From NCBI GenBank assembly GCA_951828515.1, contig OX639992.1, positions 1,352,439 to 1,416,438 on the forward strand: a DNA stretch of 64,000 nucleotides. The letters are read 5' to 3'. Made by a program: the position numbers and the translations under genes. Below the pieces are notes generated by a model. It was given only the letters and a program-made list of their open reading frames with translations, was not told where the DNA came from and made no database searches. Shown piece after piece: positions 1-64,000 of this stretch. Position 1 is the first letter of the stretch, and the number at the start of each line of letters is the position of its first letter. The DNA is from an uncultured Poribacteria bacterium. Lineage in GTDB: Bacteria > Poribacteria > WGA-4E > WGA-3G.

Positions 1-891
1 ATCTAAACCACCGGACAACGTCTTTCCGCTGTGTGGTGTCATAACATTGTGTGCACGTGCGAGCCGGGTCATACTATCCAACAAAACGACGACATCTTTT
101 CCGTACTCTGCCCACCGCTTCGCCTTTTCAATTGCCATCTCTGCGACCTGAATATGCCGTTCGGGATGTTCATCGAAAGTAGAGCTAATGACCTCTCCTT
201 TAACAGAACGGGCGACATCTGTAACTTCCTCGGGACGCTCATCAATGAGTAAAAAGATGAGAATGACTTCCGGATGGTTCGCTTCAATGCCGGCGGCAAT
301 ATTCTTCAGTAGCGTGGTCTTACCACTGTAAGGAGGTGCAACAATCAAACCGCGTTGTCCCTTCCCAATCGGTGCTATTAGATCCACGATGCGAGTCCCG
401 TACTCTGACTGATTATGTTCGAGTTTCATTTTTTCGTACGGGTGAATAGGAGTGAGGTTATTGAAAAGGATTTTCTGTTTGACGGCTTCAGGTATTTCTC
501 CGTTAACCTTCTCAATTTGTAACATCGCGAAGTAGCGCTCTGCCTTGTTTTCCGTCTTCTTTGGGGGACGAATTACGCCTTCAACGACGTGTCCGGTTTG
601 TAAATCGAATCGCCGAATTTGCGAGGAGGACACATAAATATCCTCGTTACTTTGCAAATAATTGGAGCGCGATGAACGAAGAAAGCCATAATGCTGGTCT
701 CGGTCATCAAGAATTTCCAAGACACCACCGCCGTAAAACTGGGTATCACTCTCAGATTTAGCCTCTATAATTTCGTTAATCAATTCCTCTTTCCGAGACC
801 CGTTGTATTCGGTCACTCCGAGAGTCTGCGCAAAGTCTTTGAGTTCCGAGAACTCCATTTCTTGGAGCTTGCGAATGTCCAAGCTCTCCAT
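1..891 (-). CDS. rho: Transcription termination factor Rho; N-terminus at 891, C-terminus runs past the window start
   Basis: Reverse translation from 891 gives MESLDIRKLQEMEFSELKDF... and the Rho ATPase core (GQRGLIVAPPYSGKTTLLKNIAAGIEANHPEV..LLIDERPEEVTD..). The absence of a listed ORF is expected because the gene is truncated by the window edge. Confidence 0.85.
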   Translation of the reverse strand, partial: MESLDIRKLQEMEFSELKDFAQTLGVTEYNGSRKEELINEIIEAKSESDTQFYGGGVLEILDDRDQHYGFLRSSRSNYLQSNEDIYVSSSQIRRFDLQTGHVVEGVIRPPKKTENKAERYFAMLQIEKVNGEIPEAVKQKILFNNLTPIHPYEKMKLEHNQSEYGTRIVDLIAPIGKGQRGLIVAPPYSGKTTLLKNIAAGIEANHPEVILIFLLIDERPEEVTDVARSVKGEVISSTFDEHPERHIQVAEMAIEKAKRWAEYGKDVVVLLDSMTRLARAHNVMTPHSGKTLSGGLD

Positions 892-1703
892 AGTTTCAAA
901 TACTCCTCATTGTGCCCGGTTCCAAGGTAATCGTTCCACCATGGCGTTCATCTAACCACCCAGCGAATTCTTTGTCTCCACTCAAATGTGCGATATGTTA
1001 AAAATGGAATCGCAATTTGACAGCAGTTGCTAAAATAGGAGGCAAAATAGAGGTTAAAATGGAATCGGGGCTGATTCTATAGAATAATTTACTGAAGTTG
1101 GTTTCTATCGCTTTCGGTTCGCGATTGAAAACCACACCTACCGGATTACACTACTCTGTTTTTCTAATAAATCGCGTAATAGAACCAAGGCACGAAAACT
1201 GGATTTTACCACAAACCCGGTTAATCTGGTATGACACTCCAACCGAACGCATGAGGCTTCTGAAGACGCGCTTGCGGGCGACGCGCTACACCGTCAAGAT
1301 ATGCAACAGAGCAAGATGCAGGGTATACAGGGATATCGATGGAGTAGGTGCAACGCTGCCCGTGGGAGTGTTTCTTGTATGGTTGCTTCGAGATACGTGT
1401 TAGAAGGTGGTTTCGACCTAAAGGTGCCACTTGGTTTTCCATATCAAAACTGGCGTTGCACGCACTACCTTACAACCAGTGACTCGTTTTTCCTCAAAGG
1501 ACGCTTTTTTCGGGATTTGCACTGTTTCATCAGGGGAAAGCTGCGAATTGCACCCTTAAAGCGTGCTTGCGCTAGGAAGTTAAAAACTCTAACTGTTAAT
1601 TATACACAATTCACGATAAAACGTCAAGTTTTTTTGAAAAAAGACTGATTTTCTCAAAATTATGATGTATAGCGCGATTTTCCAACCGCGCTGTTTACAA
1701 CAC

Positions 1704-3704
1704 TTATTCCGCGTCTTCACCTTTCAACTTCTTAAGGCTGCGACGGACTCTCTGGTTATATTGATTTTCCGCCAAGTAGCCCTCCCAAAGGGTTATAGCG
1801 TCATCATTAAACCCTTGTGAGATATAGTACTCCCCAAGAGTTAACAGCGGAATGTCGGAAAGCGGATCCTTCTCAATAGATGCTTTGAATTCAGCAACAG
1901 CGGTTTCTGCGTCGCCGTCTAAAAGTGCCAATTCACCCCTACCGTAAGGGATTAAGGCGTGTTCGGGATACTCTACTGCCAATTCATCTATCATCTTCTG
2001 CGCATCTTCCAATTTCTTCAAGTGGTAGGTTGCACGTGCGGCAAGGATCGTCGCATAAACAACCTGATTGCGAAGTTTTTGTTGTTCGACCTTGCTTTCC
2101 GATTTGTCGAGCAATCGTTTCGCTGTTCGTGCGGCGGCTCTATACTTGGCACGGGATTGCACATAATTCCCGTACCTATAGGTGAGGTCACCGAGGGTTT
2201 TAGATCCGATATACGAGTCGCCTTTCTGATCAACGAGATCCTGAAAGATTCCGGCGGCTTTCCGGTCCTTCAACCGATAATGGAGGACTTCTGCGAGGCT
2301 TTGCAACGCATCCAAATTCTGTGTGTTCGCCGCGACAGACTTCTCCAGAACGTCTCGTTCCTTCTCGGGTTCACCTAACTTTTTGTGTGCCAGCGAGAGT
2401 AACCAGTAAATCTCGGAATCTTTTCTTTTCGCCATCCCAAGCACAGAAGTGTAGGTTTCTATCGCTTTCTCATACGATTCGGAAGTGTAGTGAGTTCGTC
2501 CGGTGTCAATGACGGCTTGAATGACACTACCATCTCGGCTTGCGGCTTTCTTGAGGACCTCTCTCGCCCGTTGATGCATCCCGAGTTTTCGGTAGCAAAT
2601 TGAGAGTTTGAGGTAGGAATATGGGTCAAGCTTCACATTTGCCGACTCTGCGCGGGCAATTGCATCGAAGTACAACGCGCCTGCGTCACGGTAACTTTCA
2701 TCGCCGTAGAAAAAGTTGGCAATCATCAGTTCAGCGTCATAATAAGTGCCTTGGTCATCGCCTGCGATACCCCCTTGACCGCCGAAATTCCGCATGACTT
2801 CTGATGCACTCACTCCGAATCCGGAGTCTGCGATCTGCAAACCGACATTTCCCATTGCGCGGCTTTTCTCAACACCCCCGCGCGGTCGATCCCGTTCCCG
2901 AGTCGCTTCTTGTCGTGCATAAGCTCTACCAAGTTGTGTCGCCAGTGGGTCATCAGGTTCTGGGATGCGTGCCTTGAGGTCTGTCAGTTCCTGTTTTGCT
3001 TTCTCAATCTCTTCTTCGGCACCCTCGACCTTCCCATATCTTTTAACGAGCGATTGATAAGTGCGTTTCGCTTCATCTTCGTTTTTGAGGAACTGTCGTT
3101 GGATTCGCCCTTTATTCGCAATAGCGAGTGCGGCCCGTTCACTTCGAGGATTTCGGTTTGCGAAGTTATCGAACACCTCTACTGCCTGTTCAAAGTCCTT
3201 CGCTTCTTCAAAACTTTTTGCCAGCATCAGTTGTGCGTTGTGGCTCAATTCGAGATTTGGGAATTTATTAACAACGGCGTCAAATCGGGTTTGAGCGGCT
3301 TTAAAATCTTTTTGTCGGTAGTAGTGCATGCCGAGTTCATAATGTGCTTCAGCGGCTTCATCGCTTTCCGGTCCGCCGGCAATGACTGCTTCATAGGCTT
3401 TGATGCCCTCTGCGGGTTGATTCATCCGGTCGATAGACAGTTTACCTATAGCGAGTTGTGCTTGAAGGGCTTCGGGCGTGCCGGGTTGGGTATCTATAAT
3501 ACTTTGATACGCAGTTATCGCGCCTGGATAGTCTTTCTGTTCAGCGAGTTTTTCTGCGGTGCGCAGCGCGCCACCGGATACGCAACTGATTTGGATCAGT
3601 GCTACGAAAATAATAGCAACAAGCGGGCAATACCTCATACTTTTAACAGCAAGTTTTTGCCAGCGATCATAAGTTTTGGTTGCGAGTTGTGCCGAATATT
3701 TCAC
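1704..3704 (-). CDS. TPR-repeat protein with N-terminal signal/anchor; likely GTG start at 3704 preceded by AAAGGAG
   Basis: 667 aa from the proposed GTG (690-aa ORF in the track). It has many TPR-like A..Y..A motifs (YYRQKDFKAAQTRFDAVV, ICYRKLGMHQRAREVLKKA) and a hydrophobic N-terminal segment (MRYCPLVAIIFVALIQISCVSG). Confidence 0.7.
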   Translation of the reverse strand: MKYSAQLATKTYDRWQKLAVKSMRYCPLVAIIFVALIQISCVSGGALRTAEKLAEQKDYPGAITAYQSIIDTQPGTPEALQAQLAIGKLSIDRMNQPAEGIKAYEAVIAGGPESDEAAEAHYELGMHYYRQKDFKAAQTRFDAVVNKFPNLELSHNAQLMLAKSFEEAKDFEQAVEVFDNFANRNPRSERAALAIANKGRIQRQFLKNEDEAKRTYQSLVKRYGKVEGAEEEIEKAKQELTDLKARIPEPDDPLATQLGRAYARQEATRERDRPRGGVEKSRAMGNVGLQIADSGFGVSASEVMRNFGGQGGIAGDDQGTYYDAELMIANFFYGDESYRDAGALYFDAIARAESANVKLDPYSYLKLSICYRKLGMHQRAREVLKKAASRDGSVIQAVIDTGRTHYTSESYEKAIETYTSVLGMAKRKDSEIYWLLSLAHKKLGEPEKERDVLEKSVAANTQNLDALQSLAEVLHYRLKDRKAAGIFQDLVDQKGDSYIGSKTLGDLTYRYGNYVQSRAKYRAAARTAKRLLDKSESKVEQQKLRNQVVYATILAARATYHLKKLEDAQKMIDELAVEYPEHALIPYGRGELALLDGDAETAVAEFKASIEKDPLSDIPLLTLGEYYISQGFNDDAITLWEGYLAENQYNQRVRRSLKKLKGEDAE

Positions 3705-3917
3705 GGTCTTTCTCCTTTTTTGATATTGACTCGGTTTGAAGACACCTATGTGGATAAGCATCCGTGCTTCAATCACCCAAGTTGCTGATTACAAAATTTT
3801 AGACAGATATACACCGTTTTTGACTGAAAACAGAAGGAATTTTCTATGATTCTGGTGTTATACGGTGCCCTGTCCCTATAATTCTTGTTTATTTTTTCTA
3901 CGGTGGCAACTTAGGTT

Positions 3918-5054
3918 TTAATAGCATGACCTGGATGCACATTCATCAATCAATTCTAAAACTTCTTGCCGAGTGAAGCCCTCTTTCTGAATGAGATTGT
4001 CGCAATTCACCGTGTTTTTCGCGTCGGGTCCCTTACCTGCTTCGAGAATCGAATTTGTTAACCAACTGGTGCGTACCCCGTTGATGCCAGAGGTATAGTT
4101 CGTCTGGTACTCACCTTTCACCAAACCGACGAGTTGATCAACTTTGCTGCCGGGGTATCCTTCCGGACGCGGATAAGCAAGGGGTTCTGGCTCGCCACCT
4201 TTAGGCGTGTAACGAATGCCGTTTTTGATTTCGATCGTTCCTTCATCGCCTTCCAGAATTACCCATTCTTCAAACCCAACGCGCGTGTTGCCGAGAATAG
4301 TGATTGTGCCTTCGGCACCGTTATCCAGCGTTACATCGGAGTAGGAATTAATTTCCACGAACTTTGGAACGAGGTTTCCATCGTCGTCCTCAAATTTCAT
4401 GTCAGTTGTTCCGTAGACCTCAGCGGGCAAGGCACCCGTCATCCACAAGAATATATCTTGGAGGTGGCTTCCTGAATCGTTGGGCTGTCCACCGCCGGAG
4501 AAGCGGGGATCTCCTCGCCATCCACCGGCACCCCACCGCTGTGCCATGTAGACCTCAAATTTCTGGAGGTTACCGATGCGCCCTTCAGCGATTGCGCGTC
4601 TGGCTGCCATGTAAGTATCCTCGTAATGTCGTTGATACCCACCAACGAGGTGTAATGCGCTACCCATTGCGATTTTGGTTACCGCGATTGCATCACCAAC
4701 GACATTTGCCATCGGTTTTTCGACGATAACGTGGCATCCGGCGCGGAGCGCGTATTTCGTGTGAATATCGTGAAGGGAATGCGGCGAGAATACACCGACT
4801 ATATCCAGATCTTCGTGATTGAGCATCTCCACGAACTCGTAGTCACCGAGGTAGCGGTTGAAACTATTCGCTTTATAGCCGTCAACCCGTTCTTGGAGCG
4901 CGCTTTCCAAAGCGTCCAAACTCGTTTCGTGGGTGTCCACAGCGGCGACGATTTCAGCATCGGGACGTGTTGCGAAACCGAGTGTGTTCCCGCGTCCTGC
5001 GCCGCCGGGCCCAATCACACCAACTCTTAAAATATCATTTTTGCTGGTTTCCAT
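3918..5054 (-). CDS. Gfo/Idh/MocA family NAD(P)-dependent oxidoreductase
   Basis: Rossmann N-terminus ILRVGVIGPGGAGRG, the EKPMA motif and the family-typical C-terminal alpha/beta domain. ATG at 5054 is preceded by GGAGAGG. Confidence 0.85.
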   Translation of the reverse strand: METSKNDILRVGVIGPGGAGRGNTLGFATRPDAEIVAAVDTHETSLDALESALQERVDGYKANSFNRYLGDYEFVEMLNHEDLDIVGVFSPHSLHDIHTKYALRAGCHVIVEKPMANVVGDAIAVTKIAMGSALHLVGGYQRHYEDTYMAARRAIAEGRIGNLQKFEVYMAQRWGAGGWRGDPRFSGGGQPNDSGSHLQDIFLWMTGALPAEVYGTTDMKFEDDDGNLVPKFVEINSYSDVTLDNGAEGTITILGNTRVGFEEWVILEGDEGTIEIKNGIRYTPKGGEPEPLAYPRPEGYPGSKVDQLVGLVKGEYQTNYTSGINGVRTSWLTNSILEAGKGPDAKNTVNCDNLIQKEGFTRQEVLELIDECASRSCY

Positions 5055-5100
5055 GATTCTAACCTCTCCAGAGTATGTCAAACGTAATTTTGGGGTGCTA

Positions 5101-5328
5101 TTATGCCAATTTCGCGTACTCATACACAGGCAGCGTAATAGTCCGATCAGGTTGCTGATGTCTCACCACTACCTGCTGTAAACGGTCAACCGTCTTTGGG
5201 GAGAAGTATTGTTCTCCTGTTTCAACATTGACTCGGGCTGGCACGTTCTCAATTAAGTAAAATTCCCCATCCACTTCAAGGACGTATGTAACCTTCTGTT
5301 CAACAAGGATTCCATCACGATGGCTCAT
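5101..5328 (-). CDS. Small hypothetical protein (75 aa) 46 bp upstream of the oxidoreductase
   Basis: Intact ORF with no recognisable motifs by eye; possibly a DUF-type small protein. Confidence 0.35.
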   Translation of the reverse strand: MSHRDGILVEQKVTYVLEVDGEFYLIENVPARVNVETGEQYFSPKTVDRLQQVVVRHQQPDRTITLPVYEYAKLA

Positions 5329-5469
5329 AACACAATTACGGCACTTTCATCAAAGATAGGCAAAGTTTACCACAAATTCTGAGAAAGGTCAATCTATTTT
5401 GGGGTTAAATTAGAACCTTCAGTTCGCTGACAACTTTGATGTTCTGAACACGAGTTTTCGAGTCATACC

Positions 5470-6210
5470 TTACTGACTAAAGACGCGGAACAATTTTTTA
5501 ATCGGATCGTAGAATTGGTCAACGACGCGTTCCTTGAGCGGGATGATGGCGTTGTCCGTAATCGTGATATGTTCTGGGCAGACCTTCGTGCAACACTTGG
5601 TGATGTTACAATACCCGATACCATCCGAATCCTTCAATTCTTCGAGCCGGTTTTCGGTGTCAATCGGGTGCATTTCCAAGGAAGCGGCGTAAACGAAGAA
5701 TCTCGGTCCGATGAACTCGTCATGAAGATCGTGTTCCCGAAGGACATGGCAGACATCCTGACAGAGGAAACACTCAATGCACTTCCGAAACTCTTGGATG
5801 TGATCGATGTCTTCCTGTTCCATTCGCCATGTGCCGTCTTCGGCATCAGGTGGTCGTGGCGTGAACGGTTTCATTTTCTCTTTAACTTTGTAGTTCCACG
5901 AGACATCCGTAACGAGGTCTTTAATGAGTGGAAATGCACGCATCGGTTCGACCGTAACAGGTTCATCAAGGGGCAAATCGTTGAGGCGCGTCATGCACAT
6001 CAATTTCGGTTGCCCGTTAATTTCAGCGGAGCAGGATCCGCATTTTCCCGCTTTACAATTCCAGCGGACAGCCATATCGTTCGCCTGCTCGGCTTGGATA
6101 CGGTGGACAGCGTCTAAAACCACCATACCTTCAGAAACCTCGGTGTCATAATCGACAAATTCTGCGCCATCCGCATTGCCACGCCAGATTCTAAATGTTG
6201 CGTTCGCCAT
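5470..6210 (-). CDS. sdhB: Succinate dehydrogenase/fumarate reductase iron-sulfur subunit
   Basis: 2Fe-2S ligands CKAGKCGSCSAEING, the 4Fe-4S motif CIECFLCQDVCH and the 3Fe-4S cluster motif CCTKVCP. Confidence 0.9.
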   Translation of the reverse strand: MANATFRIWRGNADGAEFVDYDTEVSEGMVVLDAVHRIQAEQANDMAVRWNCKAGKCGSCSAEINGQPKLMCMTRLNDLPLDEPVTVEPMRAFPLIKDLVTDVSWNYKVKEKMKPFTPRPPDAEDGTWRMEQEDIDHIQEFRKCIECFLCQDVCHVLREHDLHDEFIGPRFFVYAASLEMHPIDTENRLEELKDSDGIGYCNITKCCTKVCPEHITITDNAIIPLKERVVDQFYDPIKKLFRVFSQ

Positions 6211-6472
6211 TTTTTAATTTTTCCTTGCGGTTTTTTTAATTTTTCCTTGCGGTTAAACAACGTGGGTTGGGAACTTCACGTGCCTTTCTCAAATCCGCCT
6301 GCGCCGTTGTTGCAGGCTACAGTTTTGGGTTGATGCGGGAACATGAAGCAATTGTGAAAAACGCACAGATCCTTATTCCAGTCATGCATTCACCGAAAAC
6401 CTGCTCGTAATGAAATGGAGAGCAGAGAAACCGAAACTTAATAGTTAAAAAACCTTGCGAATAATTAAAATG

Positions 6473-8305
6473 CTATCCGATTTCGTCTATAATTTCTTGC
6501 AGATCGGCTCGGAGTTCATCAACCCGTTGTCGGCGAATTTCCATTGTGCCGTCGGTTGCCTTCTTAACGATGGTGTTATATTTGCCTGCGTCGGGCTCCT
6601 CTTTCTCTGGATAATCGTCCCGTGAATGTGCACCGATGCTTGCCCTGCGTTCAAGTGCCGCGAGTGCAATCGATTCGGAGACTGTGATTAAGCAGTCAAG
6701 ATCAAGCGCGGTATGCCATCCAGCATTGTATTCTCGATTTCCGACAGCATGAACATCCTCTGCCTGCTGGCGCAGATTCTGGATCTCTTCCAAGGCTTGC
6801 GTGAGGCTTTCCTGACTTCGGGCAATACCCACGAGTTCCTGCATCTTGTCCTGAAGTTGTGCTTGAATGTGGTAGGGTCCAATTTTTTCACCACTACCAT
6901 CGTCTACTGGGTTTTCAAAGGGTTTTAGTGTATGTGCAGCGATTGTATCAATTTCTGCTTCATCAAGTGGGACGGCTTCGTTCTCCTCGGCAAATTGCGC
7001 CGCATATTCCCCCGCACGTTTACCGAAAACGAGTAGATCGGAGAGTGAATTACCACCGAGTCTATTGGCACCGTGTAATCCCGCAGCGCATTCACCCGCG
7101 GCGAAGAGCCCGGGAACCGCTGTCATTTGTGAATCGGCATCGACCCGAATACCACCCATGATATAGTGCGTTGTGGGACCTACCTCCATCGGCTCCTGTG
7201 TGATGTCGATGTCGGCGAGCTCCTTGAATTGATGGTACATACTCGGCAGTTTTCTACGGATATGCTCTGGAGCGTTTGAAATTTTTTCCTTAATCCACGC
7301 GATATCCAAGAATACACCACCGTGTGGACTTCCACGTCCCTCTTGTACCTCTCGGACGATACACCGTGCAACATGATCGCGCGTGAGGAGTTCAGGTGGA
7401 CGACGCGCATCTCGGTCGCCTTGCGTATATCGCCACCCCTCTTCTGGGCTGTCTGCTGTCTGGTTCACATAGAGTTCTGGGATGTCATCGAACATGAAGC
7501 GTTTGCCCTCACTGTTTGTGAGGGTGCCACCTTCGCCACGCACCCCCTCTGTGACCAAGATACCTCGGACGCTGGGGGGCCACACCATACCCGTCGGATG
7601 GAATTGGACGAACTCCATGTCTATGAGTTCTGCACCAGCGTGGTATGCGAGAGCATGTCCATCGCCGGTGTATTCCCAACTATTGCTTGTAATTTTGTAT
7701 GCTTTCCCGACACCACCTGTCGCTAAAACGACAGATTTGGCGGAAAAGACCTTGAACCGTCCTTTTTCACGTTCATAACCGAATGCGCCTGAGACCCTTT
7801 CGCCGGTTTTGAGGAGCGAAACGACGGTATTCTCCATGTGCACTTCAATGCCTTGATGAATACCGTGATCCTGTAATGCCCGGATCATTTCCAACCCAGT
7901 TCGATCGCCGACGTGTGCGAGGCGCGGGTATTGGTGTCCGCCAAAATTCCGTTGGAGGATACCGCCCTCTTGCGTTCGGTCAAAGAGCGCCCCCCAAGCC
8001 TCAAGTTCACGTACACGGTCTGGTGCCTCTTGTGCGTGGAGTTCTGCCATTCGGGCATTAGAGAGATACTGTCCACCGCGCATGGTGTCAGCAAAATGAA
8101 CACGCCAACTGTCTCTTTCGTCAACGTTTGCCAAAGCCGCAGCGACTCCACCTTCCGCCATAACAGTGTGCGCCTTGCCGAGCAAGGATTTACAGATGAG
8201 TCCCACTTTTAGGTTACCTACGGCGGCTTCAATAGCGGCACGAAGTCCAGCACCACCGGCTCCGATTATCAATACATCATATTCATGAGTTTCGTAAGAT
8301 GCCAC
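6473..8305 (-). CDS. sdhA: Succinate dehydrogenase/fumarate reductase flavoprotein subunit
   Basis: FAD-binding N-terminus YDVLIIGAGGAGLRAA, the covalent-FAD His region (SHTVMAEGG) and the active-site HPT..RGEGG motif; 610 aa. Confidence 0.95.
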   Translation of the reverse strand: MASYETHEYDVLIIGAGGAGLRAAIEAAVGNLKVGLICKSLLGKAHTVMAEGGVAAALANVDERDSWRVHFADTMRGGQYLSNARMAELHAQEAPDRVRELEAWGALFDRTQEGGILQRNFGGHQYPRLAHVGDRTGLEMIRALQDHGIHQGIEVHMENTVVSLLKTGERVSGAFGYEREKGRFKVFSAKSVVLATGGVGKAYKITSNSWEYTGDGHALAYHAGAELIDMEFVQFHPTGMVWPPSVRGILVTEGVRGEGGTLTNSEGKRFMFDDIPELYVNQTADSPEEGWRYTQGDRDARRPPELLTRDHVARCIVREVQEGRGSPHGGVFLDIAWIKEKISNAPEHIRRKLPSMYHQFKELADIDITQEPMEVGPTTHYIMGGIRVDADSQMTAVPGLFAAGECAAGLHGANRLGGNSLSDLLVFGKRAGEYAAQFAEENEAVPLDEAEIDTIAAHTLKPFENPVDDGSGEKIGPYHIQAQLQDKMQELVGIARSQESLTQALEEIQNLRQQAEDVHAVGNREYNAGWHTALDLDCLITVSESIALAALERRASIGAHSRDDYPEKEEPDAGKYNTIVKKATDGTMEIRRQRVDELRADLQEIIDEIG

Positions 8306-8450
8306 GTTGAAAATTTCCCCTAATTATGAACGTATGTTTCTCCAGTGTTAAAATTTAGACGCGAACGGCAAGCCTGTAATGTAATGGAAGGCGATTCACA
8401 AGAAAGGCACTTCAAATATGAAACCCACTTGAGTACTCCGCAAGGTAAAA

Positions 8451-9266
8451 TTAAAAAAATGTAATCCAGTCCTGACCTATTGACGGCACTATAAAACGGA
8501 CGTATACATCGGAAAAACCGACCCAACAGAGACTCATCCACGCCCAAAGCATGTGCCGACGGTTTAAGCAACTGACACAGTTATAGGCTTGCCGACGGAT
8601 TGGAACTTTGGAGAGCAGATCAACAACGCCACCGACTAAGTGACGCAAAGAGTGGCATCCGAGCGTGTAACCGCCTAAAAGGACGACATTACCTGCCAAA
8701 ATGATGGTACCTACACCGATGCCAAAGGTTGTCCCGCCGTTTCCGTCGTCGAACCAGAGTGCTTTCCATACATCGTAAGCGAGAATACCGAGAAAAATGA
8801 TCGCGATATAAAGGAAGTATCTATGGATATTCTGTATAATCAATGGAAACGAATGTTCGCCCCTATAGTTATTACGCGGTTCTGACACCGTGCAAGAGGG
8901 TGGATCTGCCCAGAACGCTTTATAATACGCGCCACGGTAGTAGTAGCATGTAAAGCGAAATCCGAGTGGCATCCACATAATCAGGACTGCTGGGGTAATG
9001 AAACCCGGCATCCAAGACGGCATCATACCAAACCAACTGTGTTCAACGCTGTGCATAACCTCTTCAGTGCCGAAAAGCACCGGTGAGTAGAGAGGGGACA
9101 GGTAGGGTCCGTGAATGAAATGATTCCCTTCAAAAACGCGAAAGAGACCGTAAAGGACGAAGAGTCCCAACCCGACAAATACGGCCAAGGGTTGCAACCA
9201 CCATGTGTCTCGGCGCTGGGTTTGAAAGGGGCGACTTTCTGTTAGGGTGAGTTCAGGGTGCGTCAT
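8451..9266 (-). CDS. sdhC: Succinate dehydrogenase cytochrome b subunit (b558-type, 5 predicted TM helices)
   Basis: Polytopic membrane protein with conserved His residues sitting immediately upstream of sdhA-sdhB on the same strand, giving sdhCAB order as in Bacillus-type SQR. Confidence 0.7.
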   Translation of the reverse strand: MTHPELTLTESRPFQTQRRDTWWLQPLAVFVGLGLFVLYGLFRVFEGNHFIHGPYLSPLYSPVLFGTEEVMHSVEHSWFGMMPSWMPGFITPAVLIMWMPLGFRFTCYYYRGAYYKAFWADPPSCTVSEPRNNYRGEHSFPLIIQNIHRYFLYIAIIFLGILAYDVWKALWFDDGNGGTTFGIGVGTIILAGNVVLLGGYTLGCHSLRHLVGGVVDLLSKVPIRRQAYNCVSCLNRRHMLWAWMSLCWVGFSDVYVRFIVPSIGQDWITFF

Positions 9267-9330
9267 AGGCGATTTTCCTTACCTTGAAAATAAAAAATAA
9301 AAGCGAGATTGTGGTTATATGACAGATAAT

Positions 9331-9447
9331 TATAGTAAAACCCATAATTAAGTTTACACTCTGTAATGCGGCGAGGTTAGGAAACCTCGCCAGCAATGTG
9401 GGTTTTGTGTTTTCAAGAGCGTGCAAGTATTTTCGGGCTTTACTATA
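9331..9447. repeat. MITE-like palindromic element, copy A (TIR TATAGTAAAA...TTTTACTATA, internal GCGGCGAGGTT...AACCTCGCC hairpin)
   Basis: Near-identical to the copy at 60944-61077 and related to 31951-32066 and 58395-58525. It lies in the sdhC upstream region. Confidence 0.8.
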
Positions 9448-9526
9448 ATAACTAACCACGCTTGTTTTGATATTGATTTTTGAATTTACCCAATAAATTG
9501 TATCATACAACGCGGTCTTTGTCAAA

Positions 9527-11014
9527 TTACCGTGACATCAACTTCCATAGAAGCACCGTGCCGTCGCCACTCCCACTCGCGAGTGTCCGCCCATCTGGGC
9601 TGAACGCGACTCGCCAAACCCGCCGCGAATGTCCCGCGAGGATCTTTATCCGCTCACCGGTATCCACATCCCAGAGGTGTACCGTATCGTTGTCGTTTCC
9701 ACTTGCCAATGTTCGCCCATCCGGACTGAATACCACGCTGAAAACTGTTCCCGCGAAAGGTGTGAACGTCACCCGATGCTTGCCAGTAACTACGTCCCAA
9801 AGGCAGATGGTCTCGTCCCCGCTCCCACTTGCGAGGGTCCTTCCATCGGGACTGAAGGTGACACTCCAAACCGTCCATGTATGCCCATTGAGTACTGTCT
9901 GATGCTTGCCTGTATCGGCATCCCAAAGGCGGATCGTTCCATCGTGGTGTCCACTTGCGAGGGTCTCTCCATCTGGACTGAAGGCGATACTCCTCACCAA
10001 ACCACTGTGTCCAAGGATCGTTTCCTTCTGTTCACCCGTCGCTGCGTCCCAGAGGTGGATGTTGCCTCCTCCACCACTAACGAGAGTGTTCCCATCCGGA
10101 CTAAATGCGATGCTATTGACAGGTCCGGGATGTCCTGTGAGTGTTTTCTTGTATTCGCCGGTTTCTGCGTTCCAGAGGTGGATATTCCCATCGTAATTTC
10201 CACTCGCGAAGATATGTTCAGAAGGGCTGAACACAATGCTAATGCTATTGTTACTTCCATCTCTTGTCAGCGTTTTCTTGTGCGAGCCCAGATCCGCATC
10301 CCACATTCGAACGGTCCCGTCATCACTGCTACTTACGAGGGTCCGTCCATCCGGACTGAATGCCATAGCATTAATCCAGCGCGTATGCCCAGTGAGTGTT
10401 TTCTTGTGTTCGCCAGTAGGTACATCCCAGACGTTAAGGGTACCATCACTATTGCCACTGACGACAACTTTTCCATCTGGGCTGAGTGCGACACTCGTAA
10501 TCCAGTTAATACCTTTTGCGAACGTCTGTTTCTGTTCTCCAGTGCCTGCGTCCCAGAGGCGGATCGTGCCATCACTGCTGCCAGTTGCGATCGTCTGTCC
10601 ATCTGAACTGAATACTACGTCGAATATCCCATTCGTATGCCCAGTGAGTGTTGCCTGACGCTCGCCGATGATAGTATCCCAGAGTTGAAGAATCTGACCG
10701 CCGCCAACCGCAAAGGTACGCCCATCCGGACTCAGCGACATGCAAGAAATTCCACCCATATTTCCCGTGAAGAGGACGACCTCTTGAAGCGTAACTGTAT
10801 CGTAGATCCAAATGCCGATCGTACTTGCTACTGCGAAAAACCTGTTGTCAGGAGAATACTGAATCTTATGGATTCCACCTTTACCAAGTCGCGCGATGGC
10901 ACCCGCCGGTAGCTCCCATTGCGCATAGTTTTGGGCGAAGGTGTTAGGCAGAAGTGCGATTGAGAAGAGAATAAGCGTTAGAAAGGTGGAGAATAGCCTA
11001 ATTTGCATTACCAA
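9527..11014 (-). CDS. WD40 (beta-propeller) repeat protein with signal peptide
   Basis: Repeated GH..WV..VAFSPDG...SGS.DGT..LWD units. The N-terminal ELPAGAIARLGKG motif is shared with the two WD40 genes at 26.8-31.1 kb. Confidence 0.85.
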   Translation of the reverse strand: MVMQIRLFSTFLTLILFSIALLPNTFAQNYAQWELPAGAIARLGKGGIHKIQYSPDNRFFAVASTIGIWIYDTVTLQEVVLFTGNMGGISCMSLSPDGRTFAVGGGQILQLWDTIIGERQATLTGHTNGIFDVVFSSDGQTIATGSSDGTIRLWDAGTGEQKQTFAKGINWITSVALSPDGKVVVSGNSDGTLNVWDVPTGEHKKTLTGHTRWINAMAFSPDGRTLVSSSDDGTVRMWDADLGSHKKTLTRDGSNNSISIVFSPSEHIFASGNYDGNIHLWNAETGEYKKTLTGHPGPVNSIAFSPDGNTLVSGGGGNIHLWDAATGEQKETILGHSGLVRSIAFSPDGETLASGHHDGTIRLWDADTGKHQTVLNGHTWTVWSVTFSPDGRTLASGSGDETICLWDVVTGKHRVTFTPFAGTVFSVVFSPDGRTLASGNDNDTVHLWDVDTGERIKILAGHSRRVWRVAFSPDGRTLASGSGDGTVLLWKLMSR

Positions 11015-11036
11015 GGCTCTCCTTATTCACAACATT

Positions 11037-11774
11037 TTACACACGTGTATGTGTAAGGGGTTCCCAACCGAGCAAACGTTTCGCCTTTGAGAGGTTAATT
11101 TCCTTCTGTTCATGATCTCCGGCGATGAAGAAAGCATCAAATCCCTCGTGTTCAACCGAGATAGCGGCGAGATAGGCAGTCGCTAAATCTTCTTCATCCG
11201 TCCACCAGATATGGACCGATGAATCCTTGGGTTGTGCGTAACGTTCAAGCCACTGTTCACGTGTAGAGGGACCCGTGATTCGTAGGGCGATCAGGGACAT
11301 GCCGTGTTCTCGCGCAAAGTATTCGCAGACCTGCTCACCGAAGCCTTTGGTTAACCCATAGACCCCAGGATTATCGCGCGGCACGACATCCTCATACGGA
11401 AAATTGTTTCGCGTCCGCTCATGCACGGTGAAGGTGCTTGTGTAGACGGCATAGCGAATGCCTGCCTCTTTCGCTGCATGTAAGACGATATGCAGTCCCT
11501 TCGCGTTCACCTCATAGTTTGCGAGAATGTCGCTGAAATCTGCGACAGAGGACCGGTCGCTCGTCGGTTGCAGCATCACCATATAGACGAACGTGTCCAT
11601 CCCTTTCAACGCTTCCTGAACGATATTGGGGTCGGTAACGGAGCCTTGGATGTAATCAATAGATGGGTCTTTGGGCGGATTGAGGTCAAGGACGCGAAAA
11701 TTGTGATGACTCTTCATGTAAGGAAGCGTCATCGTCCCGACGTGTCCCGAACCCCCTACAAGTAAAACGTTCAT
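11037..11774 (-). CDS. NAD-dependent epimerase/dehydratase (SDR family)
   Basis: N-terminal MNVLLVGGSGHVG Rossmann motif and the YxxxK-type region (YGLTKGFGEQ). Confidence 0.8.
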   Translation of the reverse strand: MNVLLVGGSGHVGTMTLPYMKSHHNFRVLDLNPPKDPSIDYIQGSVTDPNIVQEALKGMDTFVYMVMLQPTSDRSSVADFSDILANYEVNAKGLHIVLHAAKEAGIRYAVYTSTFTVHERTRNNFPYEDVVPRDNPGVYGLTKGFGEQVCEYFAREHGMSLIALRITGPSTREQWLERYAQPKDSSVHIWWTDEEDLATAYLAAISVEHEGFDAFFIAGDHEQKEINLSKAKRLLGWEPLTHTRV

Positions 11775-11978
11775 TTTTAATTATACCTTGCGGAGAAACA
11801 ACGTGAATTTGATCTTCCAAGCGTCTTTCTCTGGAGTCGCCCTCCACTACGTTACGGGCTTGCTGTTGTTTCCTACGCGAAACCGGTCTATAAAATTGTC
11901 CTGCAAACTCGGATGGGATCGTGACGGGCGAAAAGCTGATTATTAAAAAACTCTCAACAACACTGATAAGATTCCATG

Positions 11979-12839
11979 CTATTCCTGATACGTATAAGCA
12001 CGGTGCTGAATCCGCAGATCGAAATCTTCCGCTGGATCCCATGTCGGCATCTCTGAAGGCACCTCGTAGTCAAACTGCTCGGTATCCGAGGAATATGGAT
12101 TCGTTCGGCGTTCATGGAGGGCGCGTTGATAGAGTTTGCAGCGTTGTGTCAAGAACTCCGTTTGCCACCATTTATAGCGTTCGTTCCATCGCGGTGTCCG
12201 CTGATCGAAGTAAATCACCCGACGCAGCGTACCGCTCGTGTTGATTTTACTGCCGTGCAAGACCTTGGTATGGTGGAGCAGAATGTCACCCGGTTCGACT
12301 TCTGCTGGCACTGCGTCCTCACGTTCAAAATTGGCTTCACCCCTGTCAATAACCTCCTGTGCCTCTTCAATCCCCCAGAGATGGCTCTTCGGGACTACCC
12401 AGACACACCCATTATCAACAGTGGAATCATCTATGTATATATCGATGTTAAAGATCGGATGATTCTCACGGATTGCATTGCCGTCTCGGTGCCATCGCAC
12501 AGAAGAACCGTGTTTCGGCAGTTTGAAGACTAAAGATTCATAGCATGGGATGAAATCGGGTCCGACGATCCGATGCAGCAGATCCCCAATGGACGGGTGT
12601 CCCAAGAGTCTCAGGGAGAACTCGTTCGGATGGGAGTGTAGATAGGTCAGGTAGTAAGGAATCCCTTCTGGACCCCGGTTGCACCATGGATCTGCCGGTC
12701 CACCCGCCAAAATCTCATCAATCAATCGTTGACTTTCGCGTTGTATAACGGCAAGTTCATCCGATTGGATTACACCTTTCAAGATGAGGTAGCCGTTATC
12801 ATTGAAGAATTGAATTTCGTTATCCGTAATTTTTCGCAT
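11979..12839 (-). CDS. Phytanoyl-CoA dioxygenase (PhyH) family Fe(II)/2OG oxygenase
   Basis: PhyH-like motifs WHRD, VWVVPKSHLWG and HHTKVLHGS. The internal ATG at 12839 is chosen to avoid overlap with the upstream gene. Confidence 0.7.
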   Translation of the reverse strand: MRKITDNEIQFFNDNGYLILKGVIQSDELAVIQRESQRLIDEILAGGPADPWCNRGPEGIPYYLTYLHSHPNEFSLRLLGHPSIGDLLHRIVGPDFIPCYESLVFKLPKHGSSVRWHRDGNAIRENHPIFNIDIYIDDSTVDNGCVWVVPKSHLWGIEEAQEVIDRGEANFEREDAVPAEVEPGDILLHHTKVLHGSKINTSGTLRRVIYFDQRTPRWNERYKWWQTEFLTQRCKLYQRALHERRTNPYSSDTEQFDYEVPSEMPTWDPAEDFDLRIQHRAYTYQE

Positions 12840-12864
12840 GTCTTTAACTTGAACCTCCTGGGCA

Positions 12865-13683
12865 TCATCCAATTTCACTAATCGCGATGTGCCACGCCGA
12901 AACGAACGCTTGGACAGATTGATATCTGGACCGCTTGTCTGGATTCGTCGCCTTTTTCGCGACGTGCCATAGCGCATCGTTCCCTTTCCAGTTGTCTCGC
13001 GAATCGCTGTTGTTGGCGAGTAACACGAACGCGGTCCGTCCTAACATAAAGACGTTTGTCCTTTCGTCGATATGCGCGCCTTTCTGAAATTCCTCCGGTG
13101 CCATGAATCGAGTTGAGCCGTACAATCGTCCGCGGTCGTTTATGAACGGTCCCGGATGGTAGCAGTCGAAATCGAACAGGTGTATCTGCTTTTTCTCAAA
13201 GTTATAGATAATACAGCCGTCGTAAAAGTCTTCAGCAATAAACCCTCGTTTTTCGATAAGGATATGGACATCATAGATGACGTTGAGGGCATCAATTATC
13301 TCAGTTGCTGGCAACGCACAAAACCTGTCACGCGGGTGGACTTCACCGGGACCCAGTTCCCTTTCAGGACGCAAACCCTCACCATCTACCCAATTGTAGA
13401 CCAGTGTGAAACCATCGGGCGTAGCGAAAGCATTGTGCAATCGAGGCAGTGCCTCATGCTGGACAGCGGCATGGAAATGAACGGCTTGCTTGAGACCTGT
13501 GATGGCTTGTGGTGTGTTGCCGTGTTTGACGAACCAATGCTCGTTGTCCACCAACACTCTCAATGATTGACATTTTGAATCGTGTTCCGGAAATCGATAC
13601 GTGATTTCGCCGACCTGCTTCAAGTACGCTTCGATATGTGTGTCAATTTCCGAATTTTCCAGAAGTGGATGCCGGGTGGGCAT
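12865..13683 (-). CDS. Protein-kinase-like (APH/eukaryotic-like kinase fold) protein
   Basis: HLFDFD (DFG-like) and YGSTRFMAPEE (APE motif). ATG at 13683 has a GAGG Shine-Dalgarno sequence. Confidence 0.55.
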   Translation of the reverse strand: MPTRHPLLENSEIDTHIEAYLKQVGEITYRFPEHDSKCQSLRVLVDNEHWFVKHGNTPQAITGLKQAVHFHAAVQHEALPRLHNAFATPDGFTLVYNWVDGEGLRPERELGPGEVHPRDRFCALPATEIIDALNVIYDVHILIEKRGFIAEDFYDGCIIYNFEKKQIHLFDFDCYHPGPFINDRGRLYGSTRFMAPEEFQKGAHIDERTNVFMLGRTAFVLLANNSDSRDNWKGNDALWHVAKKATNPDKRSRYQSVQAFVSAWHIAISEIG

Positions 13684-14018
13684 TTCGTTTGTCCTCATCA
13701 GGTGCGGCAAAACAGTCTCTCAACCACTTTGCGTCGGTTTTGTGGGGTTGCGATAAGAGTATACACCAAAGAATGAAAAAAGTCACGCTTTTTTCATCTA
13801 CGTTTCGGTTTGGAAACCCAAGTCTTTAGACTTGGGAGGAAAAACCGCCCTCGTGTGTGAGACCATAGCGTTTTTTTCAAAAACACTTGACATTTTTCGT
13901 AAATTGTGGTTTAATAGATGTATCACGTTGGAAACCGACATGTGAAGCACAACCGCTTGGTTGTGTGTCGGTTTCCTACCCACTTCACAGGGGTTAAAGA
14001 CGTGATACGTGAAATCCA

Positions 14019-15176
14019 ATGAAAAAAAAGCGAAAGCGAAAACAGAAAGGCGCTTGCAGAACGTATAAATATCAGATACGCGAACATCCGAAAAACGTGC
14101 GCTTGGGCAATATGCTTGACGACCTTGGCGATGTCCACAACCACTTCTTGGCACTGGAAAAACGGTATTACCGTATCTATGGTAAATACGCTGGCAGGTA
14201 TCGCTTGCAACCGCATTTGACGAAGTTGCTCGAAAGAACTCACAAGCATTGGGCATGGATACCCCGCGACACGCTTGACGCGGTGATTATTCGTATCCAC
14301 ATCACATACGACCGATTTTTTGACGGTCTTGGCGGACTGCCGAAGTTCAAACGCAAAGACCGCTATCGTTCTGCTAAGTTCCAGTCTGCCTATCAGCTTG
14401 AAGAAGGACGTGTCCGCATTTCGTTTAAGGCGTGGGATGAGTCCTCGCACTCCCTGAAATTCAACAAACGCTGGTTTTCTTTTCACCAACATCGCGAATG
14501 GAATGGAAATGTCCGGTATATCCAAATCCTTCGCGATTCGGTTGGCACTTACTGGCTCTATGTCATCACAGACGACTCCTCGACCGAACCCTATCTTGCT
14601 ACAGGTGAGAGCGTAGGGATAGATTTCGGGCTGGAGACGTATCTGACCCTGAATACCGGTGAGAAAATCGAACATCCGCAACCCTTGAAACAGTCCTTGA
14701 CCGAACTTCGGAAACTCAATAAAAGCCTTTCTCGTAAGGTCAAAGGTTCTCACAATTGGTGGCGTGCTGTCGGCGAACTCGCCCGTCTCTACCGGAAGAT
14801 AGCCAATCAACGCAAAGACTGGCACTACAAACGGGCGACGGACCTCTGCCGACGGTTTGATACCATTGTGGTCGAGACACTCAATCTTGAGGGAATGAAA
14901 CGGCTTTGGGGACGCAAAGTCTCTGACCTCGCCTTCTACCAGTTTGTTCAGATACTGAAGTTCAAGTGTTTCAAACATAAGCGTGAGTTCCTACAAATCG
15001 GACAGTGGACCCCGACAACAAAGCCTTGTTCGGAGTGCGGACATCATAACGAAAATCTTTCTCTTTCTGATAGGCAATGGACATGCCCCGCCTGTGGTTC
15101 CCACCACGACCGAGACGTAAACGCTGCAATGAACATCTTGAGGGCTGCCTTGGGTCCCTCTGTGGAGCAGATGTAA
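14019..15176 (+). CDS. tnpB: RNA-guided endonuclease TnpB (IS605 OrfB) with C-terminal zinc ribbon
   Basis: 385 aa with RuvC-like motifs (GIDFGLETY, ...VVETLNLEGM...) and a CxxC..CxxC ribbon (CSECGHHNE...CPACGSHHDRD). The 351-aa antisense ORF is a shadow ORF. Confidence 0.9.
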   Translation: MKKKRKRKQKGACRTYKYQIREHPKNVRLGNMLDDLGDVHNHFLALEKRYYRIYGKYAGRYRLQPHLTKLLERTHKHWAWIPRDTLDAVIIRIHITYDRFFDGLGGLPKFKRKDRYRSAKFQSAYQLEEGRVRISFKAWDESSHSLKFNKRWFSFHQHREWNGNVRYIQILRDSVGTYWLYVITDDSSTEPYLATGESVGIDFGLETYLTLNTGEKIEHPQPLKQSLTELRKLNKSLSRKVKGSHNWWRAVGELARLYRKIANQRKDWHYKRATDLCRRFDTIVVETLNLEGMKRLWGRKVSDLAFYQFVQILKFKCFKHKREFLQIGQWTPTTKPCSECGHHNENLSLSDRQWTCPACGSHHDRDVNAAMNILRAALGPSVEQM

Positions 15177-15300
15177 GACGTTTTCTCGAAAACGCGAACT
15201 GCTACGAAGCACAAGCCCAACCCTTTAGGTTTGGGTGCCTTGACTGAGACTGTGCGCAAGTGGGTATTTACATCTAAATTCAAGAAATCAAAACTGTCAA
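15120..15300 (+). ncRNA. Candidate omega-RNA (reRNA) of TnpB, overlapping the tnpB 3' end and the IS right end
   Basis: Position relative to tnpB and the right-end hairpin follows the known IS605 architecture. Sequence alone does not define the boundaries. Confidence 0.35.
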
Positions 15301-15663
15301 CGTCAAAATAAGCGAAACCGACAAACGATTAAGCCAAATCTTCTGGCTGGTAATTGCACTTATAGGGCTTATCGCCGTAACTATAGGTGTTCCACAATGG
15401 TTGAACAGCAAAGGATCGCGAACAGTCGGCGAATTTGTTCACTCGCGAACAGACTGAAGTGTCAACGTTATGTTTCTGCTCAAAGTCCGCAACGTTTTCG
15501 TATTCCTTCTTGCGAAATGCTGCGAAATATAGCGAAATGCTGCGAAATATAGCGAAGGAGGAGGAAGTCCACCTCAATGCGTATGAAGATATAAATTTGA
15601 GAAATATGCTATAATAGGATTCTACACCGAATAACAGTTTTCTAATGGAAATGGGATAAGCAC

Positions 15664-15972
15664 GTGGAATCCTACAATAATTGTGAATTTGACTGGGACG
15701 AAGACAAACATAGAGAAAATGTAGAAAAGCACCAAATTTCTTTTCACCAAGCAAGAACAGTATTTGGATCTCCTGATACACTATTAACTGAAAGCGATGA
15801 TTTACATTCACAATATGAACAAAGATATAAAACTATTGGATATTCTAAGAGAGGTAAATTGTTAACTGTTATCCATACAAACAGGAAAAATATAATTAGA
15901 ATAATCTCGGCTAGAAAATCAACTAAAGCAGAAAGGAAATATTACTATGGATATTTTGACGAATACCTATAA
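15664..15972 (+). CDS. brnT: BrnT-family (DUF497) type II toxin
   Basis: EFDWDEDKHRENVEKHQISFHQARTVF...RIISARKSTKAERKYY matches the BrnT signature (DWD..K...N..KHG..F.EA..VF ... R.ISAR.A...E). Confidence 0.8.
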   Translation: MESYNNCEFDWDEDKHRENVEKHQISFHQARTVFGSPDTLLTESDDLHSQYEQRYKTIGYSKRGKLLTVIHTNRKNIIRIISARKSTKAERKYYYGYFDEYL

Positions 15973-16921
15973 TTTAGACAATCTAAAATGGGATAGTAAA
16001 TCAGTCAATGAATATAAAGGAAACCTTATAGAAATTGTAGATTCAATACCTTCTTTTGAAAGAAAACCCTTTAAAATAGGTAGATCAGAAAATAAAAATC
16101 TTGATGTAGTCGTAAATACTTCAGATGGTGGGATACCTATTGCCACAGTTTCTAAGTCATATTCTCTAGTCCAACATTTTGATATACTTCGATTTATTAG
16201 TATGGCATTTGAAAAGCTGAGATATAATATAGAAGAAACTGAATGCGATCTATATCTAACAGAATACGGCGAGCGTATGCTGTTAAGAATACAATTCTTG
16301 AGAGGGCATATATTTGATCCAGGAGATGGTCATCAATTAATACCTCAGTTACATGTTAGAAATTCTGTAGATGGAAATGATCCATTAAGCTTTGAGTTAT
16401 TCTGGTATAGACTGATTTGCAAAAACGGGCTTATGTGTTTGGACACAGAAAGCAGACTTAGTAAACGTCATACTAAATCTTTAAAGACTGAATTACTTAC
16501 TGGATATCTAAGTAAAAACACCTCAAAAATTCTGTCGGAAAAAGAAACGTATGCAAAATGGAAACAGAAAGAACTAAATGCGGATACAGATATAGAAATA
16601 CTACAGAATTGGATTGATACTATAGTATCTAATAGTTGGGGGCATAATTGTGCCGAGAGAGTATATAGTATTATAGAAACAGGACAAGATGTAAAAGTTA
16701 CAAGATTTAAAGATAAAACAACAGAAGAAAACGAAGATTCTTACATAATTAGAGTTTCTTTAGAAGGTGATGTACCGGGGGCGCAACCTGCAGAAAATAT
16801 CTACGATGTTGCCAATGCCCTTTCTTGGGTTTCATCTCATCAGAATTCGCTCCCAAAGCAGTATAAGATGATGCTACAAGTTCCAACAATGCTAAAGGAG
16901 CTTGAAAGTTCTCTTGGGTGA
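15947..16921 (+). CDS. DUF932 (phage/plasmid-associated) protein in the position normally held by the BrnA antitoxin
   Basis: ATVSKSYSLVQHFDILRF, HVRNSVDGNDPLSFELFWYRLICKNG and SKRHTKSL align with conserved DUF932 blocks (Y.lVQN, NShDGs...R.vC.NG, RHT.S). Very AT-rich; the start overlaps brnT by 26 nt. Confidence 0.6.
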   Translation: MDILTNTYNLDNLKWDSKSVNEYKGNLIEIVDSIPSFERKPFKIGRSENKNLDVVVNTSDGGIPIATVSKSYSLVQHFDILRFISMAFEKLRYNIEETECDLYLTEYGERMLLRIQFLRGHIFDPGDGHQLIPQLHVRNSVDGNDPLSFELFWYRLICKNGLMCLDTESRLSKRHTKSLKTELLTGYLSKNTSKILSEKETYAKWKQKELNADTDIEILQNWIDTIVSNSWGHNCAERVYSIIETGQDVKVTRFKDKTTEENEDSYIIRVSLEGDVPGAQPAENIYDVANALSWVSSHQNSLPKQYKMMLQVPTMLKELESSLG

Positions 16922-17056
16922 TATAACCCATTTTGTTTCTCAAAAAGATAGCGCAGTTTTTCAGAGTAAATCTGATTGTATGCGTTCACGTAAGTTCTTC
17001 GTCTCCAGTATGCTATACTAAAGTTTAGAATTAATTAGACACTCCAAAGAGGCGAG

Positions 17057-17403
17057 TGTACTGCCACCGGAAATTTAGACCACTCTCTAATATAAGATTG
17101 TGCTACAATGACAATCTATTTGAAAGGAGCATTCCGATGGCGAAACGCAGAAGATTCACTGCTAAGTTTAAAGCAGAAGTTGTGCTTGAGACACTTACAG
17201 GTGCAAGTTCCCAAGCGGAACTGTGTCGACGCTATAACCTCAGCGAAAACCAAGTCTCAACATGGAAACGGAAACCACTTCTTGAAAATGTTGAAACCTT
17301 CTTTGAGTCGGCAGATAAGCCGTCAAGCGAGTCAGTGGAGCGGATCGCTCAACTTGAGTAACTCGTTGGCCGATTGACGCTGGCGTTGGAAATCCAAAAA
17401 AAG
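17057..17403 (+). pseudogene. Truncated IS3-family copy (left IR plus orfA only), ending at the poly-A slippery site
   Basis: IR TGTACTGCCACCGG at 17057 matches the IRL of the adjacent full copy. OrfA' (17137-17361) is about 75% identical to the full-copy OrfA and diverges after ...ALEIQKK. Confidence 0.75.
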
Positions 17404-17504
17404 CATCAACATTGTTGGATTAACACCCTCTCAACAGCGACCTGTCGTTGAGACGTTGCGAAAGGTGAAGTGCCACCGTTTATTCAGACCACAATTTCGC
17501 AAAT

Positions 17505-18353
17505 TTAATCCAAGTTTTGTTTCTGAAATTCCATAGGTGTCAAATAGTCTAACGCCGAATGGGGGCGTTTTTGGTGATAGACGTGTTCAATAAAATGTCC
17601 AATACGATTTCTCGCTTCATGGATGTCTTCAGAGTCGTTGAGGTGAACTTCTTCCTCCTTGAGGGTTCGGATAAGTCTTTCAGCATATCCGTTCTCCCAA
17701 GGATGCCCGCGACGCGCCACCGAAATCTCAACACCATAATCCCTCAGCGTTGAGATATAGGTATTTGAAAGATATTGAACGCCTTGATCAGAATGATGGA
17801 TCTCCGGGACGCTTCGGTGTAATGCCTCTTTGAGGGGTTTGAGCGTCAGCGGTTGCGTCAAGTGCTGACTGATATGCCACCCTCTAATCATGCGCGTGAA
17901 GACATCCATGAGCAGAGCAACATACACGAACCTGCTTTTCAGATGGACATAGGTAATATCGCCCACCCAGACCTGATCACATCGTGAAACCTCAAGGGTC
18001 TCAACGCGATTCACCCACGGTCGCGGTTCGTCAAGCGATGTGGAGGTCTGACAGACACGCTTGACGGCGACTGACAGGTTCGCAGCTTTCATCAAGCGCG
18101 CAACACGTTTAGACCCAACGGCGTATCCCATCTGCCGTAGCAGCTGTGTGATACGCCTGTATCCATAAGTCGGATACCGCAGCGCCAACGCCTCTATTTC
18201 ATCACAGAGGATGTCTTCAGACGGGTCCTGCTTGGGTCGATAATAGAGGTTACTTCGGGTGAAACCCAGCACCTCACATATCTGTCGAACCGAATAATCC
18301 GTCCGGAGTGCCTCAACGATTTCTCGCTGCTCCGTCAGTTTTGGTCTAACCAC
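17505..18353 (-). CDS. IS3 transposase OrfB (DDE integrase core); expressed as OrfAB fusion via -1 frameshift
   Basis: rve-domain motifs (WVGDITYV, HSDQGVQY, ...ENGYAERL). It is in the -1 frame relative to orfA and overlaps it by 19 nt. Confidence 0.85.
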   Translation of the reverse strand: MVRPKLTEQREIVEALRTDYSVRQICEVLGFTRSNLYYRPKQDPSEDILCDEIEALALRYPTYGYRRITQLLRQMGYAVGSKRVARLMKAANLSVAVKRVCQTSTSLDEPRPWVNRVETLEVSRCDQVWVGDITYVHLKSRFVYVALLMDVFTRMIRGWHISQHLTQPLTLKPLKEALHRSVPEIHHSDQGVQYLSNTYISTLRDYGVEISVARRGHPWENGYAERLIRTLKEEEVHLNDSEDIHEARNRIGHFIEHVYHQKRPHSALDYLTPMEFQKQNLD

Positions 18354-18631
18354 GTCGCTGCTTTTTTTTGAATATCTAATGCCACAGTCAACCGCCCGAC
18401 GAGGTGTTCAAGGTGGGCGATCCGCTCAGCTGCCTCGCTGGACTGTTTCTCTGTGGACACAAACAGAGAGCCTACGTTTTCAACGACTTGCTGCTTCCAC
18501 TTAGAGAGTTGATCTTCACTCAGGTTGTGTCGACGACACACTTCTGCTTGGGAACTTTCACCACTAAGCGCCTCAAGAACAACTTGGCCTTTAAACTCAG
18601 GGGTGAAGTTTCTTCGTTTTCGTTTCGCCAT
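18335..18631 (-). CDS. IS3 transposase OrfA (HTH)
   Basis: MAKRKRRNFTPEFKGQVVLEAL...; ends at the A8G slippery run. Confidence 0.85.
   Translation of the reverse strand: MAKRKRRNFTPEFKGQVVLEALSGESSQAEVCRRHNLSEDQLSKWKQQVVENVGSLFVSTEKQSSEAAERIAHLEHLVGRLTVALDIQKKAATWLDQN
18361..18370 (-). other. A_AAA_AAA_G slippery heptamer for IS3 programmed -1 ribosomal frameshift
   Basis: CAAAAAAAAG lies in orfA. Reading in -1 from here joins ...DIQKK to SSDVVRPKLTEQ (the OrfB frame). Confidence 0.6.
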
Positions 18632-18709
18632 CGGGGCCTCCTTTCAAGTCGTGGAGATTATACCACAATCTTGGTTTAGGGAGTGGCCCGAATTTAGGGG
18701 GGCAGTACA

Positions 18710-18778
18710 TTCTCGTCTTTCCAAAGCTCGCTCATCTTCAGACATTTCGAGTTCATTCCACCATTCTGTGTGCATTGT
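18710..18778 (-). pseudogene. 5' fragment of a small gene (MHTEWWNELEMSEDERALERRE...) cut by the IS3 insertion; intact paralog at 25949-26131
   Basis: A 22-aa match to the 60-aa ORF at 25949-26131, including the GGAGG RBS. The reading frame runs straight into the IS3 IRL. Confidence 0.6.
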
Positions 18779-19268
18779 CGAATCTCCTCCTATCAAGTGC
18801 GCTGTGTATTTCAGGCGTGAAAACGTATTTGAGTTTTAGCAGATTTTCAATATGCCATGCGTTGATGTCTTCTAAGACACGTTTATCGGAGTCAATGTCC
18901 CCTTCACACGATAGACCAATATAGGATCGTGCGATGTCGTTGCGGCGATACCATTCGAGTTCCCCACCAAACCGTGCTTTAATTTCGGATTCCCGTTCTT
19001 TGAGAACATCAAAAATCACTTTGTTTCTTTCACGATTATTAGACCAAAGCCCGAGCACCGTGAACGCTTGTCTACCTTGGTGATAAAAACCTGACAGGCT
19101 TCGCCTACGCCGAAAGCCTGGGACATAATAGATGTCTGTCGTGCCAGAATAGAATTGGTGAAAATGCCTTCCTTGTACAAGATGGGTATTAGGAAAGTTA
19201 TGTTGTTCCGAGAGTTCATCAATTAGTGCTTGAAAATAAAGGGTATACTTCTCCCCTCGATTCGTCAT
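18753..19268 (-). CDS. DUF4268 domain protein
   Basis: YxxxF..L...Lxxxx core and the ...ARFGGELEWYRRNDIARSYIGLSCEGDIDSD... block resemble the DUF4268 family. Confidence 0.5.
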   Translation of the reverse strand: MTNRGEKYTLYFQALIDELSEQHNFPNTHLVQGRHFHQFYSGTTDIYYVPGFRRRRSLSGFYHQGRQAFTVLGLWSNNRERNKVIFDVLKERESEIKARFGGELEWYRRNDIARSYIGLSCEGDIDSDKRVLEDINAWHIENLLKLKYVFTPEIHSALDRRRFDNAHRMVE

Positions 19269-19382
19269 TGTTTTCTCCTATAAAAAACGCAATAAGTCGT
19301 TTTGGGATGGGTTAAATTAGATATAACATTTTGGCACTTGGATTTTCATTCGGAATTAGTCATTTTGGGCTTGTAAAAACTT

Positions 19383-19400
19383 TTTTCAAACTCACGTTAT
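19383..19400. repeat. Solo IS982-type terminal repeat (TTTTTTCAAACTCACGTT)
   Basis: Matches the right IR of the IS982 element at 24181-24198. No transposase lies adjacent. Confidence 0.5.
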
Positions 19401-19415
19401 GACCAAGGTGCCTTA

Positions 19416-19823
19416 TTGACACAACTCGACTTGGCGGTCTTGCTCAACGTCTGTGACGCTGTCGTCAGCGATTACGTCAATGAGTGGCAAAGAGCGAGTG
19501 GAGAAATCTTACCCACGCGGGGCAATATCCATGACTTATCGGGGGCCATTACCCACAAGAAAGAGATCATAACGCTCTATCTTCAAGGGTATCTTACCCC
19601 GACTATTGCTGCCAAGACCAAGCACTCCAAGGAGGCCGTTGACCGATACATCCGAGATTATGAGTCCGTCAAAGTCGTTCGTGCGGCAACTGCCGATATT
19701 GACAACATCTCACAGATTACACGACTTTCGAGACGTGTTATCTCGCAATATCTCGACCTAATTCCACAGCATCAACTCCAAACCATCGATGCAAACTTAG
19801 CAAAACAGGAGGAGTCCACTTGA
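19416..19823 (+). CDS. Hypothetical protein, possibly DUF1670-like
   Basis: The conserved-looking block TRGNIHDLSGAITHKKEI is recalled from DUF1670 proteins. This is a weak assignment. Confidence 0.35.
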   Translation: MTQLDLAVLLNVCDAVVSDYVNEWQRASGEILPTRGNIHDLSGAITHKKEIITLYLQGYLTPTIAAKTKHSKEAVDRYIRDYESVKVVRAATADIDNISQITRLSRRVISQYLDLIPQHQLQTIDANLAKQEEST

Positions 19824-19958
19824 AAATAGGGTTGACACCCCTTACCGATATTGCTATACTTCAGACAAATGTGCCCTCAAGCACATCATTCCACTCATCA
19901 GCGATCACTGGGAAGCTAATAAACATCAGCATCCCAGCGATCATGCGGTCATTTGATA

Positions 19959-22871
19959 CTATTTCAAAATAACCATCTTTCGCATCAGCGACACACCCTC
20001 CGCCCGCAGTTGATAGAAATAGATACCACTCGATACCTTTTCACCGATATTATTTCTGCCATCCCAATACGCCGCACGTGTCCGGGTCGTGTAATAGCCC
20101 TCACGCTGATGACCGAGCTCAAGCCGGTGGACAACACTTCCCCGCATATCATAGATGGTTATCACGACCTGACTTGGGTTTGACAGACGATAGGGTATCC
20201 ACGTCTCAGGGTTAAAGGGATTGGGATAATTCGCCAGCAATTGGGTTGTTTCTGGACGCATGGATGCTACCAGTCGTTCCAATAACGCAATCGTCTGCTG
20301 ATATTTCAGCGAACCATCACTTTCTAAACGCACTGCATCAAGCGTTTCTATGAACAGATGTGCGTCTAAACTTTCAACTTCCTCTTGGGAAAATTCGAGG
20401 AGTATATCCGTTTGTGAAGGGGCTCCGGCTTCATCCACAGCAGCATCGATGACAAGGATTATATCACTTTTATCAACGTTGTCATCTTTATTAACATCTG
20501 TGCGTGAATTGGTTATTCCTGTCCCGGTTTGACCAAGCGCGAGTGTGACGAGTCTCACATCCTCAAGATCAACATCTCCATCCTCATCAATATCATAGGG
20601 TAGTATTTTAATGACGGAAACGCGTTCATCTTCATTGTTAAGAAATTGGGAAGTGTTTAGATTGCCTGCTATATCAGTGAAACTACCATAATCAGTACCG
20701 AAGTAGATCGATCCATTAACTTCCCAATAGCCATCAGTAGGCGTAACTGTTACGGTATAGACAGTATCGCTTATAGCAGTCGCACTGTAACTTACATCGG
20801 AGAAATAGTTGATTGTACCGCCAGCTGGATGAATGTAAAAACACTCCAACCCGTTAAATCCATGTACCTTCTCAGAGAACGTGGCTGTAACACCAAAAGC
20901 ACCCTTTTGTTCTCCTGAAGGCACCTGCAAGTTTGAAATGCTTGGCACAACAATATCTGCAGTCACAACGAGTGGTGTAGCAGCCGTATTTCCGTTTCTT
21001 GCCTGATCAGATACCTGATCCGCATCATAGTTGATCGTTACAGTCTCAGCTGTAGCGCGTATCATATGAGTGTAACTATTATCTTCTCCCGACTCATTAT
21101 AGTGTAGGATATCGCCCCCAGTGACTGTCAACCCATAAGGGTGAGAGAATGGAGGAAGAATGTAAGTCGCTGCAGTTTCCGTTACACTCGTGTAAATACG
21201 TACGGCTTTACTAAAAATAACATTTACTTTAAATATACGAGGGTGCGTTCCTTGGATCGATGTTTGAAGCGTTACACTCGGCGGATCGAGATCCGCTTTA
21301 ATCGTCTGTTGTGTAGCTGCTGTGTTATCGTTATTTGCAGCATCCTTTGCGACATTCGCTGGCACATCAATGATGACTGTGCCAGTGGTTGTGGGTGTAA
21401 TAATCGCCGTAAAGATTGTGTTATCCGTCGTAGAGAACGCTGTAATGCTTGCCGTCGCCGTGCCTGAAAGATTTACCTCGCTTTGTTCAAAATCTGATAC
21501 CGACTCTGAGAATGTGATCGTGGCATCAAACGCGCCATTCTGATCTCCCAATGGCACTGTGATAACAACACTCGGCGGATCCATATCCACATTAACCGTC
21601 TGTTGAGTAGCCGCCGTGTTATTATTGTTATTGGCATCTGTTGCGACATTCGCTGGCACATCAATGATGACTGTACCACTGGTTGTAGGTGTAATGGTTG
21701 CCGTAAAGACTGTGTTATCCGTCGTAGAGAACACTGTAATGCTTGCCGTCGCCGTGCCTAAAAGACTTATATCTGACTGCTCAAAGCCTGATACCGACTC
21801 TGAGAATGTGATCGTTATATCAAACGCATCATTCTGTGAGGTCGTTGGTCCGGCAATCTCTACACTCGGCGTACCTGTATCAACGTTGACCGTCTGCTGA
21901 GATGACGCGACATTACTGTTATTTGCAGCATTAGTTGCGATGCCGGCAGGCACATCAATAATGACCGTTCCAGACGTTGTGGGGGTGATGGTTGCTGTAA
22001 AGACTGTGTTATCCGTCGTAGAGAACGCTGTAATGCTTGCCGTCGCCGTGCCTGAAAGACTTATATCTGACTGCTCAAAGCCTGATACCGACTCTGAGAA
22101 TGTGATCGTTATATCAAACGCATCATTCTGTGAGGTCGTTGGTCCGGCAATCTCTACACTCGGAGGTTGAAGAACTACCCTGACTCTTTCGCGAAGAACA
22201 CTTTCATTCCCATTCCCTGCGGCATCAGTCGCTACATTATTATCTAAGTCAAAGGCAAAACTTGTCCGAGTATCGCCAAGTACGGTATATGTGATCTGTG
22301 CTGTATAGGTAGTTAAATCATCGCTTATCTGCCATTGTGTTATACTCAACGTGGTTGAGCTTTCAAAGTAATCTACATCAAATTCTTCCTGCTCAAATCC
22401 AACGACTGGTTCGGAAAAGGTAACGGTCACCTCAAAAGTCCCAGTATAAACCGTCAAATCCTCAGTTGGCACAGTAATAGTTACTGTGGGACGATCCATA
22501 TCCACATTAACCGTCTGTTGTGTAGCTGCTGTGTTATCGTTATTTGCAACATCGCTCGCAACGCCTGCCGGCACATTAATGATGACTGTGCCACTGGTCG
22601 TGGGCGTTATAGTTGCCTTGAAGATAATGTTATCCGTCGTAGCGAATGCTGTAATGCTCGCCTTCGCTGTCCCTGAAAGGCTTATATCTGACTGCTCAAA
22701 GTCTGATACTTCCGCAGAGAATGTGATCGTGGCATCAAACGCACCATTGTAATTTCCCAATGGCACTGTGATAACAACTGTTGGTCCGGCTTCGTTGCCG
22801 ACAACAGAGGCAATAAAACCTATGCTATTTAATAACACAAGTAGTGTGAGGATAAATGAACATCTTTTCAT
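19959..22871 (-). CDS. Large secreted repeat protein: signal peptide, at least 5 tandem Ig-like (about 100-aa) repeats, dockerin-like Ca-binding repeats, C-terminal T9SS-type sorting domain
   Basis: Repeated TVNVDMD(R/P)P(S/T)V.ITVP...ITFSE.VS.FEQSD... units, then DIDEDGDVDLEDVRLV and DVNKDDNVDKSDI (dockerin-like). The C-terminus NPFNPETWIPYRL...GIYFYQLRAEGVSLMRKMVILK resembles the Por secretion system C-terminal domain. Confidence 0.8.
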   Translation of the reverse strand: MKRCSFILTLLVLLNSIGFIASVVGNEAGPTVVITVPLGNYNGAFDATITFSAEVSDFEQSDISLSGTAKASITAFATTDNIIFKATITPTTSGTVIINVPAGVASDVANNDNTAATQQTVNVDMDRPTVTITVPTEDLTVYTGTFEVTVTFSEPVVGFEQEEFDVDYFESSTTLSITQWQISDDLTTYTAQITYTVLGDTRTSFAFDLDNNVATDAAGNGNESVLRERVRVVLQPPSVEIAGPTTSQNDAFDITITFSESVSGFEQSDISLSGTATASITAFSTTDNTVFTATITPTTSGTVIIDVPAGIATNAANNSNVASSQQTVNVDTGTPSVEIAGPTTSQNDAFDITITFSESVSGFEQSDISLLGTATASITVFSTTDNTVFTATITPTTSGTVIIDVPANVATDANNNNNTAATQQTVNVDMDPPSVVITVPLGDQNGAFDATITFSESVSDFEQSEVNLSGTATASITAFSTTDNTIFTAIITPTTTGTVIIDVPANVAKDAANNDNTAATQQTIKADLDPPSVTLQTSIQGTHPRIFKVNVIFSKAVRIYTSVTETAATYILPPFSHPYGLTVTGGDILHYNESGEDNSYTHMIRATAETVTINYDADQVSDQARNGNTAATPLVVTADIVVPSISNLQVPSGEQKGAFGVTATFSEKVHGFNGLECFYIHPAGGTINYFSDVSYSATAISDTVYTVTVTPTDGYWEVNGSIYFGTDYGSFTDIAGNLNTSQFLNNEDERVSVIKILPYDIDEDGDVDLEDVRLVTLALGQTGTGITNSRTDVNKDDNVDKSDIILVIDAAVDEAGAPSQTDILLEFSQEEVESLDAHLFIETLDAVRLESDGSLKYQQTIALLERLVASMRPETTQLLANYPNPFNPETWIPYRLSNPSQVVITIYDMRGSVVHRLELGHQREGYYTTRTRAAYWDGRNNIGEKVSSGIYFYQLRAEGVSLMRKMVILK
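21300..22760. repeat. Near-identical tandem DNA repeats (about 294-330 bp units) inside the Ig-repeat gene
   Basis: For example, about 170 bp at 21711-21880 recurs essentially identically at 22005-22170. Parallel plus-strand shadow ORFs share ...TVPVVVGV..AVK.VLSVVEN.VMLAVAVP... Confidence 0.8.
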
Positions 22872-23166
22872 AATTGCCTACCTTTATAATCAAAGTTTGA
22901 TGCTATAGAGATCCTAAGTTACCAATATTAATCCCTATCCAGTGGATATGCAAACACACCACCAAAAGGTGGCGTTGGATATTCTCACCAATTGGTGTAG
23001 AAATTCTAATATTTATGCAGTTTTTTGCTTAAGTTGCCATTTTAGCGAAAAACGCAGCTTAACCCATCATAAACCTTATTAGGTCAATATAATTAATATT
23101 AAAAAAAATAAAAATATTGATCTATTGAGATAAATTATACCGTAGTAGCCTTAAAATGTCAAGTTT

Positions 23167-24198
23167 AAACGTGAGTTTGATAAATAATTGAAAGTTTTTG
23201 TATAAAGAGAACCCCTTTGGTATAATGAAGTTATCAACAATCTTCAGTTTCCAAAAGGAGTTCTCTGATGAATATCATAACACTTTTCTGTAATATAGAC
23301 GACTTTTTTCTGGCTTACGAGAAATGGCAGGCGACGCATTGTCTGCCAGAGACAACAACACCGGAAACACGCGGGTGTCCTCGGAAACTGCATCATAGTG
23401 AAGTGATGACCCTCCTCATCGCCTTCCATCAAAGTGGGTATCGGACGTTCAAGCACTTTTACGAAAGACACGTCTGCGTCTATTGGCGTGCGGAGTTTCC
23501 GCATCTCGTCAGTTATAGTCGCTTCGTGCAGCTGAAAAAAGAAGTCCTGACGGTCTTGACATTTTATCTTTCAGCAAACCTCGGGGAATGCAGCGGTATC
23601 TCTTTCATTGATTCAACACGTCTACGGGTCTGCGACAACAAGCGGATTTCATCGCATCGCGTTTTTGCTGAGGAAGCCGGATTGTCGAAAACATCTATGG
23701 GGTGGTTCTATGGTTTTAAGCTTCACCTGTTGATCAATGATGAAGCCGCAATCTTAGATGTCGCCTTGACGACCGGTAATACAGATGACCGTAAACCCTT
23801 GCCAAAGTTTGCCGCAGGTCTTCACGGGAGTCTTTTCGGGGATAGGGGGTATATCTCGAAAGACCTTCGGGAGTTCCTCCGTGAGCAAGGTGTGAACTTG
23901 GTCTACAAAGTTCGCAAAAACATGGATCCGTTGGATTTATCGGTTTCCGATGAAGTGCTGCTGAAAAAACGGATAATTATTGAATCCGTGATCAGAGAGT
24001 TGAAAACGCAGACGCAAGTAGAGCACTCTCGACATAGAAGTTTCGTCAACTTTCGAGTGAATGTCGTCTCTGCTTTGATTGCTTATCAACTTTTAGAGAG
24101 CAAACCTTCGCTGAACATTTCTCAACATCAGGAAATCAACGATTTACCAACGCTCTATAACCCATAAACTTTTTTCAAACTCACGTTTGTATATAGTG
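23167..24198 (+). mobile_element. IS982-family insertion sequence
   Basis: Terminal inverted repeats AAACGTGAGTTTGA (23167-23180) and CAAACTCACGTTT (24186-24198). Single DDE transposase gene, AT-rich flanks, inserted about 300 bp upstream of the Ig-repeat gene. Confidence 0.8.
23268..24167 (+). CDS. IS982-family DDE transposase
   Basis: 299 aa with MNIITLFCNIDDFF..., ...FIDSTRLRVC..., ...GDRGYIS... typical of the IS982/DDE_Tnp_1_3 family. Confidence 0.85.
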   Translation: MNIITLFCNIDDFFLAYEKWQATHCLPETTTPETRGCPRKLHHSEVMTLLIAFHQSGYRTFKHFYERHVCVYWRAEFPHLVSYSRFVQLKKEVLTVLTFYLSANLGECSGISFIDSTRLRVCDNKRISSHRVFAEEAGLSKTSMGWFYGFKLHLLINDEAAILDVALTTGNTDDRKPLPKFAAGLHGSLFGDRGYISKDLREFLREQGVNLVYKVRKNMDPLDLSVSDEVLLKKRIIIESVIRELKTQTQVEHSRHRSFVNFRVNVVSALIAYQLLESKPSLNISQHQEINDLPTLYNP

Positions 24199-24520
24199 TA
24201 GCCGTGTTGACGCTGTTTGTCAAGGGAAAAAGCAACAATTATCACGGTTTATCAGGATTCGCGGGTTCTTCTATCGGAGGTGTTTATACCGAGTTGGCGG
24301 CGCACCCCGTCTTTTCTTTGTTAAGGGTGAGTAGCATGTAGTGGGTCTTTTCCTGCTCCGCTACCAAGCGTTCTGCAGTGGGATCGTCAGGGTGAGGCTT
24401 CTCCGGTTTGTGAAATCAGGGAGGGACACATCACAGGGGCGTGATCTTGAGGGGAAACCTGTAGGACATTCTTGCAAGTTTTTTTCGCAGAACGCCACAG
24501 AAAACTCTAACCTAATTGCG

Positions 24521-25372
24521 TTAGAATCTACGGCGTTTGATTTCACCCCAAGTGGTGGATACTTTGTCTTGAGGGTTCACTGGCATAGCGTCAAGGAAAT
24601 CGGTAAGCCCATCGTTGTAAAGTCCTTTGATCTCGTAAGAACTGAATCCAGTTTCAAAAGCTGCAACATCGTCAACAAGGACATTACCTGTGAAATTAAC
24701 ACCAGATGCCGCACCAAATATTCCAAGACACATGTAATTTCCCAAGAATTCAGGAAATTTTGTTGTTTGGTGTGATGCAACACTACTTCCATCAATATAG
24801 AGCGAGATTGTATTAGCATATCTTGCAACAGCGATATGATGCCATCTATTATTGGCAATGTCCTGCTCTGTGGAAGAAACACTAATAGTTTCTCCATTGA
24901 TAAAGAAGTTATGGTGACCAAAAAGCACATTGCCATCGGGCACGACACTCATACCTATTGCACTGATAACAATCGCATCATTATCCGTTAGGATAAAACC
25001 TTGCATCATTAAATTAAGATAACCCTCATTTAACTGTTTCTGAAGTTTCACCCAAGCGACCATCGAATACTCATCACTTGGAAAAATCGGAATCCTAAAT
25101 GTTGGGGCACAAAAATTATCTTGTGATTTTAAAAGAAGGGCTTTCCCATATTTGCCAGAATCTGTTAGGCTCGCATCCTCTGAGAGATTGCCCTTGACTT
25201 TGTAGATTCCGCTATCAGGCGTGTAGGTCGTACCATTTTCTCTCTGCTCCGTAGATTCAAAGTGGTAGATGCCGATCACATGGTTGTGCGTGGCATCAGT
25301 GTCTAAACCAGCATCTGCTAAACCTGTAAACATTAGAACTGTCAACATAACAACTAAACATCGTAGAAACAT
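24521..25372 (-). CDS. Secreted LamG-like / concanavalin-A-like lectin domain protein
   Basis: Signal peptide MFLRCLVVMLTVLMFTGLADA, and a Laminin-G_3-like core (...WHHIAVARYANTISLYIDG...). Confidence 0.6.
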   Translation of the reverse strand: MFLRCLVVMLTVLMFTGLADAGLDTDATHNHVIGIYHFESTEQRENGTTYTPDSGIYKVKGNLSEDASLTDSGKYGKALLLKSQDNFCAPTFRIPIFPSDEYSMVAWVKLQKQLNEGYLNLMMQGFILTDNDAIVISAIGMSVVPDGNVLFGHHNFFINGETISVSSTEQDIANNRWHHIAVARYANTISLYIDGSSVASHQTTKFPEFLGNYMCLGIFGAASGVNFTGNVLVDDVAAFETGFSSYEIKGLYNDGLTDFLDAMPVNPQDKVSTTWGEIKRRRF

Positions 25373-25603
25373 AAAAATATCCTTTTAAAAACAGTGTAAT
25401 TTTGCGTGATAGGCACTATAGCGGATTTCTTAATAAAAGACAAGTTGTAAATTTTTGACGGCAACCTCTGTAGCTCGAAAGGAGCTGTGCGTTTGGGTTG
25501 TGTCAAACGCCTATAGGAACAGAGCAAGGGTTTGGCATTCGGGTAGGTTACCCCAAGGGGCGGGGGTATCGAGGGGCTTATAGGCGATTCTCGCGGCATC
25601 TTG

Positions 25604-25897
25604 TTAGTAACGACGCGGTGCTGGAAGTTTACCTTTCTCGTATAAGAACGTTATGGGTATTTCAATTCTTTGTCGGACCGGTTTTTCGCCCTGCATTGCA
25701 GGATAGAAAGTCGTTTTCTGAATTGCCTCAATAGCAGCTGCCTCAAGTCCATATCCGAGATGCGTCATTGGTTTGATGTCTTTTGGCATACCGTTTTCGT
25801 CAACGATGAGGTGAAGAAGAACCTTGCCGCCTGTTTTCGTCAACCTTGCTTCTTCTGGATACACCGGTTCGACTCTCGACTTATACTGCACGGGCAT
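25604..25897 (-). CDS. Stand-alone TonB C-terminal-domain protein (97 aa)
   Basis: VYPEEARLTKTGGKVLLHLIVDENGMPKDIKP...LEAAAIEAIQKTTFYPAMQGEKPV matches the TonB_C fold consensus (YP..A...G.EG.V.l.f.vd.dG.v.......S.G...Ld.aAl.av....f.Pa). There is no TM or Pro-rich region. Confidence 0.55.
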   Translation of the reverse strand: MPVQYKSRVEPVYPEEARLTKTGGKVLLHLIVDENGMPKDIKPMTHLGYGLEAAAIEAIQKTTFYPAMQGEKPVRQRIEIPITFLYEKGKLPAPRRY

Positions 25898-25948
25898 CGT
25901 CGGTATATCATCAATTTCAATCGCATCCAGCGATTTATGATCATCTGC

Positions 25949-26131
25949 TCATGGCGCGTGATTGCCAATTTCGAAAAGTTTTCTGTCAAATTGAGCCCGC
26001 ATTTCCTCTTTAGAACCGGGCATTATTTTTATGACATGCCCGTTGTTCATTGCTCTTAACTGGTGTTCTCGCCTCTCTAAAGCTCGCTCATCCTCAGATA
26101 TTTCGGGTTCATTCCACCATTCTGTGTGCAT
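25949..26131 (-). CDS. Small hypothetical protein (60 aa); paralog of the IS3-disrupted gene at 18710-18778
   Basis: GGAGATTCATTA-ATG start context, acidic N-terminus and no recognised family. Confidence 0.4.
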   Translation of the reverse strand: MHTEWWNEPEISEDERALERREHQLRAMNNGHVIKIMPGSKEEMRAQFDRKLFEIGNHAP

Positions 26132-26227
26132 TAATGAATCTCCTTTCTGAAAAACTAAAAAGTACTAAACTTACTGATTATTCATTGTTGTCCAGAGGTC
26201 TTGTGCCCTTCCTATTGATACCCGCAA

Positions 26228-26587
26228 CTATTGAGACACTGCTTTGGGAGTGTCCTGCCTGGTCTGTGGTGCTTTAGGTTGTGCTTTCACTAATGCGAAA
26301 ATAGAGATGATGAACGCACCAATAGCGCAGATGGTAACAAGCCAGTCTCTTAAGACACCAAAGCCGATGCTGCGTCCTCGTAGTTCCGCAACACCTGTTT
26401 CGACTGTCCGGAGGTGTGTATCAATCGCGTCAACTTTTGAGTCAACTTTCTCTATACGTGACGTTAAGGCGGTTTCTGACTCTTTGACGATCTGTCGTAT
26501 CTTTTCCAAGTCTTGAGTGGTCAACTCACCAAGCGCTGGTAAAGCGATCGCACAAAAGAGTATCAAGAGCGCGAGTATCGTTTTCAT
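26228..26587 (-). CDS. Secreted or membrane-anchored coiled-coil protein (N-terminal signal peptide, C-terminal TM)
   Basis: MKTILALLILFCAIALPALG is followed by a heptad-like region and the hydrophobic C-terminus WLVTICAIGAFIISIFALV. Confidence 0.5.
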   Translation of the reverse strand: MKTILALLILFCAIALPALGELTTQDLEKIRQIVKESETALTSRIEKVDSKVDAIDTHLRTVETGVAELRGRSIGFGVLRDWLVTICAIGAFIISIFALVKAQPKAPQTRQDTPKAVSQ

Positions 26588-26790
26588 CAGATGTTCCAGT
26601 CCCAGTCTATTTATCCCCCAGCCACGGTGGGTGGGTGGCAGAAACAGATAGGATTCTGTTCGTAGCTGTGCCACCCAAACTGGTTTGAATAGTATAACAG
26701 AAAAGAAAGGAAATTGCAAATTCTCCAGGCGGGTCTAAAACCCCTATTTTTTTATTTGTCAGAAGGATTTGAATTCAAACAGGCTCAGTT

Positions 26791-29067
26791 CTACCAATCA
26801 TCATCCCCGTTACCCCTTCTCACCAAAGGACTCTGAAACGCTGCCGATTGGGGTGTGACCGGTTTCTGTTGCTCGCGTTCCTTCTGCTTTTTATTGAAGT
26901 CCTCTTGTGCGATTTCGCTTTCTACACGCATCGTCGCCATGTCGATTTCAACATCTTTGAAAGGGTTCAGATCCCAGAGGAGAATGGAGCCATCAAAACT
27001 CGCACTCGCCAAAAGTTCGTTGTTCGGTGAAAAAGCGAGTCCCTGCACGTCTGTTGGATGTCCCCAAAATGTGGCACTGTGCTTGCCTGTCTCAACCTCC
27101 CACACATGGATAGGGACCTTCTCAAAACCTCGTTCCCATGCCGCACCGAATGCAAGGTACCTACTGCAAGATGAAAACGTTAACGCATGTGTCTCTTGAC
27201 ATCCCGTCGGTAGCGGTAGCCATCTGTAGGTTTCACGACGTTTGAGGTCCCACAATAGAATCCCTTCTGGATCTTCTCCACCGCATGCCAAATACGAACC
27301 ACACGGAGAATAAGCGAATACGGATGCATGCCGAAAGGGTAGAGTTGTCAGGATTTCGCGACGCTTGACATCCCACAAGCAGATAGCCTCTCCATACCGC
27401 AGCTTTTCGGTTCTTGCCTCGCTGCAAACGAGATACGAACTGCACGGAGAAAACCCCCGATTATCCCAGAGTCCCATAATTCCACCAATTTCATCACTTG
27501 GAAACTCGCGGATTTCTTCGTCGCGCTCTACATCCCAGAGTCGAGCGGACGGACAGTGATCCGTTTCACTGATCAGTAACTTCCCGTCTGGACTGAATTC
27601 CAACGTCGCCATCTCAGCATCTGGGAACCGCTCGTGTCGGTGTGTGAATTGGCAGATTTTTTCCATGCTCCCCAGATCCCAGACGATCAATATACCTTTT
27701 TCGTCCAAAGATGCCAGTCGATTGACTTGCGGCGCAAACGTTGCGCGGATCCATTTTCTGTCATGCTCTGTGAACTCTGCGATCAGCACCGCTTTATCCG
27801 CAATCTCCCATAGCCTGACGGTGTCGTTGTCAAGACTGACAATGTGCGGCTTTCCGCTGGAATCAGGAAAGAAAAACTGTCGTGTTCCGATCGGTTCTGA
27901 TTCGACTGCTCGGTTTAAATGCCTACTTGCTAAATCCCAGAAGAGAACATCACCATGCGAATACAACCGACGCCCTTCCCGGTACTCAGCAACCACTGTC
28001 TTTCCATCAGATGAAAACTCGACTGTATTCGGAAATGAGATTGGCTGATAGTTTGATGTATACGCGTGCGGTTTTCCGATATGCCAGACCTTAATGCCGC
28101 CATCTCCAGATGCGTGCACTAACCGTGAACCACCTGAGAAATCTACTATTGCATGTTCTCCTATGTTTTCTTCAGTCGCATAAAGTTTCTCTTTATCTTC
28201 CAAGTTCCACACCGTGATAATAGCAGTATCTTTGAACACTCCGTCATAAGAGATCGCTGTTGCGCGGAGGACACCTTCTGGTGAGTAGGCGGGAATCATG
28301 CAAGCAGAGCCATAACCTATATACTCCGCTACCTGTTGCCAATTAACCGTATCCCAGACGCAGACCCTACCATCTTTTCTTCCACCGGAGGCAAGAAAAC
28401 GACCACACGGTGAAAAGCAGAGACTATAGATAGAACTCGTGTGTCCTGTGAAACGGGCAATCTGTTCCCCTTGTTCCACACTCCACAGCAACACCGACTC
28501 GCCGTTGCTAACTCCATCGTCGCGCCCCGTAGATGCAATCAGGTGCGTGTCAGGTGAGAAGGCAATCGGCATGAAACGACCGCCTTTTTCGGCTTCACCG
28601 GTGAATTTTGTGAGTCTCTCGCCTGTTTCCGGGTGCCAGACGTTGATAGTAGCCGTTTCACTGTGGCTCGTAGCGAACCACCGACTGTCCGGTGAAAACG
28701 CCAATGTTGAAGGGGAAACCTCTGTTGTTATCTCCGTGAGGCACGTCCCGCGATGAGTATCCCATACCTTTATGGTGTCGTCCCAATCGCTGGTGGCTAT
28801 CCACTTCCCATTCGGCGAAAAAGTGGCTCTCCATGCCCCACGTTTCGTTCCTGATAATGCGACAGGCGACCTTGTTGCCACGTCATACAAATAGAGTCCT
28901 ACCCTTGTTCCGATGGCGAGGTAGTTGCCATCTGCGGAAAATGTCAGCGTCTCCACAAGACCTTGTCCCAATCGGGCGATTGCGCCTTCGGGGAGTGCCC
29001 AGGTCGTCGTATCATCTGTATCTACACGCATCGATACAGGCGTTCCTAAATCTTTACATGCCATCAA
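26791..29067 (-). CDS. WD40 repeat protein (758 aa), tandem paralog
   Basis: TWALPEGAIARLGQG N-terminal motif. There are many FSPDG/WD repeats and a C-terminal Lys/Glu-rich tail. Confidence 0.85.
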   Translation of the reverse strand: MMACKDLGTPVSMRVDTDDTTTWALPEGAIARLGQGLVETLTFSADGNYLAIGTRVGLYLYDVATRSPVALSGTKRGAWRATFSPNGKWIATSDWDDTIKVWDTHRGTCLTEITTEVSPSTLAFSPDSRWFATSHSETATINVWHPETGERLTKFTGEAEKGGRFMPIAFSPDTHLIASTGRDDGVSNGESVLLWSVEQGEQIARFTGHTSSIYSLCFSPCGRFLASGGRKDGRVCVWDTVNWQQVAEYIGYGSACMIPAYSPEGVLRATAISYDGVFKDTAIITVWNLEDKEKLYATEENIGEHAIVDFSGGSRLVHASGDGGIKVWHIGKPHAYTSNYQPISFPNTVEFSSDGKTVVAEYREGRRLYSHGDVLFWDLASRHLNRAVESEPIGTRQFFFPDSSGKPHIVSLDNDTVRLWEIADKAVLIAEFTEHDRKWIRATFAPQVNRLASLDEKGILIVWDLGSMEKICQFTHRHERFPDAEMATLEFSPDGKLLISETDHCPSARLWDVERDEEIREFPSDEIGGIMGLWDNRGFSPCSSYLVCSEARTEKLRYGEAICLWDVKRREILTTLPFRHASVFAYSPCGSYLACGGEDPEGILLWDLKRRETYRWLPLPTGCQETHALTFSSCSRYLAFGAAWERGFEKVPIHVWEVETGKHSATFWGHPTDVQGLAFSPNNELLASASFDGSILLWDLNPFKDVEIDMATMRVESEIAQEDFNKKQKEREQQKPVTPQSAAFQSPLVRRGNGDDDW

Positions 29068-29082
29068 AATATTCCTTGCACT

Positions 29083-31113
29083 CTACAGATAAGGTGTGAG
29101 ATCCCAGAGGTAGATCGCGCCGTCGTGTCCACCGCTTGCGAGAAGATTTCCGTCCTGAGAGAATGTAAAACACTGGACATCGGTAGTGTGCCCCCAGAAA
29201 GTGGTAATTTTTTCACCAGTCGCTACCTCCCACAAACAGATGGATACCTTTTTTAATCCACCTTTCCACCAAGCACCGGAAACCAAATACTCTCCGCACG
29301 GCGAAAAATGTAATGTAATAGATCTCTGGTTTTCCTCTAATTGTGGAATCGTCATAACGATTTTTCCGTCTGTTGCGTCCCACAAGACTATCTCGTTCCA
29401 CAGTCCACCAGCGATAATATCACCGTTTGGTGAAAACGCTATCCCGGTGTCAGACTCTCGATACGCTCCGCCTCTTGGTGGCGGATTTAAAGGAAGTTCA
29501 GCAATCTGTCTTCCCGTATCAACATCCCACAAACAGGCTTTCCAATCCCTTGACCTTGATATACTCGCAAGTCGTTCCCCATCTGGGCTAAACCTCAATC
29601 CAGTCGGGCTAAACCTCAATCCGTAAATAAATTCTTCATCGTTAATGACAGTAGGGTGCTTTTTCCAATCTTCGCTTTCCGTTACATTATTTAAGGTTGA
29701 TGGACGCTCCCAGATATGTATGTTGTCGTTCCTATCCGCGCTTGCGATCCGGTGTCCGGTAGGTGAAAACGCTTTTGCGCGACCTAAGCCTCCTTCCGGT
29801 CCTGGGAGTTTAGCAACAGGTTCGCTCTTGTCCACCTCCCACACGTTTAAGTTATCTCCATATACATTGACAGAAATAATTTTCCCGTCAGGCGCGCGAT
29901 AAACGTTACACGAGGTCCCGGGCAATTGCTCAACTTGTGGCCGGTATGAACGTCGACTCGCGACATCCCATAAAAGGACGTTATCACGCCAAAACCCAGC
30001 AGCAAGCGTCTTTTCGTCAGAGGAAAAGACCAATGTATCCATTGTAGGGATATGTCCATGAAGGGTTGAAAGGTTGTGAGTGTCGGTGTTACTACCCTTC
30101 GCCCAGATTTGGATCTCACTTTCGCTGGCAACTGCCAATCGTGCGCCACTCTCTGAAAAACATACATTTCTACTGTTCCCACGGTGTTCAAATTCGTCCA
30201 GTTTCTCATCCGTTTCTACATTCCAGATCTCAAGTTTGCGTTGAGAAACAGCAGCGGTCACCAGTTCACCTTCTGGAAGGAAGTATGGATACATCTGGGA
30301 TTCCCCATATTCTGAATGCGTCATCTCCAGTTGTCCACTTGTCACATCCCAGACATGTATTGTGCCGTGCCGACTACCGGCGGCAAGGAACCGCCCGCAC
30401 GGAGAAAAACAGAACCTTCTCACCCGCTCGGAATATCCCGTGATGTCGGCAACTTGTTTACCAGTTTCTACTTGCCAAACGGTAATCGAATCGCCGTCAC
30501 CGATATTCATACCCCTATTGCTACTGCTTTCGTCGCTGTTCTTACCCGCCAACAGGCTTAAATCCGGAGAAAAGCAAAGAGGATAGACATCGTAGGGATG
30601 CCGTATTTCCGTTTCTCTTACCTTCGTGCCAGTGTGTGGACACCAAACATGAATCTTCCTGTTTTTCATGCGGTAATTGGCAGCAACGAGGTGTTGTCCA
30701 TCTTCGGAAAAAACAGGTTGACAAATTCCTTGATTATCCAATCTTGACATCTGTGCTATGCAAATACCACTTTGAATGTCCCATATCTTTACCTCTTCAA
30801 CACAGGTGTCTGTGACAATCCGACGATTATCAGGTGAAAATGTGACAGAGTCAGTCATCCCACGTTCCGTGTCCCAAAGTGCAATCGGAGACAACGCAGG
30901 AAGTTCATATAACCAGAGACCTATTGATGTGCCGACTGCGAAGTACTGTTCGTCCGGTGAGAACGCCATGTCACGAATGCTGCCCTGTCCCAATCGGGCG
31001 ATTGCGCCTTCGGGGAGTGCCCAAGTCGTTACATCCTCACCCTCTACACTACGTGGTGCTGGGGCAAAAGAATTTCTATTTTCCATCAAAAACCTCCTGC
31101 AAGGTACTCGCAA
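29083..31113 (-). CDS. WD40 repeat protein (676 aa), tandem paralog
   Basis: Same N-terminal motif. The 5' about 60 nt of the coding sequence are nearly identical to the downstream paralog. Confidence 0.85.
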   Translation of the reverse strand: MRVPCRRFLMENRNSFAPAPRSVEGEDVTTWALPEGAIARLGQGSIRDMAFSPDEQYFAVGTSIGLWLYELPALSPIALWDTERGMTDSVTFSPDNRRIVTDTCVEEVKIWDIQSGICIAQMSRLDNQGICQPVFSEDGQHLVAANYRMKNRKIHVWCPHTGTKVRETEIRHPYDVYPLCFSPDLSLLAGKNSDESSSNRGMNIGDGDSITVWQVETGKQVADITGYSERVRRFCFSPCGRFLAAGSRHGTIHVWDVTSGQLEMTHSEYGESQMYPYFLPEGELVTAAVSQRKLEIWNVETDEKLDEFEHRGNSRNVCFSESGARLAVASESEIQIWAKGSNTDTHNLSTLHGHIPTMDTLVFSSDEKTLAAGFWRDNVLLWDVASRRSYRPQVEQLPGTSCNVYRAPDGKIISVNVYGDNLNVWEVDKSEPVAKLPGPEGGLGRAKAFSPTGHRIASADRNDNIHIWERPSTLNNVTESEDWKKHPTVINDEEFIYGLRFSPTGLRFSPDGERLASISRSRDWKACLWDVDTGRQIAELPLNPPPRGGAYRESDTGIAFSPNGDIIAGGLWNEIVLWDATDGKIVMTIPQLEENQRSITLHFSPCGEYLVSGAWWKGGLKKVSICLWEVATGEKITTFWGHTTDVQCFTFSQDGNLLASGGHDGAIYLWDLTPYL

Positions 31114-31344
31114 TCTGTCAATCAGGAGTAAGGTTGTCCATGTTGTTCGGAAAACTGGCTATACGCAAAGCCATTGATGGCAAAAGCAAAACAAGAGAAA
31201 GATGAAAACTTCCAACAAATATGTGCTTGCAAGCTTTACCGAAATAGTATATCATATATGTGTGAAAATTTAATCCTTTTCCCGCTTAGAAAACTAAAAA
31301 ATTACATAACACAGCGTGCCATAGAAGAAACAGGAAACCTCTTT

Positions 31345-31839
31345 ATGCGACATAACCTCTTCGTACCGAATAAAATGCCTTATGCCAAAGGAAAAAACCG
31401 TCCAGATGTACCGTGTATCCTATGTGCAATCGTCGAGAAAAATGATAAAGTCCAACGACTTGAGGTACATCGAACCGAACGCTTTACTATCTCGCTGAAT
31501 CTCTATCCTTACAGTCCGGGACATCTCTTAATTTTTCCGAATCGGCATGTGCTTGACGTACGGGAGTTGAATCAAGAAGAGGTTTGCGATCTTCACGAGC
31601 TCCAATGTCTCTGTTTCGAGGCACTGACACGCGCCTATCAGCCACGCGGCTTCAACGTTGGTTATAACATGGGTGATGCTTCGGGTGCAAGCATCCCGCA
31701 CTTCCATCTGCACGTTGTCCCCCGATATCCGCGTGAACTGGGATTCATGGACGTTATCGGTGGTGCGCGTATCATCATTGAAGATCCAAACGCCACACAG
31801 GAAAAACTTGTAAAGATATTTCAGGAATTGGCAATATAG
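31345..31839 (+). CDS. HIT (histidine triad) family nucleotide hydrolase/transferase
   Basis: HIT motif IPHFHLHVVPR. Start moved to the ATG at 31345 because the upstream extension is low-complexity and AT-rich. Confidence 0.7.
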   Translation: MRHNLFVPNKMPYAKGKNRPDVPCILCAIVEKNDKVQRLEVHRTERFTISLNLYPYSPGHLLIFPNRHVLDVRELNQEEVCDLHELQCLCFEALTRAYQPRGFNVGYNMGDASGASIPHFHLHVVPRYPRELGFMDVIGGARIIIEDPNATQEKLVKIFQELAI

Positions 31840-31950
31840 TTATTGGCTGTCGGCTGTCGGCTGTCAGTTATCGGTAAAGAGGGTTCTCTGTAACTATCCA
31901 CCTTGTCTTGGAATATGCCAAGAAAGGGTAGTTTGTTCCAAACCGCCCTT

Positions 31951-32066
31951 TATAGTAAAATCTACAATTACTTGGACATTACGGGGCGAGGATACAATCC
32001 TCGCCAGCGACAGTACGGGGTTTTGTGCATTGAACGACTGTTCACATATTTTCGGATTTTACTATA
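31951..32066. repeat. MITE-like palindromic element, copy B (divergent)
   Basis: TATAGTAAAATCTACAATTA...GGCGAGGATACAATCCTCGCC...TTTTCGGATTTTACTATA. Same ends and stem as copies A and C; it lies in the rhaI-like promoter region. Confidence 0.7.
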
Positions 32067-32111
32067 ACTGACAACCAACAACTGATAACCACTCAAGAAA
32101 GGAAAAACAGA

Positions 32112-33326
32112 ATGAACAATCTCGCTTATGATCTCTTAGCTGAAACATTAGAGAAACAGGGAATTCAGGTAGAGACTATCAAAGCCCAACTCAAGGAACA
32201 GCACATCGAAACGCCATCATGGGGTTACGGTAATTCCGGCACTCGGTTCGGGGTCTTTGAACAACCCGGTGCCGCGCGAAATGCTGCCGAACGCTTAGAA
32301 GACGCAGCCACTGTTCACCGTTTCACCGGTATTGCTCCGACCGTTGCGCTCCATATTCCATGGGACAAGACAGACGACTGGAATGCATTGAAACAGTACG
32401 CCGCGGATGTTGGTATCGGCATCGGCGCGATCAATCCGAACGTCTTCCAGGATCAGGCGTATAAACTCGGAAGTGTCTGTAACCCGGATGCCGCTATCCG
32501 TCGACTCGCAATCGATCATATACTGGAGTGCGCTGACATCATGGAGAAAACAGGTTCCGATCTGCTCAGTTTGTGGTTCGCAGATGGCACCAATTTTCCC
32601 GGTCAGTCAAACTTCAGGAAACGCAAACAGTGGATGGAAACGGCATTAGCCGAGGTCTACGACGCGCTCCCCGATGCCACTCGTATGCTTATCGAGTATA
32701 AGTTCTTTGAACCTGCATTCTACCATACCGACCTCCCCGATTGGGGCACCGCCTATTTGATGGCAAGGAAACTCGGTGAGAAGGCACAAGTCCTCATCGA
32801 CTTGGGGCATCACCCGCAAGGCACGAATATTGAGTTCATTGTTGCCTATCTGATTGATGAAGGGAAACTCGGTGGATTCCACTTCAACTGCCGGAAATAC
32901 GCAGACGACGATCTGACAGTCGGCTCTATCAATCCACAGGAAGTCTTCCTGATTTATACCGAACTGGTCGCCGCAGAACTCGATCCCAATACGGAAACCG
33001 ACATCGCTTACATGATCGATCAGAGCCATAATCTGAAGCCGAAGGTGGAAGCGAGCATCCAATCCGTCTGCAATCTGCAGAAGGCATACACGAAGGCACT
33101 GCTCGTTGACCGCGAGGCACTCGCAGCCGCACAGGATACCGCCGATTTGGTTGAGGCAGAATCCATACTTCAACGCGCGTATGAAACGGATGTAAATCCG
33201 CTATTGGAACAGGTTCGCTTGGAGATGGGACGCGATCCACACCCGCTGACGGCGTATCGGAAGAGCGGTTACTATGAGAAAATTAGTGCGGCTCGTGTCG
33301 GTGGTGAAAGCCAAGGTTGGGCATAG
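32112..33326 (+). CDS. L-rhamnose-isomerase-like sugar isomerase (xylose-isomerase-like TIM barrel)
   Basis: 404 aa. The N-terminal ...[17 protein letters not shown]... and ...IDLGHH...GGFHFN... blocks resemble the roughly 400-430 aa rhamnose isomerase family. Family-level call only. Confidence 0.55.
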
Positions 33327-33329
33327 GGG

Positions 33330-34271
33330 ATGAAGATTAAAACCGGAATTATCGGTTCAGGGGGGATGGCACGCCACCATCTCACACGATTCGCTTCAAT
33401 TCCAGATGCCGAAGTCGTGGCGATCGTCTCCAGAAACGAACAGACAGGCACCCAACTCGCCAAAGAACACGAGACGGTCTTTATGCCTGAATGGGAGCGT
33501 CTGGTTGCGCGCGAAGATATAGACGGGGTCGTTATCTGCACGCATAACGACAGTCACGGTGAAATGGTGCTTGCGGCGTTGCAAGCGGATAAACATGTGT
33601 TTGTGGAATATCCACTCGCCAGTGATGTCGGTGAAGGAGAAGCGGCACTTCAGCTTGCTGAAAAGCGGGGTCGTGTCCTTCGGGTGTCGCATCCAGAGGC
33701 GGTTTCTAACACCCACAAAGCACTCAAGGACAAAATAGGTGAATTCGGGGATCTATTGCTCACCTCTTTTGTCCGTCTCACACCCGGTCGCGGTGCGCGT
33801 CCTGAAATTCTCTTCAATCTGCCGGTGTCGGGAACCCCTGCACACTTTTTCATCTACCATATCTATCCGATTGTGGATTTCTTCGGTGGTGCTGCGTCCG
33901 TTAAGAAAAATGCCGTCTACGAAGGATTAAAGGAGAACGGACAGTACGACGGGTTTGTTAATACACTCATTGTTGAATTCAAACGCGGCGGCATCGGACA
34001 GTGGACCTGGGCAGGTGGCATCGCGATTAACGCTGCCGAAGAACACGAGCGATACGTTCTCACCGACGGCACAATTAGTGATGCGGGTGGCGAGTGGCAT
34101 TGCACAACACCTTCCGGCGTGACACCACTCCTTATACCGGATTCACCGCAACTGACGCTTCAGGAACTGTGGTTCTCCGAGATCCGAGATGCTGCCGATC
34201 AACCACCATGTTTAGACGACGCTACGGTCGCGCTGGAAGCAATCCGTATCAGTCTTGGGTTTGAAGAATAA
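33330..34271 (+). CDS. Gfo/Idh/MocA family oxidoreductase
   Basis: IKTGIIGSGGMARHH Rossmann N-terminus and the VFVEYPLA motif. It starts 4 nt after the isomerase, consistent with an operon. Confidence 0.8.
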   Translation: MKIKTGIIGSGGMARHHLTRFASIPDAEVVAIVSRNEQTGTQLAKEHETVFMPEWERLVAREDIDGVVICTHNDSHGEMVLAALQADKHVFVEYPLASDVGEGEAALQLAEKRGRVLRVSHPEAVSNTHKALKDKIGEFGDLLLTSFVRLTPGRGARPEILFNLPVSGTPAHFFIYHIYPIVDFFGGAASVKKNAVYEGLKENGQYDGFVNTLIVEFKRGGIGQWTWAGGIAINAAEEHERYVLTDGTISDAGGEWHCTTPSGVTPLLIPDSPQLTLQELWFSEIRDAADQPPCLDDATVALEAIRISLGFEE

Positions 34272-34602
34272 GTGTAGGATGGTGAAGATTTTCTGTCTCC
34301 AGAGGTTCAATTGAAAGTCTGCATCCGAATGCGTTAAGAATGGTTCTAAGCGTGTCAATCGTTAAAGCCTTGTCGCTTGATAGTTCTTCCGAGAGTACCT
34401 CCGGCTCAGTGTTAATTCTCTTGGCAAGTGCTGATACACCCCCCTCCGCCTCGGCAACGGTTTGGAGTGCCAATAGGACTACTCGCAGATCTCCAAAAGC
34501 TTGGTATTCTTCCATAATTGCTTGGAGATAGCCCTTTATCCGTTCCGGATCGGAAGCGAGGCGTTGAACCATGTATTCTCGCCATGTACCCGAATTTCTC
34601 AT
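34249..34602 (-). CDS. Addiction-module antidote protein (HigA-like, TIGR02684-type)
   Basis: Immediately downstream of the killer with a 4-nt overlap. ...YLQAIMEEYQAFGDLRVVLLALQTVAEAEGGVSALAKRIN... is typical of this antidote family. Confidence 0.65.
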   Translation of the reverse strand: MRNSGTWREYMVQRLASDPERIKGYLQAIMEEYQAFGDLRVVLLALQTVAEAEGGVSALAKRINTEPEVLSEELSSDKALTIDTLRTILNAFGCRLSIEPLETENLHHPTLILQTQD

Positions 34603-34946
34603 CGTTGTGCCTCCTTATATTCTCGCCAATAGTTTTTTGCCCGTGCAATATCTTGTGCCTGTGACGATTTGGCACCTCCACAAAGTAGAAGAACAATCAT
34701 GTTATCTACCTCACCAAAATAAATACGGTAGCCTGGACCGAAGTGGAAACGTAGTTCAAAGACCCCACCGCTACCGCGAATAGGTTCACAATCGCCAAAA
34801 TTGCCTCCGCTTTCAATAGATTCAATTCGTGCAAGAATTCGGTCTTGTGTCCGTTGATCTCGGATGGATTCAACCCATTCGGTGAAAGGTTCGCTGCCGT
34901 TTGGAGTTCGGTAGCGTTGTATTTCTCGCGGATATGCCTCACGCAT
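34599..34946 (-). CDS. Addiction-module killer protein (RelE/HigB-like, TIGR02683-type)
   Basis: ...FTEWVESIRDQRTQDRILARIESIESGGNFGDCEPIRGSGGVFELRFHFGPGYRIYF... Confidence 0.7.
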   Translation of the reverse strand: MREAYPREIQRYRTPNGSEPFTEWVESIRDQRTQDRILARIESIESGGNFGDCEPIRGSGGVFELRFHFGPGYRIYFGEVDNMIVLLLCGGAKSSQAQDIARAKNYWREYKEAQR

Positions 34947-35091
34947 GGTTAAATCTTAACTATTTATGTCTTTGTCCCGGAAGGTTGTGTTATCAGATTT
35001 CAGAACTATTAAGAATAAATTATTCTACCACACATTGCGGCTTTTGACAAATTATTTCTTTCCATGTCATCATTTCTGTATGTGAACATCG

Positions 35092-35871
35092 TTACGCTAA
35101 TGTTCGTTGAAACCACGCAACCGACCTGGCGACTACTGCTTGTTCCCAGACAACAGCATTGAAGGTATGGTCGGCTTTATCGACGATTTCAAGTTCCGTC
35201 AGAGCGTCGCGCCCGCGCATCAATTCGTGGTAGCGTCTGCCGTGGGAGACCGGCACGACATCATCGCCACTGCCGTGGATCACGAGGAGCGCGCCCGTAA
35301 ACTGCTGAATGGTAACGGAAGGGGATATGTTCGGGAGTTCTTCATAGAAGGCTTTCCCGACAATGTTTGGGTTTGCGAGTGCGATTTCCTCGGGTGTCGG
35401 TGCGTTTTTGGACCGCTCCAAAATTTCCTGTTTCCGGTCTGGCGGATCGTCCGAGAGCGGTGCCCACATCACCGTTGACTTCACACGTGCATCTTGCCCA
35501 GAGACACACGCCGCGACACAGCCTCCCATGCTCAATCCCAAAATCCCGATGCGTTCAGGGTCTACCCCTTGCATAGCGGTGAGAACGTCAATTGACTTGA
35601 TGGCATCGGAAATTTCGCCACCGATCGTCATCTCCGAGAAATCACCCGCGCTATCCCCGGAACCTCGAAAATCGAAGCGCAGCACATAGAACCCAATAGC
35701 GGCGAGTTCCCGTGCAGTTTTAACGAATATTCTGTGCGGTTCAACTTTCGTCCCCGTGAATCCGTGAAAAAAGACAACTGCCGGACAGGGTGCATCACAA
35801 CCTGTTGGAGAGTGCAGTATCCCGTTTAGTTGTTGTCCTTTGTTGTAAAATACTATTGGTCTTTCTATCAT
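35092..35871 (-). CDS. Alpha/beta hydrolase (dienelactone-hydrolase / peptidase-S9-like)
   Basis: Nucleophile elbow GLSMGG, and Asp and His of the triad near the C-terminus (GSGDDVVP, DHTF). Confidence 0.75.
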   Translation of the reverse strand: MIERPIVFYNKGQQLNGILHSPTGCDAPCPAVVFFHGFTGTKVEPHRIFVKTARELAAIGFYVLRFDFRGSGDSAGDFSEMTIGGEISDAIKSIDVLTAMQGVDPERIGILGLSMGGCVAACVSGQDARVKSTVMWAPLSDDPPDRKQEILERSKNAPTPEEIALANPNIVGKAFYEELPNISPSVTIQQFTGALLVIHGSGDDVVPVSHGRRYHELMRGRDALTELEIVDKADHTFNAVVWEQAVVARSVAWFQRTLA

Positions 35872-36225
35872 ATTTTTCTCTTCCCTGAGCGAGGTTCACT
35901 CTCCGTTTGACGCTAAAGCCCGTCGGAAATCCTCTGGACTTTCTGCTAAGATTGCGGCGCGATGCAACTGCCTAAGGCGTTGGGGGTCCTCAAATGTTAC
36001 GTTTTTATAACATTTTTAAATTGGCATTTCTGTGGGCGTTTCGGTTGAGAATCCACGGGTAGCGTGGGTTTCTTGAGTGTTTCTCCTGTGGCAACTCTCT
36101 GTTAAAAAAAATAATTTGGTGAAAAGTGTAACATTTTTCATTTTTTCGTCTGAATCGTGGATTATCTCGGATTACACCGATGACGCGGATTTTTGGGATT
36201 CTTCCCGTCAAGCCTATGGGTCCAT

Positions 36226-37446
36226 CTAAAAGAAATCGCTTTCTTGAAGAGATTCTGCTGCAAATATTGTCAAGCATAATTCTTCGTTGAAAAGTTCATA
36301 GATAGGTATTTTTCCGCTCAAGTGTTCACTTTCGTTTAGAATGATGCCGACACCTTCCCCACGTCCTTCTAAAAAGTGTCTCCGCTTTACTTGACTTCCT
36401 ACATCGTCATCTAAAGTAATTTCCGACAGTAAACGTGCTAAGAGTTCATTACGCGTGGCTTGGCTATAACGTAATTTATCAATTGTTACAGTATTTGCTA
36501 ATGCCCCTGGGGAATATAACTCAAGCCGGTCAGCAAACATGAACAGCCGTATTTTTGAGCCGTATTTTGAATAATCTCTATGCACAACTGCGTTAACAAC
36601 TGCCTCGAATACAGCGCGCAGACTGTATTGGGGTTGGTCTATCCTGCCAATTTCCTTACGCGCTGATACCTTGTTGTGTTTTTGAACAAATTTAAAGGCA
36701 TCTACAATCTGTTGGTCAAGTGGTCCCCTAAAATCTTTTGCATCTATCTGGTAGTTGGCATCTTTTTTTTTACCACTATAGTAAACGGCTTGAATAAAAC
36801 TGTTATATAGGTAATCATCAGGTGTGTCGTAACACATCAAAACACCAGCTACAGAAGCCCGAGTTTCACGCCCCTCTCTAACGAGTAAACTTCTTTTCAG
36901 GAGTAGGTCTTCTATATCATCTTCAGAGGCATCTTCTGTGATGAATCGTTGATAGAGGTGTTCTCTTAATGTGCCCTTATATGTATTAGGGACGAACTGT
37001 TCATTAAATGCAATAATCCTTGCTTGGGAACGGCTCTGTAATATCCGCGCTAATTGCTCAGTAGACATCTCCCTTTTGCTGCTCCCCTGTCTTGTGAAAT
37101 AACCGTTAGACGTTTTGTGTACAAAAAGGCTCCTCGGCACCTCTATTTTCAGTAAGTTTTTGTCATCAATCCGTAATTTCTCTGTGAAAGTGGGAACGGT
37201 GGGTTCAATGCTGTCATTGCATATTTCAACAACCGTTTTTTCTACACTATCCAATTTCTGCAGTTCAATTCCGACGATTTCTCTATCGTCGTCAATACCG
37301 ATGAGTATCATCCCGCCTTGGGTGTTCGCAAATGCTGCGATCTCGTCAGCAAGACTATTTTTGTGAGGCATCTCCCTTTTGAATTCAATCGTTGAGTCTT
37401 CACCAAGCATAATTTTTTCAAGAAGTTCGGTTAGACTGTAATACAT
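36226..37446 (-). CDS. AlbA_2 (Schlafen-like putative DNA-binding) + HATPase_c_4 (RecG-C-terminal-like) domain protein
   Basis: N-terminal EDSTIEFKRE...LADEIAAFANTQGGMILIGIDDD (AlbA_2 hallmark) and C-terminal VVHRDYSKYGSKIRLFMFADRLELYSPG (HATPase_c_4 hallmark). ATG lies 2 nt after the stop of the upstream PHP-ATPase gene. Confidence 0.8.
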   Translation of the reverse strand: MYYSLTELLEKIMLGEDSTIEFKREMPHKNSLADEIAAFANTQGGMILIGIDDDREIVGIELQKLDSVEKTVVEICNDSIEPTVPTFTEKLRIDDKNLLKIEVPRSLFVHKTSNGYFTRQGSSKREMSTEQLARILQSRSQARIIAFNEQFVPNTYKGTLREHLYQRFITEDASEDDIEDLLLKRSLLVREGRETRASVAGVLMCYDTPDDYLYNSFIQAVYYSGKKKDANYQIDAKDFRGPLDQQIVDAFKFVQKHNKVSARKEIGRIDQPQYSLRAVFEAVVNAVVHRDYSKYGSKIRLFMFADRLELYSPGALANTVTIDKLRYSQATRNELLARLLSEITLDDDVGSQVKRRHFLEGRGEGVGIILNESEHLSGKIPIYELFNEELCLTIFAAESLQESDFF

Positions 37447-37448
37447 GA

Positions 37449-40082
37449 CTAATCTCCGAGATGAATACGCCTATAGCGTTGTTCAAACGCTTTTTCTCCG
37501 CCCTCAAGAATGTTGCATATAGATTTCCTAACTTTCTTTTGCTGTATACTTGCAGGATGTTGCACATAAGTTTGGCCTTCCACTACCTCAAGCGGTAAAA
37601 CCAATTCTGCATCACCGTTAACCACAATATTGGCATTGTGCGTCACAACAATAACCTGCCGTTTACTTTTTGTTTTTCGCAACTGTTTGACAATCAAGTC
37701 GTAAATTAACTCGTTGTCCAAATCGTCTTCGGGTTGGTCTAACAAGAGTGGTTCGTCTCCATAGAATAGGATGAATGCCAATAGTGCAGCTGCTCTCTCA
37801 CCAGGTGAGCCTATTTCTATCGGCTTACGATTGGCATCCAAGGTGATTTTCAACTTATCCTCGGGAAACCATAAGATGAGATTGATTATAGATTCTGGTG
37901 ACAACGATTGTAAACGAGTAGCGAACGATTTATGTTTGGCAGTCTTCTCTCCATTGCGAATACCTTCAAGTGTTTCTTTGAGTTTTTCAATTTTCTCGTC
38001 TCCACTGTTGCGATAAATCTTTTTTAAGTTTTTAAAATCCGAGGCAAAACGATCCTGACATTGCAGTATATTCCGAATCTCTTTCTCTATGCTATCCCAC
38101 TTTCCGCCAAAAGGCTGGACTTCAATGCTGACAAATTGACTGTCTTTTAGAACAGAAGCCAGAAATTTTTGCCGATTTTCTGAGAGTATTCTCCGATTCT
38201 CTTTAATTTCCATAAACACTCTCTGTTTTTCACCCTCTAAGTTATGCAAATCCGCCTTATGTTCACTAATTAAATCTAACTCTCTTTTTAAGTTCCTTTG
38301 TTGTGTCAATAGCAAAGGATATCTATCGGGGTCTATATTTTGCTGTTCAAGTTCGGAACGCAATTGCTCATACTGTGCCATATCTGTCTTGAGTGCTTGC
38401 ATCCAGTCTGCCGTATTTTTTTCAGTTTGCCACTCGGCGATAACCGAATTCGCCTTTTGTACCACTTCGCTTAACTGGTCATGGATAGACTGCCATTTCT
38501 CATTTGTTGTTTCTAAAGTCGACAAAATATCTGTGTGTTTGCTAAAATGCTGCGTATTAAAATCCGCCGGAGCAATAGAGTCTTGTGTCTCCAAAATCCG
38601 ACCGCGCAGCTCTTCCCATTTACGCTCCAAACTTTCAAGTTCGTTTAACTGCTGCCGCCGCCCGCGGTAATTTTGCAGCACTTCTTTATGCCCTGATTTT
38701 TCGATCTGCGCAATCTGTCTTGCGAGATCGTTGAACTCCCCGCACAGTTTGCTCTCCTCAGCGATTTTATCATTCAACTCTCGTCGTTTACTCTCAATTT
38801 GCTTGTATCGGTTTTCCAAGTCCCTTTTCTGTGTCTTAAGCTTAGCGGCATCAACTTTAGGTGCTTCATCAATAATCCTAATCAGGGCACTTGGCTTCTT
38901 AGCTAATTCAAAAATCTGCTTTTGACTATAAATACGGACCGGTAAAAGTGATTTAATCTCTCCATCAAAAGATTCCCAAGTGCCATCATCTTTTTCTACT
39001 TCCAAAGAGGAACAATCCTGAGTGAAGGACCAGTTCAAACGGTATCGCACTTCACCTTTGCGGTAGATTAACGATATTTTACTGTCCTCAATCAGTAGGT
39101 TAGTATCCCCTACTTCAAAGTATTTACGACTATCTCTAACTAACGGATCAGGAATGTCTTTATCGCGCCGAAGAGCCAAGCGCATGAACTCCAATAGTGT
39201 TGACTTGCCGCGTCCACGTCCACCAATTATGGTGTTGAGAAAGGGACTAAATCGGCAATTTAGTGGCTCAGAACGTCCAATGTATTTTGCTTTATCAACT
39301 TCTATACTTTGTATAAAGTAGTCGGGGGGATCGTTGGGGGTGTCGTTCATGTTGCGGTTTACAGATACATCACCGTCCTGTAGTGCAAGTTTTAGTCCTT
39401 CAATAGAAGGTTCATCCATTTTGACCCAAGTAAATGTGCCAAATGTCTCTTTACTGAAATCGTGTACATCAGAACCCCTAATTTCAGTCCACTGTAACTT
39501 TTCGTCTATATATAATTGGGGTTTTTGATAATTACTGTCCCATAACTCCATCGCGTCAATATTTTCATTTTCCAATATCTGTTGTAGTGTTAATCCGGTA
39601 AGTTTAAACAAACCCCTTATTTTATCAGCATGTGCGGGTATAGGAATGCCACCTCGTTCTGCGATTTCATCAACGACTTCAGTAATGCTTTTAATTGTTA
39701 CATCATCGCTATCTCCTTTCGTTCCTTTATAATCAACAGCATCAAGTAAATTATCAATACCACTCTTATTCTTGTTACGTCCAAATATCGCTAATATATG
39801 TACACCACCGTTTGCTGAAATTTCCACGCCCGGGAAGAGATATAAAGGCCGGTACCAGTGAGGTTGGTTTGCTTGTAGTTTTATCAATTCTTGCTGCAGA
39901 ATACCTATCCAACCGCCACTGTTATGGTCAGTAATTGCTACACAGTCAATTTCCTTTTCCATGAATGCCCTTAACCAATCTTCAGCACCCAATTTTTTAT
40001 CATTGAAGTCTACCGAGGCGGGTGTGTGGGTATGAAAATCAACTTTCCACCACCGTGCCCCCGGAAATTGTAACTCATTCAT
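37449..40082 (-). CDS. PHP-domain phosphoesterase fused to an SMC/Rad50/OLD-like ABC ATPase with a long coiled coil (877 aa from the first ATG)
   Basis: PHP metal ligands WWKVDFHTHTP, AITDHNS, GVEIS, HILAIFG, PAHAD, GSDVHD. Walker A GGRGRGKST, about 300 aa of coiled coil, signature-like IGSPGERAAAL, Walker B/D-loop LLLDQPEDDLD and H-loop VIVVTHN. The first ATG at 40082 has a GAGGT Shine-Dalgarno sequence. Confidence 0.8.
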   Translation of the reverse strand: MNELQFPGARWWKVDFHTHTPASVDFNDKKLGAEDWLRAFMEKEIDCVAITDHNSGGWIGILQQELIKLQANQPHWYRPLYLFPGVEISANGGVHILAIFGRNKNKSGIDNLLDAVDYKGTKGDSDDVTIKSITEVVDEIAERGGIPIPAHADKIRGLFKLTGLTLQQILENENIDAMELWDSNYQKPQLYIDEKLQWTEIRGSDVHDFSKETFGTFTWVKMDEPSIEGLKLALQDGDVSVNRNMNDTPNDPPDYFIQSIEVDKAKYIGRSEPLNCRFSPFLNTIIGGRGRGKSTLLEFMRLALRRDKDIPDPLVRDSRKYFEVGDTNLLIEDSKISLIYRKGEVRYRLNWSFTQDCSSLEVEKDDGTWESFDGEIKSLLPVRIYSQKQIFELAKKPSALIRIIDEAPKVDAAKLKTQKRDLENRYKQIESKRRELNDKIAEESKLCGEFNDLARQIAQIEKSGHKEVLQNYRGRRQQLNELESLERKWEELRGRILETQDSIAPADFNTQHFSKHTDILSTLETTNEKWQSIHDQLSEVVQKANSVIAEWQTEKNTADWMQALKTDMAQYEQLRSELEQQNIDPDRYPLLLTQQRNLKRELDLISEHKADLHNLEGEKQRVFMEIKENRRILSENRQKFLASVLKDSQFVSIEVQPFGGKWDSIEKEIRNILQCQDRFASDFKNLKKIYRNSGDEKIEKLKETLEGIRNGEKTAKHKSFATRLQSLSPESIINLILWFPEDKLKITLDANRKPIEIGSPGERAAALLAFILFYGDEPLLLDQPEDDLDNELIYDLIVKQLRKTKSKRQVIVVTHNANIVVNGDAELVLPLEVVEGQTYVQHPASIQQKKVRKSICNILEGGEKAFEQRYRRIHLGD

Positions 40083-41185
40083 AACAGATACCTCGTAATT
40101 TATGGATACGCACAAGTATGTTGACTATTATACTCAAAATTAGATGTTGTTAACAATTTCTTAATATATCAATCAATAGTATACCGTTATCGCAGTTAGG
40201 TTTCAACAAATTTTATGCAATTCGCGTGGTGAGGATATCAGTCATCTTACCGCTATCGGGGTCTTGTAACGTGTGGGAGATAGATGACCGGTCTGTGGTG
40301 GCAGGAATCTTGGGTTCCAGAACAGAAGAATCTTCACTTGTTTGTCCTGCGCGAGTATCCGAACAAGATGCTGATATAAGTCGTGAGGTGAATAGTTCGC
40401 TTGCGGAAGTGGAGATGAACGAATCGAGATGTGGTTTTGATATCCGTGTATCTTCTGCGTAGCATTTGCACTGGATGGCGCAGTATCCGCCATCGCGTTC
40501 TTGTAAATTCTATTAAATAACCCAAGTGGCTATGTTAAAAAGTTATAGATATTCAAGTACAATTTATATTGGACAATGAGAGATGTTTCAACGATACACA
40601 TGTCGCCCCTTTGGGACTTTAGACTTGGGGTGATCGCGTTTCTACACACATACCGCCCCGCTGGGGCTTGGAGCAAACGACTCGCGATTTTCTATACCCA
40701 ATTGCTGAAGGAAACCCGAAAAAACCCAAAATGTAATGAAAATAATCACACTTATTTGAAAGTGGTAACTTGGGTTAAATAAATTTGCTTTTCCAAGTTA
40801 AATATGTTATCATATATAATGTAAATTTGAATTAGTATTCAGGCATAAAAAAAACAAAGGAAATGTTACACTTCCGTCGAATTATTTTTTTCGCGACAGA
40901 ACATCCGTCCTGAAAACGGCTCGGAACCCAGACGGCACCTACGGTGAAAATACTGATCGCTGCACCTGCAATGTTACACTGGTGTAACATTTTAAGGCAT
41001 CAACAGCGCAATAAATTGCGCTACTACGAACCAAGTTGAATGCCCTCTTTCTGTTGAATGCCCTCTTTCTATAGACATAGCACTCCGCTGGCGTGCGGAA
41101 AAAGTTTGAAAAATCGTATTCAAACTATGGAATTGATTCGTAGCAACTTGGGTTAGAATATTACACTTTACCAAGGTAACGTTTC

Positions 41186-41938
41186 ATGGGAACAAAATCA
41201 ATCGGCTTGCGCGTCCCTCTTCTATTGCGGGATATGTATGAAACCGCAATAAACTTCCTCTATCCCGCAGAATGCCGGGTTTGTGAGGAATTCCTTGGGA
41301 CTACGTCTATACCGTATATCTGCAATAACTGCTGGCAGGATATTCAATTCGTCGAACCGCCTTGGTGCGATATATGTGGCATGCCGGGTATCGATGGACT
41401 TTGTGATGCGTGTGCTATCACCCCACCGCGTTATGGAAAACTGAGATCCGTAGCATTTTACCAAACCACACTCCAACACGCAATACATTTCTTTAAATTT
41501 GAAAAGAAAAAGGTGTTTGCACGACACCTGACTCAACTGCTAAACGCACATATCCCTTCGGACTGCAGGATTGCGGAATACGACTTTGTTTTGCCCATTC
41601 CAATTCATAAGAAGCGGCTCCGGGAACGCGGTTTCAATCAGGCGATGCTCCTTGCCAATGGAATGGCAACAGCGGAAGGTGTACCCATTCTCGCGAATAC
41701 GCTGATTCGGAATCGACACACAATCGCACAAAGTAGTTTGGATAGAGAGGCGCGCCAGCAGAATCTGATCGGTGCTTTTGAAATCCGGAACCCAGATATT
41801 ATCCGTGGAAAACGACTCCTGATCTTTGATGATGTTTTCACTACCGGTGCTACGATTCATGAAGCAGTGAGTGAATTATGGACTGCCGATCCAGTTGAAA
41901 TCGATGTTCTAACACTGGCGAGAACCTCGGACAATTAA
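41186..41938 (+). CDS. comF: ComF-family protein (phosphoribosyltransferase domain with N-terminal Cys4 zinc finger)
   Basis: C-x2-C...C-x2-C near the N-terminus (CRVCEEF...CNNCW...CDICG...CDAC) and the PRTase motif LIFDDVFTTGATI. Confidence 0.75.
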   Translation: MGTKSIGLRVPLLLRDMYETAINFLYPAECRVCEEFLGTTSIPYICNNCWQDIQFVEPPWCDICGMPGIDGLCDACAITPPRYGKLRSVAFYQTTLQHAIHFFKFEKKKVFARHLTQLLNAHIPSDCRIAEYDFVLPIPIHKKRLRERGFNQAMLLANGMATAEGVPILANTLIRNRHTIAQSSLDREARQQNLIGAFEIRNPDIIRGKRLLIFDDVFTTGATIHEAVSELWTADPVEIDVLTLARTSDN

Positions 41939-42102
41939 GAATCGTGAAACTTTTTTCGTTTATATTGCGTATTATATGAAGGTTCACGCTATAACAAGGA
42001 TGTAGACACACCTTCGCATTGTAAGGCGAACGTCTGGAAGTCACATCTTAAAACTGCTTATCATTTCGATAATCATCTAAATTTATAGTGGGAGGTTAAC
42101 CT

Positions 42103-45100
42103 TTGCACTTAAACAGCATCAAAATTCGTGGATTTAAGAGTTTCGCCGAAGAAATTGAGCTCATACTTGAACCCGGCATCACTACTATTGTCGGACCCAA
42201 CGGTTGTGGAAAAAGCAACGTTTCCGATGCAATTCGATGGGTGCTGGGGGAACAGAGTGCTCGCTCGCTCCGATGTACCTCTATGCGTGATCTACTTTTC
42301 AACGGTGGTGCTAATTTCGCGCCCGCGCAGAAAACAGAGGTAGCCCTGTGCTTTTCAAATGGAAATCCTGATGCCCACCCACAAGATGCTCCTGAACTTG
42401 CCTTGGCATCTCCAGGAGTTGAGGTGTCTCGCCACCTCGGTCGCAACGGTGAAAGCCGCTATCTGATTAATCAGAGCCCGTGTCGTCTCCGAGACATCAG
42501 CGAACTCTTTATGGACACAGGTATCGGCGTAGATGCTTACTCGGTTATGGAACAGAGTAAGATTGATTTGATCCTGAACGTCCGCCCCGAAGAACGTCGG
42601 TTTCTCTTCGATGAGGTTGCCGGCATCACCAAGTATAAACATCGTAAGAAAACAGCACTCCGTAAACTTGAACAGACCGAACAAAACCTCGCCCGTATCA
42701 ACGATGTGATTCAGGAGTTACAGCGCGAAACTGAGTCCCTCAAGGAACAAGCAGAACAGGCACATCACTATAATACACAACAAGCGCGGTTAAAGCAGCT
42801 TGAGTTAGAACTCGCGCACCGAGAATATGATAAACTCCGTACAGATTATAACCAAGCCCAAGCCGACCTGGATGAGGTCTTAGCCACTGTCGCGAATGCT
42901 TCTGAAACCCTTAAAATCGCTGAAGAACGCATTGAGAACTCCACAAACCGCCGATCTGAGTTGGATGAAGCGATACGTGAAGGACAAACAGCACTTCGCG
43001 AGATTGAATCACAAATTGAGCAAATCGAACGTCAGATAGTGCTCCACAAGGAACGCCAACTCAACATCCAACGGGAGCGGGAACGGGCACTCCAAACGCT
43101 TGAATCCTTAAAATCACAACAAACCGGCATACTGACACAGCAGCGGGAGCGAAATCAAGAATATCAGAAACTTGAGGCATCCTGCAAGATAGAAGGGAGC
43201 CGATTGGCAGCACGTCAGCAACTTCTAACAGAACTCGCTGAACGGATCAGCGGCGCCAAAGATGCTGTACAAGAAACACAAATTGCCTTACAAGAGATTA
43301 CAACGGAGTTGACAGAACGCGAACGCGAACGCTTGGCGATCGAGCATACGTTGACAAGTTCCGAAGGGAATCTCAACCGCCTGAAAAAAAATAAGACAGC
43401 GTTAACCGCTGAACTCAGCACTGCCAACGATACTCGCGATGAAGTCCAGTATGCTGAAACACAATTGAAGGCAACACTCGTTCACATCGAAACTGAGAAA
43501 AACCAGGCAGAAATAGACCTCAGCGAGAGTCAAGATGCGCTCCGTAAGATTGAAGCCGAAATCCGAGACTTACAAAACACCTTAGGTGCCAATGTCTCAC
43601 GGTTCAAATCATTACAGGAATTGCAATCTGCGTATGAAGGATACTATGCCGGTGTTCGGGCGATAATGCAGGTGAAAACCCACTACCCCGACCAGTTTCA
43701 AGGCGTGTGTGGTGTCGTTGCCGAACTTGTCACAACGGGTACCGAGTATGAAGTTGCAATAGAGGTCGCTCTCGGGAGTGCTATCCAGAATGTCATTACT
43801 GAAACCGCTGAGGATGCACAAAGGGGTATCGCTTTTCTTAAACAGCATCGCGCAGGTAGGGTAACGTTCCTCCCTCTGGATATTTTACGTGGACGTAGAT
43901 TTGAGGCTAAGGAATTGTTGGACCAACCCGGTGTTATCGGAATCGCTGAGGAATTGATCGATTACGACCCGAAATACGAGACTGCGATGCGACATCTACT
44001 GGGCAATACGCTCGTTATTGAAGATTTGGATTCAGCAATCGCCCTGACCCGTCAGTTCCGTTCAAGTGCCCGCCTCGTCACGTTAGACGGCGAAGTCATT
44101 AATACATCTGGTGCCATCACTGGTGGTCAAACAGGTCAGAAGCAGATCGGGTTGCTCAGTCGTGCCCGGGAACTTGAGACGCTTGAGGACGAGATTGGGA
44201 AGTTGACCCAAAACTCGAATAAGAAGGATCAGAAGCGTAAGGCGTACGCCGCAGCAATAGCGAATCTGCAAAAAACGCGGCAGACGCTCACTGCACAGTG
44301 GCAGGATAAACGGGTTGAAAAAGCGTCATTGACGAAAGACTTAGAGCAGGCAAATCTCCAGGTTATCCGGCTCGAACAACAACTCACTACGGTTGCGGCA
44401 GAAAACCGCGAATTGGACACCGCAGTAGCGGCATCGCGCGAAGAACAACAGGCACTTGAAACTGAAATCCAGGCGTTGACGCAAAAGAAGACTCGTACCC
44501 AACGATGGATTGAACGAATGTCCGAGCAGATTGAAAGCGAAAACCGGAAACACACTGAAGTCGCGAGCAGTTGTCAGGAGATGGAAGTTTTCTTGGCAGG
44601 CCAGCGTCAGAAACTTGAGGGTTTAGCGTCCGAAATCCAAACGTTCAAGGAAACACAAGCGCGAATAGAAAAGGATATCGCTGAACAACAAGCAATCATT
44701 GACACAGATGAACAGAGAAAAAGCGACCTCGTGGAGCAGGTAGCCGCGGCGCAACGCGAGTTCCTCCGTTTAGAAGGGGATCGCGCCGTAGCCGAATCAC
44801 GCGTTGATGAGTTGACCGAAGAACGTGAGACACTCCTTCAGGAGGTAGAGGTCCTCCAAAAGGAGATGCGTGCAACCCGTAGAACCTTTGAGAGACAGAA
44901 CCGTACGCGTCATAAACTCGAAGTCGCCACAACACAATTTGAGATGCGCATAAAATCGGTCTCAACCCGTATCCACGATAAATATCAGGTTTCGATTGAT
45001 TCCCTACCACCGATAACGGATAACGAACAAGCGATGGATGAGATTGATCTGTTGGATAGCATTGAGAAGTTGAAAGCGGAACTCTCTGGAATGGGTGCAG

Positions 45101-45687
45101 TAAACCTCAAGGCGATTGAGACTTATGAGGAATATAAGAAACGCTACGATTTCCTTATTTCCCAGCGCGCTGATCTTGAACAGTCGACGCAAGACACTTA
45201 TCAGGCGATACAGAAAATTAACCAGACATCAAGAGAAGTGTTTCTTAAGACGTTTGAAGAGGTGCAGACGAACTTCCAAGAGGTTTTTACACAACTCTTT
45301 GGCGGCGGCGAAACCGAATTGCTATTGACGGATCCGTCCGACGTGCTCGATTCGGGCATTGACATTATTGCTCGTCCGCCAGGTAAACGTCCACAGAGCA
45401 TCACGCAGCTTTCTGGTGGAGAACGTTCGTTGGTGGCGATTGGACTTCTGTTTGCTGTCTTCAAAATCAAGCCGAGTCCTTTCTGTGTGCTCGATGAAGT
45501 CGATGCCGCGCTCGACGAAGCAAATGTCCTCCGCTTCACCAATCTGATCCGTGCTTATGCCGAGAATACGCAGTTTGTCATCATCACGCACAACCGTCGC
45601 ACGATGGAAATTGCCGATGCCATGTACGGTGTGACGATGGAACAGGCGGGTATCTCGAAAATTGTCTCTGCTAAGTTTGCGGAATAG
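42103..45687 (+). CDS. smc: Chromosome segregation protein SMC
   Basis: 1194 aa. Walker A GPNGCGKSNV, long coiled coils, hinge (...GVCGVVAELV...), C-terminal LSGGERSLVAIGLLFA and Walker B FCVLDEVDAALD. Confidence 0.95.
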   Translation: MHLNSIKIRGFKSFAEEIELILEPGITTIVGPNGCGKSNVSDAIRWVLGEQSARSLRCTSMRDLLFNGGANFAPAQKTEVALCFSNGNPDAHPQDAPELALASPGVEVSRHLGRNGESRYLINQSPCRLRDISELFMDTGIGVDAYSVMEQSKIDLILNVRPEERRFLFDEVAGITKYKHRKKTALRKLEQTEQNLARINDVIQELQRETESLKEQAEQAHHYNTQQARLKQLELELAHREYDKLRTDYNQAQADLDEVLATVANASETLKIAEERIENSTNRRSELDEAIREGQTALREIESQIEQIERQIVLHKERQLNIQRERERALQTLESLKSQQTGILTQQRERNQEYQKLEASCKIEGSRLAARQQLLTELAERISGAKDAVQETQIALQEITTELTERERERLAIEHTLTSSEGNLNRLKKNKTALTAELSTANDTRDEVQYAETQLKATLVHIETEKNQAEIDLSESQDALRKIEAEIRDLQNTLGANVSRFKSLQELQSAYEGYYAGVRAIMQVKTHYPDQFQGVCGVVAELVTTGTEYEVAIEVALGSAIQNVITETAEDAQRGIAFLKQHRAGRVTFLPLDILRGRRFEAKELLDQPGVIGIAEELIDYDPKYETAMRHLLGNTLVIEDLDSAIALTRQFRSSARLVTLDGEVINTSGAITGGQTGQKQIGLLSRARELETLEDEIGKLTQNSNKKDQKRKAYAAAIANLQKTRQTLTAQWQDKRVEKASLTKDLEQANLQVIRLEQQLTTVAAENRELDTAVAASREEQQALETEIQALTQKKTRTQRWIERMSEQIESENRKHTEVASSCQEMEVFLAGQRQKLEGLASEIQTFKETQARIEKDIAEQQAIIDTDEQRKSDLVEQVAAAQREFLRLEGDRAVAESRVDELTEERETLLQEVEVLQKEMRATRRTFERQNRTRHKLEVATTQFEMRIKSVSTRIHDKYQVSIDSLPPITDNEQAMDEIDLLDSIEKLKAELSGMGAVNLKAIETYEEYKKRYDFLISQRADLEQSTQDTYQAIQKINQTSREVFLKTFEEVQTNFQEVFTQLFGGGETELLLTDPSDVLDSGIDIIARPPGKRPQSITQLSGGERSLVAIGLLFAVFKIKPSPFCVLDEVDAALDEANVLRFTNLIRAYAENTQFVIITHNRRTMEIADAMYGVTMEQAGISKIVSAKFAE

Positions 45688-45904
45688 CCGTCGGCAGTCA
45701 GCAGTCAGCAGTCAGTAAGAGCAATCTACGGCAGGAATAGTCATCAGTGGTCAACAAGCGATTGTTTTCAAACTGCCTGATGTTAAAAAAGCAGTAAAGG
45801 ATAATCGGAAACCTGCGCAAGGAGCGCAGACCAGGAGGCCATAAATTAAAAAACTGAATCGAGACCTCCTCACAATTCTTCCGCTTCCTGAACGTCAGCA
45901 CAAA

Positions 45905-46813
45905 ATGACGATCGCGGATGTCTACCCGTTAGATGTGGAAACCCCGCGCTATGAAAACCCACATCTCTCCGCCGTTTCAGATCGTATTGTTGAGGCGCGT
46001 CATCGTGGGAAACAGGTGATCTGGATGATGGGCGCGCACGTCATGCGGCGCGGCAATTCCCGTTTCATCATCGACTTGATGGAACGCGGCATCATCACAC
46101 ATGTCGCTACGAACGGCGCGTGTGCTATCCACGATTTTGAACTGGCACACATCGGTGCGACACTCGAAGATGTAGAGGACTACATTTGGGATGGGAAATT
46201 CGGTAATTGGGAGGAAACTGGACGCTATCTGAACGAAGCGATTATACGTGGTTACCGAGACAAGATCGGTTTTGGAGAAGCCGTCGGGAGGTTAATCCAA
46301 GAGGGCGAGATGGGCATTCCCTTTCCACATCAAGAGGTGAGCATGTTCGCCACAGCGTATCGGTTAGGCATCCCCTTCACTGTCCACAAAGGTATCGGCT
46401 ATGACATCATCGACCAACATCCTGCGGCTGATTACGCCGCGATGGGATGGACAACGGGTGAGGACTTTCTCCGTTTTGCGTATAGCGTTTCTCAGTTAGA
46501 AGACGGCGTTTTTCTGAATTTAGGGTCGGCTGTTATGGGACCCGAAGTCTATCTGAAAAGTCTTTCAATGGCTCGCAACATTGCAACGCAGCGTGGTGAG
46601 GAGATCCGACACTTCACGACTGCAAACTTCGACCTCATTGATTTTCCCGATTTCCAAGACGAGGGTGCACCCACCGATGCCCACTACTACCATCGTCCTA
46701 AGAAAACAATTCTCATCCGCACAGTGAAAGACGGCGGTGAGGGGTACCACATCTCCGGCGATTTCTCGGTCACTGTCCCCCAATTATACCGCTTGATACT
46801 CGCATCTGTGTAA
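45905..46813 (+). CDS. Hypothetical protein, possibly deoxyhypusine-synthase-like (DHS-like NAD-binding fold)
   Basis: GAHVMRRGNSRFIIDLMERGIITHVATNGACAIHDFE loosely resembles the DHS motif (G..NL.SSG.RE.I..L.....VD.LVTTAGG.EED). Weak call. Confidence 0.35.
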   Translation: MTIADVYPLDVETPRYENPHLSAVSDRIVEARHRGKQVIWMMGAHVMRRGNSRFIIDLMERGIITHVATNGACAIHDFELAHIGATLEDVEDYIWDGKFGNWEETGRYLNEAIIRGYRDKIGFGEAVGRLIQEGEMGIPFPHQEVSMFATAYRLGIPFTVHKGIGYDIIDQHPAADYAAMGWTTGEDFLRFAYSVSQLEDGVFLNLGSAVMGPEVYLKSLSMARNIATQRGEEIRHFTTANFDLIDFPDFQDEGAPTDAHYYHRPKKTILIRTVKDGGEGYHISGDFSVTVPQLYRLILASV

Positions 46814-46995
46814 TACCAAATCTAAAAAATAAAATTGCATTATAGAGGTTTTGGAATGCGATGCGGCATCTACCTGTAAGAGGCGCAATGAATTGCGCTA
46901 CTACGAGCCAGTTTTTTGTTAATGACAGGCGTTTATTTAGAAATGGTATAAGATGGCTGAATCTGCCCAGTTTCCGTTTCGATATCATACTGCTG

Positions 46996-47253
46996 CTAAT
47001 AAACACCGCTCCGATGTCCAACTTCGTGAACAACAATCACTCGTGTTTGCCGATTAAAGGTATAGATAACTCGGTAAGCGTCAGCAATTCGTAAGCGGAA
47101 CTTCCCTCTATGTGCGCCTCGGAGAGCCTCATGGCGATGTGTATCGCAATTTTCGCATAACCCTTCCAATTTATTGAGAATTCGTGTTCGGATTGTGGCA
47201 TCCAAATGCCGTAAACTTGACGTAGCACGTGCCCTGAACGCTAACGTGTACAT
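46996..47253 (-). CDS. RelE/ParE-family type II toxin
   Basis: 85 aa; ...LRIADAYRVIYTFNRQTRVIVVHEVGHRSGVY is the classic RelE/ParE C-terminus. It overlaps the upstream gene by 13 nt. Confidence 0.8.
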   Translation of the reverse strand: MYTLAFRARATSSLRHLDATIRTRILNKLEGLCENCDTHRHEALRGAHRGKFRLRIADAYRVIYTFNRQTRVIVVHEVGHRSGVY

Positions 47254-47981
47254 TTCAACTTAACCCCGAGCTTTTTGGCAACCTCCTCAAGTGGAATTAA
47301 TTCAGCTGTCCCGGCTTCAACCTCTGCAACGCTCCGTTCCAACCTTTCAGCCACCTCCGGACGCAATTCTAATCCCTCATCTGGATCATAGTGGTAATCC
47401 TCAAGAAACTGCTCTAACTCCAGGTAGGACACAAAAAATTCAAAGAATGCTGATTTCAGTTGTTCTGTCCCTTCAACCGATGGTAACGTCTTCTGCAGTT
47501 TAACAATTTTTTCACGTGCTGCAAAAAGTTCCCAATTCGCGAGCGTCTCCATCAGTCTACGGAACACATCATCCGGTAATTCCCTCACTTCAATCTCGGG
47601 TTCGGGATCAGTGATTAAGGGCAGATCACTCATCCGTTTTGCTATACGTCCTGCGGACGAAGTTTTTCGCACAGCTTCCACGGCTGCGACGCGCTCCTGC
47701 AGAGGTGCGAACGTATCACGCGTCTGTAGTATTGAGAGCAGCTGCGCTTCCGGTTCTTCTAACTCAAATGCCAAACCACAGTAGCCTTCATAAAACTCAC
47801 GGAACTCAGTATCCAACACGTCTCTATCAGCATTCTCAGCAAGCAAGGCAACGAGTCGTTCACGAGATTCAAAGAGCGAACAGTCGATAATTGGTGTGAG
47901 CCAGACACTGAATGCTGCGTGAGTCATGTCTGTTATGTCGCGTTTCACTGGATTCTCCTTATGATTAACCGACAGATGCAA
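47241..47981 (-). CDS. 246-aa acidic protein translationally coupled between recG and the RelE/ParE toxin; putative non-canonical antitoxin
   Basis: Overlaps the recG stop by 17 nt and the toxin start by 13 nt. The C-terminus ...ERSVAEVEAGTAELIPLEEVAKKLGVKL is antitoxin-like; the N-terminal roughly 200 aa are of unknown function. Confidence 0.45.
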   Translation of the reverse strand: MHLSVNHKENPVKRDITDMTHAAFSVWLTPIIDCSLFESRERLVALLAENADRDVLDTEFREFYEGYCGLAFELEEPEAQLLSILQTRDTFAPLQERVAAVEAVRKTSSAGRIAKRMSDLPLITDPEPEIEVRELPDDVFRRLMETLANWELFAAREKIVKLQKTLPSVEGTEQLKSAFFEFFVSYLELEQFLEDYHYDPDEGLELRPEVAERLERSVAEVEAGTAELIPLEEVAKKLGVKLKCTR

Positions 47982-50802
47982 TCTCTAAGTTGTCTCGCCA
48001 ATGTTCCTGTAACATCCGCTTCAACAACTGATGCATAGGTGCGCTCAGTATTGGATCGGCTTTGATGAGCGACTCTGCCTCTTTTTTCGCCACTTCCAGA
48101 AGTGTAGCATCGTGAATGATGTTTGCAATCTTGAAGTTTGGGATGCCCGATTGGCGTGTGCCGAAAAACTCGCCCGGACCTCGGATATTCAAGTCTGCTT
48201 CGGCAATCCGAAAGCCGTTGTTCGTCCGAATCATCGCTTGAATGCGTTGAAAAGAGTCGTCACCTTTGGGTAAAGCGACAAGGTAACACGTCGATTGATG
48301 TTCACCCCGTCCAACACGTCCACGCAATTGATGCAATTGCGACAACCCAAACCGTTCGGCATTCTCAATCACCATTAGCGTCGCGTTTGGCACATCAATA
48401 CCCACCTCAATGACCGTTGTTGAGACCAGAATATCGATATGTCGATCCTTGAAGTTTGTCATCACTTCCTGTTTCTCAATGGATTTCATTTGTCCATGCA
48501 GAAGTCCGAGACGCAGATCGGGGAATACCTCACCCTGAAGATGCGATGCCATCTCTGTGGCGGCTTTGAGTTCTTCGAGTTTTTCGGACTCCTCAACGAG
48601 CGGGTAGACGATGTATGCCTGTCTACCGCGTTGAATCTCCTTCCGAACAGTGCTGTATAATTTCTCCCGCTCCTTCTCCTTTATCCAATAGGTCTTAATC
48701 GTCTGTCTACCCGGAGGCATCTCATCGATAACAGAGACGTTCAGATCGCCATAGAGCGTCAATGCGAGTGTTCTTGGAATCGGGGTCGCAGTCATGACGA
48801 GTACGTCTGGTGCTGGTGGGGCTACGGCACCTTGCTTTTGCGTCGCATTTGCCGATTGTGCTTTATTACGGAGCGTTGCGCGTTGCATCACACCGAACCG
48901 GTGCTGCTCGTCGATGATAACGAGTCCAAGTTTGTGAAAATCGACACCTTCCTGTATCAACGCCTGTGTCCCAACGATAAGGTCTGCGGTGCCATCGGCG
49001 ATTGCCGCCAGTGCCTCTTCGCGCTCTGGTTTTGGTAGGTCGCTTTTGAGAAGCACAACGTTTATGTTTTCGTCATCGGTTTGTGCGGCATCCTTGCGTA
49101 AATCCTTGAGCATCTCTGAGAGATTATAATAGTGCTGCTCGGCGAGAATTTCAGTAGGCACCATCAGCGCGCCTTGGTACCCGTTTTCGATAGCACAGAG
49201 CAACGCCATCGCTGCGACAACCGTCTTTCCGGAACCGACATCTCCTTGAATGAGTCTATTCATAACGGTTTTCTGCTGCATATCGTTTTGGATTTCAGCG
49301 AACACGCGTTTTTGTGCCCCTGTGAGTTCATAAGGCAGCGACGCAAGAAAACTGCGTAACACGGAAGGAGACGTTTCAGATTTCCGTTCTGTTCCAACCT
49401 GAAACGCGATACCATCCTCAGAGATACGATGTTCTTTTTTCATCTCCATCCCGACACTGAGAAGAAAAAACTCCTCAAAAGCGAGCCGTTTTTGCGCGGC
49501 TTCCCGATGTGCCTCCGATGTCGGAAAATGTATCTCGTTAATGGCGGACTGTCTATCCACCAAGCGTTGCCGTTGACGAAGTGCGAGTGGCAAGATCTCA
49601 GGTATCTGTTGTCCATACTCGTCCAACGCCGTCCGCATCCAAGCACGCAGCATCTTCGCTGTGAGTTTTGCTGTTAGCGGATATTTGGGAACGATCCGAT
49701 TTGTGTGAATTAGGTTTTCTTCCTCACACAGTTCAAATTCATAGTCAGTGGCTTGGATCTCATTGTAACGGCGTGAGAACTTGCCGCTGACGACCACCTC
49801 AGTGTCAACGGGAAGTAGTGCTTTCATAATACCGATGCGTCTGCCAAAGTTAACAAGCAAAGCTACACCCGTCCCGTCATAAATTGAGATCTTACCGATA
49901 CGTTTCCCTTTCGCTGTCGGAGACGAAGTGTGATTAACGACCTTGCCTTGTATAGTTTCTGGCTCGTCATCTCCTGCCCTTCCGACCCTATAAATCTCTA
50001 CCATTTTGGAGCGGTCGATGTAGTCGCGCGGGTAGTATGCCAGCAATTCACCAACCGTTTGGATACTGAGTTCTTCCGAAAGCATTTCGGCGCGACGCGG
50101 ACCAATTCCTTTGAGATACTGGAGGGGTTGGGTTAGGAAATCAAGCGAGTCGCTGTCTGTTGAAACGGGGGTATCTGAGATTGGAACGGACTCTGAGTGG
50201 CGGTCAGCAGTCGGCAGTCGGCGGTCGGCGGGACCGCTGCCGGCTATTTCTTGCTGATCGCTAATTGGCTGAGGACTCTTTTGTTGTGACGGAGGGTCTG
50301 TGTCTTGGAAAAGAGGTAAATCTTTCGTTGTCACCGTAGCGGCTGGACGTTCCGATGCCTGCCCCCGCTCTGGGGGTGAATTTTCGGGGTTACTTTCTAC
50401 TTCTGCAAAAAGAGACAGCATATCCGTTTGGGCACTTTTCTTGGAACTTCTACGTTGCGCCTTTGGCTGCTGACGTATTTGCGACGATTCGGTATCTGTC
50501 CGGACTGTATCCGAGACGTTTCGTTGTCCGTGTCCGAGTGCGGCATCAATTCGTTTTGTCGCATCCTCAAGTATGCGTTGGCGTTCGGTGGACGACGCAT
50601 CGGCGTAATTTTCAAAGAGGTTCGACAAACCGCTTAGTACCTCTTTTTCAGCTGCCGCCAATGTGAAGGTTTCTCCATTCTTTACCCATAACTGGACATA
50701 GTTTCCCAATCCGTCAACGGCAACATCGTCGCGGCACCTGTTTCGGAGTTCTTGTTGAAAGGGACGGCGGATAGTAGTAAGGATTTTTGTGAAATTATTC
50801 AT
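47965..50802 (-). CDS. recG: ATP-dependent DNA helicase RecG with a roughly 240-aa N-terminal extension
   Basis: The canonical core starts at ...LQYLKGIGPRRAEMLSEELSIQTVGELLAYYPRDY, with helicase motifs GDVGSGKT, DEQHRFG, TATPIPRT and QLRGRVGRG. The N-terminal extension is Ser/Pro/Gln-rich. Confidence 0.9.
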   Translation of the reverse strand: MNNFTKILTTIRRPFQQELRNRCRDDVAVDGLGNYVQLWVKNGETFTLAAAEKEVLSGLSNLFENYADASSTERQRILEDATKRIDAALGHGQRNVSDTVRTDTESSQIRQQPKAQRRSSKKSAQTDMLSLFAEVESNPENSPPERGQASERPAATVTTKDLPLFQDTDPPSQQKSPQPISDQQEIAGSGPADRRLPTADRHSESVPISDTPVSTDSDSLDFLTQPLQYLKGIGPRRAEMLSEELSIQTVGELLAYYPRDYIDRSKMVEIYRVGRAGDDEPETIQGKVVNHTSSPTAKGKRIGKISIYDGTGVALLVNFGRRIGIMKALLPVDTEVVVSGKFSRRYNEIQATDYEFELCEEENLIHTNRIVPKYPLTAKLTAKMLRAWMRTALDEYGQQIPEILPLALRQRQRLVDRQSAINEIHFPTSEAHREAAQKRLAFEEFFLLSVGMEMKKEHRISEDGIAFQVGTERKSETSPSVLRSFLASLPYELTGAQKRVFAEIQNDMQQKTVMNRLIQGDVGSGKTVVAAMALLCAIENGYQGALMVPTEILAEQHYYNLSEMLKDLRKDAAQTDDENINVVLLKSDLPKPEREEALAAIADGTADLIVGTQALIQEGVDFHKLGLVIIDEQHRFGVMQRATLRNKAQSANATQKQGAVAPPAPDVLVMTATPIPRTLALTLYGDLNVSVIDEMPPGRQTIKTYWIKEKEREKLYSTVRKEIQRGRQAYIVYPLVEESEKLEELKAATEMASHLQGEVFPDLRLGLLHGQMKSIEKQEVMTNFKDRHIDILVSTTVIEVGIDVPNATLMVIENAERFGLSQLHQLRGRVGRGEHQSTCYLVALPKGDDSFQRIQAMIRTNNGFRIAEADLNIRGPGEFFGTRQSGIPNFKIANIIHDATLLEVAKKEAESLIKADPILSAPMHQLLKRMLQEHWRDNLEIASVG

Positions 50803-50980
50803 ACTTTTCTATGGGAGCCAGACGCTGTTATCGTCGCTGGTCAGGTTCTAACTTTGCCTTTCTCGAGTTTTTACTGAAGCGGTTTGCAACCGCACGATTC
50901 TGTAATCAATCTACATACGTTTTGTTAATTAATTAGACGCAAATTCAGTGAAAACGTTGAGTTTTCTTGGCAAAACGGGG

Positions 50981-51009
50981 TTGACACAGCATCGTAAATT
51001 GTCTATAAT
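50981..51009 (+). promoter_or_regulatory. Consensus sigma70-type promoter (TTGACA-17 nt-TATAAT) for the PhyH-family gene
   Basis: TTGACAcagcatcgtaaattgtcTATAAT, with AAAGGAG RBS 7 nt before the ATG at 51074. Confidence 0.6.
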
Positions 51010-51073
51010 CTTTTTAAATCAACGAACTCGCAATAATTGACCTGTAATTCACGTCACCAAAAGGAGCAACACC

Positions 51074-51907
51074 ATGATATCTCCCTACTTGACAGAGGTC
51101 CAACAAAAAGAGTGGCAAACACAAGGATTTCTGATCATCAAGAATGTCCTTTCACCTGCCGAAATTGAGACACTTTTGACAGGTGTGGATCCGGTGATTG
51201 AGACGTATGTTCAAAAAACACCAAGTTTACAAGGCAGTCGGTTCGGGAAAGGGGCCTATACGATTATCCGCGCAATTGAATACACAGATGCCCTGGATCC
51301 GCTCACCGATCATCCACACACCTTCGGTACTATCCTTTCAATGATGGGTCCGTATCTCCAAATCATGGGAACGCAAATCTACGTTCGGCACCCGGATGTC
51401 GAGGCCTTAATGGGATTTCATACGGATGCTGGTCCCTCACTTCAACGTATTCATCCGCATCCGGATAGTTTACCGCTGCAATTCAAAATCCAATTTTTCT
51501 TAACGGATCTGACGGAGCCGAATCAGGGGAATTTTATGTGTGTGCCGGGCAGCCATAAGGTTTCTTTCCCTGAGAACGGATTTAAAAAAGGGAAGTATCC
51601 AGAGGGTGCAATTCAGGTCCTTGCGGAAGCCGGAGATGCTGTCATTTTTCCATGGGCATTGTGGCACGGTGTCGGTCCGAATCAGACGGAACGCATCCGC
51701 AAAAGCGTGACCTTCCGTTATGGACAGATGTGGTCCCGTCCTTATGATTACGACAAACTTCCGGCGGATGTACTCGCGCGGATGACACCACGCCGCCGAA
51801 GATTATTCGGCGATATGGGTGAAGACCATCATCCAACCGATTACTTCAAACCCCACGATCAACTCGAAGTTATTTGCCAAGACGAGTGGAATATTGCGCT
51901 TCCGTAG
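51074..51907 (+). CDS. Phytanoyl-CoA dioxygenase (PhyH) family oxygenase
   Basis: HTDAG...(His-x-Asp), ...VIFPWALWHGVGPN... (distal His) and the R..VTFRY motif. Confidence 0.75.
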   Translation: MISPYLTEVQQKEWQTQGFLIIKNVLSPAEIETLLTGVDPVIETYVQKTPSLQGSRFGKGAYTIIRAIEYTDALDPLTDHPHTFGTILSMMGPYLQIMGTQIYVRHPDVEALMGFHTDAGPSLQRIHPHPDSLPLQFKIQFFLTDLTEPNQGNFMCVPGSHKVSFPENGFKKGKYPEGAIQVLAEAGDAVIFPWALWHGVGPNQTERIRKSVTFRYGQMWSRPYDYDKLPADVLARMTPRRRRLFGDMGEDHHPTDYFKPHDQLEVICQDEWNIALP

Positions 51908-52124
51908 GACTTCGTATTTTCGTTGGCGAGGTTTGATGAGGTTTCAGAATTTAATTCGGTAATGTGCGATGGTAATCGTCTGAATCAGGATTTGCAGGAT
52001 TCAAAGATTTTCAGGATTGGATGTCCTTGGGACTGAAAACTGCCTCCATAGAATCACCGGAATATTTATTAAAACTTCATGTAACCTCGCTACTCCTCGT
52101 GTGGGTAGGTGTTCCAACAGACAA

Positions 52125-53048
52125 TCAATCCGTGTGCTTCTGTAATTTCTCAAATAGATCCCGGAAAATCGCATCCCGATTCACGCTTGATGCGACGCGC
52201 ATGAGATGGCGACTGTTATCAAAACTCCATGTTGCCGCTTCCGTCAAGATAGGACTGTGGACAATCTCTGTCGGCACCCACTCTGGATTGATGAGGTATG
52301 CTGTCGCAGATATATCCCATATCACCTTCGACCAAGCGAAATGGTCGCTTGAATAGTCCTTAAAGATCTCAACGAGATAATCTCCGACTCTGCCTCTACC
52401 CAGCACATAGCGTTCCATCTCTGCGACTGTCGTGTGTAGATGTGAGACAACCCCACGTGCGGGTAGCCAAACGAATGGCACGCCGCAATCCAAAACCACC
52501 TGCGCACTCCGAAGGTCTTGCATAAGGTTGAACTCTCGGGTGTGGGGCCAGTACAACGGATTCCCCCCAAGCCAGATAACAACGATACGGTTGATAATTT
52601 CAGGCGCCATGAGGATAGCAGAAGCGACGTTCGTTATGGCACCGACAGCAACCACATACAGCGGATCTTCAGGCGTTGCTGCCATCGCACGCGCAATCAT
52701 ATCGGTCGCGGCATCGCTCGGCACGGGAGTCTCGTTATCGGAGAGAAACGCTCTGGAACCGCGATAGGCAAAACCGTCAGCGGGGACATTAAGGAAGTCC
52801 AAAAGCCTGAGAATTTCAGCGTAACTTTTTTCCATACCGTCTTCGGGGCTGCTTGAGCGGTTGTTGTGGAAAGGCACGGCGTAGAGTGCTTCAACGTTGA
52901 GATGTTCAGGTGAGAGGAGTGCGTGAACAACAGCAAACTGGTCGTCAATTTCGTTATAGGTGTCAGTGTCAAGGACCATTCGCACTTGCCCTGTCGGAGG
53001 CTGGAGCATTTCTAAGCGTTTTGACTCTGATAGTGTTGGAAAGTTCAT
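52125..53048 (-). CDS. Inosine-uridine-preferring nucleoside hydrolase family protein
   Basis: N-terminal Asp cluster VLDTDTYNEIDDQFAVVHAL, the hallmark of the IU_nuc_hydro family. Confidence 0.85.
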   Translation of the reverse strand: MNFPTLSESKRLEMLQPPTGQVRMVLDTDTYNEIDDQFAVVHALLSPEHLNVEALYAVPFHNNRSSSPEDGMEKSYAEILRLLDFLNVPADGFAYRGSRAFLSDNETPVPSDAATDMIARAMAATPEDPLYVVAVGAITNVASAILMAPEIINRIVVIWLGGNPLYWPHTREFNLMQDLRSAQVVLDCGVPFVWLPARGVVSHLHTTVAEMERYVLGRGRVGDYLVEIFKDYSSDHFAWSKVIWDISATAYLINPEWVPTEIVHSPILTEAATWSFDNSRHLMRVASSVNRDAIFRDLFEKLQKHTD

Positions 53049-53120
53049 AAACGGTTTTACCTTCGTGTAATGAGAGTTTTCTTTAGTTTATCACGTTTGG
53101 AAAAAGATAGGAATTCGTAT

Positions 53121-53366
53121 TCATTCGTTTCCACTACAAAAGAATGCCATAAAAGAGTTGGGGAGTTCGTCAAAGTCTTCGGCTATTTTCACTTTCCCCT
53201 TCCACTGTCCACCAAGGCGCGGCTGCTTCCTGTTTTTGTGCTTTAAGGGAACCAGTTTGGCAATGGGTTTCCGATTGCTATCCAAGATAATCTCTTCTCC
53301 CGCCACAGCGTGCTTGACCAATCGAGTCAAACGGTCTTCTGACTGTTCATGTATATCAATATGCAT
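53121..53366 (-). CDS. Orphan Phd/YefM-/VapB-like type II antitoxin (no cognate toxin adjacent)
   Basis: ...EEIILDSNRKPIAKLVPL...GGQWKGKVKIAEDFDELP is the C-terminal pattern of antitoxins paired with PIN toxins. The next gene is a nucleoside hydrolase. Confidence 0.55.
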   Translation of the reverse strand: MHIDIHEQSEDRLTRLVKHAVAGEEIILDSNRKPIAKLVPLKHKNRKQPRLGGQWKGKVKIAEDFDELPNSFMAFFCSGNE

Positions 53367-53395
53367 TTGTTTTATCCCATCCAATTTTATTTCTT

Positions 53396-54190
53396 TTATT
53401 CACCCTCTTGGGGTAAAACTTCATCTGTTCTATCAGGAGGAAACCAGGTAGGTGATGCCGCTAAACGGGAAGGAACGATAGGTGCTTGCAAGTCATAGCG
53501 CTTAGCAACCAAATTGACAAGGTCTAAAAACCACTCGGGAGTAAAAGGATCAACAACTACTTCTTGGATTAATAGGTTAAGGTCAACTTCATAATATTTT
53601 CCAATATCGTAGTCATCCTGCAACTCGGTAATTTGACTGGTAGGTACATTCTGAACGATAGCTCTCACTTCTTGTTCATGCTCAAAACTTTTTCGCTTGT
53701 GTAGATATGGGGACAACGGATCATCCGCGGGAATTAGGTCATTATCATAGTCAACATACCGAATTTTTCCTATATGGATATTCTCGCCAGTTATGAAACT
53801 TTCTACAAAAGCATCAAAGCGAGTCTTGATGGCAAGTCCCCCATTAGTGCTTGCATACAATTTCCACATTGCTTCTGATTCATAATTACTTTCATGCCAA
53901 CAATTTACTAACGTAAAACGCTTGAGTTGCACCCAAAATGCAGACATTAAGGATGGGAAACTTAATATTGCTTCCTCAAACTCAGGGTGCAAATTGGTAT
54001 AACGTGCGTCTATATTCCTTTTAGGGAGGGATCCTTCAAAAGGATCATTTAGTTTGTCTGACCTAGCGAAAAATAGGGCGTGCATTTCCAAAAGTGCTAC
54101 GAACTTCGTGAAGTCCATATACCTCCACAAAACCGCGTCTGGAGGTGGCGGATCGTGAAATTCCCGAGCATCAGAATTTAAATCAAGCAT
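53396..54190 (-). CDS. DUF2971 family protein
   Basis: About 260 aa with ...FEHEQEVRAIV... and the general DUF2971 layout. Family call from memory. Confidence 0.5.
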   Translation of the reverse strand: MLDLNSDAREFHDPPPPDAVLWRYMDFTKFVALLEMHALFFARSDKLNDPFEGSLPKRNIDARYTNLHPEFEEAILSFPSLMSAFWVQLKRFTLVNCWHESNYESEAMWKLYASTNGGLAIKTRFDAFVESFITGENIHIGKIRYVDYDNDLIPADDPLSPYLHKRKSFEHEQEVRAIVQNVPTSQITELQDDYDIGKYYEVDLNLLIQEVVVDPFTPEWFLDLVNLVAKRYDLQAPIVPSRLAASPTWFPPDRTDEVLPQEGE

Positions 54191-54243
54191 GAAATCTCTC
54201 TTGGCGCGTTCTCAAAACTCTGCCGGATGGGTAATCAGAAATA

Positions 54244-54636
54244 TTAGCCCGGCGGGTATGCCCATCTCGCGTGTCCACTGTGAACCATAATTGCGTTAAC
54301 AAACACATTATCTGGATATCGCCATACATCGGCGACTACACGATCATAAGAAATACCAACTGGTTTAAACCTTACGCGTTTTCCTTCTAACAGTTGTTTG
54401 AGATAGCAAATAGCCTTTTCACCTTGAAGGGTATCGCTTTCAGGTGCATCTATGTTCCTTAAACGAATTTTATTGAACATATTTGGGCGGCCCAACCGTT
54501 CCATCGGAGTTTCAGCGGGAAGAGGGGATCCCATTAGCCTTTCCATCGGCGTCTGTAGCGCAATTCGCCGAGAAATTTCAGGACTGACCTCAACGGTATC
54601 GCCATCAATAACTCTTGTCACAACATGAGTTTGCAT
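54244..54636 (-). CDS. Thermonuclease (staphylococcal-nuclease-like, SNase fold)
   Basis: ...VTRVIDGDTVEV...RLRNIDAPE...YDRVVADVW... is the SNase catalytic pattern. ATG at 54636 has an AAAAGGAGAG RBS. Confidence 0.7.
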   Translation of the reverse strand: MQTHVVTRVIDGDTVEVSPEISRRIALQTPMERLMGSPLPAETPMERLGRPNMFNKIRLRNIDAPESDTLQGEKAICYLKQLLEGKRVRFKPVGISYDRVVADVWRYPDNVFVNAIMVHSGHARWAYPPG

Positions 54637-54826
54637 CTCTTCTCTCCTTTTCTCGGAAGAAATTTGGTAAACGGAGTTATAGCCGAACAATCATATACTA
54701 AATCATACTATGTTTTTACGCATAAAACAAGTAGAAATCACTTATGCTACAGATTCGATGAAAACGCTGTCTGCATGCCAAAAATCTTGTAAGTAGCAAC
54801 TTGGGTTATGCTACATTAAGGCAAGT

Positions 54827-55081
54827 TTAGCCTTTACGCCCTTGCGGTGTAACAGCGTTGAGCTCTTGGAGCCGTTTCTCAACATAGGTTTTGAAGTTAT
54901 CGTTTTCCTGATGTTCTGCCAGTTCCAATGCAGTCTGAAAATCCAATTTTGCTTCGTCAATATTGCCCAAACCTAACTGTGCTACACCGCGATTGACGTA
55001 AGCGTTTATGAAATCAGATTGCAGACGGATAGCCGCATTCAGGTCAGCAAGAGCCGCAGCGTGTTTACCAAGTCTGAACAT
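54827..55081 (-). pseudogene. Truncated TPR paralog (C-terminal 84 aa of the 55297-55739 gene)
   Basis: DFQTALELAEHQENDNFKTYVEKRLQELN matches DFQTALELAEQQNNTALKTNIEKRLQELN of the neighbour, consistent with a local duplication remnant. Confidence 0.5.
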
Positions 55082-55296
55082 CGATTAATCCATCCAAGAC
55101 CTCCACTAACCACTGGTAAGCAGTTTTGGGGTAGGGTGGAGATGCAGCTGATTCGGATATGCGCGTTTGTACCGGTTTAGAGTTATCCAACAATTGGGAC
55201 ATACTCGGCACTACGTCTGTGAGCAAAAGATTGTTCTTTGCAGATCCGAATGTTAACATTGTTTACTCCTACCTCTATTTATTATACTTCATCAGT

Positions 55297-55739
55297 TTAT
55301 GGTGTTGAATTGTTGAGTTCTTGAAGTCTTTTTTCTATGTTGGTTTTGAGTGCGGTGTTATTTTGCTGCTCAGCCAATTCCAAGGCAGTTTGGAAATCCG
55401 ATTTCGCTTCGTTGATGTGATTCAAATTCACCTTTGCCTCTGCCCGATTGACATAAGCAAGCGCAAAATCAGGTTGGAGGCGGATGACTTCGTTTAGATC
55501 TACAAGAGCCTCGGCGTATTCACCAAGGATAAGATTTGTGGATCCTCGGTTAATATAGACTTCAACATTATCGGGTTTTAGCCGAATTGCCTCGTTATAG
55601 TCAGCAAGTGCTTCTTGGTGATTTCCAAGCAAAGTGTTCGCTTGACCTCGATTATTGTAGGTTTCTGCACCGTCCCTTGATCTGCAAGCATCACACTTAA
55701 CACCAAGGCAAGCACCATAATTCCAATTTTTGCATCCAT
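55297..55739 (-). pseudogene. Secreted TPR protein whose signal peptide and TPR repeats are in different frames (frameshift or sequencing error)
   Basis: Frame A: an ATG overlapping the methyltransferase stop (TAATG) gives MDAKIGIMVLALVLSVMLADQG... and stops after 53 aa. Frame B (-1) gives the TPR repeats ...AETYNNRGQANTLLGNHQEALADYNEAIRLKPD... to 55297. Confidence 0.5.
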
Positions 55740-58351
55740 TATGATTCCTCTGCACCAATATCTAACCCCAACAACCCATCAACAATTTCCACTGTCTCCA
55801 AACTCACGCTGATGACCTTCCGAATGAGACCTACGATATATTCCTCATCATCTGCACGATTCGGATTGTTCTCAATACCACTCCGCCTATCCGTTTTTAT
55901 ACGATACTGGTCAACAACCCATTCCAACGCTGAGCGGTTCCCTAACCGATACTGGAACGCCTCCGCAGGAATCCCTGCCAATGTGAGGAAATCGTTATAC
56001 CGGATCTGTGTTTTGTCTTTGGAGAACCGCATCTGTTCTACACGCCAATCGAGTGGCATGTCCGGCGTTTCAATCAGGTCTAACTTATACTGGGGTTGGT
56101 CTTCGTAGTGGACATGAATTTCTGCCAACCGTCTTCCTGTCTCGACGAATCCCCAAAATTCGGGTGCAAACGGAATATGCGGTAAGTCCCGCTTGAGATT
56201 CATCTGATACCGTTCGCGATACGCAGGATGATGTAAGAGTGCGTAAGTATAATGGAAAATATCCCACTTGGTGATCTGCTCGTCTCTGTAATGCTCACGG
56301 AATTGCGTCAATGCCCACTCCGTAATGTTTTCGCGTCGGTTTGTGCCATCTTCATTGTAGATGTAGAACGGAAAGCACTGTCCAGCTGAACCAAAGCCTC
56401 CAGTCATAATATGTTCAGGGATGCAATTAGTCATGAGACAGATAAAGGGTTTCTCTCGTGAAATATTGACACAAATTACCCGATTTTCGGTTTCAGTCTG
56501 AGGCGTAGGGAAAATAGATGGGAACACGTATACAACATCATTGAGAATTCTGTCAAAGAAGATACTTCTTTTAGCGAATGGACGATAGAGACAAGTTCTT
56601 ACTTTATGTTCGTCGTATTCAGCAATTCTACCTGTCCGCAGTTTTGCCTTTAAGTCGCGACTCCAACTAATTTTCGCGTCGTTGTACTCTACAAAATCAT
56701 CAATATCTATACCAGACTGATCCGCGATTCCTTGCCACTTAAACACCTGGGCATTATAGGTCTCTATCATTCTCTGGACATTCGTTGTGAGCGTATCTCG
56801 GTCAAAGTTAATCGCCCATGCATCGCGGTTCGTCTTTACCCCACTGCTGAATTGATGGAAAATTACATCGGAAACTTCACCCTTTGCGGCTTTGGCTTGT
56901 TTACTCCCCACCGGCAGAAAGGTCTCGAAATCCTCACGCAGCCCCTCGGTGAGCCATGTGTGTCGCGTATCGGGTTGAATAGAATCCCAGTTGACATTGC
57001 CGATGTGTTCACACGCCTCCAGAAAGTCAAACGTCCCTTCTTTGGGCATCTCCGCGGTCTCACCGTTGTAAAAAATACGCGCAGGCTCTGCCACTTCGCT
57101 GGTGAAGTTTTCAGCCGTGTCTTTATTCTGATTCGTCTTTACAAACAAATTGATACTCACACCCACCTGAATGTCAAAGACGTTGGAATCCCCGGCGTGC
57201 CCTTTACGGACATTGCCACCTAAATCCAGCAGATAGATCGCATCACACGCATCAGCGAGGTGTTTCCGCATGCCATCGAACGCCTGACCGGTGATAAAGT
57301 TATGGTTGGTTACAAATGCGACAATTCCCGCCCCTTCAATCCGGTTCAATGCCCAGAGAATCGCTTTGACGTAGGGATCATAGAGTGATGTTTTGTTCGT
57401 TGCTTTGGAGGCTTGAGCATACGTCTCTTGAATCTGTTTATCCAGTTCGGGATACTTCCGATTCCTATTGGCATCGTTCTCATCCATCTGCCGCGCGTTG
57501 TAGGGTGGATTTCCAATTACCACGAACATGTCCGTCTGCTTTTGCCGCTCTACCCGACGCGTGTTCTCTGGTGCGAACATGGATAGCTGACGCTCTGCTG
57601 TCAAATCGAAGGTGTCCACAAGGCAGAGGTTATCAAAAGGCTGATACTGCTTTGTGGCATTGTCAAAAACAGTGGAGAAGATTTCCTCTGTCAAAAGGTG
57701 TTGGATAAGCATCTCCTCTACAGCAGCTTTAGCGAGGTTGGGGTTAATCGCCTCCTGACAGTGGCGGTGGAAATCGGTAAATGCCTCCTGAAACCGAGCG
57801 TTGGTATCCTCTTCTTTTTTGATCAACGCCGCTGCACGTTTGCCGAGTGCCGGCACTTTGTCCTTGAATTCAACGACAGCACGTTCCCAGTTGGCGATCT
57901 CTGCTGGTTCGTAACTGAAGAAGGCGTGAAGCACTCGGATAAACGCGTCTCGGTCAGCGATCCCTATAGCCATAACCTCTTGCCCATCTTGATAGAGGAT
58001 GGCACGTTCTTGGGTTGTAAAGAGAATGTTATCCTGTGGGTAGCTTGCGTCAAATTTCTGTTTAATTGCCGTGATGAGATTGTCATGGAGATCCTTCGCT
58101 TCCCAGTAACCGCGAAGCAATCCGAAGTCGTTATCGGTGAGCATACCGTCAACATAAATTATGTTATCCTGAGGTGTCCGGATCGATTTTTCACAGATAA
58201 GGGTTAGATTGTTTTGACGGGCGTAGTGTTGGAGAAGTGTTGCAAAGGCGAGTCGGACTTCGGTTTCATTTGTTGCACCGAGATTTTCATATTGTTTGAG
58301 TTCGGCGTAGAAATTTATTACGGGTCTGTGGGTCGGTTTTATGTTTCGCAT
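55739..58351 (-). CDS. Type ISP-like gamma-class N6-adenine DNA methyltransferase plus C-terminal specificity/coupler domain, lacking the Mrr-nuclease and helicase half
   Basis: NPPY motif (FVVIGNPPYNARQ), AdoMet-binding region, and a C-terminus (...YNDFLTLAGIPAEAFQYRLGNRSALEWVVDQYRIKTD...) like the type ISP (LlaGI/LlaBIII) C-terminal domain. 870 aa. Confidence 0.75.
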   Translation of the reverse strand: MRNIKPTHRPVINFYAELKQYENLGATNETEVRLAFATLLQHYARQNNLTLICEKSIRTPQDNIIYVDGMLTDNDFGLLRGYWEAKDLHDNLITAIKQKFDASYPQDNILFTTQERAILYQDGQEVMAIGIADRDAFIRVLHAFFSYEPAEIANWERAVVEFKDKVPALGKRAAALIKKEEDTNARFQEAFTDFHRHCQEAINPNLAKAAVEEMLIQHLLTEEIFSTVFDNATKQYQPFDNLCLVDTFDLTAERQLSMFAPENTRRVERQKQTDMFVVIGNPPYNARQMDENDANRNRKYPELDKQIQETYAQASKATNKTSLYDPYVKAILWALNRIEGAGIVAFVTNHNFITGQAFDGMRKHLADACDAIYLLDLGGNVRKGHAGDSNVFDIQVGVSINLFVKTNQNKDTAENFTSEVAEPARIFYNGETAEMPKEGTFDFLEACEHIGNVNWDSIQPDTRHTWLTEGLREDFETFLPVGSKQAKAAKGEVSDVIFHQFSSGVKTNRDAWAINFDRDTLTTNVQRMIETYNAQVFKWQGIADQSGIDIDDFVEYNDAKISWSRDLKAKLRTGRIAEYDEHKVRTCLYRPFAKRSIFFDRILNDVVYVFPSIFPTPQTETENRVICVNISREKPFICLMTNCIPEHIMTGGFGSAGQCFPFYIYNEDGTNRRENITEWALTQFREHYRDEQITKWDIFHYTYALLHHPAYRERYQMNLKRDLPHIPFAPEFWGFVETGRRLAEIHVHYEDQPQYKLDLIETPDMPLDWRVEQMRFSKDKTQIRYNDFLTLAGIPAEAFQYRLGNRSALEWVVDQYRIKTDRRSGIENNPNRADDEEYIVGLIRKVISVSLETVEIVDGLLGLDIGAEES

Positions 58352-58394
58352 CCTTATGCTATCTCCTTAATCCGTCAATTCATGTGAAGTATTA

Positions 58395-58525
58395 TATTAG
58401 TAGAGCCCGTAATTACTTATACACCCGTAGGAGAAGAGTCGGGAATCGGAGTTCCCTCCTACAGGGTTCATGAAGCAGGCCGCGGGTTTTCCAAAATGTA
58501 AACTTATTTTCGGATTTTACTAATA
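58395..58525. repeat. Degenerate MITE-like element, copy D
   Basis: TATTAGTAGAGCCCGTAATTACTTATACAC...CCCGTAGGAG..CTCCTACAGGG...TTATTTTCGGATTTTACTAATA parallels the ends and internal hairpin of copies A-C. Confidence 0.45.
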
Positions 58526-58949
58526 CAGACTCACAATAGGTTGCAAGTGAAAATAAACCATAGGTGTCAATTTAGCGATTTTTCCGTTAATTTTTCACGG
58601 TGGATCCCTACAGATGCCGCCCCTACGGGGCTTAGTTCTGTGAGGTGGCGTTTTTCTACAGAGATACCATCCCTACGGGATTCAAGAGGTTTTTGGAGTC
58701 TTGAAGGTTTTGTGTAAAATCCGGTTCGGTTAGGAAACCGAACCTACCGGTCTTGGTCTGCGACAGTTGTTTTTTCTAAAATTGACACGTATGGTTGCGA
58801 GTGAAAATAAACATATCAGGACTTACGCAATTTTGACGATATGACGCTCTGTTAGAGGGAGAACCCTAAAAAACATAGATGTTCTCATGGCACAACCTAA
58901 CAGGTTATGCTACAAAAGAGCAGCACGCGTAAGTCTTACATATAACCGT

Positions 58950-58978
58950 TTGACAGAAAATCGTTTTTAGAGTATAAT
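58950..58978 (+). promoter_or_regulatory. Consensus sigma70-type promoter (TTGACA-17 nt-TATAAT) upstream of the GT2 gene
   Basis: TTGACAgaaaatcgtttttagagTATAAT, 13 nt before the ATG at 58991 (possibly a short leader). Confidence 0.5.
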
Positions 58979-58990
58979 AGTGTTAGAAAT

Positions 58991-59653
58991 ATGAAAACAT
59001 GTCTGCTGTTACCGGCTTACAATGAATCTAAAACAATTGGACAGATAATTCAGGAGACCTCTGAGTTTATCACTGCGATTATTGTCATTGACGACGGTTC
59101 ATCAGATGAAACAGCAGAGATCGCGGCGGCATGCAAGGCAGTCTGCTTGACGAACGCCACGAATTGTGGAAAAGGGCACGCCTTACGCAAAGGGTTTGCT
59201 TACGCCCTCGAGCACGGATATGAACTGGTTTTCACGATGGATAGCGATGGGCAACATCAGCCTGCGGATATACCCCGTTTTTTGGAACACTTTGACAATA
59301 CACGTCCCGATATACTTATTGGCGCAAGAGCAACACAGGATTTTCGGACATCGATGCCGCTGCATAGACGGATTAATAACTGCCTAATTTCTTATGTCGG
59401 TTCAAAGTTATGTGGGCAACAGGTACCCGATTTTCAATCAGGATATCGGCTTATTCGTGATGAGGTTCTGAGACAGGTTCACTTGGAAACAGAGCGTTAT
59501 GAAACGGAATCTGAACTGCTGATAAAAGCAGGACGCCTCGGGTTCCAGATTGAAAGTTTGCCGATTCAGACCCGGTACAGCGATGAGATCAGCCATATTA
59601 AACCGCTTCGAGAGATATGGCTCTTTACAAAACTATTGCTTCGCAGCTTATGA
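58991..59653 (+). CDS. Family-2 glycosyltransferase (polyprenol-phosphate glycosyltransferase-like)
   Basis: ...LPAYNES..., DDGSSDET and MDSDGQH (DxD region) are typical of GT2/DPM1-like enzymes. Confidence 0.8.
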   Translation: MKTCLLLPAYNESKTIGQIIQETSEFITAIIVIDDGSSDETAEIAAACKAVCLTNATNCGKGHALRKGFAYALEHGYELVFTMDSDGQHQPADIPRFLEHFDNTRPDILIGARATQDFRTSMPLHRRINNCLISYVGSKLCGQQVPDFQSGYRLIRDEVLRQVHLETERYETESELLIKAGRLGFQIESLPIQTRYSDEISHIKPLREIWLFTKLLLRSL

Positions 59654-59792
59654 GGAATAGTTGTCGGTTATCAGTGTAAGAAGTTTGCAAGTGTACGAAA
59701 GTTAGGAAGTCCGTAAAGTTTCTGATAACTTCCCAACTTTACCCGACTTTCGCAGACTTTCTTTTCTTTAACTGAAAACTGAAAACCCTATA

Positions 59793-60824
59793 ATGGATTC
59801 ACTCCGACTCTTTATTAACGGTTTTCTGATAGGCATCGCCAACATCATCCCCGGCATGAGTGGTGGGACTCTCGCCCTCGTTTTAGGCATCTATGAACGG
59901 CTTATCGGTGCATTACGGCGCATCGGACTTTCAACGGTAAAAAAACTATTAGGCGGCGCGACCTTAAGAAAAAACGACCTGACAGAAGCTAAGGCAGAAC
60001 TCCGTCGTATTGATTTTGGCTTTCTGGTACTCTTAGGAAGCGGTGCGATAGCCGCTGTACTGCTCACGTCAAAACTGATTGTCTATCTGCTGAATTATCA
60101 TCATGATGCGACTTACGGCTTCTTCAGCGGGTTAATTCTGATCTCTATCCTGATACCGATGCGTATGCTAAAGGCGTTCGGTTGGAAAGAGCTGTTAGCA
60201 CTATTGATTGCTATCGCATTAATATTAAGTTTATCTGTCGGTACGACCGAAAAACAGTTAGATCGGGTGGCGTATAAGTCTGGAGTGGAGACAACGATGG
60301 ATAGCGAGGTCTCCGAACGCGGAACTGGGCTGCCAACGTATTGGGAACTCGCGATCTTTCTCGGGAGCGGTGCGCTGGCGATTTCGGCAATGATTTTGCC
60401 CGGTATCAGTGGTTCGTTTTTGATGCTCGCTCTCGGTGTCTACTTCCCTCTCTTGACGGCAATAAATACAATATTAGAGAGTATCCCAGCAGTGCTCAAA
60501 GGTATTTTCGAGCCGTCGATGTCGGGAAGCTTACTCATCATTAGTTTCACAGCAATTGGATGTCTGTTTGGACTCTTAGCATTTACACGGTTGCTCAACT
60601 ACCTGTTGGAACGCTATCGTAACCTGACGATCACTTTTCTCATTGGACTGATGGTGGGTTCACTCTACGGGTTATGGCCTTTTCGCGAATTCGCAATGAT
60701 AGATGGGGAACGGATAGATACGGCTCACATCTTACCACAACTTGACATGAACCTGCTTATCACTATGGCGGCTTTTCTTGTCGGTTGTGGCGTCATATAT
60801 CTATTCACGCGTTTAGAGAATTAG
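59793..60824 (+). CDS. DUF368 membrane protein (two tandem DUF368 halves)
   Basis: IIPGMSGGTLALVLG and ILPGISGSFLMLALG are the G.SRSG-type DUF368 motif, present twice; polytopic. Confidence 0.75.
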   Translation: MDSLRLFINGFLIGIANIIPGMSGGTLALVLGIYERLIGALRRIGLSTVKKLLGGATLRKNDLTEAKAELRRIDFGFLVLLGSGAIAAVLLTSKLIVYLLNYHHDATYGFFSGLILISILIPMRMLKAFGWKELLALLIAIALILSLSVGTTEKQLDRVAYKSGVETTMDSEVSERGTGLPTYWELAIFLGSGALAISAMILPGISGSFLMLALGVYFPLLTAINTILESIPAVLKGIFEPSMSGSLLIISFTAIGCLFGLLAFTRLLNYLLERYRNLTITFLIGLMVGSLYGLWPFREFAMIDGERIDTAHILPQLDMNLLITMAAFLVGCGVIYLFTRLEN

Positions 60825-60943
60825 ATGGAATGGCTGTCGGTCTTCGGTTATCGGTTTTCGGTAGGGCGCGTGGCGGTTACAAAGTTTTGCCTGCCATAAA
60901 CCGCTTTTAACCGACAACTGACAATCGATAACTGATAACCATT

Positions 60944-61077
60944 ATAGTAAAACCCATAATTAAGTTTACACTCTGTAATGCGGCGAGGTTAGGGGGAAAC
61001 GCCCTATCAAAAACACCTCGCCAGCAATGTGGGTTTTGTGTTTTCAAGAGCGTGCAAGTATTTTCGGGCTTACTATA
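60944..61077. repeat. MITE-like palindromic element, copy C (same as A plus a 17-bp loop insertion)
   Basis: Identical to copy A apart from GGGGAAACGCCCTATCAAAAACAC in the loop. Flanked by (CTGACAA/CTGATAA)n heptamers. Confidence 0.8.
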
Positions 61078-61114
61078 AAGTACTAAGCCTTGGACAATTT
61101 TCAATAAGCTGAGA

Positions 61115-61201
61115 CACATAGCACTCCGCTGGAGTGCGGGAATTTGGGGACACCGGTTTCTATAGACATAGCACTCCGCTGGAGTGCGGGAGTTTTCTAT
61201 G
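61115..61201. repeat. Tandem REP-like hairpin repeats (ACATAGCACTCCGCTGGAGTGCGGGA x2); third copy at about 41068-41098
   Basis: Perfect 7-bp stem GCACTCC/GGAGTGC around a GCT loop. The 35-mer TTTCTATAGACATAGCACTCCGCTGG(A/C)GTGCGG recurs upstream of comF. Confidence 0.7.
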
Positions 61202-61296
61202 AATTCGATCCGTGTGTAAGACTCAGAGAAAAAGAAATAGACCTTTGAAACTCAACTTACACGTGACACGAATTGTCCAAACTTTAGTATAAAGTA

Positions 61297-62196
61297 ATGA
61301 AGAAAATAAAAAACGTTGGTTTATTTGTCAATACTACCAAAGCAAACGCGGCGGGTGTCGTCGAAGGCGTGTCTGCGTGGCTTCAAGAGCGAGGTATTAT
61401 CCCTCTTCTACCAGAGGAACAAGCGATTGAGTTGGAATTCCCACAAACCGGTATTTCCAAAACAGAGGTAGTAGAGCAAGCAGATGTACTTCTCGTCCTT
61501 GGTGGAGATGGAACGCTCCTGAGTGCAGCGCATACGCCCAAGATTGAAAATGTGCCTATCTTAGCGATCAACATCGGCACGCTCGGATTTTTGACGGACG
61601 CGTCCCTTGATGAACTCTACCCGACACTGAATGCTCTTTTGACGGGTGCTTATCGGATAGAACATCGGATGATGTTAGAGGTTATTGTGAACAGCCAAGC
61701 CCAAGCGAGCCAAGGTCCACAACCGTTTCGGGCTTTTGCACTCAACGATGTTGTGATACGGCACTATACACGTCTTATCGAATTAGATGCTTACGTTGAT
61801 GGGGAACTGTTTATACCGTATAATGCGGATGGACTGATCATCGCAACGCCGAGCGGGTCGACTGGATATTCGCTCTCTTGTGCAGGGACTATCATATCAC
61901 CGCAATTGGAAGCGATTCTGCTGACCCCCATCGCACCGCATAGCTTAACAGTGCGTCCTTTTATCGCCGATGGCGATGCGGAAATAACTGTCAAAATGCG
62001 TGCGGCATATCAGAGTGTAGACGTTTTTGTAGATGGGCAACGTGAAACACACAGCCTCACTGCGGGGGCAGTCATAAGGGTGAAAAAAGCAGATCGAACA
62101 ATTCAACTCATCCGTTCGCAGCACCATAGTTACTATAGAGCCTTGCGTGAAAAACTAATGTATGGCTATCAGCCGTCGGCTATCAGCCGTCGGTAA
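61297..62196 (+). CDS. nadK: NAD+ kinase
   Basis: GGDGT motif, the NIGTLGFL motif and the DGLIIATPSGSTGYSLSAGG motif. Confidence 0.9.
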   Translation: MKKIKNVGLFVNTTKANAAGVVEGVSAWLQERGIIPLLPEEQAIELEFPQTGISKTEVVEQADVLLVLGGDGTLLSAAHTPKIENVPILAINIGTLGFLTDASLDELYPTLNALLTGAYRIEHRMMLEVIVNSQAQASQGPQPFRAFALNDVVIRHYTRLIELDAYVDGELFIPYNADGLIIATPSGSTGYSLSCAGTIISPQLEAILLTPIAPHSLTVRPFIADGDAEITVKMRAAYQSVDVFVDGQRETHSLTAGAVIRVKKADRTIQLIRSQHHSYYRALREKLMYGYQPSAISRR

Positions 62197-62264
62197 AGAA
62201 AGAGGTTTTCGACGAACCCACATCCTCTTACTGATTGCCATTCTACTAATTGCTGACTGCTATT

Positions 62265-64000
62265 ATGATAGACACACTCTCTATTCGCAACATTGCCCTT
62301 ATAGATGAACTGGACCTGGACTTGGCACCGGGGTTAAATATCTTCACTGGTGAAACAGGTGCTGGCAAGTCGGTTATCCTCAAGTCGATCGGATTGGTAC
62401 TGGGTGAGAGGACCTCTGCTGATATTGTCCGTGAAGGTACCGATTTTGCGGAGGTGGAGGTGAGCCTTGCCCCCGACGATGCGCATCCGATCTGGCACAC
62501 AGACTCCGACGAAACTGCTGATCCGATGTTGAAAGGTGCCCTGAGTGATGTATTGGATCCATCGGACACAGTGATTCTCTCCAGAAGAATCACATCGAAC
62601 GGTAGAAGTCGCAGCCAAGTTAATGGACGTTTGGTGAATTTGAAGCAGTTGCAAGCACTCGGAACATTCCTTGTAGATATCCACGGTCAACACGAGCATC
62701 AATCGTTATTTAGAACACAAACGCATCTTAAACTCTTAGACGATTTCGGCGGCAACAGTGAAGCGCAACAACATGTCAGCAAGATATACACGCAGTTACG
62801 AACCTTACAGCAAGAAGCGGCATCCCTCACGGAAACCTTGAAAGCATCAGAACGGGAAAAGGAACTCCTTGAATTTGAAATTAAAGAACTGACTTCGGTA
62901 CATCTGGAGGAAGGCGAGGACGAAAAATTGGCGGATGAGGCGCGTATCCTTAAGAACGCAGAGGCATTGCGTCAGTCCGCGGATCATGTGTACCAACAAC
63001 TGGATAGCGGCGGTTCTGATAGGGGAAGTTTCGGTAGTCCCCTTGAACGCTTGAGAGATGCTGCGAAGGAACTCATAAAACTGTCCGAAATCGATGAGAG
63101 TTTCTCAGAATTGGGAGATCGACTGGAATCATCGCTCTATGAATTGGAGGACATCGCTTCACAGGTTCGTCACTATGCGGAAACGGTGGAATCGAACTCG
63201 TTGCGGCTGGACGAAGTGACCGATCGATTAGCGTTGATAGCGAAACTCAAACGGCGTTACGGCAACTCTATTCCAGAGATATTGGCGTATCACGCCGATG
63301 CAGAGCAAAAATTAGAGACGTTACAACTCGGTACAGAGAAACAGGATTTGCTGCAGACGGAGATCGATAAAACGATTCAAGAAGCACAGCGTCTATGCAC
63401 TACGCTCTCCGCGAAACGGCAACATGTTGCGAAGCATCTTTCAGAACGGATTGAGAAGGAGCTTCGTACACTCGGTATGGACAAAGCGGAATTTCATGCA
63501 TCTGTTCGGCATATACCGGATGACCGTGGACCGTTTCAGATAGACGGGAAACGTTATGCCTTCCGCTCTGACGGGATGGACGATGTAGAATTCTTAATTG
63601 CGCCAAATGTAGGATCCGAAGCGCGTCCGATCGCCAGAATTGCCTCAGGTGGTGAGATCTCACGTATCATGCTGGCGTTAAAGACAGTGCTTATTCAAGT
63701 TGATGAGATTCCTACACTGCTCTTTGACGAAATCGACAGCGGTATTGGCGGCAAGGTTGCAGACGTAGTTGGCAAAAAGTTGAAGGAACTCTCAGCCTTC
63801 TCACAGGTTATTTGCATTACACACTTGCCACAGATCGCCCGTTTTGCAGATAGACATTTTCGGGTTGACAAGAAGGTAGTTGGCGAGCGTACACTGATTA
63901 CGGCAAAACCGTTGACTGCAGAAGAACAGGTTAATGAAATCGCCCGAATGCACGGCGGTGAAGAAACGGAAATCGGACTTGCACATGCGCGAGAACTGCT
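62265..64000 (+). CDS. recN: DNA repair protein RecN (runs off the window end)
   Basis: MIDTLSIRNIALIDELDLDLAPGLNIFTGETGAGKSVILKSIGLVLGER (Walker A), coiled coil, ...ASGGEISRIMLALKTVL... (signature) and LLFDEIDSGIGG (Walker B). The nadK-recN synteny is widely conserved. Confidence 0.9.
   Translation, partial: MIDTLSIRNIALIDELDLDLAPGLNIFTGETGAGKSVILKSIGLVLGERTSADIVREGTDFAEVEVSLAPDDAHPIWHTDSDETADPMLKGALSDVLDPSDTVILSRRITSNGRSRSQVNGRLVNLKQLQALGTFLVDIHGQHEHQSLFRTQTHLKLLDDFGGNSEAQQHVSKIYTQLRTLQQEAASLTETLKASEREKELLEFEIKELTSVHLEEGEDEKLADEARILKNAEALRQSADHVYQQLDSGGSDRGSFGSPLERLRDAAKELIKLSEIDESFSELGDRLESSLYELEDIASQVRHYAETVESNSLRLDEVTDRLALIAKLKRRYGNSIPEILAYHADAEQKLETLQLGTEKQDLLQTEIDKTIQEAQRLCTTLSAKRQHVAKHLSERIEKELRTLGMDKAEFHASVRHIPDDRGPFQIDGKRYAFRSDGMDDVEFLIAPNVGSEARPIARIASGGEISRIMLALKTVLIQVDEIPTLLFDEIDSGIGGKVADVVGKKLKELSAFSQVICITHLPQIARFADRHFRVDKKVVGERTLITAKPLTAEEQVNEIARMHGGEETEIGLAHAREL

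What the first reader, a model, noticed from the sequence alone, without database searches (positions are those of the whole stretch)
15480..16921. BrnT toxin paired with a DUF932 phage/plasmid protein instead of BrnA, in an AT-rich islet with a tandem 20-bp operator-like repeat
The BrnT (DUF497) toxin gene is intact. The gene occupying the antitoxin position overlaps it by 26 nt but is a 324-aa DUF932-family protein. Conserved DUF932 blocks Y.LVQ, NSxDG...R.xCxNG and RHTxS are recognisable, where a roughly 80-aa RHH BrnA would be expected. The whole segment 15.3-17.0 kb is far more AT-rich than the surrounding genome. It lies between an IS605 end and an IS3 remnant, consistent with a mobile origin. 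Upstream at about 15486-15550 is a direct duplication of GCTGCGAAATATAGCGAAAT immediately followed by GGAGG, a plausible autoregulatory operator. Either DUF932 is a novel BrnT-neutralising partner, or BrnT here regulates a DUF932 function; DUF932 is of unknown function and frequent on ICEs and phages.
Basis: partly seen in the sequence, partly recalled or inferred. Interest (0 to 1): 0.6.

Follow-up and report, generated by a model that had tools for sequence, protein, structure and literature searches.

The report
BrnT toxin with DUF932 partner
In a sponge-symbiont (Poribacteria) genome, a BrnT RNase toxin gene is followed by a 324-residue DUF932 protein of unknown function instead of a small antitoxin; relatives show that DUF932 was once fused to the antitoxin's front end, a piece this copy has since lost.

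Summary
brnT (15664-15972, PF04365 E=4e-25) overlaps a 324-aa DUF932 gene (15947-16921, PF06067 above threshold) by 26 nt, inside a 1.33-kb AT-rich cassette (15591-16921).

The pairing is not unique. brnT sits directly upstream of this DUF932 lineage in 17 Poribacteria genome loci and 5 metagenome contigs. It is never beside the roughly 45 DUF932 homologues from other phyla.

Deeper-branching relatives (350-393 aa) carry a 35-63-residue N-terminal extension (DPDMLxEYDFSKGVRGKYAERY...). It is homologous (E up to 1e-21) to an unannotated ~73-aa protein family that lies just downstream of BrnT in 60 of 71 metagenome loci. So the DUF932 protein inherited the antitoxin slot by gene fusion.

The window's clade deleted that motif in frame but kept brnT under purifying selection. 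Its BrnT also changed at residues that are otherwise near-invariant (D36S, I43E, P46D).

The "operator" repeat lies in the 3' remnant of an IS3 transposase gene, outside the conserved cassette. It is not an operator of this cassette.

Whether the motif-less DUF932 still neutralises BrnT is unresolved. I put it at about 0.45, against about 0.35 for a relic or attenuated toxin.

The parts
15591..16921 (+). Conserved two-gene brnT-DUF932 cassette (promoter, brnT, DUF932 gene); GC about 0.31-0.34
   Evidence: blastn of the window against related loci. Homology with L001, L002, L003 and L011 begins at 15588-15591 and ends at 16915-16919 (16989 in L002). Flanks differ between genomes. The module is AT-rich in all 324-aa-clade loci.
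15607..15615 (+). Extended -10 promoter element TGcTATAAT. The -35 box (TTGACA or TTGGCA in relatives) is missing here because of a deletion.
   Evidence: Alignment of upstream regions. L011 has TTGACA, about 18 nt, then TATAAT. L001 and L002 have TTGGCA. In the window the junction at ~15591-15594 replaces the -35 box. The consensus scan found no full sigma-70 site on the + strand. Promoter function is inferred.
15664..15972 (+). brnT, 102 aa, GTG start conserved across the clade
   Evidence: PF04365 E=4.3e-25; PDB 7vd7 'toxin' E=1e-9; phrog_4399. Most residues that are invariant in canonical BrnT are kept. E29 is Q here, and D36, I43 and P46 are changed in the whole clade.
15947..16921 (+). 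DUF932-family gene, 324 aa, with an AGGA ribosome-binding site 8 nt upstream that lies inside brnT
   Evidence: PF06067 32.6 bits. AF2 model pLDDT 79.6, pTM 0.71. Foldseek finds 33 phage DUF932/TIGR03299 proteins at E<1e-3. 82 homologues.
15947..15972 (+). 26-nt brnT/DUF932 overlap. The start codon sits at the same place as in the N-terminally extended relatives.
   Evidence: Three-frame reading of the junctions in the window, L161, L017, L004, L009 and L012.
16915..16940 (+). Terminator-like hairpin plus T-run spanning the DUF932 stop codon
   Evidence: Consensus scan; function not shown.
15512..15556 (.). 20-bp tandem duplication (2.2 copies). It is not part of the cassette.
   Evidence: TRF and the repeat finder. 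It lies in flank DNA shared only with L001 and within the IS3 orfB remnant.
15528..15594 (+). 3' remnant of an IS3-family orfB (transposase) pseudogene. Its last ~184 nt are deleted relative to L001.
   Evidence: blastx: YSEMLRNIAKEEEVHLNAYEDIN against OrfB residues 223-245 (E=5e-5). In L001 the match runs to the end of OrfB (67% over 60 aa, E=2e-23).
13798..15246 (+). IS605-type tnpB element inserted in the left flank (context)
   Evidence: PF01385 and PF07282 on the ORF at 14019..15176. L001 is contiguous across this interval.
17057..17465 (+). Truncated IS3 5' end (orfA with an in-frame stop) (context)
   Evidence: blastx to orfA, 64% over 91 aa; 88% DNA identity to the IS3 in L023.
17466..18709 (-). 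Complete IS3-family element (orfA 18631..18335, orfB 18353..17505) (context)
   Evidence: Pfam HTH_Tnp_1 and rve; blastn to L023.

Best explanation
The cassette is a derived brnTA-type type II toxin-antitoxin operon in which a DUF932 protein now occupies the antitoxin slot.

History (shown by comparison):
1. The ancestral state is brnT followed by a ~73-aa partner. That partner has an N-terminal DPDMLxEYDFSKGVRGKYAERY motif and a short C-terminal region (its fold was not tested).
2. In Poribacteria, the front 35-63 residues of that partner became fused in frame to a DUF932 domain. The result is a 350-393-aa protein that starts at the same overlapping start codon.
3. In the window's very successful clade, the motif was removed by an in-frame deletion of about 48 codons, leaving the 324-aa protein.

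Mechanism (inferred):
- In the extended forms, the disordered N-terminal tail binds and neutralises BrnT, while DUF932 replaces the antitoxin's C-terminal domain.
- In the window's form, the folded DUF932 body is proposed to control BrnT directly through a newly evolved interface. Translational coupling would keep the two proteins in stoichiometric balance.

The biochemical activity of DUF932 itself remains unknown.
For: - Pairing: brnT lies directly upstream, co-oriented and overlapping, in 17 of the Poribacteria genome loci and in L161, L163, L164, L165 and L167. None of ~45 non-Poribacteria homologues has a BrnT neighbour.
- Origin of the extension: it matches a profile of the small-protein family at E=1e-12 to 1e-21, over 35, 43 or 63 of 74 positions. 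That family lies just downstream of BrnT in L075-L080 and in 60 of 71 assessable metagenome loci.
- Direction of change: in a rooted NJ tree the extended forms are paraphyletic, so the extension is ancestral and was lost twice.
- Same start codon in extended and short forms.
- The extension is predicted to be disordered (pLDDT about 30 for residues 1-54) on a confidently folded body, as expected for a toxin-binding tail.
- Selection in the 324-aa clade: brnT is intact in 14 of 16 loci, with dN/dS 0.35-0.58 at dS 0.5-0.75. DUF932 has dN/dS 0.18-0.27.
- Order of decay: brnT decays first (L005, L007) while DUF932 stays intact. That is the asymmetry expected for a toxin and its antidote.
- BrnT in this clade switched to new, conserved states at positions near-invariant elsewhere: D36 to S/P, I43 to E, P46 to D. 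Most of the otherwise conserved residues are kept.
Against: - The only segment with demonstrable homology to an antitoxin is exactly what the window's protein lacks.
- No binding or neutralisation data exist, and complex modelling could not be run.
- brnT evolves about twice as fast as DUF932 at non-synonymous sites.
- The window sublineage carries E29Q at a residue that is 100% conserved in 56 canonical BrnT, and it has lost the cassette's -35 box.
- In L163 an IS3 sits between the two genes, with both apparently intact.
- In the second lineage that lost the motif (the P0067 group), brnT is gone altogether.
- DUF932 proteins outside Poribacteria show no toxin association.
Confidence: 0.45

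Rival explanations
1. Relic or attenuated toxin. After the neutralising motif was deleted, BrnT in this clade is no longer controlled by the DUF932 protein. It survives because it is weakened (for example by E29Q and altered surface residues), poorly expressed, or neutralised in trans by orphan copies of the 73-aa antitoxin elsewhere in the genome. DUF932 is the gene under selection, and brnT mainly provides its promoter and translational coupling.
For: - Motif loss.
- Relaxed constraint on brnT compared with DUF932.
- Relaxed or variable BrnT positions A16, L39/S40, R91 and E95, plus E29Q in the window sublineage.
- brnT is truncated in L005 and L007 while DUF932 is intact.
- IS3 insertion between the two genes in L163.
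- The window lacks the -35 box.
- Orphan 73-aa antitoxin genes without an adjacent BrnT exist in contigs L070-L074, whose closest named relative comes from a Poribacteria MAG.
- 11 of 71 small-antitoxin loci lack an adjacent BrnT.
Against: - brnT ORFs remain intact, and most of the otherwise conserved residues are kept, across a clade whose synonymous divergence approaches saturation. dN/dS is clearly below 1.
- D36, I43 and P46 moved to new conserved states rather than drifting.
- No small-antitoxin gene lies within the 64-kb window or within 4 kb of any 324-aa-clade locus.
Confidence: 0.35
2. Sensor-effector (defence-like) module. DUF932 is not a simple antidote but a sensing or regulatory domain. 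It holds BrnT inactive and releases it on a trigger such as invading DNA or a phage protein. Alternatively, BrnT is an accessory regulator of a DUF932 activity. The fusion to the antitoxin tail was the way BrnT was recruited as an effector.
For: - DUF932 relatives sit in mobile-element and defence-island contexts: TrwC relaxase, ParB_N, resolvase, type I restriction-modification, PglZ. They also occur on phages.
- A preprint reports strong selection on a DUF932 gene after phage exposure and proposes a defence role (10.1101/2025.06.20.660599).
- A genome can carry several diverged copies (L009+L012, L016+L021, L017+L018).
- The cassette is AT-rich and lies in an IS-rich neighbourhood.
Against: - No match to any PADLOC defence model.
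- No trigger or activity is known.
- The cassette itself was not found on IMG/VR viral contigs or on plasmids.
- This reading partly overlaps the best explanation and cannot be separated from it by sequence alone.
Confidence: 0.15
3. Chance juxtaposition created by IS activity: an orphan brnT next to an unrelated mobile-element gene.
For: IS605 and IS3 elements flank the segment.
Against: - The same overlapping pair, with the same start-codon position, recurs in more than 20 loci with unrelated flanks and protein divergence down to 46%.
- The cassette boundaries are identical across genomes.
Confidence: 0.02

Closest known systems
[quoted passage not shown] 2012, as summarised in PMC11980606)
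   Same: - BrnT-family (PF04365) toxin.
- Toxin gene first, then the partner gene, co-oriented and overlapping.
- Small bicistronic cassette present in several copies per genome.
   Different: - The partner is not BrnA (PF14384) and has no detectable RHH or HTH domain.
- It is a 324-aa DUF932 protein.
- No conserved operator was found.
- Neutralisation has not been shown.
Unannotated ~73-aa BrnT partner family (DPDMLDEYDFSKGVRGKYAERY...; alignment A2, e.g. P0103 in Ardenticatenaceae)
   Same: - It occupies the same slot after brnT, with a 17-nt overlap.
- Its first 35-63 residues are homologous to the N-terminal extension of the DUF932 relatives (P0054, P0056, P0059-P0064, L017-L019, L021).
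   Different: - The window's protein has lost this segment entirely.
- The family has no Pfam, NCBIfam or PDB relative, and no experimental test of it turned up in the searches made here.
DUF932 (PF06067) / TIGR03299 'phage/plasmid-like protein' family (from memory, includes E. coli YfjQ and YafZ)
   Same: - Pfam match above the gathering score.
- The conserved blocks are present.
- The predicted fold matches phage DUF932 proteins (Foldseek probability 1.0).
   Different: - Scores far below the TIGR03299 cut-off.
- Other DUF932 proteins are not toxin-linked.
- This lineage is restricted to Poribacteria and is chromosomal.
Antitoxin modularity and partner swapping in type II TA systems (for example the fused or domain-swapped modules catalogued in PMC11980606; Panacea/PanA-type antitoxins, from memory)
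   Same: A toxin-binding segment is recombined with a different C-terminal domain.
   Different: - The recruited domain is large, of unknown function, and not known to bind DNA.
- The toxin-binding segment was subsequently deleted while the toxin was kept.

Membership tests
BrnT toxin family (PF04365 / DUF497) | Sequence match to the family profile above the curated threshold | tested here: met
   88.3 bits against a cut-off of 34.5, E=4.3e-25, covering profile positions 1-77 of 77. PDB 7vd7 E=1e-9.
BrnT toxin family (PF04365 / DUF497) | Retention of residues that are near-invariant in BrnT proteins with a canonical partner | tested here: inconclusive
   K15, N19, H23, F27, A30, T32, D45, H48, S49, E52, R54, G59, S61, R79, S82, R84 and Y94 are kept. 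E29 is Q in the window sublineage, and D36, I43 and P46 are replaced in the whole clade. Which of these residues are catalytic is not known to me.
BrnT toxin family (PF04365 / DUF497) | Ribonuclease activity and growth inhibition | not testable with these tools
   Needs expression and RNase assays.
BrnA antitoxin (PF14384) / RHH antitoxins | BrnA or RHH domain in the downstream gene or in any nearby small ORF | tested here: not met
   The 324-aa protein matches only PF06067. Eight small ORFs around the cassette have no credible Pfam match at E<=1 (one chance-level hit only). A profile of the 73-aa partner family finds nothing in the six-frame translation of the window (best hit E=0.067, in a TPR protein).
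DUF932 (PF06067) | Profile match above the gathering score, plus a matching fold | tested here: met
   32.6 bits against 23, residues 65-220. Relatives score up to 60 bits. Foldseek against BFVD gives 33 hits at E<1e-3, named DUF932 or TIGR03299.
TIGR03299 (LGT_TIGR03299 subfamily) | Score at or above the curated cut-off | tested here: not met
   24.1 bits against a cut-off of 110.7.
Type II toxin-antitoxin system | Conserved co-directional, adjacent or overlapping gene pair that includes a known toxin domain | tested here: met
   17 genome loci and 5 metagenome contigs.
Type II toxin-antitoxin system | The partner protein carries a toxin-neutralising segment | tested here: not met
   This holds for the window's 324-aa form. 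The antitoxin-derived motif is present in sister forms but is deleted here. A new interface cannot be excluded.
Type II toxin-antitoxin system | Direct binding and neutralisation of the toxin by the partner | not testable with these tools
Needs co-expression, rescue and pull-down experiments.
Type II toxin-antitoxin system | Autoregulatory operator in the promoter | tested here: not met
   This holds for the proposed 20-bp repeat. It lies outside the conserved cassette, inside an IS3 orfB remnant, and is absent from all other loci except L001. No alternative conserved operator was identified.

The most novel reading that the evidence does not exclude
DUF932, a widespread phage, plasmid and ICE protein of unknown function, is here a genuine toxin-controlling domain. 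It was first tethered to BrnT through a borrowed antitoxin tail, then evolved its own interface and discarded the tether. That would be a caught-in-the-act example of how a new antitoxin (or toxin-coupled sensor) class is born. It would also be the first functional handle on DUF932.
Probability: 0.35. Interest if true: 0.75.

Novelty: new variant of a known kind. Interest (0 to 1): 0.6.

Why it matters
DUF932/TIGR03299 proteins are common on phages, plasmids and ICEs. In the literature searched here they have no assigned function.

This lineage gives a concrete, testable link: a DUF932 protein that inherited the antitoxin position of a BrnT RNase toxin. A graded natural series exists, from a 63-residue antitoxin tail through 43 and 35 residues to none. 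That series can be synthesised and tested for BrnT binding and rescue.

If the tail-less form still neutralises BrnT, it documents the birth of a new antitoxin domain. If it does not, it shows how a toxin is retained and remodelled after losing its cognate neutralising motif.

The work also exposes an abundant BrnT partner family of ~73 aa that no Pfam or NCBIfam model covers, so current annotation would list many brnT genes as orphans.

Tried and rejected
- Operator reading of the 20-bp repeat: rejected. It is an IS3 orfB remnant, it is not conserved with the cassette, and GGAGG is simply the codons for KEEE.
- Hidden BrnA or small antitoxin: none found in the window or in the flanks of related loci.
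- Chance adjacency: rejected by the comparative data.
- PADLOC: no defence model matched.
- Rfam: no RNA family in 13000-19500.
- Plasmid collection, tblastn: no match.
- IMG/VR viral contigs: only distant DUF932 homologues, at most 31% identity.
- Heaton et al. 2012 (PMC3320955) is not held, so the catalytic and interface residues of BrnT could not be checked against experiment.
- The window's N-terminal residues 5-15 (NTYNLDNLKW) as a vestige of the antitoxin's last helix: left open. The L..LKW segment aligns equally well to the native N-terminus of outgroup DUF932 proteins. Codons 1-8 are also constrained by dual coding with the brnT 3' end.
- The inverted repeat 15610-15625 / 15664-15679 is not conserved across the clade and was not pursued.
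- Frameshifts in DUF932 in L164 and L167 are probably long-read assembly errors and were not counted as evidence.

Full report
**What is there.**
- The window comes from a Candidatus Poribacteria genome; the best locus, OZ246979.1, is 99% identical.
- brnT is at 15664-15972: GTG start, 102 aa, PF04365 at E=4.3e-25.
- A 324-aa ORF at 15947-16921 overlaps it by 26 nt. This ORF matches DUF932 (PF06067, 32.6 bits against a gathering score of 23) but not the narrower TIGR03299 model (24 bits against 110.7).
- GC drops to 0.29-0.34 across the pair, against about 0.48 outside.
- A perfect 20-bp tandem duplication lies at 15512-15556.
- An AF2 model of the 324-aa protein is reasonably confident (pLDDT 79.6, pTM 0.71). 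It has no PDB counterpart by Foldseek. It matches 33 phage DUF932/TIGR03299 proteins in BFVD.

**The pairing is conserved, but only in one lineage.**
- A scan of one genome per species found 69 loci encoding relatives.
- A BrnT ORF lies immediately upstream, on the same strand and overlapping, in 17 Poribacteria loci.
- L013 is cut by the contig end but keeps the brnT 3' end. L005 and L007 keep only 3' remnants of brnT next to an intact DUF932 gene.
- Starting instead from BrnT, all four close relatives whose contigs I looked up (P0204, P0207, P0210, P0217) are followed by DUF932.
- None of the roughly 45 homologues from Acidobacteriota, Verrucomicrobiota, Firmicutes and other phyla (25-36% identity) has a BrnT neighbour. 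Their neighbours are a heterogeneous mix of mobile-element and defence genes: TrwC relaxase, ParB_N, resolvase, type I R-M, PglZ.
- The conserved unit is window 15591-16921. Flanks are unrelated between genomes, and the unit is AT-rich (0.30-0.35) in all loci of this clade. One genome can carry two diverged copies.

**Where the DUF932 partner came from.**
- Relatives at 46-68% identity are 350-393 aa long. They carry an N-terminal extension such as MNKATPDQHDPDMLNEYDFSKGVRGKYAERYRASRNLVRLD.
- That segment alone retrieves 287 small proteins of about 73 aa, all unnamed and without Pfam domains.
- These small proteins sit directly downstream of BrnT, with a 17-nt overlap, in Ardenticatenaceae loci L075-L080. 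The same holds in 60 of 71 assessable metagenome loci. They are therefore the usual partner of this BrnT subfamily.
- They have no Pfam, NCBIfam or PDB relative.
- A profile of the family matches the DUF932 extensions at E=1e-12 to 1e-21, over 35 (L017), 43 (L018/L019) or 63 (L021) of 74 positions.
- L161 (P0054, 68% identical to the window protein) has BrnT plus an extended DUF932 with the canonical 17-nt overlap.
- The start codon is at the same position in extended and short forms. The 324-aa form therefore differs by an in-frame loss of about 48 codons.
- In a rooted NJ tree the extended forms are paraphyletic, so the extension is ancestral and was lost twice. One loss is at the base of the 324-aa clade, where brnT was kept. 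The other is in the P0066-P0074 group, where brnT is absent (L022, L162).
- AF2 predicts the extension of P0054 to be disordered (pLDDT about 30 for residues 1-54) on a folded DUF932 body. This is typical of toxin-binding tails of type II antitoxins (general knowledge).

**What happened to BrnT after the motif was lost.**
- Within the 324-aa clade, brnT is intact in 14 of 16 loci.
- Its dN/dS is 0.35-0.58 at dS of about 0.5-0.75. For DUF932 the value is 0.18-0.27. brnT is therefore constrained, but less so than DUF932.
- I compared it with 56 canonical BrnT proteins (partner = small antitoxin) and with the 4 BrnT proteins of the extended clade. Most near-invariant residues are kept. D36 (100% conserved elsewhere) became S/P, I43 became E and P46 became D; these are new conserved states. 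A16, L39/S40, R91 and E95 became variable.
- I read this as remodelling or relaxation of the surface that used to contact the lost motif. That is an inference; no complex structure exists.
- The window sublineage (window, L001, L002, P0203, P0204) additionally has E29Q at a residue invariant in all 56 canonical proteins.

**The "operator".**
- The tandem repeat and the following GGAGG translate as YSEMLRNIAKEEEVHLNAYEDI. This is homologous to residues 223-245 of the IS3 OrfB encoded at 17505-18353.
- In L001 the same stretch continues to the OrfB C-terminus (67% over 60 aa, E=2e-23).
- The segment 15247-15594 is shared only with L001. It is absent from L002 and from all other cassettes.
- The repeat is therefore a frameshifting duplication inside a transposase pseudogene, not an operator of the cassette.
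- Relatives show a sigma-70-like promoter (TTGACA or TTGGCA, about 18 nt, TGcTATAAT). In the window, a deletion that removed the last ~184 nt of the IS3 remnant also removed the -35 box, leaving only the extended -10 at 15607-15615.

**Surroundings.**
- Window 13798-15246 is an IS605-type tnpB insertion that L001 lacks.
- To the right lie a truncated IS3 5' end (17057-17465) and a complete IS3 (17466-~18709).
- IS3 elements also interrupt DUF932 in L023 and separate brnT from DUF932 in L163.

**Interpretation.**
- Shown: a conserved brnT-DUF932 operon; descent of the DUF932 partner from a fusion with BrnT's normal small partner; loss of that segment in the window's clade; continued but relaxed selection on brnT, with lineage-specific substitutions.
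- Inferred: that the extension is the toxin-neutralising element, and that the 324-aa protein still controls BrnT through a new interface.
- I give the new-interface reading about 0.45.
- A relic or attenuated toxin, possibly covered in trans by orphan small antitoxins such as P0086, gets about 0.35.
- A sensor-effector or defence reading gets about 0.15.
- The function of DUF932 is unknown in the literature I could search. BrnT/BrnA background is taken from PMC11980606.

**Novelty.** This is a new variant of a known kind. It is a BrnT toxin-antitoxin cassette with an unprecedented partner architecture and a natural series of intermediates. The papers held here that mention DUF932 do not describe this pairing.

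Noticed in passing
L075:2001-2225 (P0103); L081-L160; alignment A2: There is an abundant family of ~73-aa proteins (DPDMLDEYDFSKGVRGKYAERYaeGTNvV.LdpDVAevFpDseSVNeALRaL) with at least 485 matching stretches in JGI metagenomes. It lies directly downstream of BrnT in 60 of 71 assessable loci. It has no Pfam, NCBIfam or PDB relative. It is probably the main antitoxin of a large BrnT subfamily that current annotation leaves as 'hypothetical'.
   Followed up: partly
L070:2501-2722 (P0086) and L071-L074: Orphan copies of that small antitoxin have no brnT upstream and sit next to a HicA/HicB pair. They lie on metagenome contigs of unconfirmed origin; a close relative, P0084, is from a Poribacteria MAG. 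They might act in trans on BrnT copies that lost their own neutralising motif.
   Followed up: no
window 13798-15246: An IS605-type tnpB element (ORF 14019..15176, OrfB_IS605 plus Cas12f1-like TNB domains) is inserted here relative to the otherwise ~88-98% identical locus L001. A 77%-identical tnpB copy lies in L001 at 8554-8967.
   Followed up: partly
window 17057-18709; L023:1908-3129; L163:513-1639; L001:3462-3644: The same IS3 family repeatedly hits this AT-rich cassette. It is nested right of the cassette in the window, inside DUF932 in L023, between brnT and DUF932 in L163, and abutting the promoter in L001 and L002.
   Followed up: partly
window 15591-15615 versus L001:3620-3670: The window copy lost the cassette's -35 box (TTGGCA in L001/L002, TTGACA in L011) through a ~184-nt deletion that also removed the end of the IS3 remnant. 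Only an extended -10 (TGcTATAAT) remains.
   Followed up: partly
window 15748-15750 (BrnT residue 29): The E29Q substitution, at a residue invariant in 56 of 56 canonical BrnT proteins, is confined to the window, L001, L002, P0203 and P0204 sublineage. It may attenuate the toxin.
   Followed up: partly
L021:3541-4960: This is the most complete fusion, with 63 of 74 antitoxin positions joined to DUF932, but it is decaying. The motif invariants are mutated (E to K, R to I, R to Q), BrnT has H48D and R79H, and DUF932 is frameshifted.
   Followed up: partly
L062:858-4945 (Vicinamibacteraceae MAG): Three DUF932 domains lie in tandem. Two are within one 895-945-aa ORF and a third is in the next ORF.
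   Followed up: no
window 15649-15658 and 15986-15995: There is an exact 10-nt repeat, AAATGGGATA. One copy is just upstream of the brnT start, in a segment conserved across the clade. The other is within DUF932 codons 14-17 (LKWD). It may be chance in AT-rich DNA.
   Followed up: no
L162:5705-6614: The motif-less, BrnT-less DUF932 relative P0067 lies near a ParA-like ATPase plus an RHH protein (a partition-like pair), a tnpB and a beta-CASP/metallo-beta-lactamase gene. This points to a mobile-element context.
   Followed up: no

Follow-up and report, generated by a model that had tools for sequence, protein, structure and literature searches.

The TRL operon, trlR-trlF-trlG, was described in Photorhabdus laumondii (Hapeshi et al. 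2020, PMC7554251). In this bacterium, growth arrest at 36 °C needs TrlG, the operon is induced on temperature upshift, and the suppressors of the arrest carried trlG mutations only, with no trlF mutants recovered (PMC7554251). The authors did not invoke defence and described the phenotype as temperature-dependent growth arrest; trlR, which lies upstream and encodes a small regulator of 79 aa, is conserved in few taxa only, and the AlbA_2 and HATPase_c_4 domains of TrlG were placed at residues 14-128 and 298-365 (PMC7554251). A second relative, Ppl, protects E. coli against phage as a single gene (Xu et al., Mol Cell 2026, via PMC12904381). A 2026 review reports it to be a 3'-5' exonuclease of ssDNA that is inhibited by NTPs and senses 3'-OH ends (PMC12904381). 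On the side of the second gene, the AlbA_2+GHKL "Schlatpase" of the SLFN-pAgo RzAgo is an ATP-dependent, tRNA-cleaving defence effector (bioRxiv 10.64898/2026.05.29.728809), and other prokaryotic Schlafen defence effectors are pSlfn-HisKinase (Perez Taboada et al. 2026) and Cash (PMC13462974). Slfn-HisKinase alone was reported protective in E. coli for none of two constructs, in a study where one of eight constructs, unspecified, failed synthesis (Perez Taboada et al. 2026).

An SMC/Rad50-type ABC head, a helical insertion and a nuclease are combined in PARIS AriA/AriB, Gabija GajA/GajB, OLD, Lamassu LmuB, Septu PtuA and Mre11-Rad50/SbcCD, as at the locus studied here, and PARIS, in which an ABC ATPase sensor acts through an effector that cleaves tRNA, bears a particular likeness to TrlF-TrlG. 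These systems use Toprim, Mre11-type or HNH nucleases, whereas the putative nuclease fused to the ATPase of our gene A is a PHP domain. The second nuclease of PARIS is the Toprim protein AriB, while here it would be a Schlafen protein; Mre11-Rad50/SbcCD have a separate calcineurin-type nuclease, a zinc-hook Rad50/SbcC and a conserved repair context, in contrast to the fused PHP domain and the variable, defence-rich context of the present family. In the literature searched, we found no paper testing or naming the TrlF-TrlG pair as a defence system, and the Photorhabdus temperature-restriction operon, Ppl and the bacterial Schlafen-GHKL proteins were apparently unconnected; they meet here in one conserved operon.

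Judged by its sequence, the locus carries a TrlF-TrlG operon. The two core genes, their order and their tight linkage are those of the TRL operon, and the TrlG domain borders given above compare with 16-128 and 296-393 in our gene B. The patchy distribution of the TRL operon, plasmids included, fits horizontal transfer, and the same holds here. Proteobacterial TRL copies are 26-34% identical to this locus in TrlF and 29-48% in TrlG. There are further differences: the TRL operon has trlR, whereas this locus and its clade have no conserved TrlR-like regulator, and the host of the former is Photorhabdus, while the present copy comes from a sponge-symbiont lineage, its host probably being a Candidatus Poribacteria-like sponge symbiont. 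A sequence-only reading of this DNA had taken the module for an undescribed one outside the named defence systems. That claim fails, since gene A passes the NCBIfam TrlF cut-off and matches the PADLOC Ppl model over its full length, the TRL operon was published in 2020, and relatives carry PGAP labels; the name "TrlF AAA-like ATPase", put forward with reserve in the same reading, proved right.

Anatomy of the inserted unit

The ORF call on the window, by which we mean the whole stretch of 64,000 nucleotides analysed, gave two coupled genes on the minus strand, in the order trlF to trlG (Table 1). They are joined by GGA GAT TAG TC ATG, that is, a stop codon, 2 nt and an ATG. The GC content is 0.38-0.43 across 36000-41000 against 0.47-0.54 in the flanks, and the approximately 1.1 kb at 40083-41185 held no supported ORF, Rfam match or tRNA in the respective scans. 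The first 160 nt of this stretch form a conserved leader that contains a TGTTAACA palindrome and two promoter-like sites, TTGAAA-17-TATACT and TTGTTA-18-TATAAT; the leader is 83-93% identical at the nucleotide level in three related loci (L001, L005 and L016). Homology to these three loci stops at 40244-40246 on one side and at the gene B stop on the other. The predicted RNA fold of the leader and upstream stretch was not unusual (z = -0.49). Moreover, the unit is absent or relocated in related genomes. Because of the GC dip and the homology ending at the unit edges, the trlF-trlG unit was very likely acquired horizontally, and it sits between housekeeping genes; one toxin-antitoxin pair is the exception among its neighbours in the window, and these neighbours do not form a defence island. 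Thus the earlier description of the junction, the low-GC operon with its non-coding border of about 1.1 kb and its horizontal acquisition is borne out. A palindrome, AATGTTAC-N6-GTAACATT, flanks the insert on both sides and was considered as a part of the system, and was rejected because it has no association with the module at other loci.

Table 1. Features of the trlF-trlG locus and of two further genes in the window
Feature	Positions	Strand	Description
trlF-trlG unit including leader	36226-40246	minus	~4.0 kb
Gene B, trlG-like	36226-37446	minus	406 aa + stop; stand-alone Schlafen(AlbA_2)+GHKL ATPase ("Schlatpase")
GHKL-type ATPase region of gene B	36268-36606	minus	residues 281-393; E281/N285 N-box, D306, S312-P-G314, R362-G-x-G365
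Schlafen/AlbA_2 nuclease lobe of gene B	37063-37401	minus	residues 16-128; E16-x4-E21-x-K23, A37-A-F-A-N41 box, D53
Gene A, trlF-like	37449-40082	minus	877 aa + stop; PHP phosphoesterase fused to Rad50/SMC-like ABC NTPase, Ppl/TrlF family
ABC NTPase head of gene A, C-terminal half	37452-37847	minus	~residues 746-877; signature S759-P-G761, Walker B LLLD782-Q783-P-E785, H-loop H815
Helical, coiled-coil-like insertion of gene A	37848-38882	minus	~residues 401-745
ABC NTPase head of gene A, N-terminal half	38883-39287	minus	~residues 266-400; Walker A GGRGRGKST (287-295), Q-loop Q387
PHP domain of gene A	39288-40082	minus	~residues 1-265; CehA/McbA and RNase RNM matches; conserved ligands
Conserved 5' leader	40083-40246	minus	promoter-like sites; moves with trlF-trlG
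SMC	42103-45687		same window
RecG	47965-50802		genuine recG gene, same window

The ORF of gene A extends at most over 37449-40115, from a TTG. The ATG at 40082 is the likely start, because homologues are 873-891 aa long with MNELQ-like N-termini and a GAGG stands 9 nt upstream. Gene A scored 583.8 bits with the NCBIfam TrlF model (NF045780, TrlF_fam_ATP; cut-off 350), residues 19-885 aligning to positions 2-944 of 944, and the PADLOC Ppl model (PDLC02208), for which no curated cut-off is shown, matched it end to end (residues 19-884, E=4e-141). With the NCBIfam Ppl equivalog (NF042955) it reached 556.3 bits, under the cut-off of 1000, over a full-length alignment (19-884 to 1-882 of 882), indicating that gene A is a homologue and not an orthologue of Ppl. 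Its identity to a PGAP-named TrlF from Burkholderia is 34% over 959 aligned positions. By these model matches, gene A belongs to the TrlF family of AAA-like ATPases, the family of Ppl; its homology to Ppl extends from the PHP domain through the ABC NTPase with its helical insertion. A Ppl-like protein of a Yersinia phage has the same PHP ligands and the same DQPEDDLDN Walker B as gene A. A sequence search of the PDB found no structure of Ppl or TrlF, the nearest entry being Rad50; Pfam matches were to AAA_23, AAA_21 and SMC_N, the Rad50 equivalog models gave 16-38 bits against cut-offs of 700-1000, and weak PADLOC matches to LmuB, AriA, GajA and PtuA (E=1e-5 to 1e-13) cover generic ATPase motifs only.

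The PHP assignment rests on the NCBIfam CehA/McbA match to the N-terminus (E=1.4e-13), a match to the RNase RNM model and the conserved ligands, and not on Pfam PHP (PF02811), which stayed below significance (E=0.01 not reached). The predicted metal ligands are H17, H19, D52, H53, E87, H95, H151, D205 and H207, laid out as H17-x-H19, D52-H53-N54 and D205-x-H207, and each is present in 81-83 of 83 relatives; degeneration of these ligands, which had been named beforehand as evidence against the earlier reading, is thus not seen. The ATPase motifs G287..K293-S294, Q387, S759-x-G761, D782-Q-P-E785 and H815 are likewise kept, so that all PHP and ATPase motifs quoted in the sequence-only reading are present and are retained by 97% or more of the 83 sequences of the family. 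The residue after the Walker B Asp of Rad50 aligns with Q783, which is Gln in 82 of 82 aligned relatives. Helices are predicted at about residues 412-737, in agreement with the coiled coil of about 300 aa proposed earlier; they were read from a low-confidence AlphaFold2 model (14-sequence alignment, mean pLDDT 56, pTM 0.28), from which only secondary structure was taken. This insertion evolves faster than any other part of gene A; its mean pairwise identity is 0.35, compared with 0.51-0.66 in the catalytic domains.

Gene B matched Pfam SLFN_AlbA_2 at residues 16-128 (E=1.8e-24) and HATPase_c_4 (PF13749) at residues 296-393 (E=3.6e-16), with no helicase domain found by Pfam, and the PADLOC model for SLFN-type pAgo aligned to residues 30-398. 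Together with the fusion in gene A, this layout confirms the domain anatomy that had been proposed for the pair. The genes paired with PGAP-named TrlF in Burkholderia and Pseudomonas encode homologues of gene B, with 47.6% and 28.7% identity; the two comparisons gave E=1e-129 and 2e-39. Among 70 gene B sequences, the AlbA_2 site is conserved at E16 (70/70), E21 (67/70), K23 (70/70), N41 (70/70) and D53 (69/70), and the GHKL motifs listed in Table 1 are kept in 68-70. The protein aligns motif for motif with the nuclease site of human SLFN14, and it has the E-x4-(E/D)-x-K motif, the SAFAN-type box and the third acidic residue of Schlatpase and pSlfn, as well as the PF13749 GHKL ATPase with the E/N ATP-binding motif of Schlatpase. 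By its residues, therefore, gene B keeps an intact E-x4-E-x-K/D nuclease site and ATP-binding motifs. Read on a Pseudomonas TrlG, the earlier of the published loss-of-function substitutions in TrlG (S16, V35, A36 and R126) map tentatively to the nuclease motif, to the Schlafen box and to a conserved Arg.

Proposed roles of TrlF and TrlG

We consider it rather probable that this horizontally inserted TrlF-TrlG copy serves in defence against phage or other mobile DNA, by the following mechanism. By analogy with Ppl as the 2026 review describes it, TrlF would be an NTP-gated 3'-5' ssDNA exonuclease recognising 3'-OH ends. The same activity is thus expected of gene A as of Ppl, and this step is an inference because the curated Ppl equivalog cut-off was failed. 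The prediction of a nucleic-acid-sensing, ATP-gated nuclease, made earlier from the letters of this DNA, agrees by this analogy with what the 2026 review reports for Ppl (PMC12904381). The ABC head would act as a nucleotide sensor or clamp rather than a motor, and slow NTP hydrolysis would fit, because Gln is invariant where the catalytic Walker B Glu is expected.

TrlG would be the growth-arresting effector, as suggested by the biochemistry of RzAgo, Cash and pSlfn and by the Photorhabdus genetics. It is probably, by the same comparison, an ATP-dependent oligomeric RNase that would cut tRNA and lead to abortive infection. The architecture of gene B is the commonest one among bacterial Schlafens, and gene B carries no fused Argonaute, Csx15, Ig-like or DUF262 sensor; therefore, its candidate sensor would be a separate protein, TrlF.

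Linkage and possible functional coupling of the two genes

A gene B type partner lies directly downstream of TrlF in 72 of 80 relatives' loci, across many phyla, which is a co-occurrence of 90% within the TrlF clade. The order of the genes is kept in all 66 measurable loci, with a junction always of -11 to +4 nt, and the pairwise identities of A and B correlate (r=0.90). From the gene B side the picture differs: TrlF is upstream in only 20 of 73 metagenomic gene B relatives, and the other 53 have no TrlF and heterogeneous neighbours. In a tree of 130 proteins, linkage to TrlF was switched at least 19 times. The co-occurrence of the pair supposed in the sequence-only reading thus stands from the TrlF side and falls from the gene B side. 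Because most B relatives are unlinked and linkage has changed repeatedly, B can do without A, and their association may be a loose one.

We favour, at about even confidence, a functional coupling of TrlF and TrlG, because the genes are co-translated and co-inherited. The two proteins may form a complex, in which TrlF on phage DNA ends, or a drop in the nucleotide pool, would license TrlG. If the pair works as a unit, a DNA-end/nucleotide sensor would join the known controllers of Schlafen RNases, and the commonest bacterial Schlafen architecture would gain a testable activation route. A fully integrated immune machine, in which a Ppl-type sensor of DNA ends and the nucleotide pool physically controls a Schlafen tRNase, is a tentative and rather unlikely extension. 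Were it true, it would explain why lone HisKinase-type Schlafens were not seen to protect, the Photorhabdus "temperature restriction" would be the autoimmunity of an abortive-infection system, and the pair would be a widespread, as yet unnamed two-gene defence system, often inside BREX/R-M islands.

The best-surviving alternative is that two autonomous defence genes share one transcript as a two-layer stack, with no molecular cross-talk, a reading we hold as a credible minority explanation. Ppl acts as a single gene, working alone in P2/P4-type hotspots, whereas gene A is translationally coupled to a Schlafen-GHKL gene; solo TrlF/Ppl-like genes, which are more distant relatives of gene A, occur in phages, viral contigs and E. 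coli (a P2-like phage and an E. coli integrase island among them). The 53 gene B relatives without TrlF speak in the same direction, as do the Photorhabdus arrest, which needs TrlG and was never relieved by a trlF mutation (PMC7554251), and two loci in which intact B persists behind a broken A (L057) or a remnant of A (L095). However, the constancy of order and junction, the 90% co-occurrence and the co-divergence of the two proteins are against such autonomy, and the finding that no lone Slfn-HisKinase construct was reported protective could mean that a partner is needed (Perez Taboada et al. 2026). Two stricter forms of dependence were set aside. A requirement for TrlF to switch TrlG on is unlikely, since no trlF mutants were found among the Photorhabdus suppressors (PMC7554251), and TrlF was rejected as a strict TrlG antitoxin, since L095 and L057 keep an intact B without an intact A and most B relatives are unlinked.

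Genomic contexts and remaining alternatives

We found that 530 of 777 flanking ORFs (68%) are unique to their own locus, and that, of the ten families recurring most often among the neighbours, nine are R-M, BREX or HKD-Snf2 components. Copies of the pair are also present on conjugative plasmids. Homologues thus lie in variable, defence-rich contexts and not in housekeeping synteny, which supports the defence reading put forward earlier. New in this analysis are the TrlF-partner linkage across phyla, the near-invariant catalytic motifs, the variable R-M/BREX-rich neighbours and the one-sided linkage of gene B.

Some of the plasmid copies adjoin relaxase or mobilisation genes, as would suit an addiction module of toxin-antitoxin type that stabilises a mobile element, or, more broadly, a physiological growth-control system for stress arrest such as that on temperature upshift. 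The TrlG-dependent arrest at 36 °C, with its upshift-induced operon, is the sole direct phenotype (PMC7554251), and B is lost or disrupted in nine loci compared with two for A, as expected of a costly toxic gene. We nevertheless regard this explanation as improbable. The pair occurs patchily across phyla, R-M and BREX genes being its dominant neighbours, TrlF is homologous to Ppl, a protein with proven anti-phage activity, and gene B is of a Schlafen nuclease type that has been proven to act in defence. Further, growth arrest under stress or on overexpression is a typical form of autoimmunity in abortive-infection systems, and the pair has no conserved TrlR regulator in this clade: no small upstream ORF recurred in more than 4 of some 75 loci, and none was supported in 40083-41185.

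A housekeeping DNA-repair pair, with an SbcCD/Mre11-Rad50-like single-chain nuclease-ATPase and a RecG-like helper, is very improbable, for although Rad50 is the nearest solved relative of gene A by sequence and some records label the partner RecG or ATP-dependent DNA helicase, gene B has no helicase domain, genuine RecG and SMC are encoded elsewhere in the window (Table 1), the flanks are not conserved (the 68% of locus-unique ORFs), the unit is low in GC and missing or relocated in related genomes, and the recG label for trlG was rejected in the TRL paper (PMC7554251). Older labels in the records include "histidinol phosphatase" and "recG". Where a TrlF/Ppl match is followed downstream by a gene named "RNA-binding domain-containing protein" or "recG", that gene is better read as part of a candidate defence module, and many plasmid copies of the pair are already labelled by PGAP.

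The gene pair and its relation to TrlF and Ppl

Two minus-strand ORFs were found where the sequence-only reading had placed a candidate undescribed defence module: gene A, a trlF-like gene for a PHP phosphoesterase joined to a Rad50-like ABC ATPase, and gene B, a trlG-like gene of the AlbA_2/Schlafen type. The coupling proposed for them, a TAG followed after 2 nt by ATG, was confirmed, and so was the lower GC content of the operon (0.38-0.43 over 36000-41000 vs 0.47-0.54 in both flanks). We took gene A to begin at ATG 40082, because its homologues (873-891 aa) start at equivalent positions and this ATG is preceded by a GAGG at a distance of 9 nt.

Features of the trlFG locus and its surroundings in the window
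Feature	Position	Strand	Remark
Gene A, ORF from TTG	37449-40115	minus	
Gene A as adopted	37449-40082	minus	877 aa
Gene B	36226-37446	minus	406 aa
Promoter-like site	37885-37914	minus	TTTACA-18-TATAAT, 11/12 consensus
Gp49/HigB-like toxin	34599-34946	minus	
HI1420-type antidote	34249-34602	minus	overlaps toxin by 4 nt
SMC	42103-45687		
RecG	47965-50802	minus	RecG_wedge, DEAD/Helicase_C, RecG_dom3_C; 8 kb away
DDE transposase and two large WD40 beta-propeller proteins	23268-24167; 26791-31113		the WD40 proteins are eukaryote-like repeat proteins
Palindrome AATGTTAC-N6-GTAACATT	35993-36014; 40970-40991		
Half-sites of the palindrome	36127-36134; 40863-40870		
Motif AACTTGGGTTA	three in 40518-41179; 54798		
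Duplication GTTGAATGCCCTCTTTCT	41035-41070		exact 18-nt tandem

The predicted domains were largely recovered: gene A matched AAA_23, AAA_21 and SMC_N in Pfam, and gene B matched SLFN_AlbA_2 (16-128) and HATPase_c_4 (296-393). The Pfam PHP model did not attain E=0.01 on gene A, while PHP-class models of NCBIfam did match (CehA/McbA, 1.4e-13, and also RNase RNM). All the motifs quoted by the sequence-only reading were present and conserved, and the PHP ligands were near-invariant among the relatives (81-83 of 83). The PHP residues H17, H19, D52, H53, E87, H95, H151, D205 and H207 and the ATPase residues K293 (Walker A), Q387, S759/G761, D782 and H815 were kept across a family set that has the named TrlF proteins and one Ppl-like protein from a phage among its members. 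The active sites of gene B were likewise intact, with E16, E21, K23, N41 and D53 kept family-wide in the nuclease lobe and E281, N285, D306, S312-P-G314 and R362-G-x-G365 in the GHKL region, and its N-terminus and the human SLFN14 nuclease site could be aligned motif by motif.

In ABC ATPases, the catalytic Glu directly follows the Walker B Asp. The Walker B of gene A reads DQPEDDLDN (residues 779-790, window 37449-37847), and the Gln after the Asp, present in 82/82 aligned sequences, aligns with the Rad50 position just after the Walker B Asp. This Gln, invariant in TrlF and Ppl-like proteins, resembles an 'E-to-Q' substitution that an ABC ATPase carries naturally; since it occupies the catalytic-Glu position, hydrolysis by gene A is predicted to be slow, which would suit a nucleotide-sensing head, and the substitution suggests a role in sensing nucleotides, not in hydrolysing them fast.

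Gene A matched NCBIfam NF045780, 'TrlF family AAA-like ATPase', from end to end at 583.8 bits (cut-off 350), and the TrlF name that the sequence-only reading had raised tentatively was right. It also aligned end to end with the models of Ppl, a single-gene anti-phage protein (NCBIfam, 556 bits, under the equivalog cut-off of 1000; PADLOC, E=4e-141). TrlF is named after the 'temperature restriction locus' (TRL) of Photorhabdus laumondii, an operon with the same architecture as the window pair (PMC7554251), and on many plasmids PGAP annotates a 'TrlF family AAA-like ATPase' adjoining an 'RNA-binding domain-containing protein' or 'ATP-binding protein'. Identities to a Burkholderia plasmid copy were 34% over the full length for gene A (E=4e-156) and 47.6% for gene B, and those to a Pseudomonas savastanoi plasmid copy 26% and 29%. 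With these operons already known, the pair is not undescribed; as a whole, what the sequence-only reading observed stands and its interpretation is supported in part. Judged by sequence, the window locus is a divergent TrlF-TrlG operon of the Ppl family, a new member of an already described operon type.

One-sided pairing of gene A and gene B

A scan of species-representative genomes for gene A yielded 80 loci with 38-89% identity from Poribacteria, Caldilineaceae, Gammaproteobacteria, Nitrospirales, Bdellovibrionales, Latescibacterota, Rhodothermales, Desulfobacterales, Myxococcales, Planctomycetota, Verrucomicrobia, Elusimicrobia, Spirochaetes and one archaeon, many of the hosts being sponge symbionts. 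A gene B homologue (46-94% identity) lay directly downstream in 72 of them, including one locus (L058) in which it is split by an insertion with both pieces detected, and the junction measured -11 to +4 nt in 66/66 measurable loci (most commonly -8, +2 and -1). Pairwise identities of the two genes were correlated (r=0.90, 2,211 locus pairs), with gene B the better conserved in 96% of the pairs; the fastest-evolving part of gene A was the helical insertion (mean identity 0.35 vs 0.51-0.66 in the catalytic domains).

The other eight loci lacked gene B and carried downstream defence candidates (PDC-S54, RecD-like, HATPase_c_3, Hhe/PDC-S37 and BrxHI); among these loci is L053, where an ORF breaks gene A as well. 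In place of the Schlafen partner, TrlF is followed by the PADLOC candidate PDC-S54 in two Poribacteria (L012, 10716-11336; L029, 10718-11947) and by a RecD2-like helicase in L017 and L053; these genes may replace it as partners or just be neighbours within an island. In L074, an additional paralogue of gene B (12547-13749), with 61% identity to the window protein, lies 0.7 kb downstream of the TrlF-linked copy. Distant relatives of gene A were solo: one in a P2-like phage of Yersinia, where it is flanked by gpA and the portal gene, four on viral contigs, and one, also labelled TrlF family by PGAP, in an E. coli integrase island beside mutS.

Co-occurrence, which the sequence-only reading had expected, thus held from the side of gene A and not from that of gene B. 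When metagenomes were scanned with a gene B alignment (80 loci, 73 with enough upstream sequence), only 20/73 had a TrlF-like gene upstream and the remaining 53 had heterogeneous neighbours. A neighbour-joining tree built from 130 gene-B-type proteins showed at least 19 changes of TrlF linkage (with shuffled labels, 36.7 on average and no fewer than 29) and had one pure clade of 36 TrlF-linked proteins, which contained loci from several sponge-symbiont lineages. Both genes were intact in 81 of 101 loci containing gene A; gene B was absent or broken beside an intact gene A in 9, and gene A was broken or a remnant beside an intact gene B in 2 (L057 and L095). Pairing is one-sided: gene A occurs mostly with gene B, and gene B relatives mostly without TrlF.

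The mobile unit and its surroundings

Among the flanking ORFs of the 80 loci, 530/777 had no relative in any other locus, indicating that there is no conserved synteny around gene A. The most recurrent neighbour families were type III methylase (11 loci), HKD-Snf2 (9), type ISP/IIG R-M (8), type III nuclease (8), BREX PglX (7), PglZ (5), BrxA (5), type II methylase (5), PurL (5) and BrxC (4), nine of these ten being defence components. The variable, defence-rich setting predicted by the sequence-only reading was therefore borne out, with no housekeeping synteny. In several phyla (L051, L039, L068 and other loci), BrxA, BrxC, PglX and PglZ are among the nearest flanking ORFs of trlFG, and other trlFG loci adjoin restriction-modification genes of type III or type ISP.

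In the window, the module is surrounded by housekeeping genes (for SMC, a genuine RecG, a ComF-like protein, WD40 proteins and a HIT protein) and a small toxin-antitoxin pair, so it is here an isolated insert and no part of a large island. Given the genuine RecG and SMC nearby, gene B is not the recG of this genome, despite the frequent label of such genes. Two relative loci, L016 and L005, have the module where the window has it and share the downstream flank (hydrolase, oxidoreductase and sugar-isomerase-like genes) at 87-96% protein identity, and L001 carries it in an unrelated context at 83% nucleotide identity. Homology to all three stops at the gene B stop and at about 40246, which delimits a transferred unit of ~4.0 kb made up of a 160-nt leader, trlF and trlG. 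The toxin-antitoxin pair is absent from the otherwise syntenic L005 and L016, indicating a second, independent small insertion ~1.3 kb from that of trlFG.

Promoter-like sites lie within the leader. A further one within the trlF 3' end, ~440 nt before trlG, could allow separate trlG expression, judging from its consensus match. No TrlR-like gene, the small upstream regulator of the Photorhabdus operon, was present in the window or conserved among relatives, and 40247-41185 held no supported ORF, Rfam match or tRNA. This DNA contains three copies of AACTTGGGTTA within 640 nt (6 matches in all at up to one mismatch vs 0.9 expected) and the GTTGAATGCCCTCTTTCT duplication. The 64-kb window has exactly two copies of the palindrome AATGTTAC-N6-GTAACATT, against 0.02 expected, one on either side of the low-GC segment; it was not found in L005 or L016, where the module is at the same site, nor in other loci. 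In L005 (2514-8000) the leader lies ~1.5 kb apart from trlF and is split again by ~3.2 kb relative to the window, suggesting that insertions occurred repeatedly in the DNA immediately before the module.

Readings of the TrlF-TrlG pair

The primary reference for the Ppl mechanism is reportedly Xu et al., Mol Cell 2026. Ppl is reviewed as a single-gene E. coli defence system, a 3'-5' ssDNA exonuclease that is inhibited by NTPs on both its PHP and NTPase domains, is released when phage deplete nucleotides, and senses 3'-OH ends produced by phage homing endonucleases (2026 review, PMC12904381). Homology, operon structure, conserved active sites, mobility and defence-rich surroundings are shown for the pair. 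By analogy, TrlF would act as Ppl does, and TrlG would probably be an ATP-dependent Schlafen RNase causing growth arrest. AlbA_2 with PF13749 forms the 'Schlatpase' supradomain (bioRxiv 10.64898/2026.05.29.728809), and Cash proteins are Schlafen tRNases activated by cA4 (PMC13462974). The commonest prokaryotic Schlafen architecture is Slfn-HisKinase (34%, plus 19% with HTH); when four architectures were tested as single genes from two systems each, with 1/8 constructs failing synthesis, only the DUF262 and Ig-like fusions protected (Perez Taboada et al. 2026), so none of the constructs with reported protection was of the HisKinase type.

The TRL operon of Photorhabdus is induced on temperature upshift; spontaneous mutants growing at 36 C are nearly all in trlG and none in trlF, and deletion of the whole operon has the same effect as trlG mutations (PMC7554251). 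These genetics mark TrlG as the toxic effector. A requirement of TrlF for TrlG activation is disfavoured, because trlF, the larger mutational target, was never mutated there, and TrlF as an obligatory antitoxin is disfavoured by TrlG loci without a functional TrlF and by many unlinked relatives. In the literature searched, TRL and TrlG were not connected with Schlafens or phage defence, nor was the pair proposed to act as one defence system.

Functional coupling is favoured by the invariant gene order, the tightness of the junction and the co-divergence of the genes, and we give a TrlF-TrlG complex or licensing relationship about an even chance. Two autonomous layers within one transcript are a somewhat less probable arrangement, and non-immune readings take up the small share that is left.
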